A stretch of 63,172 bases of DNA, filler included, from 5 parts of 5 records of this genome joined end to end with filler, not necessarily neighbours in it; one strand, 5' to 3'; positions 1 to 63,172 are shown, counted from the whole stretch's first letter. Made by a program: numbers and translations. Notes: generated from the letters alone by a model not told the origin.

Positions 1-6
1 GTCTTC

Positions 7-213
7 ATTTGCAACTGGGCCTAACGGCCAGCGGCTAATCGCTTTCCATTTCAGCCGGACGGCGTTAGCCACGGTTTTCGGCACGCTGTTTGATTTGCAA
101 CCGGACCTAGCGGCCAGCGGCTAATCGCTTTCCCTATCAGCCGAATGGCGTTAGCCGCGGTTGTCAGCGCCATTTATCCACCTGCAACCGGGGCAAACGG
201 TCGTTCGGCTGAT
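7..213. repeat. Cluster of REP-like inverted doublets (REPIN/BIME-like), ~86-bp period, about 2.5 units
   Basis: Units start with (AT)TTGCAAC at ~7, ~93 and ~183. Each has an AACYGGRCYTAACGGCCAGCGGCTA-type element followed by its approximate reverse complement TCAGCCGRAYGGCGTTAGCCRCGGTT. The cluster lies downstream of the transglutaminase gene. Confidence 0.8.
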
Positions 214-298
214 GAAACATTCGTCATCTTGCGGCGATTTACGATCGGTATGCATGTCGTAGCGTCCAACGTGCCCGGCATGCGTAGCCAACGGCACA

Positions 299-2731
299 CT
301 AGCGTTTCGACGCAGTGGCCTGTTCGACGACTTTGAGAGCGGCAGCAATTTCCTGTTCATCCGCAGCAGACGATGCCGTCGTGCCTGCAAAACGCTGATC
401 GTAGTAAGCGGTACTCAACACCTCAAGTGATTCAGCTAGTTCGCTTGACGTGGCTGCACCGCGGCTGGCCAATCGATCGCCCGCAGCACGCACAAACTCA
501 CGTGGTGTCGCAGATGGGGCGCGGCGGAAGCCAGCTCTCTGCAACAACTCCATGCATCGAGCGAAGAACGGCTGGCTGAACTTAGACGCCTTCGCGCCAA
601 CGCCCAACTTCCTTGCCAACCGAGGTGCGAAACGCGGAAGAAGCGTCGGAAGTCGCCAGATGACAAAACCAATCAGAAATACCATCACACCGATAATGAT
701 AATGGGCACTAGAATCACGGCCGCGGTCGAATTCACTCCGCGGGCCGAAAGTCCATTGCGGAGCAGATTAAACCGCTTCATCAATTCCTCGACTGCCGAC
801 CGACCGCTTTCGGCGACAGGATCGTACAGGCTGCCAGACTCGCTCAACTTCTGCCCATCAACGACGTAGTCTTTCCATAGCTTTTCGGCATAGTCGAGGG
901 TCTGTCCCTCCTGTTCGATGATATCGTCGCCAAATTCGTCGGCGGGGGGCGTTGGATCGAATCGCACCCAGTAGAATTCCGCATCGGACAACTGGCTTTC
1001 CGCTTCGGTGCCCACGAGATCTTCTCTGGCGAACAGTGCCTCCACCCATGCATGTGCGTCGCTCTGGCGAACGCTGAAGTACTTGCCCTGTTTATTGAAT
1101 TCCCGAGGTCGATAGCCAACGACAAGTCGACTGCGAACACCAAGCTGCCGCATCATGACCGTTAGCGACGACGCAAAATACTGGCAATGACCAACGCGTT
1201 TGTTGGCGATGAAGTCTTCCATCGGATCCAAACTGGCTTCGACGGGTAATGTCAGGTCCAAACTGTATGTAAATGCGCCTGATGAAGTAAAATGTTCCTC
1301 AAGAGTTCGACATGCTCGATACAGATCAGATTTCTCGACACCTGCATCGTCCAGCACATCAGACGCATACGCTTTCGTGTTGACGAAGCTTGAAAACGAC
1401 GGCGCCATTGCTTCCGCACTGGCAATAGCTGCGGCTTGTTCATTTCGCTTCACTACTGCTGGCGTAACCGCAACTTGGCGACCTCTGGAAAAACACGCCG
1501 TACCGAGCCGGTAAACAACCGACTTTCCGGCCGGTATCTTCTCGTTGGGCAAGTCGGCGATGAGGGCGTTGAATTTATCAAACCTTAGCGGAATTCTCTG
1601 GTCCGCTTTGGTCAAGTAGCTGGAGTGCAAGGCGAAAAGGGTAGGCAAGAACTTTCGCCGAATGTCAATTTCGACATCGACAAAGTCGCGGTCGATCTGC
1701 CTAAGCTCGCGCACCGTATCCACGCTGGGAAGCCGCCGAAATTCAAAGGCCCCAGTAAACACCCACTGCCCCTGCGAACCGAATCGACTGCGACGCGGTT
1801 CGATGTAGGTATCCATAACGCGAGCACGGATGTAGGGCTGCTGCTTGAGCGTGTAAGGCTTCTTATTGCGACCGGTTGTAAATGATATTCGCAATACTGG
1901 CGTAGGGTTTGCCTTCAATCGTCCGACGATCCCCATCGTTAGCACTTTCGGCAATCCAATTGTGCTACCGCCACTAAGTGGTTGTCTGAGACTGCCGGGC
2001 GACGTTCGTGGCATCAGGTAAAAGAAAAAGCCAGCAAAGGCAATGGCCCCAGCACCGATTGGAATACTCTGCAGCAATCGTCGCGCAAGTCGAGAGCGCT
2101 GGACGCTCTTCGGTGTCACAATCCTACTGGAGACCTGTCGTGGGGCGGAACTCGCAGATTTCCCCTTGCGAAAACGCTTGGCAATCAATTCTGCCAAGTG
2201 CGGGATGGGTTTGTCAATACTCGGATCAACGTGAACCAATGTCGCGTATCGGGCGAACAAAAAGAGCGACGACACCCATAACAACATGATGGGTGCGAGC
2301 AAGAACCCAAAGATGATATTGTCGTTAACTAGTGCGGCAACGATCATCTCCAACAGCAGAAAAATCGCTAACTGCTCAAACACTCGCAGGTTCTTCTTTT
2401 GCAGTAATAGCACCGCTTCGGGGAAGACCAGCAGACTGGCAACGGCCATCAATTGCCCTTGTTCGTCCGGTGCGTAGAACGCGGTGTAGATGTACTGTGC
2501 AATGGCGAGCGATGTCGTAACCGTCATTAGGAAGTAGCTTCCCCAACGGCCGACGGCAAACCACTCCAAGGTATCGACGAATATGAATGCCGAAACGCCA
2601 ACGCAGAAAATCAACGTCGGCAAGAACACCGATCCGCTACCGGAGGCGACTAGCATTGCGGTCAGAAATGCGAGCACAACGAAGTGCAGCGAAAGGCTGG
2701 CTCTTAGGCGTTTGAGTCGTTTGACGTCCAT
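299..2731 (-). CDS. Membrane transglutaminase-like protein (TgpA type: DUF3488 + transglutaminase core + DUF4129)
   Basis: Multi-TM N-terminus; catalytic triad motifs GHCQYFAS, DAHAWVE and FDPTP; C-terminal TPREF / YYDQRFA motif; third gene of the MoxR-DUF58-TGase operon. Confidence 0.9.
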   Translation of the reverse strand: MDVKRLKRLRASLSLHFVVLAFLTAMLVASGSGSVFLPTLIFCVGVSAFIFVDTLEWFAVGRWGSYFLMTVTTSLAIAQYIYTAFYAPDEQGQLMAVASLLVFPEAVLLLQKKNLRVFEQLAIFLLLEMIVAALVNDNIIFGFLLAPIMLLWVSSLFLFARYATLVHVDPSIDKPIPHLAELIAKRFRKGKSASSAPRQVSSRIVTPKSVQRSRLARRLLQSIPIGAGAIAFAGFFFYLMPRTSPGSLRQPLSGGSTIGLPKVLTMGIVGRLKANPTPVLRISFTTGRNKKPYTLKQQPYIRARVMDTYIEPRRSRFGSQGQWVFTGAFEFRRLPSVDTVRELRQIDRDFVDVEIDIRRKFLPTLFALHSSYLTKADQRIPLRFDKFNALIADLPNEKIPAGKSVVYRLGTACFSRGRQVAVTPAVVKRNEQAAAIASAEAMAPSFSSFVNTKAYASDVLDDAGVEKSDLYRACRTLEEHFTSSGAFTYSLDLTLPVEASLDPMEDFIANKRVGHCQYFASSLTVMMRQLGVRSRLVVGYRPREFNKQGKYFSVRQSDAHAWVEALFAREDLVGTEAESQLSDAEFYWVRFDPTPPADEFGDDIIEQEGQTLDYAEKLWKDYVVDGQKLSESGSLYDPVAESGRSAVEELMKRFNLLRNGLSARGVNSTAAVILVPIIIIGVMVFLIGFVIWRLPTLLPRFAPRLARKLGVGAKASKFSQPFFARCMELLQRAGFRRAPSATPREFVRAAGDRLASRGAATSSELAESLEVLSTAYYDQRFAGTTASSAADEQEIAAALKVVEQATASKR

Positions 2732-3993
2732 TCGAAGTACCTATCCAAGTCACCCGTTTGCACATTCAGCCAGAGCGTCTGAACTCGCGCCATGATACGC
2801 CCCAAGACGCTTGAGTCGTCCGTGATTCCCAGGTCCGCAGGTTGCTCTCGTGTGCTAACAACCAGCAGGCGCGGATTGGATGCCAAGGGCAAACCAATCG
2901 GTTTAAGTGCGGCTCCCAGGTCCGGCTCGGACGCTACCCAAACGTCAGCCAGCTCATCTAGCAAGTTTTCCAACAACACGGGGCTTTGTATAACTGGCGA
3001 AGCAAAACTCTTGTGCCCCGCGACGGCTACCGCCAGCTTTCCACGTCGCTGCAGAACGACGTTCGATGCAACCGTGGCAACGAAGCTAATCGCTTTCTCA
3101 AGTTGTTCTTCAAGCAGTTCATCACCGTCACACAGATCAAGCAACAAGCACATTTGCTGGTGTTGCTGTCGTTCGAACTGCCGTACCGAAAGTTCACCGA
3201 GGCGTGCCGTAGTTCTCCAGTGGATCCAACGGCGTGAATCACCGGTAGCCCAAGGACGCAGGCCGTAGAACTCCGCTTCATTGACGCCCGAATTCGGGGC
3301 CGTCATTGCGTTGCCCTGCTGCTCAAGCTGGAAAAGCGACTTTGCCGTCGGCAGTAGTACTCCTTGCTCGGGTCGCACGGTTACCTGAATCTGGTTGTCG
3401 AGCGTCCGCCAGCCTCGACCCAATCCGATCGGGAATCGCGTCGAAATCGTCGATGGACCTAGTTCGTAGGTGCCGCGTCGGTGAAACGTCAGCTCATACC
3501 GACCTTCACTCTTACCCTGTGGACGCACCTCATCGACAACCACAGCGCCTTTACCGGAACTGTTCTCTACCTGCGGCGCGATTCGCCGAATCGGCTCCTC
3601 AACCAGGACAAGCCAGGACCCCAGCCAACGTTTGGGATTGAACAGTTCGATCAGAACTCGCGTTGGCGTGTTCACGACGGCTGCCATCGCCGTCTGACGT
3701 CGCAACCTCACTCCGACCAGCGTTCGAACGTTGAATCGCCACTGCAAGACCAGCAGGCCGATCATCGCTCCGGCCAACAGGATGAGCAAATTGATATCAC
3801 GAACAACTGCACCGAAGAAAATGAACAGCAGAACTCCAACGAAGTGCAGGCCTTCGCGGGTTGGCCGAAAACGAATCATCGCCCGCTTGCGAGCCTTTGC
3901 ACGGCGGCGCCTTACCCGATAGCGTTTCCACAACCAGCCAACGGTCGATTCAGAGTCGTTGCTCCTGTTGTCTTCCGCGATAACTGTTGCCAA
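2704..3993 (-). CDS. DUF58 domain-containing protein
   Basis: EFYGLRPWATGDSRRWIHWRTTARLGELSVRQFE signature; sits between moxR and the TGase gene. Confidence 0.9.
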   Translation of the reverse strand: MATVIAEDNRSNDSESTVGWLWKRYRVRRRRAKARKRAMIRFRPTREGLHFVGVLLFIFFGAVVRDINLLILLAGAMIGLLVLQWRFNVRTLVGVRLRRQTAMAAVVNTPTRVLIELFNPKRWLGSWLVLVEEPIRRIAPQVENSSGKGAVVVDEVRPQGKSEGRYELTFHRRGTYELGPSTISTRFPIGLGRGWRTLDNQIQVTVRPEQGVLLPTAKSLFQLEQQGNAMTAPNSGVNEAEFYGLRPWATGDSRRWIHWRTTARLGELSVRQFERQQHQQMCLLLDLCDGDELLEEQLEKAISFVATVASNVVLQRRGKLAVAVAGHKSFASPVIQSPVLLENLLDELADVWVASEPDLGAALKPIGLPLASNPRLLVVSTREQPADLGITDDSSVLGRIMARVQTLWLNVQTGDLDRYFEWTSNDSNA

Positions 3994-4047
3994 CTCTGTT
4001 TCCCTCTTAGAAGCCGCTGATTTCGACTCGCCAGCTTATCCAAACGC

Positions 4048-4992
4048 TTAGGTGGGCACAACGATGTCCGCCAACAGTCGATTGACTAACTCTTCGGCAC
4101 CGGATCGGTCAGCGCCGGGCAGGCTTCCACGCGGAACAATCCGGTGAGCCAGAACGGGCACAGCCAAGCGTTTAATGTCGTCGGGGACGACATGCTTTCG
4201 ATTCTCGACCATCGCGTAAGCCTGAGCGGCTCGATAGTAAGCGATGGCACCTCGAGTACTAACGCCGACTTGCACCTGCTGGCTGTCGCGGGTCGCATGG
4301 ATAATGTCTAGCAGGTATTCGATCAACGATTCTTCGAACTGCACCTCACGAGCCTGAGCCTGCATGGCGCGAATTCTGTCGAGACCGACAACGGGCTTGA
4401 GCGAGTCAACGGGCTCGCCGACTCGGTGTGATTTGAGCAGTTGTGATTCGAAATTGCGGTCCGGATAGCCAACTGTGATGCGAAGTAGAAAACGATCCAG
4501 TTGACTCTCGGGCAAAAGATATGTGCCCTCGAATTCGAACGGGTTTTGCGTTGCAATCACAAGCAGCGGATCGGGTAGCACGTGCGTTTCGCCGTCCACG
4601 CTGACTTGCCCCTCACCCATCGCTTCCAACAAGGCGCTTTGGGTTCGTGGCGGCGCGCGGTTAATTTCGTCCGCGAGCACGACGTTGGCAAAAACTGGTC
4701 CTTGATTAAACGAGAACTCACCCGTTCCTGCGTTGTAGATACTGCTACCGGTGATATCGCTCGGCAACAGGTCAGGCGTAAACTGCAGACGGGTAAAGTT
4801 ACCGTCGATGCTGCGGGCCAGCGCTTTGGCAATCAACGTCTTTCCAACGCCAGGAACATCTTCAAGAAGTACGTGCTCTCCGGCCAGAAGAGCCGCAACG
4901 GCAAGTTTGACGACTTCTGGCTTGCCCAGCACAGCCAACTCGATATTCTCTCGCAGGCGTGTGAGATCCTGCTCGCTATTCGCCTCAGACAT
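4048..4992 (-). CDS. moxR: MoxR-family AAA+ ATPase
   Basis: Walker A DVPGVGKT, RLQFTPDLLPSD, Walker B LADEINRA, ATQNP, LDRF. Confidence 0.95.
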   Translation of the reverse strand: MSEANSEQDLTRLRENIELAVLGKPEVVKLAVAALLAGEHVLLEDVPGVGKTLIAKALARSIDGNFTRLQFTPDLLPSDITGSSIYNAGTGEFSFNQGPVFANVVLADEINRAPPRTQSALLEAMGEGQVSVDGETHVLPDPLLVIATQNPFEFEGTYLLPESQLDRFLLRITVGYPDRNFESQLLKSHRVGEPVDSLKPVVGLDRIRAMQAQAREVQFEESLIEYLLDIIHATRDSQQVQVGVSTRGAIAYYRAAQAYAMVENRKHVVPDDIKRLAVPVLAHRIVPRGSLPGADRSGAEELVNRLLADIVVPT

Positions 4993-5259
4993 TTAATCTC
5001 TTAGAATGAGTCGTAAGTTCATGATGTTTCGTTCGTCTTCTACCACTGTCAGCACCAACATCATGCTTGGCGTCGAGCGGCCAAAGACAAGGAACGCTCG
5101 GTTATACCGTATTTCCCCACTCATTGAAGCTCGCAACGAGCAATCCGACAGCATCAATAATTCTGATGCAAGGTTCTTTGTAAGCTGACGAACGCATCAT
5201 AGGTAATCGGCCAATGGTTCTGCCCACCACGGCCAGCAAACGACTACAGCCCTTCGTGC

Positions 5260-6999
5260 TTGGCCAGTGACGAATACGAAGGAATCGAAAGGAAGCGCGG
5301 CGTGAATTCGACAACTGACTCTACTACGCAACAGCCCCAAAGCGTGTTCGGCATACTTAGTTCAGGAATACTGCTGCTTTCCGGCTGCGTCTTCGGGCTG
5401 GTAGTCTTCCTGCGCATGTCGGCTGCCAATATGGATCACGCAATCGTCAATGCCTCAACATTGGCATTGTGCTTCCTTGGCTGGCTGATGGTCACGCTGG
5501 CGTTCTGGATTTCTGCCGCCCCAAGGGGATTATGGAAGACCGTTTTCTTCGTACCTATCCTGTCGATCGCGGTGTTCTTTACGATTTACAAGATAGAGCG
5601 AGTTGACGGTGAGCTGGTGCCGCACTTTACAAACAGGTGGGCCGGAGAAGAAGCTCTACCTGACGTGGCTACCAGCAATGATGGACTTCCAGATGAAACA
5701 GAAGCCCCACAGTGGCTCTTACCGCGCGATACCGATTTTCCGCAATTCTTGGGCACAAACCGAGATGGCATCCTCGCTGACATTGGACTGATAACAGACT
5801 GGGAATCGAGCGCACCGGAGATCAAATGGAAGCAACCCATTGGCGAAGGCTGGTCCGGCTTCGCGATTCGTGGCGACCTTGCCATCACAATGGAGCAACG
5901 TGACGAACAAGAGTGGGTGACAGCCTACGATGTCCGCGACGGCGCGCTCCGATGGAAATATGTGATTCCAGGTCTCCATTTCAATCCAATGGGCGGAACA
6001 GGGCCACGTTCGACGCCAACGATCAGTGGAGACAGAGTTTACGCACAATCAGCAGTCAACAAATTGGTTTGCCTAGAGTTTCAAACGGGCGAGGAGCTAT
6101 GGTCCAAAGAACTCCTTGATGGCCCTCAAGAAGAATTTGAGAAGAAGGTGACCTGGGGACGCAGCGCATCGCCACTGGTCGTAGGGGGGCGGGTTATCGC
6201 CGCCGTGGGAGGCATCGACAAAGACGCTCCCGCCTTGATTGCCTTCGATGCCGACTCGGGCGAGGAGATGTACCGCACTGGAAAAGGGCTCCAAATCAGC
6301 TATTCGTCGCCAACACTCGCAACGATCGGTGGTGTCGAGCAAATCTTATACACTTCGGAGCAACACATATCGGGCTTCGACCTCGAAACTGGAAAGATGA
6401 TTTGGCAACACGATGCACCTGGTTCCAGCAGTGCCGGTGCCAATTGCTCCCAACCAGTGGCCATTGACGACTCCCGCATTCTGATCACCAAGGGCTATGG
6501 TCTCGGCGGCAAGCTTGTAAAGATCACGCCTTCCACTGACGGATCCGAAACGCTGTGGCAAACGGAAGAACTGTGGTCCAAAGCATCTGTGCTAAAGACG
6601 AAATTCACCTCGGCCGTCGTGCTGGACGGATACGCTTATGCACTGAGTGACGGCATCTTGGAGTGCGTCGACATAGAAGCTGGCAAACGCGTTTGGAAAC
6701 GTGGACGTTATCGGCAAGGCCAGCTCCTAGCGGTTGGTGACACGCTGCTAGTGACAAGCGAATCTGGAAAAGTTGCCTTGGTTGACGCGACTCCAGAGGG
6801 CTTCAACGAGCTAGCATCCTTGCAAGTCATCGGCGACGTGAGCTGGAACACGGCAGCCGTTTCTGGCAACCGACTACTCATGCGTAACGCCGACGAAATG
6901 GCATGTGTAATCCTGCCAACCGAATCGCCTAGCGAAAACAGTGATGGACAAGAGAATTCCAAGGAAGCTGGCGATGAAACGAGCGAGGTAACGGAATGA
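5260..6999 (+). CDS. Membrane-anchored PQQ-like beta-propeller repeat protein (planctomycete BamB-like family)
   Basis: Three N-terminal TM segments; FPQFLGTNRDG, WKQPIGEGWSG, GPRSTPTI, YSSP repeats. Start codon uncertain. Confidence 0.85.
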   Translation: MASDEYEGIERKRGVNSTTDSTTQQPQSVFGILSSGILLLSGCVFGLVVFLRMSAANMDHAIVNASTLALCFLGWLMVTLAFWISAAPRGLWKTVFFVPILSIAVFFTIYKIERVDGELVPHFTNRWAGEEALPDVATSNDGLPDETEAPQWLLPRDTDFPQFLGTNRDGILADIGLITDWESSAPEIKWKQPIGEGWSGFAIRGDLAITMEQRDEQEWVTAYDVRDGALRWKYVIPGLHFNPMGGTGPRSTPTISGDRVYAQSAVNKLVCLEFQTGEELWSKELLDGPQEEFEKKVTWGRSASPLVVGGRVIAAVGGIDKDAPALIAFDADSGEEMYRTGKGLQISYSSPTLATIGGVEQILYTSEQHISGFDLETGKMIWQHDAPGSSSAGANCSQPVAIDDSRILITKGYGLGGKLVKITPSTDGSETLWQTEELWSKASVLKTKFTSAVVLDGYAYALSDGILECVDIEAGKRVWKRGRYRQGQLLAVGDTLLVTSESGKVALVDATPEGFNELASLQVIGDVSWNTAAVSGNRLLMRNADEMACVILPTESPSENSDGQENSKEAGDETSEVTE

Positions 7000-7736
7000 A
7001 CGATTCAAGCAACGCGGATTCGACAACGAATCAACCGACTGCGTCTGGACTGGACATGCTTGTCATCGCACCTCATCCGGAAGACGCAGAGCTGGGCATG
7101 GGCGGGGCGATCGCAAAAATGGTTGGCCTTGGTTGGAAGGTTGGCATTTTGGATCTAACCACCGGTGAGCCCACTCCCTACGGCGACGAAGACACACGGC
7201 AAGAGGAAACAGCCGCTGCCAATGAGTTGCTGGGATCACCTTGGCGTGAGAATCTAGGCCTGCGTAATCGTTTTCTAGAGCCGACTATTGATGCACGTGC
7301 CCGTTTAGCGAATGTCTTTCGTCGCGTCCGTCCCCGGTGGCTGTTCGCTCCTTACTGGGAAGACGCTCACCCCGACCATACGGCCGCGACGAAGTTAGTC
7401 GAAGGCGCTCGGTTCTGGGCAAAACTAACCAAGAGTGATCTTGAGGGCGAGCCCTTCCATCCCGAGCGTGTGTTCTATTACTACTGCGTTCACCTGAAGC
7501 ATGTCGCCCAACCGGCATTCGTGTTGGACATCACCGAGCAGTGGGATGCCAAAGCGGCTTCAATTGCTGCCTACGACAGTCAGTTTACGCGTAATCGGGA
7601 GCACATCGTGCCATCGCTGCATGACAAGGTGCGAGACGAGGCGGCCTATTGGGGCAAAATGATTGGACGCCCCTACGGTGAGCCGTTCACGTCGCGTGAG
7701 CCAATCGCTCTTGAAGATTTGTCGAAATTGATTTGA
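6996..7736 (+). CDS. bshB1: PIG-L/LmbE-family deacetylase, BshB1-like
   Basis: IAPHPEDAELG, LTTGE, DAHPDH motifs; overlaps the upstream gene by 4 nt (ATGA). Confidence 0.8.
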   Translation: MNDSSNADSTTNQPTASGLDMLVIAPHPEDAELGMGGAIAKMVGLGWKVGILDLTTGEPTPYGDEDTRQEETAAANELLGSPWRENLGLRNRFLEPTIDARARLANVFRRVRPRWLFAPYWEDAHPDHTAATKLVEGARFWAKLTKSDLEGEPFHPERVFYYYCVHLKHVAQPAFVLDITEQWDAKAASIAAYDSQFTRNREHIVPSLHDKVRDEAAYWGKMIGRPYGEPFTSREPIALEDLSKLI

Positions 7737-7786
7737 GCCGATCGCGGAACTGGAAGACTGCGGCGTCACGAACCAGGTCGGGCACT

Positions 7787-8926
7787 CTACGGTTCTCGTG
7801 GTGCAGCTTCTTCACGGACTGACTTTGCCATCTCTGGCGTTACGATTCCGATCGGCGTTTTACCAGAATCAACACTGAGCAGGACGCGGCGCTTGAACCC
7901 TGTTGAAATCGGTTCCCAGAATCTCTGCATCTTTGCTTTGTTCAGTTTTTCGGGAAGACGTACAATTCGAAAACCGATCCTGGCTGAGTCTTCCCACGAG
8001 CAGAGCCAATTAGGGCTTGCTGGAATGCAGGGATCCTCGCCCCAAAGAGCCTCGTTTGCGGCAATGCGACTCTCAATCTGGCATTCCGACTCAGGTGAAG
8101 CGAAATGCCCTCCCTTGGTAATCCACTGGGAAATGTCTTTCTCGCCAAAGTCAATTGCTTGCTCATGAATGTCAATCGGACCGCTCCGGGGACTCAACTT
8201 GGTCAGCACCCATTCACTGACGTTGCCCTGCATGTCATGCAATCCCCATGAGTTTGGCCGAAGCCGACCAACGGGCAGCACGTTGTCATGATGATTGCCA
8301 AAGTTTGCGAAACGCGCAAGCGGAGCATCGTCATCTAAAGCAAATGGTCCAGTATTCGATGCAGCAGCCATCCACTCCGATTCCATGGGTAAGCGAAACG
8401 GTCTATCCGAAAGTAGGCTGAGCCACTTTGTATACTGCCGAGCCGAATACAGGGTCATCGTGCAGATGGGGTGACTCGGCGAGTCCGCACCATGAAAACG
8501 ACTCGGATCATATACTTCCGTCGGAGCCGTCACTGCGTCAATGTGAGTCGTTTTTTCAACAACTTTGGGCACACGAAACGTATTTCTCAGCCGCTGGAAT
8601 TCATCGTATTCCCGAAACGTCACCTCATACTTACCGATCCAAAACGGCGACCGGTCGGGCGTGACAGCCGGAATCGGCACCATTTCAAACCGCACATTTG
8701 TCCCAGGAATCTGGAACGTGTACGGTAGCATGTAACCAGCCTCGCACTCGACGAAGTGCCCCGTCGCTGGCAAGGTATCGACGATTGCCGGCGACAGCTC
8801 TTGAGCCATCGCCGCTCGACCGGCAAACAAGACGCCCCAACAAGCTAATGCAACAGCGGCGCTGAATGCCGTGCTAAGGGTAGATGGCTGTCTTCCCAGC
8901 ATCATGTGTCCCCCCGAATCATCCAA
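7787..8926 (-). CDS. Formylglycine-generating enzyme (SUMF1/FGE-sulfatase) family protein, probably exported
   Basis: PFWIGKYEVT, FRLPMESEW, PNSWGLHDMQGNVSEW, IGFRIVR; signal-like N-terminus ending AMA-Q. Confidence 0.9.
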   Translation of the reverse strand: MDDSGGHMMLGRQPSTLSTAFSAAVALACWGVLFAGRAAMAQELSPAIVDTLPATGHFVECEAGYMLPYTFQIPGTNVRFEMVPIPAVTPDRSPFWIGKYEVTFREYDEFQRLRNTFRVPKVVEKTTHIDAVTAPTEVYDPSRFHGADSPSHPICTMTLYSARQYTKWLSLLSDRPFRLPMESEWMAAASNTGPFALDDDAPLARFANFGNHHDNVLPVGRLRPNSWGLHDMQGNVSEWVLTKLSPRSGPIDIHEQAIDFGEKDISQWITKGGHFASPESECQIESRIAANEALWGEDPCIPASPNWLCSWEDSARIGFRIVRLPEKLNKAKMQRFWEPISTGFKRRVLLSVDSGKTPIGIVTPEMAKSVREEAAPREP

Positions 8927-9073
8927 TCGGGTTGTTCGATATCAAGGGCCTGGACCATATTCGGAAGTCGAGCATCCACCTGTCCCGACTTCCCACGCCC
9001 CTCGTCGATCTTCAATTGGTTGTCATGCAGAAACTCAACAGAACTTGGATTCCAATAACTTTGCATCAACTTC

Positions 9074-9394
9074 ATGTTGAGTTGCTCGTTTAAGCTGGCC
9101 GCGCAAAGGCTCTTTGCAAAGAAGATCATCAATACAAATGAAGAAATATATCGTAATGGAAAGAAATTTACCGAAATTGACTTTGAAACTGCGGAAGCGA
9201 TTTACGAAGTTGGAATCAGTCTTGGACGGAAAAAGGATCAACTGCACAAACTTGCGGAAATTGCTGCTGAGCGCGGTAAACGGCTGGACGTAATTTATGG
9301 CACGCGAACGAGTGCACCGAGGCTAAAGGAAAAGCGGAATTCCCTTCGATTCAAGTTTGGAAATCGAGTCCGGTTTTTCCCAATGGATTTTTAG
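9074..9394 (+). CDS. Putative orphan polymorphic-toxin C-terminal domain (PD-(D/E)xK-like nuclease tip), possibly a gene remnant
   Basis: TEIDFETAEAIYEVG resembles the (G/T)EID-x-ET...(I/Y)EVK core of restriction-endonuclease-fold toxin tips; basic; more AT-rich than flanks; followed after 2 nt by an acidic ORF. Confidence 0.45.
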   Translation: MLSCSFKLAAQRLFAKKIINTNEEIYRNGKKFTEIDFETAEAIYEVGISLGRKKDQLHKLAEIAAERGKRLDVIYGTRTSAPRLKEKRNSLRFKFGNRVRFFPMDF

Positions 9395-9396
9395 AA

Positions 9397-10002
9397 ATGG
9401 GCACTTGGCAATTCGCATTCGGTTTCTACAAAGCCGAAGATGTTCCGAACACGGACGATCGTGTCTTCAGTGAAATTGAAGCGTATGGCTTCCGTTATCG
9501 CGATTCGATGGTTGATGTCGAATTGCTCGACGAAGGGCAAGTTGAGTTCAGTACTATCAGCGACATGCCTCGTGGCGCTGCGATCCGCCGGCTTGAATCG
9601 GGTGAATCGATCGAACTCGAGTTCGCTGCTAAAGAAATTTTCTTCACAGTCGCGGTCGTGCATATTGCAACCCCCCAATGGGTCCGCGTGGGTTGGCCCA
9701 ATCGGGCGTTTGAGAGATTGTCAACAGACGACCAAGACGCGTTACGAGATCTGCGTTTGAGAATCATGACGATGTTCGGGGTCTACTGCGCAGTAGTCGC
9801 GTATGATCCGCCAATTGATCTCGAGCTGAGGAGCTTTGTCGAGATTGATGGGCAGGTGACGATCGATGATACGATTTTCAACCGGCCGACGATTGCCGAG
9901 ATCTTGGTTCCTGAAAACCGCGAGCCCCCTCAGATTCTGAGCACAGCACAGTTTCATCCCCAAAAGGTACCCGGCGGTACCCGGTTCCTGCGACAGTCTT
10001 GA
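9397..10002 (+). CDS. Hypothetical protein, candidate immunity protein
   Basis: 201-aa acidic cytoplasmic ORF starting 2 nt after the stop of the putative toxin tip; no recognisable enzyme motif. Confidence 0.5.
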   Translation: MGTWQFAFGFYKAEDVPNTDDRVFSEIEAYGFRYRDSMVDVELLDEGQVEFSTISDMPRGAAIRRLESGESIELEFAAKEIFFTVAVVHIATPQWVRVGWPNRAFERLSTDDQDALRDLRLRIMTMFGVYCAVVAYDPPIDLELRSFVEIDGQVTIDDTIFNRPTIAEILVPENREPPQILSTAQFHPQKVPGGTRFLRQS

Positions 10003-10185
10003 GCACATTGCGATCGTCAATGTCCGGGGATGCCTGCCTGTAGATATGCGCCCTCAAGCACAAGACCCAATCTAGACACCAATGCCGCGCCAAAGAGATG
10101 TTCCTCCGATAAGCTTGCAGACCTTCTTGAAAATCCAAGGCGATGAGGCTTCTAACCACGTGCCGACAAGCTTGCGAGTGAAACA

Positions 10186-11556
10186 CTAAACTTCCAAGCG
10201 ACCGGTGCTATCGCCGAATGACCGTCGCTGGAGGCCCATGCGATTCATCATGTCGAGATATAAATTGCAGATCGGAGTTGGCTTTGGCATGGTGATGTGC
10301 TTGCCACCGGTGTGCGTGCCCGCGGCACCTCCGGCGACCAATACCGGCAAGTCATCGTTGTTGTGACGATTGCCATCACTGATTCCACTGCCGTAGCAAA
10401 ACATAGTATTGTCCAGCAAGGTTCGTTCACCCTCTTGGATTTTACTCATTCGTTGCAGCAGTCGCCCGAACAATGCGATGTGGTGCGTGTTAATCCGCGT
10501 CAACTCGGCCAGTTTCTCCTCAGCCTTCTTGTGGTGAGACGTCGAGTGATGCGACCCGGGTGATTCGATTTCCGGGTAAGCTCGTCCTGATTTTTCATAG
10601 GAGAACATAAACGTCGCTACCCGAGTGGTATCGGTTTGGAAAGCCAACGTCAGAATGTCCAGCATCAAATTTACGTGATCGGCGTACTCCGAAGGAACAC
10701 CATTGCCATCCGGAATAATCAACTCAGGCAGCTCGGGTTCATCGGCATGCAATAGCGGATCTTCGTCGAATGCATCGGCATGGTGCGAATAGCTATCACG
10801 AGACGCCAGGGCAATCCGCCGCTCAACACCACGCAATCCCTCTAAGTACTCAGCAAGTTTTCGGCGATCTTCGTATCCCAGTTTGCGCTGAAGAGCATTG
10901 GTTTCCTCACGCACCAGATCCAGGACACTAGTCTCGATTGTATCAACTTCACCCACCGCGTCCGCCTTTCCCCACGCCGGAGGACGAGGCTGTTGGCCGC
11001 GGAACAATCGCCGGTAGAGTTGCTTGGGGTTCAGTTCCAGTGGGACCGGCGCTGTCTTGCTACGCCACGAGATGTGGGACATGTAGGTGCCACTGTAGCC
11101 ATGGTCACCGCGGTGTCCAGGATCAATTCCTAGAGCAATTGACCCGACGGGCGTGTCGAGCCCCTTTTCGCCCGCGATGACTTGATCCACACTCCGCCCA
11201 CCGACCTCGGGTTCTTCTGAGTGCTTACATTTTTTGCCAACCAAGAATCCTCCGCCGGCAGGTTCGTGAGAAGCCGTTGTGCCATCACAGTGGTCCGCTT
11301 TCAAATTGCTGACTACGGTAACATGATCTTTCACCGATTCTAGCGGCTTCAACGTCTTCGGAAGATCGTCCAGTGAATTCGGATCTGCTGGACGCCAATC
11401 GTCCATGTTGACGCCATTTGGAACGTAGAAGAATCCAACTCGCATTGGGGCCTGCGATTCGGCCGCCGCAGCGGGACGTGTCATTGCCTCGAGCCACGGC
11501 AGAGCAAGAGCGGCACCGGTGCCCTTTAGGGCGGTTCGACGATCGAGCGGTTGCAT
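10186..11556 (-). CDS. DUF1552 domain-containing protein
   Basis: Twin-arginine-like RRTALKG..LALPWLEAM start (ATG at 11556 preferred over 11619); FFYVPNGV, SVDQVIA, AFQTDTTRVATF, HHSTSHH, GNRHNNDDLPVLVAGG. Confidence 0.88.
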   Translation of the reverse strand: MQPLDRRTALKGTGAALALPWLEAMTRPAAAAESQAPMRVGFFYVPNGVNMDDWRPADPNSLDDLPKTLKPLESVKDHVTVVSNLKADHCDGTTASHEPAGGGFLVGKKCKHSEEPEVGGRSVDQVIAGEKGLDTPVGSIALGIDPGHRGDHGYSGTYMSHISWRSKTAPVPLELNPKQLYRRLFRGQQPRPPAWGKADAVGEVDTIETSVLDLVREETNALQRKLGYEDRRKLAEYLEGLRGVERRIALASRDSYSHHADAFDEDPLLHADEPELPELIIPDGNGVPSEYADHVNLMLDILTLAFQTDTTRVATFMFSYEKSGRAYPEIESPGSHHSTSHHKKAEEKLAELTRINTHHIALFGRLLQRMSKIQEGERTLLDNTMFCYGSGISDGNRHNNDDLPVLVAGGAAGTHTGGKHITMPKPTPICNLYLDMMNRMGLQRRSFGDSTGRLEV

Positions 11557-11738
11557 GAATTCGATCCTGGAATAGCGGGAGCGATCGTGTTGGCCGTGAA
11601 GGTAGGGAAAACCGGCCAAGCGGGGAGCATTATTCTACCACAGTTCCATACGCGGCGAAAAGCTCGCAATTCTGCAACCTATCGTTTGTGCGCCGGGCAG
11701 CTGATGTGCTCATGTGAGCCGTGACGCGTCAGCGGCCG

Positions 11739-11838
11739 NNNNNNNNNNNNNNNNNNNNNNNNNNNNNNNNNNNNNNNNNNNNTTAATTAATTAANNNNNN
11801 NNNNNNNNNNNNNNNNNNNNNNNNNNNNNNNNNNNNNN
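11739..11838. other. Artificial contig spacer
   Basis: 44 N + TTAATTAATTAA + 44 N; gene content and composition change across it. Confidence 0.98.
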
Positions 11839-12078
11839 GCTGCTAAAGCGCCAGTGGAACTGAGCGCGCACAAATACACCTAAATGCATGAATATCAACA
11901 GACTACAGCAGCGGAAAACAGCTACCGCGCTCCCGCAACAAACAAACCCCAATACCGCAAATTCCACACTCCGGAATGACTGGCCCCCGGCCGCCACACT
12001 CCACGTTGCAAATGAGCCCCAAAAGTTGTATCATTCGGGCTTATTTTTTTCGAAATCGAGCTGAACTGAGAATATATC

Positions 12079-15333
<3,255 letters not shown>

Positions 15334-15494
15334 AAACACGCAGATTGCGGATTAAGCGTCAGACGTTTTTTGGTATGCCTCGGTCCGCGTACTTTGTGCG
15401 CCGTTCCCAGCGCTGGTGTACCCTGCACAGCCGACCCGTCCACACAAGGTGGCAAGAAACGGTTTTCAGTTCACGACTTTTTGCGAACAGTCTT

Positions 15495-15974
15495 ATGGAA
15501 AACAAACCCGACAACAACCAAGACCAGATTGATCAGGATGAAGACGGCAAGCGCCGCGTCACGGTGCGTTACAGCGATGAAGATCTGGAAGAGTTTCGTA
15601 CGAATATAGTTCAGGCCCGCAAGGAAGCCGTCGATGAATTTCAGATTCTTAAAGAACACCTGGAAGATTTGAACGACGCCGAGCAGGCCGATGAAAACTC
15701 ATCCTACTCCATGCACATGGCCGAGCAGGGCACTGAGGCGCAGGAAAAAGAAAAAATCTACGCCCAGGTACAGCGCCTGAACGACTATATCAAAAAGCTC
15801 GATGACGCCATCGCACGCATCAACAACAAAACCTATGGCATCTGCCGCATCTGCGGAATCCTGATTGCCAAAGAACGCCTGATTGCTGTGCCGATTACCA
15901 CACTTTCGGCTTCCTACAAAATCCGCAAAGCCTGTCCCGAGGACGGCGAGGATAAAATTGTAGCGCGCCGCTAA
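15495..15974 (+). CDS. dksA: TraR/DksA-family transcription factor
   Basis: YSDEDLEEFR, coiled-coil tip HMAEQGTE, AIARINNKTYGICRICG...ERLIAVP; ATG at 15495 preferred; ileS-dksA-lspA synteny. Confidence 0.85.
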   Translation: MENKPDNNQDQIDQDEDGKRRVTVRYSDEDLEEFRTNIVQARKEAVDEFQILKEHLEDLNDAEQADENSSYSMHMAEQGTEAQEKEKIYAQVQRLNDYIKKLDDAIARINNKTYGICRICGILIAKERLIAVPITTLSASYKIRKACPEDGEDKIVARR

Positions 15975-16067
15975 GCTCGTCGTTTCAGCTTCATCGTCAG
16001 CTTTTTTCAAGAAACCGAACGACGCGGAGGAGTCCCGACTCTTCCGCGTATTCAGACAGGCCTCGGC

Positions 16068-16859
16068 ATGCAACTCTCTCCGAATATCCGCTTTATGACG
16101 GCGGCGCTCCTTCTGGTCATCATCGACCAAATCAGCAAAGTCATCGTTAAAGGGTTTAACCTCTTCGGCATCGAACACGTCGGCATGGAGTTGGGTGAGA
16201 GTTTCCCGGTCATCGATAGTTTCTTCTGGATCACCTTCGTCGAAAATCCCGGCATGGCTTTTGGCCTGGAATTCGGCGAAGCCAAGATCTTTCTGAGCCT
16301 CTTCTCGATTATCGCCAGTGTCCTCCTCGGCTGGTATCTGTGGCGCACTCCCATCGACTCCTTATGGACCAAACTGGGCCTGATGCTTGTGTTGGCAGGC
16401 GCTACCGGCAATCTGATCGACCGCGTCTTTTATGGGTGGTTCTACGACTATGCCCCACTGTTTTACGGCAAGGTCGTCGATTTTGCGGAAGTCGAATTCT
16501 TTGACTTCTCGCTCTTCGGCAAACGTTTTACCACGTGGCCAGTCTTTAATGTCGCCGACTCCTGCGTCAGCATTGGAATGGTTCTACTGATATTCAACAG
16601 CAAACATTTGCCATTCCTGCACGAAGACGAAAAGGCTAAAACTCCTGATTCTGCGGCTGACCTTCCAGGTTCTTCAGCTGATAGTGTGTCATCAAATAAC
16701 AGTGATTCTTCAGCTATTGATCAGAGCGGCTTGCCCGCAGGAACGGGCGCCACTCCAGATGGTGGCTTGCCTGCTGCAGGCGCCCCCGATAATACCTCTC
16801 ATTTGTCCACCGATGCTCAGGACGGCCAATCGCCGAGACAGTCTCAGGGAGACCAATAG
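16068..16859 (+). CDS. lspA: Lipoprotein signal peptidase II with low-complexity C-terminal tail
   Basis: DQISK, ENPGMAFG, GATGNLIDR, VVDF, PVFNVADS. Confidence 0.95.
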   Translation: MQLSPNIRFMTAALLLVIIDQISKVIVKGFNLFGIEHVGMELGESFPVIDSFFWITFVENPGMAFGLEFGEAKIFLSLFSIIASVLLGWYLWRTPIDSLWTKLGLMLVLAGATGNLIDRVFYGWFYDYAPLFYGKVVDFAEVEFFDFSLFGKRFTTWPVFNVADSCVSIGMVLLIFNSKHLPFLHEDEKAKTPDSAADLPGSSADSVSSNNSDSSAIDQSGLPAGTGATPDGGLPAAGAPDNTSHLSTDAQDGQSPRQSQGDQ

Positions 16860-16862
16860 GCG

Positions 16863-17969
16863 ATGCAGTCAGCCAAGCCCAAAGTCAATAGCCGCTCCGC
16901 GCACAGCGAAGACAGCCGCTACGTCGATTACATACCCGTAGAATACGAATTTGACCTGACGGACGGCTATCAGGCCGAACGCCTGGACGTCTACCTTACC
17001 TACCGCATTCGCAACGCCACGCGCACCAAAGTCCAGCGCGCCATCAGCGAGGGCCATGTGACGGTCAACGGCAAAACTTCCATCAAGGCTTCCTACAGAA
17101 TCCGCCCCGGCGACCACATCGTCTGCCGCCTGATGAAGCCGCCGCCAATCGAACTGATTCCCGAAAATATTCCGCTCGACATCCTCTACGAAGACGATGA
17201 CGTGCTCGTGATCAACAAAAAAGCCGGCATGGTTGTCCATCCCGGCTTCGGCAACCGCAACGGCACACTCGTCAACGCCGTCCTCTACCACATGGGCGTG
17301 CGCGAATCACGCGTCCTGGAGCGCGATGAAGATGACTCCGGCGACGCGGCTATGATCTACAGCGACGCCGCGGTGCGCCCCGGCATCGTCCACCGCCTGG
17401 ACCGCGAGACCTCGGGTGTCATGATCATCAGCAAACAAGAAAACATCCATGCGCGCCTGGCCGAACAGTTTGCCAAACGCACAACCAGACGCGAATACAT
17501 CGCCCTGGCCTGGGGCGTGTTCAAAGAAGACAGCGGCAGCATCGAAGGTAACATCGGCCGCTCCACACGCGACCGCAAGGTAATGGCCGTCCTCAAACGC
17601 GACGGCAAAGCCGCACGCACGGACTTTGAAGTATTGGAACGTTTTGAATTTGCGACTCTGATTCGCTGTAAACTGCACACGGGACGCACACACCAGATCC
17701 GCGTTCACTGCGCACATATTGGCCATCCGCTCTTCGGCGATCCCACCTATGGCGGGCGCGACGTAGTTTACGGACCGCGCACCAAACGGCACCGCGCCAC
17801 TGTTAACAATTTGCTGGAGATAATGCCGCGCCAGGCACTCCACGCACGCACCCTCGGTTTCCTGCATCCCGGTAAAAATGCGCAGATGGATTTTGACTCG
17901 CCGCTGCCGGAGGATTTACTTGCGCTGATGCAGCGTATGCGTGAGCTCGCGGCGTCCGTCAGTAGTTAA
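16863..17969 (+). CDS. rluD: RluA/RluD-family pseudouridine synthase
   Basis: N-terminal S4 domain (RLDVYL), NKKAGMVVHP, GIVHRLDRETSG, LHTGRTHQIRVH, RQALHA. Confidence 0.92.
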   Translation: MQSAKPKVNSRSAHSEDSRYVDYIPVEYEFDLTDGYQAERLDVYLTYRIRNATRTKVQRAISEGHVTVNGKTSIKASYRIRPGDHIVCRLMKPPPIELIPENIPLDILYEDDDVLVINKKAGMVVHPGFGNRNGTLVNAVLYHMGVRESRVLERDEDDSGDAAMIYSDAAVRPGIVHRLDRETSGVMIISKQENIHARLAEQFAKRTTRREYIALAWGVFKEDSGSIEGNIGRSTRDRKVMAVLKRDGKAARTDFEVLERFEFATLIRCKLHTGRTHQIRVHCAHIGHPLFGDPTYGGRDVVYGPRTKRHRATVNNLLEIMPRQALHARTLGFLHPGKNAQMDFDSPLPEDLLALMQRMRELAASVSS

Positions 17970-18647
17970 GCCGCTAGATTTTGGATTGCGCTTATTCTTA
18001 TACCGACGCCAGGACATGAAGATTCCCGATCGATATCGTACGGCCACACTGTCTGTGAACGCTTTCGACTGAATGCCAAAAGTACTCTGATTTCTGGTGC
18101 TCAATGGTGAAATGCTGGTTTAACAGCAATGTCCGACGCACCCTGTAAACACGAATAAGATATCCCTGGCTTTTGCTGAGAACACAACCGAATCACAGCA
18201 CCAATGGGCAAACGATACGGCTTGCCTGCACTGCTTTGGTAGACTTAAATTTTAGGATTTTATCTTGCTGCGAACTTACTTTCCCAACAGACCAAGGCTG
18301 TCACCTTTCCCGCTACAGTGCCCTGCAAAACGCTAGGTACGGAGGCTAAATGTTAACAATTAATTTAGAAGACCTAACAGCCTTAGGCTAACAGCTACGA
18401 GACGAACAAGAAGCTCATAAAAGCCTGAGACCGCAGGGCAGCCTAAACAAAGCCAAAATCTCGCACCAAAACAACTCAAATGTAGCCAAGGGCTCAAAGC
18501 GATCTGTTAACAATTCATATACCTGTGGTGCAGGCTCACAAAAACGACAGAACCCTAATTATTAAACAAGAATACCCACCGGAGCGTCCACCCAAACCTG
18601 GGCAGATTTTTGTTAATGGCAGACGCTCTCCGGCAGGCAGTACCACA

Positions 18648-20678
18648 TCAGGGCAGTGTGATGACGGGTACAGTTAGCTGGGTGGATTCAAAGGTAAAAC
18701 GCAGCAAAGCACTGGCACCGTTAAAAACGGGAATTTCAAACGGCAACAAAATAGCACCGGCGTTTAACCTGATCGAGGGCAAGTCAATCACACTGCCACG
18801 CATGTCAACTAATTGGATGTTAAGTGTTCCCGCGCGCGGAACGGAAATATGCGCCGTACGCAACTCACTTAAACTGGCTGGGTTGGGGCCGATCTCAACC
18901 TTAAACTCACCGCCGGCGTTCAACATTGCAACACCGGTAGACGTTTCGCTGGCGCTGCCATTAAGATTAACACGTTCTTCACCGGCCTCGCTCACAATCA
19001 CAAGCTCCGCGGCGTATTCACCGGCAGCCGACGGCTCAAAGTTAAGCATAATATCCAGACCTGGATCTTCGTTAAGCTGCACGGGTAAACCTGGAGCGTC
19101 GCCGAGTGCAAAACCGGCACCAACAACTTCGAGCTCCAGCAGTTCAAGCCCGGCAGCGTTGGCCGCACGAATGTTAAGTGTCCGGCTGCTATTGGTATTT
19201 TCTTCAATCTCACCAAAATCGATATCAGACTGATCGACAACAATGCCTGGTTCCAGGACTTCAACACCGCTTCCGCTAACGGGGATCCGGATTTCCGGTG
19301 TGTCCGCATCGTTAGTTTTTATTAACAGCTCAACCGTTTGCTCCCCGGCAGCCGGCGCCTTAAACGTAATGTCGGCCCTCAGAAAGTTGCCTCCCGGCAA
19401 TGAAATCGGCAAACTGGCATCAACACTTAAACTGAATCCGCGCGCGGCCGCATCTTCTTCAACAAAGGATATATCTTCGACGACGAGCTCGGCGGCGCTG
19501 ATTGAACTGATATTCAGCGACAGCGAAAATTCGTCATCCACATCCAACTCACCAAAATTTAACTCCGTCGGTGACACTTCAGCTTGTGGGACAGGCAGGT
19601 CAGCCGCATCGCGTGAAGTCTGCAGAATCGTTCCATCGGTACCACAGGCAAAACCCTCCGTTTCAAGCGGAAAGTGAACCTTGCGCAGCAGAACATTAGC
19701 TGAGACGTTCTCTTCAGTCCAGTTTAATCCACCGTCCTCCGTACGTACAATCACCGGATCGTTTTCGTCGAACAGATTGCCGCCGACCGCATATAAAACA
19801 AACGGATTTTCTGGCGTAACACAAATATCCATAAACGTTTGCGCGGAACCCGGCTTAGAGTAAACACTTCGCCAATTCTCACCACCGTCGGTTGTTATCC
19901 AAATAGTTGGACCGCCCGCAGAGCCGGCGGCATAACCAATATTTTCATCAACAAATTCAACTGCCTGGACCTGTTGTAACAGGCTAAATTCATTCGGTTT
20001 AGCCCAGCTGGCTCCACCGTCCGTGGTGCGATATAGTTCCGCCCCACTCCAGAAGTTGTTTGGCGTTGGAGTTACCACCGCATAACCTGTTCGCAAGTCA
20101 ATGAAGTCGAGGTCAAGTACGTGCGTACCGCCCGGCAGCGACGCCACCGGCGACCAGCTGGAACCACCGTCAATAGTTGAAAGCACATATCCCTGCCCAC
20201 CGGCAACAAATCCATCGCGTTTACCAACGAAATCTACAGCCCAGAAAGCAGGTGTCGATGACGCATCGTCCACGCGCATGTCCCAGTTGTTACCTCCGTC
20301 GGTAGACTTGAAAACACGCGAAAAGTTCGTGGTACCGCCAATCACAATTGCATTTTGCCGGTCCAGCATGCGCGCACCGGTCATTCCCTGGTTAATATCG
20401 CTAAACGGTTTATTCCACGTAAAACCACCGTCGCTGGTTCGCAGAATTTCAGCAGCGCCCGGTTTAACCCACACAGCAGCGATTCCATTTTGTGCATCGG
20501 CAAAGTGAACTTCATAAATGTCACCATTCGTGCCCGAGGACTGCACGTTCCACTGTGCCAAAATGTTTAAGGGCGCAGTAGCCGCCAGTGCCGCGATAAT
20601 TAAAAGGCTAAAACACAGTCGGCGCACTCGTATCGCCAGGATTTGTTTCTTATTACAGGGTAAGGTATCTGGTCTCAT
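18648..20678 (-). CDS. Secreted YCF48/BNR-repeat beta-propeller protein with two Ig-like (choice-of-anchor D type) domains and a probable T9SS C-terminal domain
   Basis: Signal peptide ending ILA-QW; repeated [ST]xDGGxxW Asp-boxes; two 'LNFGE/IDFGE ... F.P..AGE ... GSG' Ig repeats; C-terminal IGPNPA...LVDMRG. Confidence 0.82.
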   Translation of the reverse strand: MRPDTLPCNKKQILAIRVRRLCFSLLIIAALAATAPLNILAQWNVQSSGTNGDIYEVHFADAQNGIAAVWVKPGAAEILRTSDGGFTWNKPFSDINQGMTGARMLDRQNAIVIGGTTNFSRVFKSTDGGNNWDMRVDDASSTPAFWAVDFVGKRDGFVAGGQGYVLSTIDGGSSWSPVASLPGGTHVLDLDFIDLRTGYAVVTPTPNNFWSGAELYRTTDGGASWAKPNEFSLLQQVQAVEFVDENIGYAAGSAGGPTIWITTDGGENWRSVYSKPGSAQTFMDICVTPENPFVLYAVGGNLFDENDPVIVRTEDGGLNWTEENVSANVLLRKVHFPLETEGFACGTDGTILQTSRDAADLPVPQAEVSPTELNFGELDVDDEFSLSLNISSISAAELVVEDISFVEEDAAARGFSLSVDASLPISLPGGNFLRADITFKAPAAGEQTVELLIKTNDADTPEIRIPVSGSGVEVLEPGIVVDQSDIDFGEIEENTNSSRTLNIRAANAAGLELLELEVVGAGFALGDAPGLPVQLNEDPGLDIMLNFEPSAAGEYAAELVIVSEAGEERVNLNGSASETSTGVAMLNAGGEFKVEIGPNPASLSELRTAHISVPRAGTLNIQLVDMRGSVIDLPSIRLNAGAILLPFEIPVFNGASALLRFTFESTQLTVPVITLP

Positions 20679-20703
20679 TTCTTAAACTCCAAATTCATGA
20701 GTT

Positions 20704-20751
20704 GCCGCATCCCCGGCTCAACCTCCATGAGCGTTGAGCGCGGAGCGCGGC
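20704..20751 (-). promoter_or_regulatory. Long GC-rich stem-loop in the 5' leader of the YCF48-like gene
   Basis: Minus strand GCCGC-G-CUCCG-C-GCUCAAC-G-CUC-AUG-GAG-GUUGAGC-CGGGG-AU-GCGGC forms ~20 bp with bulges and ends ~25 nt before the ATG at 20678. Confidence 0.5.
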
Positions 20752-21238
20752 TATAATTGAGGCTCAGCAATCTGGCGAATCCCTCTGCGGAGTTGTTATT
20801 CAAAATTGCTTTTTTGGCGCTAGGGTGACCTTTGAAGCGCTGTTTCGTGGTCTTTTGTGTGTCAGGTGTTGTGATTTCTTGATTGCAGCGCCGTGCGCAG
20901 GAGCTTCGGCTTGCTTTTTGAGGGTCTTGTTAGTTTTTGCATTAGATGTTATCAGTACCTTAGCAAATTGAAATTTGCGGCACAGCGACAAACAAAAGAA
21001 AGTACCAGCTGCGAATGCGTAGAGAGGCGCAGAGCTGATTTAGAATCGTTGTAAGACGGAATTGATAACCGCGCCACTCTTGGGGTCGCATGTGATTTCA
21101 ACACCGCCATAGGTCCACAAAATCACGTGTTGTGCAGTTGCCCGAATATTCGTAATGTGATCTAAGCTCATACTGTAAGCATTGTTTTGCACAATACGCC
21201 AAACTATTTCACAATTAGGTGAAACTCCATAGACGAAT

Positions 21239-21670
21239 TTATAATACTTGGACTTTCACGTCATTTTTTTCAAATAGTTCCATTAGTTTGGCGGAGTTTT
21301 GTCGTTTACTAGGTAAATAGTTTAGTTTCTTCTGCTTTCCTGAACGCAACTTTACGCGAATGTAACAGTTCCTGGGCCTGACTTTAAACAGCACCTGCTC
21401 TATGTCCTCGTAGCGGACACAAAATCTCTTAATGTTGTTAAAAATTCGGTGGTGTACATCTACATCCTTTTCCCTGAATACAAAGCTATTTGCGCTGTGC
21501 AGAATCTCTCCAAATATTATCAAAGCAAAAAAAGGAACCAAAAACAAGAAAGTGAAAAAACGGCCGCCGGAATAGAATACAATCGCACCGAAGACACAAA
21601 CAACTAGTCCAAGCGAGAGTGCGCTGTTTGAGTAATCGCTGTCGAACCTTTCATCTTTAATTTCAGTCAT
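21239..21670 (-). CDS. Hypothetical membrane protein (two TM helices + basic PH-like soluble domain)
   Basis: Two hydrophobic helices followed by a beta-rich basic region; lower GC than flanking genes. Confidence 0.7.
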   Translation of the reverse strand: MTEIKDERFDSDYSNSALSLGLVVCVFGAIVFYSGGRFFTFLFLVPFFALIIFGEILHSANSFVFREKDVDVHHRIFNNIKRFCVRYEDIEQVLFKVRPRNCYIRVKLRSGKQKKLNYLPSKRQNSAKLMELFEKNDVKVQVL

Positions 21671-21844
21671 TCCGTAATCGCCAGTCTATTTGTGAACAGT
21701 ACATTCATTCGTTGCCCGGATAGCACGGCACTAGCAAGGGTTGAAAGTAGTACGTTAAGTCATGTTCCTCATTGTTCTAAACTAATATAAGTGAATTTTG
21801 CTGACAATCTTAGGGCTAAGTGATGATATTATCCGCGACCTTAA

Positions 21845-22504
21845 TCAATTTTCTGCACCATCCCATTTTTGGCTCACCTTCGACGCATGTAAAGTAGTTG
21901 TGTTGGTCGCAGATTTCCATGTAGTGTATTCCGGCAGACCTCGTTGCATTAACACCTTGGCACGACAATAAGGCCGATTCCACTGTCGCCAAAGGACTAA
22001 ACGGAGATGGCGGCGTATCCAGCTGTCCAACTGTGCAAAGACTGCTGATATTTCACTGCGAATGAAGTAGTTTAACCAGCCCGTGAACAAGGGCCGTAGG
22101 TCTTCGATCAACTGCGGCAGACTAGCTCCACGCCCGCGCCGAAAATGCCGCTTAAGCTTGGATTTCAGTTTCTGGACTGAAGCCGGAGCCACACGCAGCC
22201 GCGTGGCCCATTCTATCGTGACGGTGTACCCTTGGAACTTCCGCTGCCACGGCCGTGCTACCGCACTCTTGCCTTCGTTTATCTGTAAACGTAGGCGCGT
22301 GCGGATAAAACGCCCCACCGATTCTTTCACACGTTCGCCCGACCGTTTGGTCCCGACGTAGATGGTGTAGTCATCGGCGTAGCGGCAGAAACATAGACCA
22401 CGACCTTCAAGTTCTTTGTCCAGATCATCCAGCAGGATGTTCGACAGAAGCGGTGACAGCGGTCCGCTTTGCGGCGTACCCTCCCGACGCACTTCCATCT
22501 CCAT
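21845..22504 (-). pseudogene. ltrA: Group II intron reverse transcriptase/maturase fragment (RT4-RT7 + domain X)
   Basis: EGTPQSGPLSPLLSNI, RYADD, SAVARPW, WRQW; RT0-RT3 absent; conserved PQGG, YADDC and FLGY appear as PQSG, YADDY and FQGY; homology ends at WKSATN (~21902). Confidence 0.88.
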
Positions 22505-22681
22505 GTTTGGGCCTTCACGCTGTCGATCACGTTACGATGCCCGCTGCTGACTTCCGGTGTACCATCGCGATGCGTCGTCGCAGCACTAGCCCCACTGCTA
22601 AATTGGCGTCCGGCTCGTACTTCCCCTTGCCGGGCGAACACGGGACTTGCATCCGCTAGACGTGCGCCCTGCCGGGCGCAC
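21902..22681 (-). mobile_element. Decayed class IIC group II intron (5' end intact, internal deletions, DV/DVI missing)
   Basis: 5' end GTGCGCCCGGCAGGGCGCAC at 22681 directly after an intrinsic terminator; GAAGTCAGCAGCGGGCATCGTA (from 22554) and a DIII-like GAAGGCCCAAAC (~22516-22505); RT fragment follows; no DV-like sequence downstream. Confidence 0.88.
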
Positions 22682-22715
22682 AACAAAAAGGCCCGAAGCA
22701 ATCAATGCTCCGGGC
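22682..22715 (-). terminator. Rho-independent terminator, also the target site of the IIC intron
   Basis: Minus strand GCCCGGAGCA-TTGAT-TGCTTCGGGC-CTTTTTGTT, 46 nt after the stop of 22762..24345. Confidence 0.88.
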
Positions 22716-22761
22716 GCTTTAACACAAGACTTTCTGTCCGCCAATCATAGATGGCGAATTT

Positions 22762-24345
22762 TTAGCGTCTAATGATCAAGGTCTTAACAAACTCCGCCTT
22801 CTCTCCTGACAGCACCTCAATCAGATATGCACCATTTGGTAGCGGCTGGCCGCTTGCATCACGCAGGTCCAGGCCGACGCTTTGGCGACCGAAACGACGC
22901 TCACCCAGTTCAAACTGCACAAATTGATTGCCGAGTAAGTCGCTAATGCGTAGTTCGAGCTCAGCAGTACGCTCAAGAACAAAACCAACTTCCACTCTAT
23001 CTGTCGCCGGATTGGGCTTTAACAACATCTCGGCTCTGTCGCCTTCTATGTCTGGCGATACACCCGCCTTGGGTGCAAGCAGATTGACGTAAACCGTCGC
23101 CGTTGAAGAACCACCCGCACCGTCGCTAATTGTATAACTAAACGAGTCACTACCTATGGTTGCGCCAGTGCTGTACTCAATTGAGGTACCGCCACTGCCA
23201 ATTGTGACCGAGCCCAATGCAGGTGGACCTACGCTGGAGATTGTTAATATTTGGAATTCAGCATCTGTGTCATTTAACAATGGAGTAATACTGATTTGTG
23301 ACTGACTGCTTAACAGGCCAACATTGTCGTCTTTAGCCTCCGGAGCGCGGTTGAGCAGCAGAGCCGCCAGCGAATTCTCCTTGGAGCCGGCAGCATAAAC
23401 ATGTTGACTGTTAGGTGAGACATGCACCTTCTTCACGCCGGCCAGACCGTCAAAACCGCCAACATTGTCAAAGGCGGCGGCCACAAATTCCAGCTCTCCA
23501 TTTTCTGGGTTGCGCTCAAACTGAACAAGCGCATTGTCACCAGTTCCGGCAACCCATAGATGTGCTCCGTTGGGACTAAGCGTTAAGTCTTGTGGATCAC
23601 GCATTCCGCTTATTCCGCCAGTTCCGGTTCGCCGTTGTTGAACAAACGTTAACGCTCCACTGACAAGGTTGCGTGAAAATACTGCAACGGCATCGTCGCC
23701 GGTACCACAGGCATACACGTGTTTGCCGTCGGGACTGACCGCAACCGAGTTAACAATCGCGAGGCCGTCAATGCCGCCACTGTTATCGCTCTTGAACTCA
23801 ACAAATTGCAGTTCACTGTCAGCCGCGTCGTGCGCAAAAACGGCTATCGCATCATCGCCCGAACCGGCGACATACAGGTGACGGCTGTCGAGGCTAAATG
23901 CCAAACCGAGAGGACGGTTGATTCCGTTGACGCCGTTAACTCCATCTTTATGTGATTCAACAAAACGAACTCCGCCTGTAGCTGGATCAAAACGGAAGAC
24001 GGCAAGCGAATTATCTGAATACCCGCTGACAATCACCGACTTGCCATCCGCACTGACGACGACGCTACGCGGGCTTTTCATCCCACTGATTGTTGCAGAA
24101 CCATCAGAATCACCGCGACGTTTGCGTTGCAGAAATGTCAGGCTTCCGGTTTGCGGGTTGCGCTTAAACACAACCAGTGCATCCTGCCCTGTTCCGGCGG
24201 CGTACAGCCGCGTGCCATCCGGGCTAATCGCCAGGTCGTTAACATATTTTAGCCCAGTTACTCCGGCGCTGCCATGCCGCACACGTGTGTCATACACCAC
24301 TTCGCCGCTTTGAGAATCGCGCTCAAAAATTGCAATCGAATGATC
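22762..24345 (-). CDS. Secreted lactonase-like beta-propeller repeat protein + cadherin/Ig-like domain + T9SS C-terminal domain (5'-truncated by contig end)
   Basis: Repeats of 'SPDGxxLYxAGxGDDAxAVFxRN...GxLxF'; NRAPEAKDD...LLNDTD...DSFSYTISDG; C-terminal KPNPA...ISDLLG...NGAYLI. The frame stays open to the gap at 24345. Confidence 0.85.
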   Translation of the reverse strand, partial: DHSIAIFERDSQSGEVVYDTRVRHGSAGVTGLKYVNDLAISPDGTRLYAAGTGQDALVVFKRNPQTGSLTFLQRKRRGDSDGSATISGMKSPRSVVVSADGKSVIVSGYSDNSLAVFRFDPATGGVRFVESHKDGVNGVNGINRPLGLAFSLDSRHLYVAGSGDDAIAVFAHDAADSELQFVEFKSDNSGGIDGLAIVNSVAVSPDGKHVYACGTGDDAVAVFSRNLVSGALTFVQQRRTGTGGISGMRDPQDLTLSPNGAHLWVAGTGDNALVQFERNPENGELEFVAAAFDNVGGFDGLAGVKKVHVSPNSQHVYAAGSKENSLAALLLNRAPEAKDDNVGLLSSQSQISITPLLNDTDAEFQILTISSVGPPALGSVTIGSGGTSIEYSTGATIGSDSFSYTISDGAGGSSTATVYVNLLAPKAGVSPDIEGDRAEMLLKPNPATDRVEVGFVLERTAELELRISDLLGNQFVQFELGERRFGRQSVGLDLRDASGQPLPNGAYLIEVLSGEKAEFVKTLIIRR

Positions 24346-24445
24346 NNNNNNNNNNNNNNNNNNNNNNNNNNNNNNNNNNNNNNNNNNNNTTAATTAATTA
24401 ANNNNNNNNNNNNNNNNNNNNNNNNNNNNNNNNNNNNNNNNNNNN
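24346..24445. other. Artificial contig spacer
   Basis: 44 N + TTAATTAATTAA + 44 N. Confidence 0.98.
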
Positions 24446-24484
24446 CCTGGAAGACCGGCTTGTCCTGAGCCGGGCATTGGCCGC

Positions 24485-27400
24485 CTAACCCAGATCTGTC
24501 AGCGATACGCTCATCGGCCCTACCTCGTAAACACGAAGGCCGTCGCGCCACAGGCTGCCCCGTGCGGTGATGAGAATATCCTCCCCGCGATCCTCGATGC
24601 TCAGGATCTCCATCACGCTGGTTACGGTCTTCCGCTCGGGCGTCACCTGTCCGCGATAGCTCCACTTCATCTGTGCATTCGGGGCAAGCGTGGTCAGGTG
24701 CGGTTGTGCCATGCCCTTGTGGAGGTCCTTCTTCCAGACAAGCTGTGTCAGCGCTTGGATCAATGCATCCAGCCCGAGGGACCCAGGCTGAACAGGGTCC
24801 TGATAGAAGTGCGCCTTGAAGTACCATGCATACGGGTCGACGTGCTGTTGCGCCCGGATCAGCCCGAGTCCGGCCTCTCCGCCATCCGGATCGTAGAAGT
24901 CGATCTCGTCGATCATTTGCATTCTGCCAGAGGCGCGCGGTTCCTGCATGGATATCTGCATCGATGCCGAGCGCAGGTCGAACGCCTCGGTAAAGTGAGG
25001 TTTCGCTGGAAGGCCTGCTTGCCGGACGAGAGAAGAGGGCGGGAAGAATCCGAATTGTGTTTTCAGATCCAGCACCTGTCTTCCATCACCTGTGACGACC
25101 TCGACATCGAAGGAGACGAGCGTCATAGGCCCGACTTTGGCAATATTCGTCAGAGTGCTGCGTATTTTCAACATACCGTCATTCCGGCCAACTTCCATGT
25201 GCAGGAAGCCATCACCTTCAAGGTTCCGGAAGCGAAGCGTACCCACAAGTGCGAAGCCTGAATGGCTGGCCAGCCAGCCACAGGGCTGAAGCGCGATTTC
25301 GCAGAGAACGGCAAACGGCATGGTACCATTCACATTGTCGTCGAAGTACCAGGCGTCCGCAGGAATGTCGTACTCCGCCGTCATGGTCGCGCCGAGCGTC
25401 TCCTCGGCTGGACGCGTCGTTACTGACGTCACGCGGGATATGAAATGATACGGCGGTTGAGGAAGGCGCGGAACATTCCCATGATCGTCATAACGCCGGT
25501 ACATGTCTCCGAAAGCGGCAGAAGGCGCGCCATTGGCGCAATCCAGCAGCGCGGCGTGATCCCCTCGGCTTTCGTGCTCTGGTCCGATCCGCAAAGGCTT
25601 GGCATCTATTCTCGGCGCTGGCCAGTTGCGGCGAAGCCGGATTCCAAAGCGCGGACAGTGGAACACCTTGTGGCCGTCGCACCGGGCGAGCAGGGCGGCG
25701 TATATTTCCGGCGTCTCCCCATCGATGATTTCGTCGATGAAGACTTCATAGGTAACCTGATGATCCTTATCCGGGATCACTTGACCGCGGCACACAAATT
25801 TCGCTGTGTGTTCGGGAATGGGTTCGAAGACGTATCCGTCCCGCTCGACAGTCAGGCCCACGGCAGCGGCATAGAATTCCAGCGCCTGCACGGCGGCTTC
25901 CGCCATGAGTGTGCCGGGCATGCAGGGGTCGTTGTGAAAGTGTCCGTCATAGAACCATGTGGACGTTGGCGTTGCCGCGCGTGCCCGAAGGTAGCCGCGT
26001 TTCCAGGGCCCACCTTGCGGTTCGAATGCAATGACATCCTCGAACAGCGAGAGCTTTCCGCCGGGAATATGTGGTGGATTGGAATGGGCGGCACAGAGCT
26101 CAAAACCCTCGCCGAAACAAGCAAAGGCATCACCGTTCCGGAACGCGCTTATATCGTCTTCAGAAAACTTCCGCTTGTCGCTGACACGCTGTGGTTCGAA
26201 GCTGGTAGGGTCAGAAGTCGGGGGGGTATTTTTTGCGGCGTCCCAGATGACGCCTTTGCTGTTGGCGAGTTCCTCATCTGTGAAGAAGCCGGCTTGCCCG
26301 TTGCGGACAGAGAACGCCAAACGGTCATTTGTTCTGCAATCATACTGGAAGAAGAACATCCGCACGCCGCCCAATTCTGCGTGCCCGGTAATTTCGATCT
26401 GGAAGCCCAGCGTATCGTCGACCGATGGGAGCCCCCCCTCGTGGAAGGTGATCTCGCACCCCAGCAATCGATAGACCCGTTCGTTTTTGTTGCGCAAGTC
26501 CGCACCCATCCAGCCGATCAGCGTCAGATCCGCCTGACCGCATTCGATCAGCGGACCCGGGCGGATGCGGCCGTCATGGATGAAGCCCGTATGATTTGAG
26601 AGATCTGTTTCGGTCCAGATCACACCGCCGGCCTCTTCGGTTGGGGCGGCATCGATGCCGATGACCCGGTCCACCAGAAGAAGTGGCGGTGCCGGAAGGC
26701 GTACCTGCCGGTCAAAGCGGTCCTGGGCTGCGAAGGCCGGTCCGAAGAATTCCGACATCTTCCCGCGTGAGGAAGCCTTGACCTCTCTTCGGTCGCGGGT
26801 CGGCCCAGACGGCGAACGGCGGTTTAGCTCGGTCGTCCCGCTTACTACCTTTTGCGGAGGCTCAGCACATTTTCCGGGAACGGGCTCCGGAGGCCGGCTC
26901 GGCATCGTCACCTGTTGGCACGATATAGTCATGGCATAGTCCGGTATGCGCAGCTTGGGCGCAGGCGGCAGTCCGCCCTGGACCGGGCGTGGTCGGTTTT
27001 TGACAATCTTGGGCATGAGATAAGGCACCGGTCTTGTGGCGTTCCATTGGGCGGCTGGGGCGGCCTCATTTTTCTGGGCGGCGGCGAGCGTTTCGAGCAG
27101 GGGCTTCAGGTCGATGTCCCGTCCATCGGCATAAAGAAATGCCGCTGCGTGCGTGATCTGGCCAAGGTCCGAGGATTCGATCCTGTCGGTGGCGATGGCC
27201 TTGAAAGGCTTATCTTTCAATGTGTTGTAGAGGCTGGCCGTCAACGTATCGCGTGGGCCCAGTTCAAGGAAGGTCCGCACACCATCCGCCAAGGCCTGAC
27301 GCACCGTCTTAGGAAAATCCACCGTATCGACTGCCTGCCGGGTCAGCATGTCCGCGACAACGTCCGTTTCAGGCTCGTAGGCCCCGTGAATTGCATTGGC

Positions 27401-30400
27401 GTAAAGCCGCACGTCAGACCCCCGATGTACCGGCCGCGTATGCAGGCGCCGCCAGGTATCCGCGAACGGCCGCATGGCCTTGGCATGGACGATCAGGTGC
27501 TGGTTCATCTTCACGCCAGCGCGCCTGCCGAATTCTTCACACAGCGCACGGCAGGCCTCTGCAGGCCCTCCGATCATGCAGTCCTCATCTGTGTATATGA
27601 TCGTGATTTCCACGCCGGGATGACGTGACAGTGCGGCCCTTACGTCAGCAACTGGAGCTTGCAGGCGCCAGTTGGTCCAGTCGGATGGGACGTTTGGTCC
27701 CCATGCCTGTTTCGCCGTTTCGAATTCGCCGCCGATGTGCCGCTCGTACATTGCAGCTTTTGATATCTCGTCCAGAAGTGCGCCGGGATCTTTCCAGTAA
27801 CCAAAGGAAAACAAAGCATTGGACTCTCCGAGCGAAAGTCCGATGGCGGCATCAGGCTTCACCTTGAGGACGTCCAGCCAGAGGATCGCATGTGCTTGGC
27901 TGACCAGCGTGCCGGCGCAAAGCTGCTCGAATTCTGAGAGGCTCGCACGTGCCAGCAGGGCGGCAATCTCTTCTGCCCGGGAGAGCTTTGAAAGTTTCTT
28001 CCGGACCTCGGGGAACGCCATCAGAAGGCGCCTCGCCATTCGGGGGTAGACTGCAGCCGACCCGGTAAACATGAAGGCCAACTCGCCTTCTGGTTTACCT
28101 TCACCATAATAAACACCGTCACCAGTCGGCGCTCGATCTTGCAAGAGTTGCAGCGCAACAGACGCACGCAAGTTTTGGATTGCTTCTTCGCTCACAGCCA
28201 CGAGGGCGATCCGGCATTTACCCCGGCTGCCTTGTCGTCCAGATTTCAGATTTTCCGCCAACTTCTGCCTGCTGGCTGCTGCCGCGAAGAAGATGGACGG
28301 CGTCGGCCTTAGTGGATCAGGCATCACCAATGGTGGCGCCAATTCAAGTGAAATCGATGTGCCAGAGTGCGCTGCCCCAGCCGGGACGTTTATCCGGCTT
28401 TTTTTCCGTGGCGAGGACAAACTCGGAACTGCGCCGTCTGGTGTCAGGTGATGACTGTGGGCATTCAGCAGCAGTTCGATGGCTGCCTGGACCAAAGCTT
28501 CAGCATCCGGTGCGGTTCCGTAAACATCGGAAAACAGATTCCCGACCTGCCTGCTTTTCGAGTTTTTCCATTCTATCGACGCAACCGATCCAAGTATCGG
28601 ATCTCCGGCGGTCTCAGCATCCTCACGACGTTTGAGAACCAGCGCGGCTGCCGCGTCGCCAGGGTTTTTTGTTTGACCCAACTCGCGAAGGGCCGTGGCC
28701 CGCACCGGTTCCGTCGCAAAATCTGCTGCTGCGACAATGGCCATGGACAGGCGCCCTGAAGCCAAGGCATCAATCGCGAGATCCAGCGCAGCAGGACCGC
28801 TCGCGGCACCAGCGGACACCGAGTATCCCATGCCCTGTATGTCGCGCCCGAATGTGATCCGGTTTGCGGTCATGTTCGCCATTGCACCGAGCACCATCGC
28901 AGCATCGAGTTTCGGGGCGATATCGTCTGGTGATTGCGAGGAGGAAGAAGAAATACGCTCCCTGAGAGCCCAGCGCGCAGAATCTGCCGCGCAAGTCATT
29001 CCGGCAAAGACTCCCGTCAAGTGACTTTCAACAGGGGCAACCCTGTCCAGAGCTTCACTCACCGTAGACAGGATCGCCAATTGTTGCGGCTCGGCCTGTG
29101 TCAGGTCTTTGGGAGGTGTTCTGGCATTCGCAGCATTGGCCCCGATTTCTTCCAGTGGCGCCGGAGGGGTGATGGGCCAGTTCATCAACCGTCTCAACAC
29201 CGCATCTGTCGTGCGGTCCGAGCCGGCCATAACGGCCGCGGCACAGACCACAATTTCAGGAGTGCGTGATTGTTTTGAGCTACTGTTGCGACCTCTCCGA
29301 ACGACCGGCTGGTATTGCTCCAGTATCAGGTGCGCATTGTTGCCACCGAATCCGAAGTTACTGATCGCAGCACGCCTTGCGCCATCATCACTTTTCCAGG
29401 GAGCCGGCTTCGTTTGCACGATCAGGTTTGAATGTTCTAGAGATTCCAGCACGTCGCCATCGATCGGTGTCGGGGGCAGGTATTCCCGAGACATCGCGCC
29501 GGTCAGCTTCAGGATGCTTGCAAGACCGGCGACGGTAATGAGGTGCCCGGTGTTCGCCTTGAGAGATCCGACCGGTAATTGCTCCAGAGCGCCATAGACA
29601 GACTTTGCCGATGATACCTCCACGCCATCTCCAACGGGTGTACCGGTCGCGTGGCATTCAAGGTATTGGATCGTAAGCGGATCTATTTCGTTGTGCTTCA
29701 ACGCCTCACGCATCGCATCGGCTTGCCCTTCGGCAGACGGTGCCAGCAGACCTTTCCGGCGGCCGTCATTAGACAGGCCGCTTGCGCGAATTAGTCCGTG
29801 AACTTCTTCCCCCGGTTCAACGTCACTCAGTCGCTTCAGAACGATTGCGGCGGCACCTTCCGAAGGCACAAGGCCGTCGGCGCCTTTCACAAATGGCCGG
29901 GAACGGCCGGTGGGGCTCAGTGCATTTAAGGCGTCGAAACCAATGTGAAGGATCAGATTGTCAGCGGCATTGACTGCCGCAACGAGCGCGCAGTCTATTT
30001 GTCGCGATTGCAGCTTCCGGCACGCAATATCAACAGCATAGAGGGAAGATGCACATGCCGCATCAAGTGAAAGACAAGGCCCGGAGGCGCCTATCGCTTC
30101 GGCAATCAATCGTGATGGAAGTGCAGAATTCAGTGTCAGATGAGCAGGTGGTGTAGGTTCATCGCGCCACACTCTCGAAGCGAACTCGACATGCCCGGCG
30201 GATGGATAAGACAGGTTCGCGACAAACACGCCGATCGCGGAAGGTTTAACTCTGGGATTCGAAGCATCTACCCAGGCTTCAACAGCTGCTTGCAGGGGCC
30301 ATTTGCAGACAGGGTCCAGCGCCCCGGCATTAAAAGATTTCAGACGGAAGCGGTCAGGCGTGAAGAGGGCATCAAATCCATTTACGCGCCCGGACACGAA

Positions 30401-30565
30401 CGACTGGGAATTAGCTGTGACGCTGGCGAGTCCAAGTTCGACAGGATAGACAGGGCCGTAAACGACCCGCTGCTCCATCACAATATCAGTGAGCTCCTCA
30501 GGCGTGTGTGCGCCAGGAAGAACACATCCCTGTCCAACGATAGCGACAGGTTCGAAACGGGTCAT
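24485..30565 (-). CDS. PUFA-synthase PfaBC/Pfa3-like protein: KS - CLF - AT - FabA-type DH'/DH - DH'/DH
   Basis: KS DAACASS/HATGT/GHL; second KS-fold lacks the Cys (SAGAASG); AT GLSLGE; DH motifs WFYDGHFHNDPCMPG and WYFKAHFYQDPVQPG; ATGA overlap with the KR ORF. Confidence 0.92.
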   Translation of the reverse strand: MTRFEPVAIVGQGCVLPGAHTPEELTDIVMEQRVVYGPVYPVELGLASVTANSQSFVSGRVNGFDALFTPDRFRLKSFNAGALDPVCKWPLQAAVEAWVDASNPRVKPSAIGVFVANLSYPSAGHVEFASRVWRDEPTPPAHLTLNSALPSRLIAEAIGASGPCLSLDAACASSLYAVDIACRKLQSRQIDCALVAAVNAADNLILHIGFDALNALSPTGRSRPFVKGADGLVPSEGAAAIVLKRLSDVEPGEEVHGLIRASGLSNDGRRKGLLAPSAEGQADAMREALKHNEIDPLTIQYLECHATGTPVGDGVEVSSAKSVYGALEQLPVGSLKANTGHLITVAGLASILKLTGAMSREYLPPTPIDGDVLESLEHSNLIVQTKPAPWKSDDGARRAAISNFGFGGNNAHLILEQYQPVVRRGRNSSSKQSRTPEIVVCAAAVMAGSDRTTDAVLRRLMNWPITPPAPLEEIGANAANARTPPKDLTQAEPQQLAILSTVSEALDRVAPVESHLTGVFAGMTCAADSARWALRERISSSSSQSPDDIAPKLDAAMVLGAMANMTANRITFGRDIQGMGYSVSAGAASGPAALDLAIDALASGRLSMAIVAAADFATEPVRATALRELGQTKNPGDAAAALVLKRREDAETAGDPILGSVASIEWKNSKSRQVGNLFSDVYGTAPDAEALVQAAIELLLNAHSHHLTPDGAVPSLSSPRKKSRINVPAGAAHSGTSISLELAPPLVMPDPLRPTPSIFFAAAASRQKLAENLKSGRQGSRGKCRIALVAVSEEAIQNLRASVALQLLQDRAPTGDGVYYGEGKPEGELAFMFTGSAAVYPRMARRLLMAFPEVRKKLSKLSRAEEIAALLARASLSEFEQLCAGTLVSQAHAILWLDVLKVKPDAAIGLSLGESNALFSFGYWKDPGALLDEISKAAMYERHIGGEFETAKQAWGPNVPSDWTNWRLQAPVADVRAALSRHPGVEITIIYTDEDCMIGGPAEACRALCEEFGRRAGVKMNQHLIVHAKAMRPFADTWRRLHTRPVHRGSDVRLYANAIHGAYEPETDVVADMLTRQAVDTVDFPKTVRQALADGVRTFLELGPRDTLTASLYNTLKDKPFKAIATDRIESSDLGQITHAAAFLYADGRDIDLKPLLETLAAAQKNEAAPAAQWNATRPVPYLMPKIVKNRPRPVQGGLPPAPKLRIPDYAMTISCQQVTMPSRPPEPVPGKCAEPPQKVVSGTTELNRRSPSGPTRDRREVKASSRGKMSEFFGPAFAAQDRFDRQVRLPAPPLLLVDRVIGIDAAPTEEAGGVIWTETDLSNHTGFIHDGRIRPGPLIECGQADLTLIGWMGADLRNKNERVYRLLGCEITFHEGGLPSVDDTLGFQIEITGHAELGGVRMFFFQYDCRTNDRLAFSVRNGQAGFFTDEELANSKGVIWDAAKNTPPTSDPTSFEPQRVSDKRKFSEDDISAFRNGDAFACFGEGFELCAAHSNPPHIPGGKLSLFEDVIAFEPQGGPWKRGYLRARAATPTSTWFYDGHFHNDPCMPGTLMAEAAVQALEFYAAAVGLTVERDGYVFEPIPEHTAKFVCRGQVIPDKDHQVTYEVFIDEIIDGETPEIYAALLARCDGHKVFHCPRFGIRLRRNWPAPRIDAKPLRIGPEHESRGDHAALLDCANGAPSAAFGDMYRRYDDHGNVPRLPQPPYHFISRVTSVTTRPAEETLGATMTAEYDIPADAWYFDDNVNGTMPFAVLCEIALQPCGWLASHSGFALVGTLRFRNLEGDGFLHMEVGRNDGMLKIRSTLTNIAKVGPMTLVSFDVEVVTGDGRQVLDLKTQFGFFPPSSLVRQAGLPAKPHFTEAFDLRSASMQISMQEPRASGRMQMIDEIDFYDPDGGEAGLGLIRAQQHVDPYAWYFKAHFYQDPVQPGSLGLDALIQALTQLVWKKDLHKGMAQPHLTTLAPNAQMKWSYRGQVTPERKTVTSVMEILSIEDRGEDILITARGSLWRDGLRVYEVGPMSVSLTDLG

Positions 30566-31938
30566 GTGCTACCCCATTCGTCACCAACGACGAACCGAAC
30601 CTGATCGTGAGAAGAATTCAGAAGTTGATCTGCGAATATACGAGCGCCTTCTTGCTTAGAGATCAGGCCTATGCCCCGCTCGGCGAACATTCGCGCTAGG
30701 GATTCATCGACCATTCCACCTTGCCAGGGGCCCCAGCAAAAGGCTTTCACTTGTGTATCGGGCATTTTCCCGGCGAGGTGAACGGCCACATTGTTCAGCC
30801 ACTCATTGGCTGCGGCATAGTTGGATTGCCCTTCGTTTCCAAATACGGCGGATGCTGAAGAAAAAAGACCAATATAACGAAGGGTGGAAGGCTCAATAAA
30901 AGACACGATCGTTTCAAGTCCGGTGACTTTGGGCGAAAAAACCTTCTCAAAATTATCGAGACCAAGCGCTTCGGCGAAACCATCTGAAAGGACACCTGCG
31001 CCATGAACCAGTCCGGTGACCGAGCCTTCCTCATTTACGAGTCTGGAAAGAGTGGGACGAAGGCTTGCCTGATCCCCAATGTCCGCCTGCACGTAACGGG
31101 CTTTGGCTCCGTTAGACTCGATGGCTTTGAGGGTAGAGACGATTTCCGCCCCGGCCAGAAGCTTGCGGGCGAAGCGGTCAATCTCCGCCGGCTTCTTGGG
31201 GGCGTCGGCACGACCAGAGTTCTTTGCCAGGGCACCTCGCAACGCTTTGAGATCGGCTTCTCGCTCAAGCCAGGTAGGCCAGGCAACGAGATCGGACCGA
31301 CCGAGTAGAATGAAACTGCCCCCCGTTCTCTTTGCGAGCTCAATCGCGCAATCGGCAGTCACACCCCGTCCACCACCGGTTATCAACCAGACTGGTGATC
31401 CAGGAACAACTGATGCGGCGGATGGCGGCAGAACAACTTCGCCGGGAACATCTTGATAAATTCCGTCGTTACTCAGCGTATAGTCACCTTCAGACAGGAT
31501 CAGAGACATCGCAACACGAAATGCTTCATTCTGGATATCTCCGGAAGTTCTGAGAGACGAGGCACTTGCACGTATTCCGGGGCGTTCAATCCGAAGCGAA
31601 CGACAAAGGCCCGAAACACCTCCGATCACTGACAGGGAGCCGGCTGACGTGCGGTCCAGCGCAACGACGTGTACCCCTTCGTGCGCCGACAGCATCGCCT
31701 TGAGAACGTCATGGTGTCTTTTTGCCGGTCGTTCCTCGGTCAAGCCCTCCGTAAGAAGACATGTCCTTGCGCTTTGAGGCTTGCTGACGATGCTGGCCTT
31801 TCCACCGCGATTTTCAATCTCATGCTTGATCGCTTCAGCATAGGCGGGAGCGGCATGTGTTATCTCGATCGCGTTGAATTCTCCGAACGATATATCTCGG
31901 TCATATGCAGCTACTCGTACGGTCTCGAGTACCCGCAC
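30562..31938 (-). CDS. PfaA-type ketoreductase (KR) module, probably translated as the -1 frameshift extension of 32010..35948
   Basis: LITGGGRGVTA, VHGAGVLSD, FSSASAVFGNEGQSNYAAANE; GTG start with no clear SD; the frame is open upstream to 32022. Confidence 0.88.
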   Translation of the reverse strand: MRVLETVRVAAYDRDISFGEFNAIEITHAAPAYAEAIKHEIENRGGKASIVSKPQSARTCLLTEGLTEERPAKRHHDVLKAMLSAHEGVHVVALDRTSAGSLSVIGGVSGLCRSLRIERPGIRASASSLRTSGDIQNEAFRVAMSLILSEGDYTLSNDGIYQDVPGEVVLPPSAASVVPGSPVWLITGGGRGVTADCAIELAKRTGGSFILLGRSDLVAWPTWLEREADLKALRGALAKNSGRADAPKKPAEIDRFARKLLAGAEIVSTLKAIESNGAKARYVQADIGDQASLRPTLSRLVNEEGSVTGLVHGAGVLSDGFAEALGLDNFEKVFSPKVTGLETIVSFIEPSTLRYIGLFSSASAVFGNEGQSNYAAANEWLNNVAVHLAGKMPDTQVKAFCWGPWQGGMVDESLARMFAERGIGLISKQEGARIFADQLLNSSHDQVRFVVGDEWGST

Positions 31939-31977
31939 GGCGTTCAGATATGGAGCATTCCCTGCGTCTGTCGCGCC

Positions 31978-32025
31978 GGGACGGAGCGCCTCAGGAGGCG
32001 TACCGTCCCCTAGGCAAAAAAATCA
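31978..32025 (-). promoter_or_regulatory. Candidate -1 programmed ribosomal frameshift signal
   Basis: T-TTT-TTT (32022-32016) in frame, 6-nt spacer GCCTAG containing the 0-frame stop, then hairpin GGGACGG-TA-CGCCT-CCTG-AGGCG-CT-CCGTCCC (32009-31978); TGA in the -1 frame lies immediately before the heptamer. Confidence 0.72.
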
Positions 32026-35000
32026 GCGATCGCCTTGATCGTGCGGAGTTCAACCAGGACTTCCGGGTCCACTTCCGGGAGGTCCGGATGTTGTTCACGA
32101 AGGGCCGAAAGGATTTCAACCTGCTTGATGGAATCGACGCCCAACTCACCTTCAAGATCCATGTCGTCTTCCAGCATATCACTCGGATATCCTGTTTTGT
32201 CTGCAATCAGCTCCCGGACGACATCCGGTGTGATTGAGCCATTTAACTTACCAGGGGCCAGCGCCGCCGGGACAGATGAAACCTCGATGCTGATGGGGGT
32301 GGCTTTCTTGGCCGCCAGAGCGGGCGAGCCACCATTTGATCCTGCCACCATGTCGGCAATTGCCGCGATCGAGCGCAATTCCACGAGGCGCTCTGGGTCT
32401 ATTTCAGGAAGTTCCGGCAGCTGCTCCCGGATCGTCGACAGGATTTCGACCTGTTTGATGGAGTCGACGCCCAGCTCTCCCTCCAGATCCATGTCCACGT
32501 CCAGCATGTCTTCAGGGTAACCGGTTTTATCTGCGATGATGCCGCGTACCAGGGCGACGGCATCCAGTCCTTGAGAGCTGATAGCGGGAGCAGCAGGTTC
32601 CGTGACAGGTTGGACTGGTGGGGCAGCTGCCGCTGATGCGGCTGGTTGAGCGTGTGCTGAGCGTCTCGCCGGTGCTTTTGCCGGACCAGGTGCAGCATGC
32701 GCGTCTGCCGTCGCAGGCTCAGGATGTCGTGGTTCTGGAGCGACCGGCGCGCTTGGCGTCGGAGCGGGTTGAGGCAGTGCTTTTGTCTGTTCAGGTAATG
32801 ATACCGCGGCGCCATTCATGACTTGCGATACAGTATTCAAATACGCGGCATGAGCCGAAGAGGCCATGCTCATGAACTCCGAATGACGGCGAGATACTTC
32901 CATCAACACCCGTTCAGCTGGGGTTTCGCCGCCAGACCCGGAAGGGTCATAGGAAGGCATGGAAGGAAACGACGAGTAGGATGAATCCGGCATGGCAGGC
33001 TCCTGGCGAATAGAGGCAGAAGAGGGTTGAGTTGGGACAGCCTGAGGAAGGCGGTCGGCCATCTTGCGGTTATTTTGCGGGGTAGAAGCTGGTATGCGAT
33101 CGGGATTCGGGGCCGCTTTACCCGCTGCACCGTCAGGTGGCGGATAAGGTTTGGCGAAATTCGCCCCGGAAATCATGACAGCGTGCTTGGGCGGGGCCGA
33201 GCGAGGCGGTTCAGCAGGCAAGTCTTCGAACAAGGTTGCGAAATCGACGGGAATGCCCGCGACGCTGATTGCGCCAAGTACGGACAGAAATTGTGTAACA
33301 CCGTTCATTCGCTTGTTGTCGAGCGAATAGGATTTGTGCGGACGGTCACGAAGGACGTCATCAACCAGCCCAGTCACGACCGACCCTGGGCCTATCTCAA
33401 TGAACAGGCGCGCACCGTCGGCGTACATCCGCTCGACCAGTTCCCTGAACCGGACAGGAGAGGCGAGTTGGCTTGCGACTTCCACGGGCATCTGTGTGCC
33501 GGTGCAGGCGTAAGGCTCTGCTGTCGCATTGGCATATACCGGCAGAGAAGGTTTGCGCAGGCGTAGTTTCCTGAGTGTCGTTTCAAATGGTTCAACAGCA
33601 GACGCAACAATCTTCGAATGGAAAGCGGTCGCGACGGGAAGAAGGCGGGCCTTCAGTCCTTCCCGTGTACATAGCTCCTGAGCATCGTTCACAACTTTGG
33701 TGGGACCGGACAGCACGACCTGGCTCGGCCCATTGTCATTGGCGAGTACCAGATCTGGAGCGAATTCGCGTAGGATGTGACCAATATCCTCTGATGCGGC
33801 CTGAACGGCCATCATGGATCCGGAACTGGATTTTGCGGCTTTGGCCATAAAGGCACCACGATCGACAGACGCCGAAAGGGCGCCGGAAGCGTTCATAGCG
33901 CCTGCATAGTGCAACGCCATGATCTCACCGAAGCTGTGTCCGGCCGCCATCTCGGCCTGGACCCCGGCTTGCGACAGCAAGGCGAGGTGCGACAGGGTCA
34001 CAGCAGCGATCGCAGGCTGGGCATGCTCCATGGCTTTCAGGTGATCAGTTTGATCGCCATGTTCGACCTGATCGAATGCTGCTGGTGGAAATGCCAGTTT
34101 ATGGAGTTTCAGTTCACCCGCATGTTTGTGGTTCGCGGCTTCATCCCAGACTGCTCTCGCGGCCGGGAATGCCATGGCCAGATCAGCGCCCATACCGACA
34201 TATTGGCTGCCTTGTCCTGAAAACATGAAGGCGACTTTTTCATCCGTCGGCTGATCGAGAGATACATGGCAACCCATTTTGAGGGGGCGGTTGCCAATTT
34301 CATTATTATTCAGCGCATCGATGACGCCGTTGGCTTTGCCGGTGAGGTCTTCCGGAGATTGTGCCACAATGGCTGCGCGAGCGGGTGCAGTAGCATCAAA
34401 TGCCTCCTGGCTTTCTGATGCCCGGAAAGCGAATTCCTTTTCTGTGAGACCGGTCTTGAACGCCGAAATTCTGGAAGAGAGTGTCGCGGGAGAATCTGCT
34501 GAAAACAGGAAGAGTTCTGCGGGCAATGATCTCCAGGGTCTGACTGCATTGGGGCCGGTGTATTCTTCCAAAGTGACGTGGAAGTTGCTTCCCCCGAAAC
34601 CGAATGAACTCACAGAGGCTCTGCGAGGCCTTTTTTTTGGAGAAATCCAGGGGCGGGCCTCGGTGTTCAGATAAAAAACCGGGCTGTTCTTGATGGCGTC
34701 TGCTGGTTCTTCCACTTTAATGGTCGGTGGCAAGACCTTCCGGCTCAAAGCATGGGTGACTTTAATCAGGCTCGCGGAACCGGCCGCTGCTTTTGTGTGG
34801 CCGATCTGTGCTTTGACTGAACCAATGGCGCACCAGGGTTCGTCCTGTTTGTGCTCTCCGAAAACGAGATGGAGTCCTTCGATTTCGGCCTTGTCGCCAG
34901 CTTTTGTGCCAGTACCATGAGCCTCAACCAGGTCTACTGTAGACGGATCATAGCCAGCCTGATCGTACGCGCGCTCCAGCGCTCGGGCCTGGCCGTGTGG

Positions 35001-35948
35001 AACCGGGCTATAGATCGCGGTTCCTTTTCCATCTGAAGCACCGCCAAGTCCTCTGATGACTGCGTAGATCTTGTTACCATCCCGCTCGGCATCGTCCAGT
35101 CGGCGCAGTGCGAGCATGCCAATGCCTTCGCCCAGCATGGTGCCGTCCGCTCGTGTGGAAAATGGCCGGCAGTCTCCGGACGGCGACAAGGCCGGCGTTT
35201 TGGAGAAGCACATATACATCAGGATGTCGTTCAAGGCGTCCACGCCGCCTGTCAGAACTGTATCGCTGTCCCCGGACCTGAGTTCGTGCAGGGCGATCTG
35301 CAGTGCCGAGAGGCTGGAGGCGCAGGCGGCATCGGTTACGTAATTGCTGCCAGTCAGATCAAACCGGTTTGCGATTCTTCCGGCGATAACGTTGCCAAGC
35401 AAACCGGGGAAGGTGGCTTCCTGCCAATCGACATAGTGATCTTCAATCCGCCGGGCGATGTTCTGAACCTGGTCTTCCGGCAGCCCGGCCTGACGCATCG
35501 CATCCACCCATGCAGGACGTTGAAGCCGACCTGCCATGTGTGCAGTCATCTCCGTTGCCGATGCCACGCCGAGAATGATGCTCGTGCGAGACTTATCGAT
35601 CATGCCGCTGGAGTCTTGTTCAATGTCTTCCAACGTCATTTGTGCGGCGATCAGGGCTAGAAGCTGAGCTGTGTCGGTGCCCTCCATCGCCTTGGGCGGA
35701 ATGCCGAAATAGAGCGGATCGAAAGCAAGAGGATTGATGAACCCGCCACGACGTCCGTACGTCCGGTCTTTCGTCTTGGGATCTTCATCGTAGTAGTCTT
35801 CAATCAGCCAATGACTTGGCGGTACGTCGCTGATCAGGTCCCGACCTTCAAACAGGTCACGCCAGAAACCCGTGACATCACCCCGTCCCGGATAAACGGC
35901 CCCCAGGCCGACGATCGCGACAGGAGCGGCGGTTTGTTTGGCCATCAC
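32010..35948 (-). CDS. pfaA: PUFA-synthase PfaA/Pfa2-like protein, N-terminal part: KS - malonyl-AT - 2x ACP
   Basis: KS DAACASS/HGTGT/GHTKAAAG; AT GHSFGE and TAFHS; Pro/Ala-rich linker; two ACPs ADKTGYP...LGVDSIKQVEI; stop immediately after ACP2. Confidence 0.92.
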   Translation of the reverse strand: MMAKQTAAPVAIVGLGAVYPGRGDVTGFWRDLFEGRDLISDVPPSHWLIEDYYDEDPKTKDRTYGRRGGFINPLAFDPLYFGIPPKAMEGTDTAQLLALIAAQMTLEDIEQDSSGMIDKSRTSIILGVASATEMTAHMAGRLQRPAWVDAMRQAGLPEDQVQNIARRIEDHYVDWQEATFPGLLGNVIAGRIANRFDLTGSNYVTDAACASSLSALQIALHELRSGDSDTVLTGGVDALNDILMYMCFSKTPALSPSGDCRPFSTRADGTMLGEGIGMLALRRLDDAERDGNKIYAVIRGLGGASDGKGTAIYSPVPHGQARALERAYDQAGYDPSTVDLVEAHGTGTKAGDKAEIEGLHLVFGEHKQDEPWCAIGSVKAQIGHTKAAAGSASLIKVTHALSRKVLPPTIKVEEPADAIKNSPVFYLNTEARPWISPKKRPRRASVSSFGFGGSNFHVTLEEYTGPNAVRPWRSLPAELFLFSADSPATLSSRISAFKTGLTEKEFAFRASESQEAFDATAPARAAIVAQSPEDLTGKANGVIDALNNNEIGNRPLKMGCHVSLDQPTDEKVAFMFSGQGSQYVGMGADLAMAFPAARAVWDEAANHKHAGELKLHKLAFPPAAFDQVEHGDQTDHLKAMEHAQPAIAAVTLSHLALLSQAGVQAEMAAGHSFGEIMALHYAGAMNASGALSASVDRGAFMAKAAKSSSGSMMAVQAASEDIGHILREFAPDLVLANDNGPSQVVLSGPTKVVNDAQELCTREGLKARLLPVATAFHSKIVASAVEPFETTLRKLRLRKPSLPVYANATAEPYACTGTQMPVEVASQLASPVRFRELVERMYADGARLFIEIGPGSVVTGLVDDVLRDRPHKSYSLDNKRMNGVTQFLSVLGAISVAGIPVDFATLFEDLPAEPPRSAPPKHAVMISGANFAKPYPPPDGAAGKAAPNPDRIPASTPQNNRKMADRLPQAVPTQPSSASIRQEPAMPDSSYSSFPSMPSYDPSGSGGETPAERVLMEVSRRHSEFMSMASSAHAAYLNTVSQVMNGAAVSLPEQTKALPQPAPTPSAPVAPEPRHPEPATADAHAAPGPAKAPARRSAHAQPAASAAAAPPVQPVTEPAAPAISSQGLDAVALVRGIIADKTGYPEDMLDVDMDLEGELGVDSIKQVEILSTIREQLPELPEIDPERLVELRSIAAIADMVAGSNGGSPALAAKKATPISIEVSSVPAALAPGKLNGSITPDVVRELIADKTGYPSDMLEDDMDLEGELGVDSIKQVEILSALREQHPDLPEVDPEVLVELRTIKAIADFFA

Positions 35949-37513
35949 GCGGCCTCCGTTTCAGCGAATTGATGCGGGATGTAATCGAAGGCTGTAGGAG
36001 GCACCGCGACGCCGACGGCGCGCAGTTGAGAAGCTCTAGTAATACGGGCTGCGCCTTCCATGAGGTTCCAGGCAATCTGGCGGACCGTCCGGTTGGATAT
36101 GTCTTCCAGGAAAGTGCCCGCGGCCCATTCATTAAACGCCCCTTGCGCTGGGCCGCACCAGATCTGGTAGTCAGCCAGATGGTCAGGATCGCCGTCACGG
36201 GCGAATTGTGCGCCGGAGAACAGGTAGCGTCTTGCGACGAGAGCGAGACGCTTGTTGCCGTCGGATTCCGCACGTTCAGCTTCTTTCGGGTTCACTTCCC
36301 TGATGTAGCTGCGTGTCGCCTGCCAGGCGGCCTCGAACGGCTCGCCAAGAACATCTTCGATCCAGGACTGGTCTTTCGGATCCAGCGTTTCGAATGACGC
36401 GCCGGAACGATAGAGCTGAAACAGTTTCTTTCCGCGCATCGCGAAAAGGGTTCCGCGTTTCAGAACCTGAACTTCCACGCCTTGCTCGAACATGTCCGCA
36501 GCCGGCGCCATCGCAACATCAGCCGGCCCGGCTTTAGCCAGCAATTGGCGACCGGGCAGGGACAGGCCGGATTCTACGGCTGCCTGATTGATCGAACCCG
36601 TCAGCACATAGGCCGCACCCATGCCGAATGCTGCCGCCACAGCGTGCGGGGTGGCGATGCCACCAGCCAGACCAATTCGGATGGCGTTGGGGTCAATTCC
36701 GGATTTTGAAGCAACCCGATCCCGGGCTGCGGATATCGAGGAAAAGAGGGGGGCCGCTGACCTCCGGTCTGTATGTCCCCCGGAATCCGCCTCGGCGGTG
36801 ATTTCTGCTGCGACGGGAACTTGTCTGGCGAGTTCAGCCTGTGCTGACGAAATCGTACCAGAATCGACAAGTGAATTCAGAATGGCATCCGGTGCAGGTG
36901 ATAAGAACTGCTCGGCGACTTCTGCGCGGGACACTTTCGCAAAAACATGGTTTGTCCGGATGATCTGACCATCGGGTCGTCGTTCAAGCCCGAGCGCCGT
37001 ATATCGCACGACTTCCGGAGATAGGCGCATGTAAGCCGACGCGGAAACGCGCCTGACTTCTTCGCGAAGGAATAAGTCGACGACGGCGGCCTCATATCCG
37101 GGCTGTTGGGGTGTGTGAATCAGGTTCGCGCCCCAGCTGATCTGATCAGCTGACAATTCCGATTTGATCTTGAGTAGTCCTTGCTCGATCTCATCGAGAG
37201 CAAGTCCTGCGCTACCGTAGAAACCCAAGCAGCCGGCACGTACGGCTTCGACAACCATACGTGGCGTAGCAATGCCGCGAGCCATCTCCCCGACGACATA
37301 GTTGAATCTGGCCCCATGGGTGGCTGAAAAGGCCCGGTCGCCCAGCCATTCCGGATACAACGGAGGAAGTATCGCTGCGTTGGTTGGGTTACCTTCGGTG
37401 ATGGCAACGGCTTTTACCTCGTCCACGGAAAGCTCTAGGCTGACCGGGAGGCGCGGGTTCTCAATGATCGTGGTGCACACGTTCATCATCCAGGACACTT
37501 CTTGCCATCTCAC
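35945..37513 (-). CDS. pfaD: PfaD-family FMN-dependent enoyl reductase
   Basis: GEMARGIA, VSASAY, AKVSRAEVA, EADSGGHTD, GSINQ, MAPAADMFE, DYQIWCGPA; 4-nt overlap with pfaA. The start may be the ATG at 37489. Confidence 0.93.
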   Translation of the reverse strand: MRWQEVSWMMNVCTTIIENPRLPVSLELSVDEVKAVAITEGNPTNAAILPPLYPEWLGDRAFSATHGARFNYVVGEMARGIATPRMVVEAVRAGCLGFYGSAGLALDEIEQGLLKIKSELSADQISWGANLIHTPQQPGYEAAVVDLFLREEVRRVSASAYMRLSPEVVRYTALGLERRPDGQIIRTNHVFAKVSRAEVAEQFLSPAPDAILNSLVDSGTISSAQAELARQVPVAAEITAEADSGGHTDRRSAAPLFSSISAARDRVASKSGIDPNAIRIGLAGGIATPHAVAAAFGMGAAYVLTGSINQAAVESGLSLPGRQLLAKAGPADVAMAPAADMFEQGVEVQVLKRGTLFAMRGKKLFQLYRSGASFETLDPKDQSWIEDVLGEPFEAAWQATRSYIREVNPKEAERAESDGNKRLALVARRYLFSGAQFARDGDPDHLADYQIWCGPAQGAFNEWAAGTFLEDISNRTVRQIAWNLMEGAARITRASQLRAVGVAVPPTAFDYIPHQFAETEAA

Positions 37514-37992
37514 TGCACAATTCTAGGCAGTCGCTATTTAAAACTATACGAACGGAATACGCCCGCTGTCGAAAACCAGTCTTTCACCGTGCAGGAAACG
37601 CATGTGCTTCCGCACCTGTTCTCTGGAACTGTAGTGTTTCCAGCACATCAGACCTACCAGCTCAGCCCGGGAAGATGCAAAGTATTTCATTCAATGCGTG
37701 AAAGATTAGACGTCACAACGACAGATTCGCGAAGATTAAGCATATCGTTCTGGCTACGATGAATGAATTCCGTTCAGGAATTGCTCCTGATTCACCTCTC
37801 TCCGACAGGAAGTCAGGTGATTCGAGCAATTGAGGCTGCGCTGGAAACTCATCCCGGCGGAGAGTCCGGACTTCCCATTCCTGGTGTTCATTTCCTGAAA
37901 CTGGAAAGTATCATGCCGGGTCAGTTCGGCATGACACCGCCTAAGTCTCGTTCTTCGTCTGAAAATTCGCTTAGGTTGCGAATTTGATCAGG

Positions 37993-38802
37993 TCAGCCAC
38001 CGGCCGTCATGGCGCCATCAACGACATGTTCCTGTCCATTGATGTAACTGGATTTGTCGGAAGCGAGATAAACGATCAGATCAGCCACTTCGTCGGGGCG
38101 TCCCGGTCTTCCCATTGGTGATGCCTGAGCACCCAATGTGTCGGCATCCAACGCATTCGCACCGGCAGGAACATCGGGAATAATCGGCATCCCTTCACCC
38201 AGACGGGTGATGGATTTCTGCCAGATCGGAGTATCGATGATCCCGGGATGGACCGAATTGACCCTTATCGGCCAACCGGCGCGGGCACATTCTACGGCTG
38301 CGGCCTTGGTGAACAGTCGAACCGCGCCCTTCGACGCGCAATAAGCGCTGAGCCCCGCTGCGCCGCGGAGACCTGCCACCGACGAAATGTTGATGATCGA
38401 CCCGCCGGTGTTCTGCATTTTGCGAATGGCGGCACGGGTGCCCAGGAACACGCTGTCCACATTCACAGCCATTTGCGTCTTCCAGTCGTCGAGTGAAAAT
38501 TCGGGAATCGCGCCGCCAATCGCGATGCCGGCATTGTTGACGAGAATGGAAGGCGTGCCGAGTTTTGCCTCCGCTTCGTCCATCACTGTGTCCCAAAGCA
38601 CCTCATCGGTGACGTCCTGAACCAGTGTTTCTACGTTGCCCCCGGCAGCGGATATGTTCGCTGCGGTGATCTCCAGACCTGCTTTGTCGATGTCGGTTGC
38701 GAAGACGGCAGCACCTTCCGCCGCCAGGGCTTCTGCTGCTGCCCGCCCGATACCGCTTCCTGCCCCCGTTATTACGGCGACGCGGCCATCCAGTATTCCC
38801 AT
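37993..38802 (-). CDS. Classical short-chain dehydrogenase/reductase
   Basis: TGAGSGIG, NNAG, NISS, YCASKG, VNSVHPG; GGAGG-type SD upstream. Confidence 0.93.
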   Translation of the reverse strand: MGILDGRVAVITGAGSGIGRAAAEALAAEGAAVFATDIDKAGLEITAANISAAGGNVETLVQDVTDEVLWDTVMDEAEAKLGTPSILVNNAGIAIGGAIPEFSLDDWKTQMAVNVDSVFLGTRAAIRKMQNTGGSIINISSVAGLRGAAGLSAYCASKGAVRLFTKAAAVECARAGWPIRVNSVHPGIIDTPIWQKSITRLGEGMPIIPDVPAGANALDADTLGAQASPMGRPGRPDEVADLIVYLASDKSSYINGQEHVVDGAMTAGG

Positions 38803-38969
38803 GTATTCCTCCCTTGTTATTGCAGTAGCTGTAGCAGGTACGGAGCTTGACGGAAGGGTTGGTTTGGTGTTTTACCCGCCGCTTGAGAACGGGATGGTGC
38901 GGAACCGCCGTTGAAATCGTGGACAAGATGAGCTTGCCCACCGGTCCGCGTCGACAATGAGGTACTACA

Positions 38970-39160
38970 ATGTCTCGTCGCCATAGTGCGAAGTACAAGA
39001 TCGACCGTCGCGTCGGTGAAAACATCTGGGGCCGCCCGAAGTCCCCCGTCAACAAGCGCAACTACAAGCCCGGACAGCACGGCCAGAACCGCCGCAGCAA
39101 GACGTCCGACTTCGGTATGCAGCTGATGGCCAAGCAGAAGCTGAAAGGCTACTACGGCGA
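38970..39160 (+). CDS. rpsD: 30S ribosomal protein S4 (partial, 3'-truncated)
   Basis: [26 protein letters not shown]...PGQHGQ...KQKLKGYYG, the alphaproteobacterial S4 N-terminus. Confidence 0.95.
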
Positions 39161-39260
39161 NNNNNNNNNNNNNNNNNNNNNNNNNNNNNNNNNNNNNNNN
39201 NNNNTTAATTAATTAANNNNNNNNNNNNNNNNNNNNNNNNNNNNNNNNNNNNNNNNNNNN
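39161..39260. other. Artificial contig spacer
   Basis: 44 N + TTAATTAATTAA + 44 N; GC-rich to AT-rich switch. Confidence 0.98.
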
Positions 39261-39685
39261 AATCCATCAGATAAATTACAAGCTTGTAATCCGCCTAAAG
39301 TTTCACTATTTAATATGTTTACTATTACTGCGGAATTCGTCTGACGCTTAAATGTTCTTGTACCAGTAACAACAATTTCATCTAAAATCTCAGTTTCTAA
39401 ATTAAAATTTTGAGTGGTATTGCTATTTAAAGTTAATCGTTGTCTTTGTGTTTTGTAACCTGTCATTGAGATAACGATGGTATAATCACCAGCCTGAACA
39501 TCTTTAATTTCATAATAGCCTTCAATATTACTGATAGTACCATGCGAGGTGCTTTCAAGATAGATATTTGCATAAGGAAGCGGTTTACCTTCAGATGTAA
39601 TATTACCAGATATTGTGTGGGCATTTTGCGAAAAACCAACGTAATATAAAATTGTAAAAAGAATAAATAGTATTCTGTTTAACAT
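39261..39685 (-). CDS. TonB-dependent receptor (N-terminal part, truncated by contig end)
   Basis: Signal peptide, carboxypeptidase-regulatory-like domain (GKPLPYANI...GTISNIEGYY), LDEIVVTGTRT plug start. Confidence 0.88.
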
Positions 39686-39716
39686 GAGCTATTTTTATTG
39701 CAAAGGTAAAATAAAA

Positions 39717-39732
39717 TTTAGACAAGTCTAAA
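39717..39732. promoter_or_regulatory. Palindromic operator TTTAGAC-AA-GTCTAAA, probable DtxR/MntR box
   Basis: Perfect 7-2-7 inverted repeat between divergent Bacteroidota -7 elements (TACCTTTG on minus at 39708-39701; TATATTTG at 39760-39767). Confidence 0.7.
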
Positions 39733-39785
39733 AAATTATTTACTTAACTAAAATAAAAGTATATTTGTACAAAGTTTAGGATTTT

Positions 39786-40442
39786 ATGATGACTTTATCT
39801 GAGGAAAATTATTTAAAGGCTATTTATCACTTAGAGCGCCAAAAGGGTGGTGCTGTAAGTACGAATTCTATTGCCGAAAAAATTCAAACAAAGGCGTCTT
39901 CCGTTACAGATATGGTTAAGAAATTGGCTGATAAAAACTTAGTCAATTATATAAAATATCAAGGCGTAAGCTTAACTAAAATAGGATTAATTACAGCAGC
40001 AAATATTGTTAGAAAACATAGACTTTGGGAAGTGTTTTTAGTAGAGAAACTCAATTTTTCATGGGATGAGGTTCATGATGTTGCTGAACAATTAGAGCAT
40101 ATTAAATCACCTAAGCTTATTGATCAATTAGATGCTTTTTTAGAATTTCCAACACACGATCCACATGGAGATCCTATTCCTGATAAAAACGGAAATATTT
40201 CAAAATCTGATAAAATTAAGCTATCAAAAGTTGCCACAAATACTAGCTGCACTTGTGTTGGAGTAAGTGATTCTTCCGCCGAATTTTTAAAATATTTAGA
40301 TAAGCATCATATTGCCTTAGGGAGTAAGATTAATGTGATAGCAAAGGAGCCATTTGATGAGTCAATGACTATTCTTATTAATGATCTGAAATTAAATATT
40401 TCAAAAACAGTTTCTAATAATTTATTTGTAAAAACTATTTAA
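39786..40442 (+). CDS. mntR: DtxR/MntR-family metal-dependent repressor with C-terminal FeoA domain
   Basis: SEENYLKAIY, RKHRLWEVFL, AEQLEH, DPHGDPIP. Confidence 0.93.
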   Translation: MMTLSEENYLKAIYHLERQKGGAVSTNSIAEKIQTKASSVTDMVKKLADKNLVNYIKYQGVSLTKIGLITAANIVRKHRLWEVFLVEKLNFSWDEVHDVAEQLEHIKSPKLIDQLDAFLEFPTHDPHGDPIPDKNGNISKSDKIKLSKVATNTSCTCVGVSDSSAEFLKYLDKHHIALGSKINVIAKEPFDESMTILINDLKLNISKTVSNNLFVKTI

Positions 40443-40443
40443 A

Positions 40444-41268
40444 ATGATACAAGACGTCATTCAATATTTCGAATCTATAGATCCAGTACTTGGTGCATTA
40501 TATGCATCTCTTTTTACCTGGATCGTAACTGCAGCAGGTGCGTCCTTAGTGTTCTTTTTTAAAGGAATGAATAGAGCTGTGTTAGATGGTATGTTGGGTT
40601 TTACCGGCGGAGTCATGGTGGCTGCAAGTTTTTGGAGTTTATTGGCACCAGGAATAGAAATGAGTGAAGGTGAAGGATTTGTAAAAGTGATACCTGCAGT
40701 AATCGGATTTTCACTTGGTGCATTATTTATTTTTGGCTTAGATAAAATATTGCCTCACCTTCATATAAACTTTAGAGAAGATGAAAAGGAAGGAGTTAAA
40801 ACACCTTGGCATAGAACTACATTACTAGTATTGGCAATAGCGCTACACAATATACCTGAAGGGCTCGCGGTAGGAGTCTTATTTGGTGGAGTTGCTGCTG
40901 GTATACCAGAAGCTACTATTGGTGGTGCCGTTGCTTTAGCTCTGGGTATTGGAATTCAGAATTTCCCTGAAGGCCTTGCTGTTTCTATGCCTCTTAGAAG
41001 ACATGGAGTGAGCAAGTTTAAAAGCTTTTGGTATGGACAAATGTCTGCAATTGTTGAGCCAATAGCTGCTGTAGTTGGAGCAGTAGCAGTAACATTTTTT
41101 CAACCAATTTTACCTTATGCTTTGGCATTTGCAGCAGGGGCTATGATATTCGTTGTCGTTGAAGAAGTAATACCAGAAACACAGCGCGATAAATATACAG
41201 ATATTGCCACGCTAGGATTTATTGGTGGTTTTATAATTATGATGACCTTAGACGTTGGTTTAGGATAG
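40444..41268 (+). CDS. ZIP (ZupT/GufA) family divalent metal transporter
   Basis: ALHNIPEGLAVG, IQNFPEG, AAGAMIFVVVEEVIPE. Confidence 0.93.
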   Translation: MIQDVIQYFESIDPVLGALYASLFTWIVTAAGASLVFFFKGMNRAVLDGMLGFTGGVMVAASFWSLLAPGIEMSEGEGFVKVIPAVIGFSLGALFIFGLDKILPHLHINFREDEKEGVKTPWHRTTLLVLAIALHNIPEGLAVGVLFGGVAAGIPEATIGGAVALALGIGIQNFPEGLAVSMPLRRHGVSKFKSFWYGQMSAIVEPIAAVVGAVAVTFFQPILPYALAFAAGAMIFVVVEEVIPETQRDKYTDIATLGFIGGFIIMMTLDVGLG

Positions 41269-41273
41269 TCTTT

Positions 41274-42398
41274 TTACATACCTATTAAAATAAAGGCTCC
41301 ATTAACTAAAAATTTATCATTACTGTCTAATTTATCGATTACTTCAATACAGTTGTTATAGGATCTACCAATCTCTACTTTCAATAAATTAAAATAGTAA
41401 TTGTCGTCATTCTCTTCATCTAGAATTAAAGTATAGAAATCTCCGTCTTGTTCTACAATGGTGGTCTCAGGTAATGCTCTTGCTTCTGTTTCCTCTGTTA
41501 CAATTTCTGCATTAACAAACATACCTGTTAAGAACTGATGAGATTCATCAATTGGATGGGCATGTACTGTAATTGTTCTATTTTCTTCAATGGCTGTACC
41601 AACTAAATACACCTTTGCATCATAGGTATCACCAGAAGCTTCTGGAATACTAAACTGTATTTTTTGGTCCTTTTTTATGTGCATAATGTCTTTTTCAAAT
41701 ACAGATAATTCTAAATGAATATGACTGTTATCTATAATTTCTAGTATTGGTGTTGAAGGTGAGACATAAGAGCCTTTTGAAACATTTACTTTAGTAATAC
41801 TTCCATTAATTGGTGCATATAAATTAGTAATTGAGGTTAGTAGTCCTTGTTCTGCTCGCGTTGCACTAATATTTAGCAACGATAGTTGTTTTCTTAGTCC
41901 ATTGTATCTGGCTGTTGTTGATTTATATTCACTTTCGGCTTTTAGATAAACTTTCTGTGAGATAATGTTTTCATCAAACATTGTTTTTTGCCTGTCATAT
42001 TCAGATTTAAGATAATTAAGCTGCTCTTTTACTTCAACATAGTTTTGTTGTAGCCTAACAAATTCAGGATTTTCAATGGTTAATAGGACTTGTCCCTTTT
42101 TGACTTTGTCTCCGACCAATAAGGGTATAGTTTTTACATATCCACCAGTTATAGAATTAACTGTTGCTTTGTTTTCTGGCGGTACGTCAATCATACCATT
42201 GACTTTAATACTTTTAGGAAAGGCTTTCTCTTCTATACTACCCAAAGCCATATTGTTGGCTTTAAACTGCTCTTTTGAAACTACAATGCGGTTGTCTTCT
42301 TTTATATTTTCTGAATTACTCAATTGGTTTTCAGAATTATTACAACCAAAACAAGCAAATAATAGAAGGAAGGTAAAAATGTTATATATATGTTTCAT
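41274..42398 (-). CDS. czcB: Heavy-metal RND efflux periplasmic adaptor (CzcB-like lipoprotein)
   Basis: Lipobox-like FGC, GDKVKKGQVL, hairpin, APING; downstream of czcA. Confidence 0.9.
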   Translation of the reverse strand: MKHIYNIFTFLLLFACFGCNNSENQLSNSENIKEDNRIVVSKEQFKANNMALGSIEEKAFPKSIKVNGMIDVPPENKATVNSITGGYVKTIPLLVGDKVKKGQVLLTIENPEFVRLQQNYVEVKEQLNYLKSEYDRQKTMFDENIISQKVYLKAESEYKSTTARYNGLRKQLSLLNISATRAEQGLLTSITNLYAPINGSITKVNVSKGSYVSPSTPILEIIDNSHIHLELSVFEKDIMHIKKDQKIQFSIPEASGDTYDAKVYLVGTAIEENRTITVHAHPIDESHQFLTGMFVNAEIVTEETEARALPETTIVEQDGDFYTLILDEENDDNYYFNLLKVEIGRSYNNCIEVIDKLDSNDKFLVNGAFILIGM

Positions 42399-42409
42399 GG
42401 CTATTTTTT

Positions 42410-45400
42410 TTATAATGTTAAATAATTAATGGCTATAACCGTTTGGTTATAGGTGTTGAGGTTTTTTAGATAATTGAGTTGTATTTCGTATGCATTTTCC
42501 AGGCTTAAGATATACTGATAAAAATCTATTTCTCCATTTTTAAAACTACTATTAGCAGTTTTTAAAATTTCTCTTGAAAGCTCAGAATCTTCCTGCCCAT
42601 AATAGTCGAGCGCTTTTTGATGCTTATTTAATTGAGATAATAATACATTACTTTTTGTATTTAATTGAATCGCATACTCCTGCAATTGATTAAGCGCGAT
42701 GTTTTCAGAAATCTTAGAGGCTTTTATTTTGGAAGATTTTCCCATAAAGAATAATGGAATTTTTAATCCAATTTGGTAACCGTATAAATTCTGATTGATT
42801 CCAGAATTACTTCCTTGAAAATAATTGAGAGTAACATCTGGTAACAGCTTTTGCTTTTCTAATTTTCTGGCACGCTCTGCTACTGAAATAGCGTTAGAAT
42901 AAAATGACAATTCCGGACTATCCTCTAAATTAATAATTTCAATATTCATTTTTTGTAGTGGCTGAATAGAAATAACCAAACTGTCTTCACTTTGTACTAA
43001 GCTCATCAGCTTATTATACGCTATTGAAACATCTTCTTTAGCTTCGATAAGATTTAAGTTGACCTGACGCTGCTTAGATTTTGCTGTAATTTTTTCTAAA
43101 TAGTTTGTTTCTCCTAACTCAAATCGTCTTTGGGCTGTATTTGAAAAATTTTTATAAAGACTATCTAACGCTTTATGAATTTGTTCTTTTTCTAAAGCAT
43201 ATAGATATTGGTAATAACCAGATTTAATCTGACGCTTTAATGCCTTTTCTTTTATGGCATAGTTCGAATTTTCCAGGTTATAATTAGCACGATTTAATTT
43301 CTTTTGTGAAGAATATACAGTAGGAAACATAAATTCTTGTTGAATCCCAAATACACTTATGGGTTCCTCATTGATGGCTAAATTATTCTGATCATAACCA
43401 TAATAAATTTCGGTTTTGTCAAAGTTAAGGGCGCTATTAATTAAAGCATATGCTCGATTCACTTTTAACTGACTTGCTTTAAAATCGGCATTATTCTCTT
43501 TAGCAATATTAATAAGGTCATCTAATGAATATGAATTGCTTTGACCAAAAGAATTTAATGAGCACAAACTTGCCAAAACAAGTATAACGGATAGAGAAGT
43601 TCCATTAGCTTTTAATTTAATATCATTTTTTTTATAGGTACTGAAATAAGAATAGAGGACTGGCAAAACAACAAGCGTAAGTAGTGTTGCTGTTACTAAA
43701 CCGCCAATAACAACTGTGGCTAATGGACGTTGTACTTCTGCGCCAGCATTTGTAGATATTGCCATAGGTAAAAATCCAAGTGCTGCAGCCGAAGCCGTTA
43801 ATAATACAGCTCTAAGTCGATCTTTTGCACCTTGTTTAATTAATGTCTCCATATCGTTAAATTCTTTATGTTTTAATTCTTTAAAATGCTCTATAAGAAC
43901 AATACCATTTAGCACAGCGATACCAAATAGAGCTATAAATCCGACTCCAGCAGAAATACTAAAAGGCATATCTCTTATCCATAACAATAGTACACCACCA
44001 ACTGCTGCTAATGGAATTGCAGAAAAAATCAGAAGTGCTTCTTTGATAGACTTAAATGCAAAATAGAGTAATATAAAAATGAGAACAAGGGCAATTGGTA
44101 CTGCAAACAATAGTCTCGATTTGGCCGTTTGTAAATTTTCAAACTGACCTCCATAAGTGATGTTATAACCAACAGGAAGATTAATATTATCCTCAATTAA
44201 AGTTTGAACATCATTTACAACAGATTCTAAATCTCGGTTTCTTACATTAATACCAATTACAATTCTTCGTTTAGTATCATCCCTCGAAATTTTTGCTGCA
44301 CCTTTCTTATAGGTGATTTCTGCTAATTCCTGTAACGGAATTTTTCCGTCATTAGGTAAATCCACATATAGGTTTTTTATGTTATCAATATCAGTGCGCT
44401 TAGCTTCGTCCAATCTTACAACGAGATCAAAACGTTTTTCACCTTCAAATACACTACCCACAGTTTTTCCTGCAAATCCCATAGAAAGCATAGTGTTGAG
44501 ATGTTCAATGTTTAGTCCGAATCGAGCTATTTTATCTCGGTTGTACTCAACACTCATTTGAGGTAAACCATCAATCTTTTCTACAGTTATATCAGCTGCT
44601 CCTTCAACATTTTCAATTAAAGTCTTTATCTCACTTCCTTTTTTTGAAAGAATTTCTAAATCCTCACCGAAAATTTTAATAGCAATATCTGCCCTTACAC
44701 CAGTTATAAGTTCATTAAATCGCATTTCAATAGGCTGTGTAAATTCTACTTCCATGCCAGGAATTATGGACAAGGCTTCTTTAAACTTATCGGCAAGCTC
44801 ATCTTTTGATGAAGCAGAAACCCATTCTTTTTTTGGTTTAAGAACAATGATGACATCACTTTCTTCCATAGACATAGGGTCAGTAGGCACTTCTGCTGCG
44901 CCAATCCTCGTTATCACCTGTTTTACTTCTGGAAATTCTTCAAGTAGAATCTGCTCAATTTGAGTTGTTATTTCAACCGTCTTTTTTAAAGAGGTACCTG
45001 TTTTAAGCACAGGTTGAATCACAAAATCACCTTCATCTAATGTGGGCACAAATTCGCCTCCCATAGTCGTAAAGATGTAAATTGAAATAGCTAATAATAC
45101 AGTTGCAAAACCGAGAACTAGTTTTTTACTTTTTAAAGCCCAATTTATAACTGGATCGTATAAGTTATTGAGCCAACGCATTAAGCGAATAGAAATATTT
45201 TTGTTGGATTGTTTAGTAGGTTTAAGGATTAACGAAGCTGCAACAGGCACATATGTAAAACAAAAGATCATGGCACCAATTAGTGCAAAACTAAAGGTGA
45301 GTGCCATTGGCTTAAACATCTTTCCTTCAACACCACTTAATGACAATATTGGTATAAAAACGATAAGAATAATTAGTTGACCAAATATTGCAGAATTCAT

Positions 45401-46747
45401 CATTTTTGAAGCTCCATCAAAGGTAATTTTATCTTTAAATGGCTGTAGATCCTGCTTCGCTATAGATGTTATTTTATGCTGATTTTTTGTTATCTGAAAT
45501 GCAATAAACTCTACTATAATAACGGCTCCATCTATGATAATTCCGAAGTCAATAGCACCGAGACTCATTAAATTGGCATCTACACCAAAAACATACATCA
45601 ATGATAGAGCAAATAACAAGCAAAGCGGAATCACTGATGCGACAACCAAACCAGAACGGATATTACCTAAGAGTATTACAACTACAAAAACAACAATTAG
45701 ACATCCTAAAACTAAATTTTCTGTTACTGTAAAGGTGGTTTTAGCAATTAATTCACTTCGATCGAGAAATGCGTTGATGTAGACACCTTCTGGTAATGAC
45801 TTTGAGATTGATGCTACACGTTCTTGAACGGCTTCAATAACCTCTTTAGAGTTAGCACCTTTTAGCATCATTACTTGCCCAAGCACTTTTTCTCCTTCAC
45901 CATTACCTGTAATGGCTCCAAAACGCGTGGCATCACCAAAACCTACTTTCGCAACATCTTTTATATAGACTGGTATGCCATTGGTATTTTTTATAACAAT
46001 ATTACCAATATCCTCAAGAGAAGAAACCAGACCATCACCTCTAATAAAATAAGCCTGATTTACTTTTTCAATATAGCCTCCGCCAGCGACACTGTTATTT
46101 AATTCTAATGCCTCAAAAACTTCGTGAGCCGAAATCTTCATAGCATTCAATTTATCAGTATTTAATGCTACCTCGTATTGTTTTAGAAAACCTCCCCAAG
46201 TATTTACCTCAACAACTCCAGGTATGCCAGACAATTGTCTTTTTACAATCCAGTCTTGGATAGTTCTGAGATCTTGTGGTGTATAAGAATTCTTATACTC
46301 GTGTTCTACATCAAGGATATATTGGTAAATTTCACCTAAACCCGTAGTTATTGGTCCCATCTCTGGTTTGCCAAAACCACTAGGTATTTTTTCAGACGCA
46401 GATTCTATTTTTTCTGCAATGAGTTGTCTTGGTAAATAGGTGCCTATATCATCATTAAAAACTATAGTAACTACAGATAAACCAAACTTTGAAATGGAAC
46501 GTATTTCTTCTACACTAGGTAGGTTCGCCATTTCTAATTCTACAGGATAGGTGATAAACTGTTCCATATCTTGTGTAGAAAGATTTCGGGATGTTGTAAT
46601 TACTTGTACTTGATTGTTGGTGACATCTGGTACGGCACCAATTGAAATTTGAGATAGTGAAAACAACCCAAATCCAATAATGAACAAAGTAAAAACTAGA
46701 ATAATGAACTTATTCTTTAAGCTAAAATTGATAATGTGTGATAACAT
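42410..46747 (-). CDS. czcA: CusA/CzcA-family heavy-metal RND transporter fused to a C-terminal TolC-like domain
   Basis: GAVPDVTNNQVQV, GAIDFGIIIDGAV, RPLATVVIGG; the extra ~400 aa carry RRFELGETNYLE and FKNGEIDF outer-membrane-factor motifs. Confidence 0.94.
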   Translation of the reverse strand: MLSHIINFSLKNKFIILVFTLFIIGFGLFSLSQISIGAVPDVTNNQVQVITTSRNLSTQDMEQFITYPVELEMANLPSVEEIRSISKFGLSVVTIVFNDDIGTYLPRQLIAEKIESASEKIPSGFGKPEMGPITTGLGEIYQYILDVEHEYKNSYTPQDLRTIQDWIVKRQLSGIPGVVEVNTWGGFLKQYEVALNTDKLNAMKISAHEVFEALELNNSVAGGGYIEKVNQAYFIRGDGLVSSLEDIGNIVIKNTNGIPVYIKDVAKVGFGDATRFGAITGNGEGEKVLGQVMMLKGANSKEVIEAVQERVASISKSLPEGVYINAFLDRSELIAKTTFTVTENLVLGCLIVVFVVVILLGNIRSGLVVASVIPLCLLFALSLMYVFGVDANLMSLGAIDFGIIIDGAVIIVEFIAFQITKNQHKITSIAKQDLQPFKDKITFDGASKMMNSAIFGQLIILIVFIPILSLSGVEGKMFKPMALTFSFALIGAMIFCFTYVPVAASLILKPTKQSNKNISIRLMRWLNNLYDPVINWALKSKKLVLGFATVLLAISIYIFTTMGGEFVPTLDEGDFVIQPVLKTGTSLKKTVEITTQIEQILLEEFPEVKQVITRIGAAEVPTDPMSMEESDVIIVLKPKKEWVSASSKDELADKFKEALSIIPGMEVEFTQPIEMRFNELITGVRADIAIKIFGEDLEILSKKGSEIKTLIENVEGAADITVEKIDGLPQMSVEYNRDKIARFGLNIEHLNTMLSMGFAGKTVGSVFEGEKRFDLVVRLDEAKRTDIDNIKNLYVDLPNDGKIPLQELAEITYKKGAAKISRDDTKRRIVIGINVRNRDLESVVNDVQTLIEDNINLPVGYNITYGGQFENLQTAKSRLLFAVPIALVLIFILLYFAFKSIKEALLIFSAIPLAAVGGVLLLWIRDMPFSISAGVGFIALFGIAVLNGIVLIEHFKELKHKEFNDMETLIKQGAKDRLRAVLLTASAAALGFLPMAISTNAGAEVQRPLATVVIGGLVTATLLTLVVLPVLYSYFSTYKKNDIKLKANGTSLSVILVLASLCSLNSFGQSNSYSLDDLINIAKENNADFKASQLKVNRAYALINSALNFDKTEIYYGYDQNNLAINEEPISVFGIQQEFMFPTVYSSQKKLNRANYNLENSNYAIKEKALKRQIKSGYYQYLYALEKEQIHKALDSLYKNFSNTAQRRFELGETNYLEKITAKSKQRQVNLNLIEAKEDVSIAYNKLMSLVQSEDSLVISIQPLQKMNIEIINLEDSPELSFYSNAISVAERARKLEKQKLLPDVTLNYFQGSNSGINQNLYGYQIGLKIPLFFMGKSSKIKASKISENIALNQLQEYAIQLNTKSNVLLSQLNKHQKALDYYGQEDSELSREILKTANSSFKNGEIDFYQYILSLENAYEIQLNYLKNLNTYNQTVIAINYLTL

Positions 46748-46818
46748 AATTCATAAATAAAAGTAACCTCAACTTATCATCTAATAAGCTGAAAAAGAAA
46801 ATTTTAAGAGAAAATGAA

Positions 46819-47217
46819 TTATGCTTGCCTCGGAGGTTGTAAGAGTTCTTTCTCGTGAAGAGATGAGTACAAATTTAAATAGTAAAAATTAGATTCTGAA
46901 GTATTGACAACCTCAACAGCATTAACACTATTACAGTTTTTAAATGGTAACGAAGCAATTATAACAGTACTATGACCTTGACATTGAAATGGTAATTGTT
47001 CATGGTCTTTTTGCTCCTCTTGGTGGTTTTTGCTGTGTTCTACTTTTAACTCACCGTAATGCTTAGATACAAATACAAAGAAGTTATCTCCATATTCTTG
47101 TTTATGAAATTGCGCATGCTCTATCAGTTCATCTATTTGCAGAATATCTTCTGCTCCTATATGAAAACTTTGGATTAAAACAAATCCCGATAATATTATG
47201 GCTATTAATTTACTCAC
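46819..47217 (-). CDS. His-rich exported hypothetical protein, first gene of the czc operon
   Basis: Signal-like N-terminus; LIEHAQFH, HSKNHQEEQKDHEQLPF, terminal QPPR; TAACTTTG -7 element at 47230-47223. Confidence 0.78.
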   Translation of the reverse strand: MSKLIAIILSGFVLIQSFHIGAEDILQIDELIEHAQFHKQEYGDNFFVFVSKHYGELKVEHSKNHQEEQKDHEQLPFQCQGHSTVIIASLPFKNCNSVNAVEVVNTSESNFYYLNLYSSLHEKELLQPPRQA

Positions 47218-47287
47218 CTACACAAAGTTAGTAAATTCTTTAGTATGAAAGTTGACAAATGTCAGGCTTTAAATTTTTCAGTATAGT

Positions 47288-47425
47288 CTAGTGACAACCA
47301 CAATCATCAGTTCCACAACCATTTGAAGATTTTTTCTTAGGAGACCAAATATATTTTTTCACTAAATAGATGAGCGCTATTGAAAGAGCAGAAAACACTA
47401 ATATATTTTGAATTATAGTATTCAT
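47288..47425 (-). CDS. FeoB-associated Cys-rich small membrane protein (45 aa; not in the ORF track)
   Basis: Manual translation MNTIIQNILVFSALSIALIYLVKKYIWSPKKKSSNGCGTDDCGCH*; the ATG directly follows the feoB TAG. Confidence 0.88.
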   Translation of the reverse strand: MNTIIQNILVFSALSIALIYLVKKYIWSPKKKSSNGCGTDDCGCH

Positions 47426-49525
47426 CTATTTTAATAATTGAAAAGCTATCAATGCTACAATGTAAGCAAATGCACTCATGATAACAAGTTGATATATAGG
47501 CCATTTCCACGAATTAGTTTCGCGTTTCACAATGGCTAATGTACTCATACACTGCATGGCAAAAGCATAGAATAATAACAATGAGATGCCTGATGCAAAG
47601 TTAAATAGAGGTCCTCCCAGAATTGGATTAACCTCACCAGCCATTCTGTTTTTAATGGTTTCTTCTTCATCGCTACCCACACTGTAAATGGTTGCTAATG
47701 TACCTACAAAGACTTCACGTGCTGCAAAGGAGCTTACGATGGCAATTCCGATTTTCCAATCATATCCTAAGGGTCTAATTACAGGTTCTATAGCTCTACC
47801 AGTTAAACCAATGAAAGAATGCTCTAGTTTATGTGAGGCAATTTTTTGCTGTAATTCATCATTAGATAAATTCTCTGAAGCATATTGTTCGGTAACTATT
47901 GCCTCGGCATTATTAAAGTCTTCACCAGGTCCATAAGATGCTAAAAACCATAATACTATTGAAATGGCTAATATTATTTTTCCTGCTCCAAAAACAAAGG
48001 CTTTTGTTTTTTCTAAAACAGTTAAGCCAACATTTTTTAAAAGTGGTAGTTTGTAATTAGGCATTTCTACAACAAAAAATGATTTACTTCTAATTTTTAA
48101 TATTTTATGAAGAATCCAGGCAGAACCAACAGCAGCAGCGAATCCAATTAAGTATAACAGCATTAAGGTTAATGCTTGATAACTTAGACCAAAAATACGA
48201 CCTTCAGGAATTACTAATGCAATAATAATAAGGTATACTGGTAAGCGTGCAGAGCAAGTCGTAAAAGGAGTTACTAAAATTGTTATTAATCGTTCTTTCC
48301 AACTTTCTATATTACGTGTCGCCATAATAGCAGGTATGGCGCATGCTGTTCCTGAAATTAAAGGCACAACACTCTTGCCACTGAGCCCAAAACGACGCAT
48401 TACTCTATCCATTAAGAATACAACACGGCTCATATAGCCACTTTCTTCTAAAATGGATATAAATAGAAATAGAAATGCAATTTGTGGAATAAAAATCACA
48501 ATACCACCAAGTCCAGGGATAATACCTTCTGCTATCAAATTCGTAAATGTACCTTCTGGTAGAGCACCTTTAACCCATTCACTTAATGAAGCAAAGTTAC
48601 TATCTATAAAATCCATTGGCACACTAGACCAATCATATATTGCTTGAAAAATGGTCAGTAAAATGATACCAAAAATTAAATAACCCCAAACCTTATGAGT
48701 TAAAATTCTATCGAGTTTAATTCGTAAATCTTTTGCAGAATTAAGGTCTATGGTTTGTCCCTTCTTAAGGGTGTCATTAATAAATTGGTAGCGTTTAATG
48801 GTTTCCTTTTGTTGCAGTCGCTTTAAATCTGCTTTAGATTTTGTTTTAAAATCAGAAACAGCGTCTATAGAGTTTCTATCAGTTTTACCAAAGTTGACGT
48901 CTTGTGTAATAACCAACCACAGTTTATAAAGTAGTTGGTTAGGGAATGCTTTTCTTAAATTATCAAAATACGTTTTATCAATTGCTGAAGCATTCATACA
49001 AGGTTTTGTAGAAAGGTCCTTATAATTTGCTATTAGGTCTTTTAAAGTATCAATACCTTTGTTTTTTCTGGTACTTATTAAAGCAATTTTGGTCTCTAAT
49101 GTTTTCTCTAAATAATCAATATCTAATGAAATACCCTTATATACCATACGGTCAGACATATTTATGACCAATATTGATGGAATTTCTAAATCCTTAATTT
49201 GAGTAAACAAAAGAAGATTACGTTTAAGATTTTCAACATCACTCACAACGACAGCTACATCTGGAAAATCCTTATCATTCTTGTTTAAAAGTAATTCTAT
49301 AACAACATTTTCATCTAAAGAAGAAGCGTTTAAACTATAAGTCCCCGGGAGATCTATGATATGGGCCTTTACACCGCGAGGAAGTTCACAAATACCTTCT
49401 TTTTTCTCAACAGTAATACCAGGATAGTTCCCTACCTTTTGATTTAAACCAGTTAGTGAATTAAAAACAGATGTTTTTCCTGTATTTGGATTGCCAATTA
49501 GTGCTACATTAATCTGTTTAGCCAT
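47426..49525 (-). CDS. feoB: Ferrous iron transporter B
   Basis: GNPNTGKT, NYPGITVEK, DLPGTYSL, LEESGYMSR, CSARLPVY. Confidence 0.97.
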   Translation of the reverse strand: MAKQINVALIGNPNTGKTSVFNSLTGLNQKVGNYPGITVEKKEGICELPRGVKAHIIDLPGTYSLNASSLDENVVIELLLNKNDKDFPDVAVVVSDVENLKRNLLLFTQIKDLEIPSILVINMSDRMVYKGISLDIDYLEKTLETKIALISTRKNKGIDTLKDLIANYKDLSTKPCMNASAIDKTYFDNLRKAFPNQLLYKLWLVITQDVNFGKTDRNSIDAVSDFKTKSKADLKRLQQKETIKRYQFINDTLKKGQTIDLNSAKDLRIKLDRILTHKVWGYLIFGIILLTIFQAIYDWSSVPMDFIDSNFASLSEWVKGALPEGTFTNLIAEGIIPGLGGIVIFIPQIAFLFLFISILEESGYMSRVVFLMDRVMRRFGLSGKSVVPLISGTACAIPAIMATRNIESWKERLITILVTPFTTCSARLPVYLIIIALVIPEGRIFGLSYQALTLMLLYLIGFAAAVGSAWILHKILKIRSKSFFVVEMPNYKLPLLKNVGLTVLEKTKAFVFGAGKIILAISIVLWFLASYGPGEDFNNAEAIVTEQYASENLSNDELQQKIASHKLEHSFIGLTGRAIEPVIRPLGYDWKIGIAIVSSFAAREVFVGTLATIYSVGSDEEETIKNRMAGEVNPILGGPLFNFASGISLLLFYAFAMQCMSTLAIVKRETNSWKWPIYQLVIMSAFAYIVALIAFQLLK

Positions 49526-49745
49526 CTATTGTTTCTATTTGTATATGAATAGCTGTTTCTTTTCTAATCGCTAGATGAGATCCATTAATATTTAAATAAA
49601 GAGGATCTGAAAATGGAGCAACTTGCACCAACTCAACTGTATTACCTGGCAAACAACCCATTTCGAGCAATTTTAATGGTATGTGAATAGAAGAGACATC
49701 TGTTATAATGCCTTGTTGTCCACGTTTTAAGTCAGCTAATGTCAC
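49518..49745 (-). CDS. feoA: Ferrous iron transport protein A
   Basis: LLEMGCLPG, APFSDP, LAIRKE; overlaps feoB. Confidence 0.93.
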   Translation of the reverse strand: MTLADLKRGQQGIITDVSSIHIPLKLLEMGCLPGNTVELVQVAPFSDPLYLNINGSHLAIRKETAIHIQIETIDG

Positions 49746-49754
49746 CTTAAGCTT

Positions 49755-49773
49755 ATTTAGATTAATTTTAAAG
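49755..49773. promoter_or_regulatory. Probable Fur-type box upstream of feoA
   Basis: ATTTAGATTAATTTTAAAG, an imperfect TTTAGA-N5-TCTAAA palindrome directly downstream of a TATTTTTG -7 element (minus strand, 49784-49777). Confidence 0.55.
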
Positions 49774-49825
49774 AAGCAAAAATAAGCTAAAAATTTAAGG
49801 CTTTAATGCTCTTTTTTTGAAGAAT

Positions 49826-50500
49826 TTAAGATTCTTCTTTTAACGTTTTAATATCTTCTAGTAGACGATCAATATCCTCAGGATTAGTGCCATCATAGAA
49901 ACCTCTGATTTGACGTTTTTTATCAATCAACATAAAATTTTCGGTATGTATCATATCATATTCATCGCCATTGCCATCAGTTTTTACCGCTAAATAGCTT
50001 TTTCTTGCTAATTCATAGATCTGTTTTTTATCTCCTGTGACTAGATTCCATTTTCTATCGATGACTCCTTTTTTAATAGCATATTTTTTAAGTTGGGCAA
50101 CGCTATCAATTTTTGGTGTTACCGAATGTGATAAAAGCATAACGTCGTCATCATTTATAATTTCTTTTTGTATTTGGTACATATGATCTGTCATGATAGT
50201 ACAAATCGTTTGGCAAGTAGTAAAGAAGAAATCAGCTATATAAATTTTATCTTTGTAAGTATCTTGGGTAATAGTTTCACCATTCTGATTGATGAGACTA
50301 AAATCAGCAATTTTATGGTATTTTGCTTTGTGTTGAATAGTGCTGTCTACCAATTCTTCGCTCACAGAAGATGGATTCCATATAGGCAATGGTTTTTTTA
50401 CATTAAGGATATTGTATATAATAGCTATGATAATTACGCATAGAATAGAAAAGAAAATTCCGAAGTTTTTGTAACCTTTAAAAAACGAGAGAAATGACAT
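49826..50500 (-). CDS. SCO1/SenC-family copper chaperone
   Basis: N-terminal TM; FFTTCQTIC (CxxxC); MIHTENF. Confidence 0.93.
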   Translation of the reverse strand: MSFLSFFKGYKNFGIFFSILCVIIIAIIYNILNVKKPLPIWNPSSVSEELVDSTIQHKAKYHKIADFSLINQNGETITQDTYKDKIYIADFFFTTCQTICTIMTDHMYQIQKEIINDDDVMLLSHSVTPKIDSVAQLKKYAIKKGVIDRKWNLVTGDKKQIYELARKSYLAVKTDGNGDEYDMIHTENFMLIDKKRQIRGFYDGTNPEDIDRLLEDIKTLKEES

Positions 50501-50693
50501 TATAAGGGCTTAATAATTATGTGCTGCAAAGGTACAATTCGGTTTAATTTTCTTAAACTATTTTAACACAAATATGTTGTTATATCACATGGTATTATAA
50601 ATCCGTGTTAAAATTAAATTGAATAGAATTACATAAGTTTTCTAAATGCCTTGAAAAGATTACTTTTGTCAATCGAAATTTGAAAATGATTAC

Positions 50694-52034
50694 ATGGAAT
50701 TTATTATAAAAATATCTCAATTCTTACTGAGTTTATCTTTACTTATTGTTTTACATGAGTTGGGTCACTTTATACCTGCTAAACTTTTTAAAACAAAAGT
50801 TGAAAAGTTCTACTTATTCTTCGATGTAAAGTATTCACTATTTAAAAAGAAAATAGGAGATACGGTATACGGAATCGGCTGGTTGCCATTAGGTGGTTAC
50901 GTTAAAATAGCAGGAATGATTGATGAAAGTATGGATAAAGAACAAATGGCTCTACCACCTCAGCCGTGGGAATTTCGTTCTAAACCAGCTTGGCAGCGCT
51001 TAATTATAATGTTAGGTGGTGTAACTGTAAACTTTATATTGGCCTATATTATTTATGTAGCCATGTCATTAGCTTATGGTGATTCAGTTGTGAAGGTAGA
51101 TAGCTTAAAAGATGGCTATTGGATTGAAAACCCAACACTAATAGAAGCTGGTTTTAAAACTGGAGATAAAGTTGTTGCTATAAATGACACACCGATAATT
51201 AATGATTCCGATATAGGACTCAACATAATAAAGGCGGAAAACATCACCATAAAGCGAAATGGTGAAGAACAAACAATTAATTTACCTGAAGATTTTTTGG
51301 GACAGTTGTCTTCTACCGGATCAAAAGATTTATTTGAGTTTAGAGTGCCTTTTATGGTTTATGAAATTGCAGATAGCTCATTAAATGCAGGTAAAAACAT
51401 TAAAGTTGGTGATGTTATAACGCACATTAATGCACAAAAATTAAAATATTTTGATCAGTTAGATAGCGTTATTGGGAATCAAAAAAATAGCACTGTTAAT
51501 GCTACTATTTTAAGAGATGGTAAAACTGTTAATACAGATTTACATGTTAATAAAGAAGGTAAGTTTGGAATACGTCCTTACGCTAGTAATCCAAAATTTG
51601 AAGAATTAGGATATTATGAGGTGACTAGAAAGAGCTATTCTTTTGGAGAGAGTTTTGGTGCTGGCTGGAGAAAATTCACAAAAACTATAAGTAATTATGG
51701 GGACCAATTAGCGGCAATATTTAATCCTAAGACAGGTGCATATAAAGGATTAGGTGGGTTTAAAGCTATCTATGATCAGTTTTCTAGCGTATGGAGTTGG
51801 CCATATTTTTGGGGCTTAACCGCATTTTTATCAATAATGCTGGCAATTTTAAATCTATTACCAATTCCAGCGTTAGATGGTGGACATGTAATGTTCTTGC
51901 TATATGAAATGATTTCTGGTCGTAAACCAAGTGAGAAGTTTTTAGAACGTGCTCAAATCGTTGGTTTCTTTATTTTAATTGCTTTGGTATTATTTGCTAA
52001 TGGTAATGACATATTTAAAGCAATAACTAGGTAA
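50694..52034 (+). CDS. rseP: RIP metalloprotease RseP
   Basis: HELGH, LGGYVKI, two PDZ-like segments, NLLPIPALDGG. Confidence 0.95.
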   Translation: MEFIIKISQFLLSLSLLIVLHELGHFIPAKLFKTKVEKFYLFFDVKYSLFKKKIGDTVYGIGWLPLGGYVKIAGMIDESMDKEQMALPPQPWEFRSKPAWQRLIIMLGGVTVNFILAYIIYVAMSLAYGDSVVKVDSLKDGYWIENPTLIEAGFKTGDKVVAINDTPIINDSDIGLNIIKAENITIKRNGEEQTINLPEDFLGQLSSTGSKDLFEFRVPFMVYEIADSSLNAGKNIKVGDVITHINAQKLKYFDQLDSVIGNQKNSTVNATILRDGKTVNTDLHVNKEGKFGIRPYASNPKFEELGYYEVTRKSYSFGESFGAGWRKFTKTISNYGDQLAAIFNPKTGAYKGLGGFKAIYDQFSSVWSWPYFWGLTAFLSIMLAILNLLPIPALDGGHVMFLLYEMISGRKPSEKFLERAQIVGFFILIALVLFANGNDIFKAITR

Positions 52035-52127
52035 AAAATTTAATACAAAAGCCTCAATTTTTAAACATACATATTGCGGCAATTAAAAAAATAATATATA
52101 TTTGCGCTCGCTAAGGCGAAAAAATCT

Positions 52128-52163
52128 TCCTCTTTAGCTCAGTTGGTTAGAGCATCTGACTGT
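52128..52163 (+). tRNA. tRNA-Asn(GTT), 5' half (truncated by contig end)
   Basis: TCCTCTT-TA-GCTCAGTTGGTTAGAGC-A-TCTGA-CT-GT..; TATATTTG -7 element at 52097-52104. The third anticodon base lies in the gap, so Asn is inferred from the TCC start and GT. Confidence 0.85.
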
Positions 52164-52263
52164 NNNNNNNNNNNNNNNNNNNNNNNNNNNNNNNNNNNNN
52201 NNNNNNNTTAATTAATTAANNNNNNNNNNNNNNNNNNNNNNNNNNNNNNNNNNNNNNNNNNNN
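52164..52263. other. Artificial contig spacer
   Basis: 44 N + TTAATTAATTAA + 44 N. Confidence 0.98.
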
Positions 52264-52265
52264 GC

Positions 52266-52481
52266 CCCCACCAACAAATTGCGATCAATCGGGTACACAG
52301 CGCAAGTCAAAAGAAGTTAACGATCAGATGTTTGACAATTCTGTCTGTTTGCGCAGCGTTGAGTCTTAGAGTCTATTCACAGATTCTTGGGATTGGAAAC
52401 AGTCCCCACCAACAAATTACAGGTATGCACGTACCCAGTGCAAGGCAAAAAGACTCAACGGTATAAAAATTTGGCAATTCA
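52266..52481. repeat. Degenerate direct repeat (~75-80 bp, period 138 bp)
   Basis: CCCCACCAACAAATT at 52266 and 52404, each followed by GTAC-x-CAG-Y-GCAAG-x-CAAAA...AACG...TTTG-R-CAATTC. Confidence 0.65.
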
Positions 52482-52664
52482 TTGGACCTTCGCGCCACCG
52501 GCGCAAAATGCATCGTTTGTCTACGGAAAAGTGTGCCACATACCATAGCGACAAAGTCCCGGCTAACTTTAGTTTGCTCAATTAGCCGCGTGACCCAATT
52601 GATGCCTGGATGTTAAGTGTGGCTGCCGGGCGTATTTGTTAAGTTGTACCGCGATTGTCGGGTT

Positions 52665-53804
52665 TCAACGCGCTTTGATCGCCATCGCAAGCGCGGCTTT
52701 GGGGTTAACAATACCATGCCCCTGGCGCTGAGTGTCTACATGCGGTAGAGTATCCGCCGTCTGTGTTAATATTTGTTTAATCTCTGCAGGCCGCAAATTG
52801 GGGTTAACTTCCAACATCTGTGCGATCAAAGACGTGACGATGGGCGCTGCAAACGACGTGCCGTCCACGTGTTGGTAGTAGGGCGAAATGATCTTTTGTT
52901 GTGTTATCCGCTCGGAGACGGCGGCGCGAACTTTTTTGAGATGCTGGTACTGCAGTATTTCGGGTTTAAGTTCGGTTTTATTGATGAGTGCAGGCAGCAC
53001 ATTGCGCATTTCTTTATCCGGCAGTGCATCCAGTGCACACAGGATTGCGGCTTCTATTTGTGTACCGGTGTTAAGTAACATTGGCGCAGGCACCCAGATT
53101 GCCGGTGCAATTACTTCTGGTTTGGGGTGACCGTTGACCGTCACACCAAAGCTGGAGTGATACATGCGGTTGTCTCTGGCGGCCAATGTGTTCTGGTCAT
53201 CAAGTCCACCAACCGTCAGCGCAGCGGGCGAGAGCGCCGGTGGTCTCAGTTGTTTCGCCAAGTCGTTGCCGGCGGCAGCGACTGTAATGACACCTTGACT
53301 GAATAACTCATCTACCAGCGCTGTGACGGGGTGTTCAGGCGTGGCATCTACTTCGTCGGCGTAAACAGAAATGTTAATAACACGTAAATTCAATTCGCGG
53401 TGATGGCGCAAAATCCATCTAAGGGCACGTACTATGATTGCAGTTGGGATGCGCCCCAGGTCATTCATAGTACGAACCAGCACTACATCAGCTTCCGCCG
53501 CCAGGGAAGAATAGCGCATGCGCGAAAGAAATCCATTGCCGGCAGCTGTACATGCGGTCATGGTGCCGTGCCATGTGTAGAATGCGTCTTCCTGCGGTGG
53601 CAGGTCAGCTTCAACATCGTTGACGGCATCGTAGTAGCGGCGAATGCGTTGCAGCGGACGGGACAAATCTGGATGTGGCACAAACCCAGAGTCAACAAGC
53701 GCTATCCCAACACCTTTTCCATTGACTGCCGTATTACCGTGCAAGCGCGCAGGAACTGAGAGTGCCGGGAAAATCGCGGTTAGCTGCGGTTCCGATATTT
53801 GCAT
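52665..53804 (-). CDS. S8 subtilisin-family serine protease (AprX-like, no signal peptide)
   Basis: Catalytic VDSG, HGT, AAAGN (oxyanion Asn), GTSFAAP. Confidence 0.92.
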   Translation of the reverse strand: MQISEPQLTAIFPALSVPARLHGNTAVNGKGVGIALVDSGFVPHPDLSRPLQRIRRYYDAVNDVEADLPPQEDAFYTWHGTMTACTAAGNGFLSRMRYSSLAAEADVVLVRTMNDLGRIPTAIIVRALRWILRHHRELNLRVINISVYADEVDATPEHPVTALVDELFSQGVITVAAAGNDLAKQLRPPALSPAALTVGGLDDQNTLAARDNRMYHSSFGVTVNGHPKPEVIAPAIWVPAPMLLNTGTQIEAAILCALDALPDKEMRNVLPALINKTELKPEILQYQHLKKVRAAVSERITQQKIISPYYQHVDGTSFAAPIVTSLIAQMLEVNPNLRPAEIKQILTQTADTLPHVDTQRQGHGIVNPKAALAMAIKAR

Positions 53805-54835
53805 TTTCTACCTTTGCTGATTCGCTGAACGTGATACGAACCGCTGGAGTGCTTCCAGTTTGAGATTCCACCACAAAGATACCGCGAATTTTACGAACGA
53901 TGCCAATAAAGTTGATTTGCCCGGAGGATTGTTTAAGTCATGCAATCTAAGTTTTTGCTGGACAAGAAAAATGCTTCAAGATGCATTCTTCTCGTCACTT
54001 CAGGTGGTCGCGATATGCATGTGCTGGTCACTGCGTCTTTGAGTTAACGAATGGTAGACCATTACTCAGTATCATGACGCGTCGCACTATCAAGGCTTGG
54101 GGATTTTAAGGCTAGGCAAATTCTGTGGAATTCGTGTTAACTCAGCTCAGGTGCCAAGGCCACCAGAATGCCCCATATCTGTTAAGTAAATTTTATGTGG
54201 CTGCAGCAGGCTGAGATCGATTGCTACGAGCAATTGCTGCGATCATGCAATATGCTTAATGTGTGTTGCATTTTTTGCCGCAACCTGGCTGGCTTGTGCG
54301 CAAAACGGCAGTCTGGTTTGTGCCTGGATCGAGCGAATTGGCAGAAGTCCGCCGAACTGCTCTGATCCAGGTAATTGAAGACGGAGCTACTGAATTTTGT
54401 TGCGAAAACGGAACAAAACGCAAAAATATTCAATTCTTAGTGAAAAAGATTGATGACCGACCTGACAATTTCGAAACGTTCAATCTGAGAAAATTAAATG
54501 TGGAAAACTTCTTGCTTGGATCATTCAATTTTTTTTGGAAAACGTTTTTTCGCATCGTAGCTTAGTAATCTTGTTCTTAATTCAACAGCCAAAAGCAGGC
54601 ATTCTGAGCGGGGGCGCACTTACATTTTTTACCCGCAATATTTGAAGCCTAGTCTTTATCTCATGAGTTAACTTCCTTGCGATCTTAGCTATAAGTCAAC
54701 TAGCTACGAAACGTACGTTTAGTGGCGCGAATTCTATTTTTCGCGGCTAAATATCTGTGCGATTCGCTGTATTCTATTGTCTAAAAAAGTCAAGTATCAT
54801 ACAAGTTGTTTCTGTTATCTTTGGAGCTTCCGGAC

Positions 54836-55183
54836 ATGTCAGTTTCTCGTAGTAAAATCATTGTTGCTTCTTTATTGCTTGCTCTTTTAACATTATCGAC
54901 CGTCGTTGCGAATACTGTAAATTTTTCGCACGTCAACGAGGTCAACGAGTCGTTTAACGTAACCATGCATTTTCAAGACGGCAGCTCAAGCACAGTTCTT
55001 CTGTCTGCGGATTTCACAACTAATGTCTCTGTAAGCCAGACTGTTACTGGTGTCACGGTTAACAGTGTCTTTGTTGGCTCCGGGACTACAAGTGATGTAG
55101 AGCTTGCAAGTTTGACCGAAATTACGGTTGACTTCACGGGTACAAATACAGCCATCTTCTCAGAGCTCGACGAAGACATTTAA
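54836..55183 (+). CDS. Small secreted beta-rich hypothetical protein
   Basis: ATG at 54836 with GGAG upstream; signal peptide MSVSRSKIIVASLLLALLTLSTVVA; Ser/Thr/Val-rich mature region. Confidence 0.7.
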   Translation: MSVSRSKIIVASLLLALLTLSTVVANTVNFSHVNEVNESFNVTMHFQDGSSSTVLLSADFTTNVSVSQTVTGVTVNSVFVGSGTTSDVELASLTEITVDFTGTNTAIFSELDEDI

Positions 55184-55351
55184 GCACAGTCGTTTAATTA
55201 TTTACTGTTGGAGACACTGATGGATTACCTTACAATATTTGAAGACGACTGCTAGAACTGAGTCTGAATTCAGATTCAGTTATCCCAATGGAGGTGTTAA
55301 CATTCTGCAGAAGGCAGTTTGTGGCAGCTACCCGGGGGCGGACTATTGAAT

Positions 55352-55390
55352 GGCCACAAGTTAAACGTTTTTAACGTTTAACTTGTGGCC
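55352..55390. repeat. Perfect 18-bp inverted repeat with 3-nt loop
   Basis: GGCCACAAGTTAAACGTT-TTT-AACGTTTAACTTGTGGCC. Confidence 0.9.
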
Positions 55391-55800
55391 CAGGCGCTGG
55401 ATTATCTTAACCCGGCAGATGCATAGATGCGACAATATCGTGCTTGCGTTTGCCGGGAATCCATAGCCGAAAAGTACTATTAGGTATTTACTTAGCCTGG
55501 ATCAAAAATTGACCGTGTGGGACCAATGAGCTAACTCTGGTCAGCTAGACGGTTTTTACTAGCTTGAACACCATATTTGGTGTCGGGATGTTCGTCAGAA
55601 CCCTTCCATAGGTTTCCAGACTTCGGAAAACTTTGCCGAATTGTGCCACTCGTCCGTAAAGTTGTGCCACCGAAGTCACAGAGATGTTTTGCCTTATTGA
55701 GTCAAGAATTGCAAATTACGGTGCTGTGTACCAGGGGTGGATACAGCAGGCGCGCTAATGGGGAAAACTTCCCAGGGGTTTTGAATCATTAATAAGCGAA

Positions 55801-57786
55801 GTGGCTGGTACCGTGCAAATTAAGGCGGAGTCCAACACCGAAGATTCTCTGAGCATGACAGGTTTGTCCACCATTGATACGGACGAGCTTGACACTCTGC
55901 GCCGTTCATCACCTATTAAAGTGGTAAACATCTGCGATCATCACTTGCAGGAAATCGCTATTCTCACCGGGAACAACAGCTCCGACCCGGCCGACCTTGG
56001 GCATGACATTTTCAAATTGCAGGGTGAGTTACTCTTGCTGCGCGGCAAAGCCCATCACAACCTCCTTGAATCTGAGCAGGCACGCACCGACCTGGAGAGC
56101 GCCCTGGAGATATTTGAGAAACTGGGGTTTGAGGAGGGGATTTCCAGAACCTACGTCAACCTGGGCCTGGTAGTCAAAGGCAAGGGTGATTTGGCACTGG
56201 CGATGGAATGCCACCATCGCGCCCTGGAGATTGCACGTAGGTGTGGTTTTACGCGTGCGGAAATGGCCAGCCATCTGAACATAGGGAACAATTACTATGC
56301 CATGGGTGACTTTTCGAATGCGCTTGAGCATTACCAGCAGAGTCATCAAATTAATTCAACATTAAACCACAAGCTGACCGAATCATCTCAGCTGTCAAAT
56401 ATTGGTCTGGTGTATCGTGAACTTAAACAGTATGATCGCGCGCTTGAGAACTTCAAGAAAAGCCTGAAAATACTTGAAGAGGGTAATGATAAACAGCGTC
56501 AGGTACAGGTTCACAGCAATATCGTTGGATTGTACAGTCTGACTGGCCAGCTGGATGAGGCCAGGCGTCACGCGCAAAAAGGTTGGGAATTGGCCGAAGA
56601 AGTTGCGGCTCCCAATGGACTGGTCTTCTCGCTCAGTGCCCTGGCTGATATCGAAGTCATGGAATGCAATTATCCGCAGGCACTCAAGTTGTTTGAGCAA
56701 GCGCTTGTGACGTCGCGCGAATCACGCTTCTTTAAGGGTGAGGTTGGGTGTCTGATAGAATTGGGTAAGATTCACATCAAGACCGGCGAATTTGAGAACG
56801 CTCGTACCCAATTACTGACCGCTCTGAATTTGGCTGATAAATTGGGACAGCGTTCCGAATCGATGCGCATTCATGAGCTTCTGGCCGACTATTTTGAAAA
56901 TGTAGGTGACAGTAGCAGTGCGCTCAAGCACTTTCGCCAATTCCACACCTTGGAACGTGAACTCTTAAACCAGGAGACCACATCACGTACGATGGCCCTG
57001 CAAACCTGGCACGCCAGTGAACAGTCGCTCAAAGAAGCCGAAATCCACCGACTCAAAAGTGTTGAGCTCGTTAAGGCCAACAAAGAGTTGCAGGACTTGC
57101 ACCGCGAAAAAAATGAATTCCTGAGTATCGCAGCACATGACCTAAAGAATCAACTGTCGGCGATTGTATTGGCCTGCAGTGTTGTCCACAAAAGTCCCGA
57201 ACGATTCAGCGAGCTTGATCTACACCGCCAGATTAACAGCATTGGCATCACTGCCGAACACATGCGTGAAATCATCCTGAACCTGCTGGACGTCAATCGA
57301 CTTGAAAACGGCAAAATTGATATTTTTTCGGCGGCGTTTAACATTTGTTCAACACTTTCTACTGTTGCTGAAAATTATCGGCAGCGCGCCGATGCCAAGG
57401 AGATTTCAATAAACGTGTCATGTGCGGCCGGAGAAGTATTTGTGTTCGCTGACCGCGACCTGTGCAAAGAAGTTATTGAGAACCTGCTTTCCAACGCTAT
57501 CAAGTTTTCACCACTTGGCAGAAGTGTCCAGATCGGCGCAACGCGCCACCATGAATTTGTACAGATTTTTGTGCAGGATGAAGGTCCGGGAATTAGTGAG
57601 GCGGACCGTCGGGACCTCTTTGGCAAGTTCTCGCGTCTTTCCGCCAAGCCAACTGCCAATGAACATTCTACCGGCCTGGGGCTGTGGATTGTCAAGAAAC
57701 TTGTAGACGCCATGGGTGGGCGCGTCTGGTGTGAAGCCACTGAATCACATGGTGCCCGCTTTGTGATAGAACTGCCGGCTGCATAA
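55801..57786 (+). CDS. Cytoplasmic TPR-repeat sensor histidine kinase
   Basis: About 7-8 TPRs (NLG/NIG...A...Y); H-box AAHDLKNQL; NLLSNAIKFS, DEGPG, TGLGL; no TM segment. Start uncertain (GTG 55801 or ATG 55855). Confidence 0.92.
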   Translation: MAGTVQIKAESNTEDSLSMTGLSTIDTDELDTLRRSSPIKVVNICDHHLQEIAILTGNNSSDPADLGHDIFKLQGELLLLRGKAHHNLLESEQARTDLESALEIFEKLGFEEGISRTYVNLGLVVKGKGDLALAMECHHRALEIARRCGFTRAEMASHLNIGNNYYAMGDFSNALEHYQQSHQINSTLNHKLTESSQLSNIGLVYRELKQYDRALENFKKSLKILEEGNDKQRQVQVHSNIVGLYSLTGQLDEARRHAQKGWELAEEVAAPNGLVFSLSALADIEVMECNYPQALKLFEQALVTSRESRFFKGEVGCLIELGKIHIKTGEFENARTQLLTALNLADKLGQRSESMRIHELLADYFENVGDSSSALKHFRQFHTLERELLNQETTSRTMALQTWHASEQSLKEAEIHRLKSVELVKANKELQDLHREKNEFLSIAAHDLKNQLSAIVLACSVVHKSPERFSELDLHRQINSIGITAEHMREIILNLLDVNRLENGKIDIFSAAFNICSTLSTVAENYRQRADAKEISINVSCAAGEVFVFADRDLCKEVIENLLSNAIKFSPLGRSVQIGATRHHEFVQIFVQDEGPGISEADRRDLFGKFSRLSAKPTANEHSTGLGLWIVKKLVDAMGGRVWCEATESHGARFVIELPAA

Positions 57787-57815
57787 ATCATACTCACGCA
57801 TTTGCCCCGGCGAAT

Positions 57816-59177
57816 TTGCGCGATACTCTTCTGGTTTTTGGATATTTTTGCACTTCAGATTTTTACGATAGACCTGTTTGGAGTTCTACCTTGGAAACAA
57901 CTGATGCTGGCCAAGCCAACCTGCCTGCAATTATGCCGCTGCACGGTGTTGTACAACACTATGCCTGGGGTGGTTATCAATTCATTCCAGACCTGGTTGG
58001 ATTCGATAATTCCGCGGCACGTGAGTGTGCCGAACTTTGGCTGGGGACACATCCCAAAGGTCCGGCTCAGGTGCGGATTAACGATGAAGAGATAAGCCTC
58101 AGTCAGCTTATCCAGGCAAACCCGCAACACTGCCTGGGTGCGACAAGGGCTGCCCAGTTTAACAATGACCTTCCATTTTTGTTTAAAGTGCTGGATGCGC
58201 GTAAGATGCTCTCAATCCAGGTGCATCCCGACAAAAGTCGTGCCGAGCGCGGATTTGCAGCTGAAGACGCTGCCGGTATAGACCGTGCCGCACCCAACCG
58301 GAATTATCGCGACAAAAATCACAAACCCGAACTGCACGTGGCCTTAACTGAATTCTGGATGCTGCATGGCTTCCGCGCCGTGGATGAGATTGTAAGGGAG
58401 TTACGGCGTGTACCGGAATTCCTCAACCTCGTCTACGAATTTGAGGATGACCTGGCCGCCGCAGGCGACAAAGAGTCCGTGAACCGCAACGCTCTTAAAG
58501 CGCTGTATCACCGCATAATGACTATGCCTCAGGGACAGGTGGATGCATTTCTGGAGCCGCTGCTGGTGCGCCTGGCGCCTCAGTACACAGCCAATCAACT
58601 ACCCAAGGATTCAGCTGATTTCTGGGCGGCTCGTGCCGCTGAGCACTTTCCTTTGCCGAACGGGCATCGCGATCGCGGTATCTTCTCAATTTACCTCATG
58701 AACCTTGTAATGTTGCAACCTGGGCAGGCAACATTTCAGGATGCGGGCGTACCGCACGCCTATCTGGAAGGTGCCAATGTTGAACTTATGGCCTGTTCGG
58801 ATAATGTTCTGCGCGGTGGCTTAACACCCAAACATATCGACGTACCTGAATTACTTGAGACATTGACGTATGCCGCCGGCCCAGCCGAAATAATCGAAGG
58901 CAGCACAAATGCATCCGAGACATTGTACCCAACGCCGGCCAGAGACTTTGAGTTGGCACTGATTAATCTGAACAAAGGCGAAAATGCTTCGCGCCCGGCA
59001 GAACACGGCCCTGACGTCCTTCTGGTGCTGGATGGGGAAGTAGAGTTACAGGCGGCCAACAGTTCGCTCACTCTGCAGCGCGGTCAGGCCTGTTTTGTAC
59101 AAAATGCTGCCGCCTACGAGATTTATGGGCAAAAAGCAGCGCGGGTCTTCCGCGCTTCAACGCCCGCGAATCAATAG
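57816..59177 (+). CDS. manA: Mannose-6-phosphate isomerase, class I
   Basis: QHYAWG, AELWLGTHP, LPFLFKVL, LSIQVHP, NHKPE, HAYLEG, SDNVLRGGLT. The true start is probably further downstream (~57891-57933). Confidence 0.94.
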   Translation: MRDTLLVFGYFCTSDFYDRPVWSSTLETTDAGQANLPAIMPLHGVVQHYAWGGYQFIPDLVGFDNSAARECAELWLGTHPKGPAQVRINDEEISLSQLIQANPQHCLGATRAAQFNNDLPFLFKVLDARKMLSIQVHPDKSRAERGFAAEDAAGIDRAAPNRNYRDKNHKPELHVALTEFWMLHGFRAVDEIVRELRRVPEFLNLVYEFEDDLAAAGDKESVNRNALKALYHRIMTMPQGQVDAFLEPLLVRLAPQYTANQLPKDSADFWAARAAEHFPLPNGHRDRGIFSIYLMNLVMLQPGQATFQDAGVPHAYLEGANVELMACSDNVLRGGLTPKHIDVPELLETLTYAAGPAEIIEGSTNASETLYPTPARDFELALINLNKGENASRPAEHGPDVLLVLDGEVELQAANSSLTLQRGQACFVQNAAAYEIYGQKAARVFRASTPANQ

Positions 59178-59225
59178 ACATTGAATTGTCGATTGCCAGG
59201 TAAATTTCTCAGCAGATTTCTTTGG

Positions 59226-59252
59226 GGTGTAGCTCCAATTTGGAGCTACACC
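59226..59252. promoter_or_regulatory. Perfect 13-1-13 palindrome upstream of copZ-copA (candidate operator, or manA terminator)
   Basis: GGTGTAGCTCCAA-T-TTGGAGCTACACC. Confidence 0.55.
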
Positions 59253-59330
59253 AAACGTCATACTCTTCTGATAAAATCGCAGCTGATTCTGTGATTTGAA
59301 GGGCTGCTGAACGATGAAAACGGGGGAAGC

Positions 59331-59549
59331 ATGCAGACATATACTATCAAAACCAGCATGGCATGCGGTGGCTGCGTGGCTGCCGTAAGTAAAAAACTTG
59401 ATAATCTGGAAGGGGTCTCCAGCTGGAGCGTTGATCTGGAACATGCAGACAAGCTGCTCACCGTTGAAGCGCAGAACCTTTCTCAGGATGATGTGATCTC
59501 TGCAGTTCGTGCCGCAGGTTTTGCGGCCGATCCCGTCCCAGCTGCCTAA
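59331..59549 (+). CDS. copZ: CopZ-like heavy-metal-associated chaperone
   Basis: MACGGC metal-binding loop, 72 aa, upstream of copA. Confidence 0.9.
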   Translation: MQTYTIKTSMACGGCVAAVSKKLDNLEGVSSWSVDLEHADKLLTVEAQNLSQDDVISAVRAAGFAADPVPAA

Positions 59550-59585
59550 AACAACCGGTTTGTTTCCACACTCAGGAGCATCCGG

Positions 59586-61880
59586 ATGCAAGCTGAAGTC
59601 CAGTCAAAGTCCAATCCCTCTAGCGAAATGACCAATGGGCAGGCAACTGTCCAGGCACCCGTCGATGGCATGAGTTGTGCCGCCTGCGCCGCTTCAGTGG
59701 AGCGTGTTCTGCGCGCACAGGACGCCGTGCGCGCCGCCGATGTTAACTTCGCTGACCGGTCGGTAAAAATTGAATACGATCCTTCGAGGACCTCGTTCCC
59801 AGAATTGCAACACGCGGTAGACGAAAGCGGGTTTGTACTATTAACACCACCGGCTTCAGCCACCGAAGCCCTGGATTCTGAACATATCCGCGAAGAGCAA
59901 CGCCTTGCCGGCTTGCGTAGGAAAGTTGCTGTCTCAGTAGCCTCTACCGTTCCGATTGTGTTTTTGGCAATGGTTTTGCCAGAAATGTTAAGTGAGCCCT
60001 GGATCTACTCCGGCTGGTTGCAGCTCCTGCTCAGTCTTCCGGTCATGTTCTACGGAGGCAGTGAATTTTTCCTGCGTGCAATTAAACTGGCGCGCCACCG
60101 CACAGCCAACATGGATTCGCTGGTTGCAATCGGCGCGGGCACAGCCTGGCTCGTTAGCTTACCCGCGCTCGTAATTCCGGAAGTACTCGCGGAAGCGGGA
60201 ATTGCACCATATCTCTACATTGAAGCTGCGGTCACAATCACCAGCCTCGTACTGCTTGGCCGCTATTTAGAGGAGCGTGCGCGCAATCGTGCCTCGGCCT
60301 CGTTGGAACATCTGATAGCTTTGCGACCGGAGACCGCCTATGTACGTCGCAATTCTGAATTTGTAGCCACAGCCCTTGCTAACGTACTGCCCGGCGATAC
60401 ACTGCGCGTGGCAGCAGGCGAACGCATTCCGGTCGATGGTGAACTGCTGGAAGGTGCAGGCAACATTGATGAAAGTGCCATCACAGGAGAGGCTCTTCCA
60501 GTCGAAAAATTTCCCGGCGATACACTGATGGCCGGCACAGTCAACTTAACATCCTCGATTTTGCTGCGTGCCCGCCGTGTCGGCGCCGATAGCAGTATCG
60601 AACGCATCATCCGCATGGTACGCGAAGCGCGCGGTAACAAACCACCCATCCAGCGATTGGCGGACCGCGTTGCCGGGATATTTGTTCCGACAGTCATTGT
60701 GATTGCTGCGCTGACATTTGGCGCCTGGTTGGCCATTGGCGGAACAGGCTTGCTGGCTCAGGCAATTGTCGCTGCTGTATCCGTTCTTGTCATCGCCTGT
60801 CCCTGCGCTTTGGGGCTGGCAGTTCCAACTGCAGTGATGGTAGCTGTAGGGCGCGCAGCCGAACGTGGAATTCTGATTCAGGACAGTACGGTTCTAGAGT
60901 CCGCCGGCAAAGTCAAAACTATCTGTTTTGACAAAACCGGGACCTTAACGCTGGGCAAACCTCTGGTGCAGTCGGAGGACTGGTTTTGCTCCTCAGATCA
61001 ACAAGCCGAACTAAAGGCGCAATTGTTAAAGCTGGAGCAAAACTCCACGCATCCACTTGCACAGGCAATGGTTGAGCATTTGGCCCAGGGCGGCGTGCAC
61101 GCTTCCGGTTCTGACTTCACAGAAATACATGAAGTCCGCGGGCAGGGCATGCGTGCGACAATTGGTGAAACTACAATGCTGGTTGGCAATCTGCAATTGC
61201 TGACTGCCAACAATGTTAACATTGACGCTGAGCTCTCGGCACGTTTGCACTCACTTGAAAATGATCAGGCCTGGAGTTTTGTCTATGTTGCCGCCAATGC
61301 CAAGCTTGTAGCATATTTTGCTTTTGGCGATCAAGCTCTCGATGCCGCATTTGATGTGATGCGCGCGCTACACGCAAAAAATGTTACACCGGTGATTATT
61401 AGCGGCGATACTCCCGGGGCCGTTGCCGCACTGGCGCATACCTTGGGAGTAGAGCGCTACTACGCGCAGGTTGCTCCGGAGGCCAAGGCGGAAATTCTTG
61501 CATCCGAAGGCCGTAAGTCGGGTGCTCCCGTTATGATGGTTGGGGATGGAATCAACGATGCTCCGGCTCTGGCCGCGGCCGATGTAGCTGTGGCAATTGG
61601 CTCGGGAACAGACGTAGCTGCAGAGGCCGCCGGCGTCACGCTGAATGGTGGGATAAAGTCGCTGGTAGGACTGCTGCACATATCTCATATCACGATGCGC
61701 ACGATGCGGCAGAACCTCTTCTGGGCTTTTATCTACAATATTATCGGCATTCCGATTGCCGCCGGAATCTTGTATCCGGCATTCGGATTTTTGTTAAGTC
61801 CCATGGTCGCATCAGCGGCGATGGCCTTCAGTTCAATTTCGGTGGTACTTAACAGTTTACGTTTGCGCTCCAACATTTGA
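59586..61880 (+). CDS. copA: Cu(I)-translocating P1B-type ATPase
   Basis: GMSCAAC, TGE, CPC, DKTGT, HP, GDGIND, YN in TM7, MAFSS in TM8. Confidence 0.95.
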   Translation: MQAEVQSKSNPSSEMTNGQATVQAPVDGMSCAACAASVERVLRAQDAVRAADVNFADRSVKIEYDPSRTSFPELQHAVDESGFVLLTPPASATEALDSEHIREEQRLAGLRRKVAVSVASTVPIVFLAMVLPEMLSEPWIYSGWLQLLLSLPVMFYGGSEFFLRAIKLARHRTANMDSLVAIGAGTAWLVSLPALVIPEVLAEAGIAPYLYIEAAVTITSLVLLGRYLEERARNRASASLEHLIALRPETAYVRRNSEFVATALANVLPGDTLRVAAGERIPVDGELLEGAGNIDESAITGEALPVEKFPGDTLMAGTVNLTSSILLRARRVGADSSIERIIRMVREARGNKPPIQRLADRVAGIFVPTVIVIAALTFGAWLAIGGTGLLAQAIVAAVSVLVIACPCALGLAVPTAVMVAVGRAAERGILIQDSTVLESAGKVKTICFDKTGTLTLGKPLVQSEDWFCSSDQQAELKAQLLKLEQNSTHPLAQAMVEHLAQGGVHASGSDFTEIHEVRGQGMRATIGETTMLVGNLQLLTANNVNIDAELSARLHSLENDQAWSFVYVAANAKLVAYFAFGDQALDAAFDVMRALHAKNVTPVIISGDTPGAVAALAHTLGVERYYAQVAPEAKAEILASEGRKSGAPVMMVGDGINDAPALAAADVAVAIGSGTDVAAEAAGVTLNGGIKSLVGLLHISHITMRTMRQNLFWAFIYNIIGIPIAAGILYPAFGFLLSPMVASAAMAFSSISVVLNSLRLRSNI

Positions 61881-61955
61881 GTTTGGCACAGGCAGACTGT
61901 TCGGATCACCATGGTTCTCAGATTGTGACACATAGATTGTAACTCTTGGCTCACA

Positions 61956-62951
61956 ATGTTTTTAGCGGGTGGAGACCAGATTATGTTCGGACGACTAAAT
62001 TCATTCCAGAAAACTGCAATCATTACGGTTTTTGCTACGCTCTTTCTGATTCTGGTTGGGGGATTGGTACGCGCCACTGGAGCGGGACTCGGATGCCCGG
62101 ACTGGCCAAAATGTTTTGGCACGTGGATTCCACCGACTTCGGTAGCCGACTTACCTCCAGAGTTCGATGCCTCGCAGTTTAATGTCGTCAAAACCTGGAT
62201 AGAATATGTTAACCGACTTGTGGGCGTCACCATTGGCCTCCTAATTATTTTAACATTTTGGCGTTCATTTTACTACTGGAAAACACGTCGCGAAGTTGTG
62301 TACACGTCCGCTGCGGTGTTTGTTTTGGTGCTGTTTCAAGGCTGGCTGGGCGGTCAGGTGGTGTTTAGCGAACTTGCTGAATGGCTGATCACTCTGCACA
62401 TGTTGCTGGCAATGGTGATCATGATCCTGTTAATTTACGCTACCTTTCGCGCAGTATCGGACGAAGTGCGCCAGAAAATTTCACTTGTTATGCGCAGCCG
62501 TTTAACGCTGCTGTTTGGTGGAATGTTGGTCGCCTCCCTGGTACAAATGGTGCTCGGCACGCAGGTACGTGAGCAGATAGATCTGATTACAAATACTACA
62601 CCGGATTTGCCGCGCGAGTTCTGGATCCCGTCCATGGACTTCCTCTTTGAAATTCACCGTAGCTTTTCCTGGTTGATTCTGCTTGCCGTGCTCTACCTTG
62701 CGCGTCTTGTTCAAACGCAGGTTTCAGCGCCCCTGATTCGCAAATGCGCCTTTGGCCTGTTTGCCGTTGTTGGCGGACAGATCGTCAGCGGTGTGGGCAT
62801 GCAACTATTTGAGGTTCCACCGGCATTGCAGGTTGTGCATTTGGTTTTGAGTGCGATTATGGTGTGCCTGGCATACTTTGCTTTGTTGCTGGTGCGGCGC
62901 AGTGAAACGCCTGGTCTCGTGGATTCCAGCAGTGCGATTCCTTCGGTTTAG
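61956..62951 (+). CDS. ctaA: COX15/CtaA heme A synthase
   Basis: GGLVRATGAGLGCPDWPKC, WIEYVNR, QGWLG, TLH, IHR, VVH; 8 TM. The start may be the ATG at 61983. Confidence 0.88.
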   Translation: MFLAGGDQIMFGRLNSFQKTAIITVFATLFLILVGGLVRATGAGLGCPDWPKCFGTWIPPTSVADLPPEFDASQFNVVKTWIEYVNRLVGVTIGLLIILTFWRSFYYWKTRREVVYTSAAVFVLVLFQGWLGGQVVFSELAEWLITLHMLLAMVIMILLIYATFRAVSDEVRQKISLVMRSRLTLLFGGMLVASLVQMVLGTQVREQIDLITNTTPDLPREFWIPSMDFLFEIHRSFSWLILLAVLYLARLVQTQVSAPLIRKCAFGLFAVVGGQIVSGVGMQLFEVPPALQVVHLVLSAIMVCLAYFALLLVRRSETPGLVDSSSAIPSV

Positions 62952-63172
62952 GCGGGGTGATCTCAGGTGAAAAGCTTGGCGAAAATCACGTAAAATGATT
63001 AACAAAATAGTTGGTAATATGGCAAAATAGTTTGGTAGGGCAGGGCGTGCTACGGAATGATTTGGGCTAATTTGTTCGGTAATCTCCGTTAAACGGGCGA
63101 CTTTAGGTGTTAAACGGGAAGTCTGAAAATTTTGGGCGTACCTTTGCGTGAATCTTTGGGCCCTCCCCCGCC

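What the first reader, a model, noticed from the sequence alone, without database searches (positions are those of the whole stretch)
31938..32030. Candidate -1 programmed ribosomal frameshift that makes the ketoreductase optional in a PUFA-synthase-like PKS
Seen in sequence (minus strand): the pfaA-like ORF ends GCT GAT TTT TTT GCC TAG, exactly at the end of ACP2. The seven Ts (32022-32016) form an in-phase X-XXY-YYZ slippery heptamer. After a 6-nt spacer comes a GC-rich hairpin, GGGACGG-UA-CGCCU-CCUG-AGGCG-CU-CCGUCCC (32009-31978). The -1 frame has a TGA immediately before the heptamer, and the 0 frame stops two codons after it, so the heptamer is essentially the only place the frames overlap. 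The -1 frame reads FF-CLGDGTPPEALRPGATDAGNAPYLNA-VRVLETVRV..., a Pro/Gly/Ala linker running without a stop into the KR ORF. The KR's GTG has no clear SD, whereas the other two junctions in the cluster are 4-nt stop/start overlaps. A weak SD-like AAGGCG ends 8 nt upstream of the heptamer. Established: heptamer + 5-9 nt spacer + stem-loop, with or without an upstream SD, is the bacterial -1 PRF architecture (dnaX, IS3-family, E. coli copA), and PfaA normally carries KS-MAT-ACPn-KR in one chain. Inference: one gene yields a 1312-aa KS-AT-ACP2 subunit and a ~1795-aa KS-AT-ACP2-KR subunit. Their ratio could set ACP:KR stoichiometry or the reduction pattern of the product. I do not know of a described PRF in pfa-type synthases.
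Basis: partly seen in the sequence, partly recalled or inferred. Interest (0 to 1): 0.92.

Follow-up and report, generated by a model that had tools for sequence, protein, structure and literature searches.

The report
Conserved ribosomal frameshift joining ketoreductase to lipid synthase
A slippery run of U's followed by a stable RNA hairpin sits exactly where a lipid-making megaenzyme gene breaks frame before its ketoreductase part, and the same signal is kept in about a hundred related marine bacterial species, so the cell most likely makes a short and a long version of the enzyme from one message.

Summary
On the minus strand the KS-AT-ACP2 ORF ends GAT TTT TTT GCC TAG. T7 is 32022-32016, and a 32-nt GC-rich hairpin (32009-31978) starts 6 nt after it. 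The -1 frame runs open into the KR.

It is not a sequencing error. I could read the ACP/KR junction in 101 genomes of the same family, one per species, with KR identity 36-91%. Of these, 100 carry the same cassette: U UUU UU[U/C], one codon, any of the three stops, then GGG opening a 10-15 bp hairpin.

- The Asp and first Phe third positions are invariant, while neighbouring synonymous sites vary.
- The hairpin covaries (0 of 500 shuffles reach the observed score).
- The -1 frame stays open into the KR in 100 of 101 cassette-bearing loci (window included).
- The window's GTG "start" aligns to a Val codon that is a possible start in only 53 of 99 sequences, with an SD-like motif in 1 of 99.
- More distant relatives are fused in frame.

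Best reading (0.85): a programmed -1 ribosomal frameshift gives a 1312-aa KS-AT-ACP2 protein and a 1795-aa KS-AT-ACP2-KR protein.

No paper found in the held library describes this. Product ratio and biological role are untested.

The parts
35945..37513 (-). First gene of the cluster, a 522-aa PfaD-like enoyl reductase. It ends in a 4-nt overlap with the next ORF.
   Evidence: ORF list. Pfam finds FabD_helical_ins (1.8e-15) and NMO (26.4 bits, just under the 28-bit cut-off). Calling it PfaD-like is inference from this pattern and from its position.
32010..35948 (-). Zero-frame ORF of 1312 aa: KS, AT and two ACP domains (pfaA1-like). It ends ...IADFFA-TAG.
   Evidence: Pfam gives ketoacyl-synt 2e-59, Acyl_transf_1 4e-45 and PP-binding in 2 stretches.
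32016..32022 (-). Slippery heptamer U UUU UUU, in phase as X XXY YYZ (GAU UUU UUU). This is the proposed site of the -1 tandem slip of two tRNA-Phe.
   Evidence: The heptamer is conserved as TTTTTTT (68) or TTTTTTC (33) in 101 loci. The third positions of Asp and of the first Phe are T in 91 of 91 distinct sequences, while the third positions of the Ile and Ala codons beside them vary.
32010..32015 (-). 6-nt spacer: one sense codon (GCC) plus the zero-frame stop TAG.
   Evidence: Exactly one codon followed by TAA, TAG or TGA (26/35/40) is found in all 101 cassette loci.
31978..32009 (-). 32-nt stem-loop GGGACGG-UA-CGCCU-CCUG-AGGCG-CU-CCGUCCC, the proposed 3' frameshift stimulator. It is also translated in the -1 frame (G D G T P P E A L R P).
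   Evidence: Folds (-22.5 kcal/mol, 12 bp). Covariation is shown.
31939..32015 (-). -1-frame linker (C L G D G T P P E A L R P G A T D A G N A P Y L N A) between the slip site and the codon that an ORF finder takes as the KR start.
   Evidence: The peptide alignment of 100 loci shows conserved residues (RP, P-Y, V-R) upstream of the GTG. The -1 frame has a stop within 60 codons in 1 of 101 loci, against 73 (frame 0) and 98 (frame +1).
30562..31938 (-). KR ORF as an ORF finder calls it (458 aa, GTG). It is read here as the C-terminal part of the frameshift product, 1795 aa in all.
   Evidence: KR domain 9.6e-32, residues 184-406. The GTG aligns to GTG/ATG/TTG in 53 of 99 sequences and to non-start codons in 46.
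24485..30565 (-). pfaBC-like ORF of 2026 aa (KS, KS-like/CLF, AT, 2x FabA dehydratase). It has a 4-nt overlap with the end of the KR.

Best explanation
This is a programmed -1 ribosomal frameshift site inside a pfaA-like gene of a Pfa-type (secondary lipid / PUFA-synthase-like) cluster.

**Proposed mechanism (inferred).**
1. Ribosomes translating KS-AT-ACP2 reach GAU UUU UUU with tRNA-Phe in the P and A sites.
2. The GC-rich hairpin that begins 6 nt downstream sits at the mRNA entrance and resists unwinding.
3. In a fraction of ribosomes both tRNAs slip back one base onto U UUU UU.
4. Those ribosomes read on in the -1 frame: Cys-Leu-Gly-Asp-Gly..., through the hairpin sequence and a Pro/Gly/Ala linker, into the ketoreductase. 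The product is a 1795-aa KS-AT-ACP2-KR chain.
5. Ribosomes that do not slip add one Ala and stop at UAG, giving a 1312-aa KS-AT-ACP2 chain that ends exactly at the last ACP helix.

**Shown:** the signal, its conservation at synonymous sites, the covarying structure, the open and conserved -1 frame, the lack of a conserved start for the KR, and the in-frame fusion in distant relatives.

**Inferred:** that slippage happens on the ribosome, its efficiency, and that both products are used.

**Likely role (inference):** the site fixes the ratio of KR-bearing to KR-less subunits of the synthase. The KR, and in three genomes everything downstream of it, is made only through the shift.
For: 1. **The window's break is real DNA.** Contigs of 3 DNA runs from 3 studies and 1 metatranscriptome run bridge 32016-32022 with no indel.
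2. **Census.** 105 of 262 genomes of the family hold a KR homologue. 104 loci were examined, the window included. Two of them are contig-end stubs. 101 carry T6[T/C]-NNN-stop-GGG, and 1 (G219) carries only U_UUU.
3. **Frame relation.** The KR lies in the -1 frame relative to ACP2 in 93 of 94 family loci scored (the exception is L048). It does so by eye in the 11 further loci.
4. **Selection on the RNA and not on the protein.**
   - The Asp third position is T in 91 of 91 distinct sequences, although GAC outnumbers GAT 1467 to 951 in the same ORFs.
   - The first Phe is TTT in 91 of 91, although TTC outnumbers TTT 418 to 167.
   - The Ile and Ala third positions beside them vary.
   - ACP1 has IADMV where ACP2 has IADFF.
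5. **Hairpin.**
   - It starts at the GGG 6 nt after the heptamer. The median is 13 bp and -22 kcal/mol. Lengths are mostly 32 or 35 nt, which differ by one codon.
   - Depth-4 to depth-12 positions pair in 632 of 819 cells, against a shuffled mean of 535 and a maximum of 565 in 1000 shuffles.
   - On 67 sequences, 80.6% of cells are paired against 72.3% in shuffles. The covariation score is 0.316 against 0.187, and 0 of 500 shuffles reach either. Slid registers give 50-58% paired. 9 of 13 pairs show changes on both sides.
6. **The -1 frame is coding.** It is open to the end of the KR, or of the fetched DNA, in 100 of 101 loci. Stops within 60 codons occur in 1 (frame -1), 73 (frame 0) and 98 (frame +1) of 101 loci.
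7. **No conserved independent start for the KR**.
8. **Fused relatives.**
   - Four distant loci are fused.
   - Three genomes of the same order outside the family are fused and have no T6 run.
   - The longer homologues found are KS-AT-ACP-KR proteins at 42% identity or less; 120 are listed of 266 found.
9. **Spacer.** The 6-nt spacer lies inside the 5-9 nt range given for heptamer sites with a 3' structure (Atkins et al. 2016, PMC5009743, passages read).
Against: - **No direct evidence of the long protein or of shifted ribosomes.** No proteomics, ribosome profiling or raw RNA reads were available; only contigs could be laid.
- **The heptamer is not the most shift-prone.** U_UUU_UUU was less shift-prone than A_AAA_AAG in E. 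coli constructs (PMC5009743, passage), so efficiency may be modest.
- **No clear upstream stimulator.** Anti-SD pairing of the site ranks only at the median 0.21 quantile of control windows.
- **Two exceptions.** G113 has the cassette, but a 32-nt deletion behind the hairpin takes the KR out of the -1 frame. G219 keeps only a U_UUU tetramer.
- **Independent initiation is not excluded in every genome.** In 53 of 99 sequences the aligned Val codon could serve as a start.
- **The structure statistics use related sequences.** The shuffle test can therefore overstate significance, as the tool itself warns.
Confidence: 0.85

Rival explanations
1. Transcriptional slippage. RNA polymerase adds one extra U on the T run, so a share of the mRNAs carry U8 (or U7C) and encode the fused protein by ordinary translation. 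On this reading the hairpin serves another purpose.
For: - A T7 run is a homopolymer on which slippage is known in bacteria (general knowledge). UUUUUUU is under-represented in E. coli genes, and one reason offered is transcriptional slippage (Sharma et al. 2014, PMC4066793, passage).
- One extra U gives the same fusion protein.
- Low-level U8 transcripts could not be looked for, because only contigs were available.
Against: - 33 of the 101 loci have only six T's followed by C. That is shorter than the runs of 8-9 or more that I recall for programmed slippage.
- The pattern kept is exactly X XXY YYZ in phase, not simply a long run.
- A covarying hairpin at a fixed 6 nt downstream is the ribosomal stimulator layout. 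For polymerase slippage the stimulating hairpin lies upstream (recalled, not checked here).
- The one metatranscriptome contig that bridges the site has no added base. This is the majority form only, so it is weak evidence.
Confidence: 0.06
2. Two ordinary genes (pfaA1 and pfaA2, as described for type D and type H clusters). The KR is started on its own, by re-initiation after the stop or at a start codon in the linker. The hairpin acts on mRNA stability, processing or ribosome pausing for coupling.
For: - Split pfaA (KS-AT-ACPn plus a separate KR) with fused pfaBC is described in the literature as two genes (Shulse & Allen 2011, PMC3098273, passages).
- The window and 52 of the 98 other aligned sequences (53 of 99 in all) have GTG, ATG or TTG at the aligned Val codon.
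- The other genes of the cluster are coupled by 4-nt overlaps, so coupling is the local habit.
Against: - This reading gives no reason for the invariant T's at three synonymous positions, or for FF replacing the MV of ACP1.
- The aligned codon is GTT, GTA, GTC, CTG, CTC or another non-start codon in 46 of 99 sequences, with an SD-like motif upstream in 1 of 99.
- Conserved residues (R-P, P-Y) lie upstream of that codon in the -1 frame.
- The -1 frame is free of stops from the heptamer on in 100 of 101 loci.
- The hairpin is followed by no U run, so it is not an intrinsic terminator.
Confidence: 0.07
3. Artefact or decay. The break is a homopolymer sequencing error (true T8), or a recent frameshift mutation that has made a pseudogene.
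For: Homopolymer runs are error-prone, and the window alone cannot tell T7 from T8. One relative (G113) does carry a frame-breaking deletion nearby.
Against: - The same break at the same codon is found in 100 of 101 readable junctions from separate species-level genomes. All three stop codons are used, and there are two heptamer forms.
- Four further assemblies of near-identical DNA show no indel.
- The KR frame stays intact and conserved down to 36% identity, which a pseudogene would not.
Confidence: 0.01

Closest known systems
Phage lambda gpG/gpGT tail assembly chaperone, and IS3-family (IS911) OrfA/OrfAB: -1 frameshifts that extend a protein
   Same: [quoted passage not shown]
- The product of normal decoding is the short protein, and the shifted product is a fusion that adds a new C-terminal part.
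- The effect is a fixed ratio of two related proteins (Atkins et al. 2016, PMC5009743, passages).
- IS911 also uses a 3' stem-loop (recalled).
   Different: - Those are genes of mobile elements and phages. This is a chromosomal biosynthetic gene.
- The heptamer here is U UUU UUY, not A AAA AAG or G GGA AAG.
- The added part here is a whole catalytic domain of a megasynthase.
- No sequence or Rfam relation was found.
Cellular bacterial -1 frameshift genes: dnaX (tau/gamma), csoS2 (CsoS2A/B), copA (CopA/CopA(Z))
   Same: These are chromosomal genes in which a heptamer plus a 3' structure gives two isoforms that share an N-terminal part. csoS2 shifts at about 50% (PMC5009743, passages).
   Different: - In those three the shifted ribosome soon meets a stop, so the shift makes the SHORT form. 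Here the shift makes the LONG form, and the unshifted ribosome stops after one codon.
- dnaX also has a strong upstream SD-like stimulator, which is not supported here.
Split pfaA (pfaA1 KS-AT-ACPn + pfaA2 KR) with fused pfaBC: type D and type H secondary lipid synthase clusters (Shulse & Allen 2011)
   Same: The order of domains on the gene products is the same: KS-AT-ACPn, then KR, then KS-CLF-AT-DH2, plus an ER gene (PMC3098273, passages).
   Different: - Those clusters are described as having two separate genes. No recoding is mentioned in the passages I read, and 'frameshift' occurs 0 times in that paper.
- This cluster has 2 ACPs, against the 5 reported for type D.
- Hyphomonas is not among the organisms named there.
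- Whether the type D and type H junctions are also frameshift sites is open. See the Persicobacter note under Noticed in passing.

Membership tests
Bacterial -1 programmed ribosomal frameshift site (heptamer + spacer + 3' structure) | X XXY YYZ heptamer in phase with the zero frame, allowing both tRNAs to re-pair in the -1 frame | tested here: met
   The window has U UUU UUU at 32022-32016. Across 101 loci the heptamer is TTTTTTT in 68 and TTTTTTC in 33, always in phase.
Bacterial -1 programmed ribosomal frameshift site (heptamer + spacer + 3' structure) | Heptamer kept by selection at the nucleotide level (synonymous sites frozen) | tested here: met
   The third positions of Asp and of the first Phe are T in 91 of 91 distinct sequences, against a background of GAC over GAT and TTC over TTT. 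The neighbouring Ile and Ala third positions vary.
Bacterial -1 programmed ribosomal frameshift site (heptamer + spacer + 3' structure) | 3' stimulatory structure 5-9 nt after the heptamer, supported by covariation | tested here: met
   The spacer is 6 nt. The hairpin has 10-15 bp. 80.6% of cells are paired against 72.3% in shuffles (0 of 500 reach it), and 9 of 13 pairs show changes on both sides. The 5-9 nt range is taken from PMC5009743.
Bacterial -1 programmed ribosomal frameshift site (heptamer + spacer + 3' structure) | -1 frame downstream encodes a conserved protein that has no start of its own | tested here: met
   The -1 frame is open in 100 of 101 loci. The aligned 'start' codon is a non-start codon in 46 of 99 sequences, and an SD-like motif is present in 1 of 99. 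Independent initiation cannot be excluded for every single genome.
Bacterial -1 programmed ribosomal frameshift site (heptamer + spacer + 3' structure) | Trans-frame protein actually made; efficiency measured | not testable with these tools
   No proteomic or ribosome-profiling data were available. Only assembled contigs of public runs could be laid.
Bacterial -1 programmed ribosomal frameshift site (heptamer + spacer + 3' structure) | Upstream Shine-Dalgarno-like stimulator (optional, dnaX type) | tested here: inconclusive
   Mean anti-SD duplex energy is -3.2 at the site against -1.9 kcal/mol for control windows. The median rank is 0.21 (using a recalled anti-SD motif). The same bases also encode Arg-Lys or Arg-Ala.
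Programmed transcriptional slippage site | Long homopolymer run (about 8-9 or more; recalled threshold) with no need for phase or a 3' structure | tested here: not met
   The run is T7 in 68 loci and T6 in 33. Phase and 3' hairpin are both conserved.
Pfa-type secondary lipid (PUFA-synthase-like) cluster with split pfaA and fused pfaBC (types D/H of Shulse & Allen 2011) | Domain set: KS-AT-ACPn; KR; KS-CLF-AT-DH(FabA)2; ER | tested here: met
   Pfam. The ER call rests on an NMO hit just below the cut-off plus FabD_helical_ins. The type definitions come from passages of PMC3098273.
Pfa-type secondary lipid (PUFA-synthase-like) cluster with split pfaA and fused pfaBC (types D/H of Shulse & Allen 2011) | Phosphopantetheinyl transferase (pfaE) and a known lipid product | not tested
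   The neighbours scanned (18648-22504 and 37993-46747) hold no PPTase. The rest of the window and genome was not searched. The product is unknown.
Rfam frameshift elements | Match to a curated covariance model | tested here: not met
   cmscan of 31700-32300 at E up to 10 returned only one chance-level lncRNA hit (E 8.5).

The most novel reading that the evidence does not exclude
The frameshift is not just a fixed-ratio device but a tunable switch. On this reading the stability of the hairpin, which depends on temperature and possibly on a ligand or protein, would set how many synthase subunits carry the ketoreductase. In three genomes it would also set how many carry the whole downstream KS-CLF-AT-DH2 part. 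Lipid output or reduction pattern would then follow growth conditions at the level of translation.

Beyond this family, 'split pfaA' junctions described as two genes in other phyla (types D and H) could also be recoding sites. Persicobacter psychrovividus has an in-phase G_GGA_AAG, a 6-nt spacer and a stem at its -1 break. Its fused relative JZB09 keeps the same heptamer, with an immediate -1 stop. If so, making synthase forms with and without the KR from one message would be a general, repeatedly evolved feature of these megasynthases.
Probability: 0.15. Interest if true: 0.9.

Novelty: new member of a known kind. Interest (0 to 1): 0.8.

Why it matters
**For recoding.** Conserved programmed frameshifts in ordinary bacterial chromosomal genes are few; dnaX, csoS2 and copA are the ones named in the review passages I read. 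This would add one that is kept across about a hundred species. It uses a Phe-Phe U-run heptamer, which is rare among known cases.

**For megasynthases.** It would be, as far as my searches show, the first case in a polyketide or fatty-acid type megasynthase, with a whole catalytic domain attached by recoding. For PUFA and secondary-lipid synthases it offers a natural experiment on why KR is normally fused to the ACP array, and on what subunit ratio the complex needs.

**For annotation.** These genes are at present called as two ORFs, or possibly as pseudogenes. The KR 'start' is probably mis-set in every genome of the family.

**Testability.** The cassette is a compact element of about 45 nt. 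It can be put straight into a reporter.

Tried and rejected
- **Whole-genome relatives of the window.** No genome is held. I went through the locus L001 to get a handle instead.
- **RNAalifold on the ungapped 91-sequence alignment.** It gave no structure, because hairpins of 32 and 35 nt are out of register. I replaced it with an anchored depth analysis and a named-structure count on the 67 sequences of the 35-nt class.
- **Cassette pattern in a class-level sample.** 15 of 401 genomes hit, about as many as the reversed control. None of the 17 hits outside G001 lies at an ACP/KR junction. Nothing was found outside the family in that sample, but most of those genomes may simply lack the gene.
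- **Raw reads.** None were offered. Contigs cannot show rare U8 transcripts or start sites. The RNA-library contig bridging the site is only a majority call, from a relative about 94% identical.
- **Rfam.** Nothing.
- **Earlier notes of this scan.** None.
- **Plasmid collection.** 17 distant hits at 40.5% identity or less. The Rhodobacteraceae and Azospirillum examples are fused.
- **Metagenome scan with the Persicobacter KR protein.** 27 pattern matches, none confirmed, so the Bacteroidota lead could not be widened.
- **Persicobacter stem.** The fold is unremarkable (z -1.26).
- **Lower 3-bp extension of the hairpin.** Single-sequence folds often show GCC...GGC pairing that would leave no spacer. 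It was not tested for covariation and is not claimed.
- **Literature.** Searches found no paper on a frameshift in a PUFA or polyketide synthase, or in Hyphomonas.
  - Atkins et al. 2016 (the first 300,000 of 449,034 characters are held) has 0 hits for polyketide, fatty acid, ketoreductase or acyl carrier.
  - The main text of Antonov et al. 2013 lists only a 'polyketide cyclase' +1 coupling cluster.
  - Supplementary tables of these surveys could not be opened and might list this cluster.

Full report
**1. The observation**

On the minus strand the window reads ...AAG GCG ATC GCT GAT TTT TTT GCC TAG GGGACGGTACGCCTCCTGAGGCGCTCCGTCCC GGC GCG.... The seven T's are 32022-32016. The stop is 32012-32010, and the 32-nt inverted repeat is 32009-31978.

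Translation in three frames gives ...LRTIKAIADFFA* in the frame of the 1312-aa ORF. One base back it gives ...R*FFCLGDGTPPEALRPGATDAGNAPYLNAVRVLETVRV..., which runs without a stop into the 458-aa ORF that an ORF finder starts at GTG 31938.

Pfam assigns:
- KS, AT and two PP-binding stretches to the long ORF;
- a KR domain to residues 184-406 of the 458-aa ORF;
- KS, a second KS-like region, AT and two FabA domains to the next ORF (2026 aa);
- to the first ORF (522 aa), FabD_helical_ins plus a sub-threshold NMO hit, from which I infer a PfaD-like reductase.

The two other gene junctions are 4-nt overlaps.

The 71 nt around the site fold at -32.3 kcal/mol (z -2.6; 3 of 200 shuffles fold as well). 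The hairpin alone has 12 bp at -22.5 kcal/mol.

**2. Is it an error?**

No. A scan of species-representative genomes found eight related loci. The four from Hyphomonas and Hyphomonadaceae (KR identity 91, 58, 56 and 43%) all end the upstream ORF at the same codon. All continue the KR homology in the -1 frame from the T run on.

I then searched all 262 genomes held for that family. 105 have a KR homologue at E <= 1e-30. I fetched the junctions.

Of 104 loci examined, the window included:
- two are contig-end stubs of 102 and 40 nt;
- 101 contain T6[T/C]-NNN-(TAA|TAG|TGA)-GGG;
- one (G219) has CAT TTT CAC TAG GGG, which keeps only a U_UUU tetramer.

Two further genomes could not be read because the contig ended.

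The heptamer is TTTTTTT in 68 loci and TTTTTTC in 33. The stop is TGA in 40, TAG in 35 and TAA in 26. The codon before the run is GAT in 96, GGT in 3, AAT in 1 and GCT in 1.

For the window's own sequence, contigs of three DNA runs from three studies and of one metatranscriptome run bridge the T run without any indel. Only contigs were available, and one of the DNA runs may be the window's own source.

**3. Is the signal selected as RNA?**

Among 91 distinct 64-nt elements:
- the third base of the Asp codon is T in 91;
- the third base of the first Phe codon is T in 91;
- the third base of the second Phe codon is T in 61 and C in 30;
- the third bases of the Ile and Ala codons just before them vary (C65/T24/A2 and C55/T24/A7/G5).

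In the same ORFs GAC outnumbers GAT 1467 to 951, and TTC outnumbers TTT 418 to 167. No other Phe-Phe pair occurs in the upstream parts examined.

The first ACP, which is 70-80% identical to the second, reads ...IADMVSGS... where the second reads ...IADFF. The two Phe codons are therefore special to this spot.

**4. The hairpin**

In nearly all loci the stem opens at the GGG that directly follows the stop, 6 nt after the heptamer.
- Lengths are 35 nt in 67 and 32 nt in 17 of the 91 distinct elements. The two classes differ by one codon.
- The median is 13 bp (range 10-15) and -22 kcal/mol.
- The outer stem GGGRYGR/YCRYCCC changes in step. Position 4 is A-U in 35, G-U in 28 and G-C in 21. Position 5 is C-G in 64, U-G in 21 and U-A in 5. 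Position 7 is G-C in 52 and A-U in 15.
- The inner stem is replaced wholesale between clades (CGCC/GGCG, GGUGAG/CUCACC, GGGAGG/CUUCCC, GGAGCGC/GCGCUCU, CGCCGGCGCC/...) yet remains paired.
- Anchored at both ends, positions 4-12 pair in 632 of 819 cells. After shuffling the 3' arms among sequences the mean is 535 and the maximum 565 in 1000 trials.
- On the 67 sequences of the 35-nt class, a named 13-pair structure has 80.6% of cells paired against 72.3% in shuffles. The covariation score is 0.316 against 0.187, and 0 of 500 shuffles reach either.
- All six slid registers give 50-58% paired. 9 of the 13 pairs show changes on both sides.

The sequences are related, so the shuffle figures are not probabilities. 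The slid-register control, which keeps relatedness, points the same way.

RNAalifold on the unregistered alignment gave nothing. Rfam has no matching family.

**5. Is the -1 frame coding, and does the KR have its own start?**

From the heptamer the -1 frame is open to the end of the KR, or of the fetched DNA, in 100 of 101 loci. Within 60 codons after the cassette a stop occurs in 1 locus in frame -1, in 73 in frame 0 and in 98 in frame +1.

The translated linker keeps FF-x-[LIV]-[RG]-[GD]-G, then R-P (the 3' arm of the hairpin), then a variable Pro/Ala-rich stretch. A P-Y-x-x-x-V-R motif lies before the point where the structured part begins.

The window's GTG aligns to a Val position. There the codon is GTG in 49 sequences, GTT in 14, GTA in 12, GTC in 9, CTG in 5, CTC in 3, ATG in 2, TTG in 2 and other in 3, of 99 (one more sequence has a gap). 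An SD-like 4-mer lies upstream in 1 of 99. So this is a Val codon inside a reading frame, not a conserved start.

**6. Relatives without the break**

- The four distant loci (about 30% identity, from four other orders or phyla) have ACP and KR in one continuous frame.
- In a sample of 301 genomes of the same order, 36 have a homologue. 33 of these are family members already counted. The 3 outside the family (28-33% identity) have open frames of 1982-3055 aa. These are continuous from the ACPs onward over the fetched stretch (into the KR match in L150), with no T6 run.
- The protein database holds 266 longer homologues at E <= 1e-20. The 120 listed are at 42% identity or less. Nearly all are KS-AT-ACP-KR proteins named PfaA or type I PKS.
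- No in-frame fusion was seen among the 101 family junctions.

The fused state is therefore the general one. The frameshifted state marks this family's version of the cluster.

In three family genomes (G210, G218, G219) the KR frame runs on for 2613-2892 aa. There the KR is fused to the KS-CLF-AT-DH2 protein, while the ACP/KR cassette is still present. In those genomes everything after ACP2 would depend on the shift, unless there is internal initiation. This argues that the shift is reasonably efficient (inference).

**7. Mechanism and rivals**

The layout is an in-phase X XXY YYZ, a 6-nt spacer and a stable 3' stem-loop. This is the standard bacterial -1 ribosomal frameshift layout; the review by Atkins et al. 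gives 5-9 nt as the usual spacer (PMC5009743, passages). A single tRNA-Phe reads both UUU and UUC (established knowledge), so both heptamer forms allow perfect re-pairing.

The products are 1312 aa and 1311 + 484 = 1795 aa.

- **Transcriptional slippage** is the main rival for how the frames are joined. A third of the sites have only six T's, the conserved feature is phase rather than length, and the conserved hairpin lies downstream at ribosomal spacing. I could not measure U8 transcripts.
- **Independent initiation of the KR** leaves the frozen synonymous sites and the conserved upstream peptide unexplained.
The median rank among control windows is 0.21 (with a recalled anti-SD motif), and the same bases encode Arg-Lys or Arg-Ala.
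- **The -1-frame TGA just before the heptamer** is present in only 25 of 101 loci, so it is not part of the signal.

**8. Comparison with what is known**

By mechanism this is an ordinary -1 PRF site. By outcome it resembles lambda gpG/gpGT and IS3-type OrfAB, where the shift extends the protein. It is unlike dnaX, csoS2 and copA, where the shift truncates it (dnaX and IS details partly recalled).

By gene content the cluster matches the 'split pfaA plus fused pfaBC' layout that Shulse & Allen called types D and H. They described it as two genes, pfaA1 and pfaA2 (PMC3098273, passages). That paper never uses the word frameshift and does not name Hyphomonas.

My literature searches found no report of recoding in a PUFA, fatty-acid or polyketide synthase, or in Hyphomonas:
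-;
- the review text;
- the main text of the GeneTack survey.

Supplementary tables were closed and could hold such a cluster.

**9. A lead outside the family**

On plasmid pPP1 of Persicobacter psychrovividus (Bacteroidota) the pfaA-like ORF also stops, and the KR continues in the -1 frame. The junction has an in-phase G_GGA_AAG, six bases, then a 7-bp stem that holds the stop.

Persicobacter sp. JZB09 has one continuous frame. It differs by a 1-nt indel just behind the same heptamer, and there a -1 slip would meet TAA at once.

The stem is not statistically notable (z -1.26), and a metagenome scan found no further relatives. This may be a plain mutation or sequencing error. I record it only as a lead.

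**10. Verdict**

It is a new, family-wide member of the known class of -1 PRF sites, in a gene class where none was known. Efficiency, regulation and the use of the KR-less product are open.

Noticed in passing
L152:4186-4230 (Persicobacter psychrovividus plasmid pPP1) and L155 (Persicobacter sp. JZB09): A second pfaA-like gene is broken into the -1 frame before its KR. The junction has an in-phase G_GGA_AAG, a 6-nt spacer and a 7-bp stem that holds the stop. The sister species has one continuous frame and differs by a 1-nt indel behind the same heptamer. This is either a mutation or error, or an independent recoding site. The stem fold is unremarkable (z -1.26).
   Followed up: partly
L048 (genome G113), just after the hairpin: The cassette is intact, but a 32-nt deletion relative to close relatives (L039, L040) removes the 3' end of the hairpin and puts the KR out of the -1 frame. 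This is the only one of 101 loci where the -1 frame closes (after 15 codons). It could be an assembly error or decay.
   Followed up: partly
Genomes G210, G218, G219 (loci L104, L102, L085): The KR frame runs on for 2613-2892 aa, so the KR is fused to the KS-CLF-AT-DH2 protein. The ACP/KR frameshift cassette is kept in these genomes, although G219 has only a U_UUU tetramer in place of the heptamer.
   Followed up: partly
window 42410-46747 (-): A 1445-aa ORF has a full AcrB-type RND transporter (residues 5-1035) and outer-membrane-factor (OEP) repeats fused at its C-terminus (1075-1250). It lies next to a HlyD-type adaptor gene (41274-42398). An inner-membrane pump fused to an outer-membrane channel is an unusual arrangement.
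   Followed up: no
window 21845-22504 (-): A 219-aa ORF has only the C-terminal part of a reverse transcriptase domain plus a group II intron maturase domain. It is probably a truncated group II intron protein. It lies about 2 kb beyond the 3' end of the last synthase gene (pfaBC-like), with the 22762-24300 ORF in between.
   Followed up: no
window 22762-24300 (-): A 512-aa beta-propeller (lactonase-like) protein carries a bacterial Ig/cadherin-like domain and a weak match (E 4e-5, below the cut-off) to the Por secretion C-terminal sorting domain. That domain is unexpected in an alphaproteobacterium.
   Followed up: no
window 32013-32015 with 31975-31977, and the same places in related loci: Single-sequence folds often pair the codon after the heptamer (GCC or GGC) with bases just after the hairpin (GGC or GCC). 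This would leave the stop codon in an internal loop and no spacer. It was not tested for covariation.
   Followed up: no
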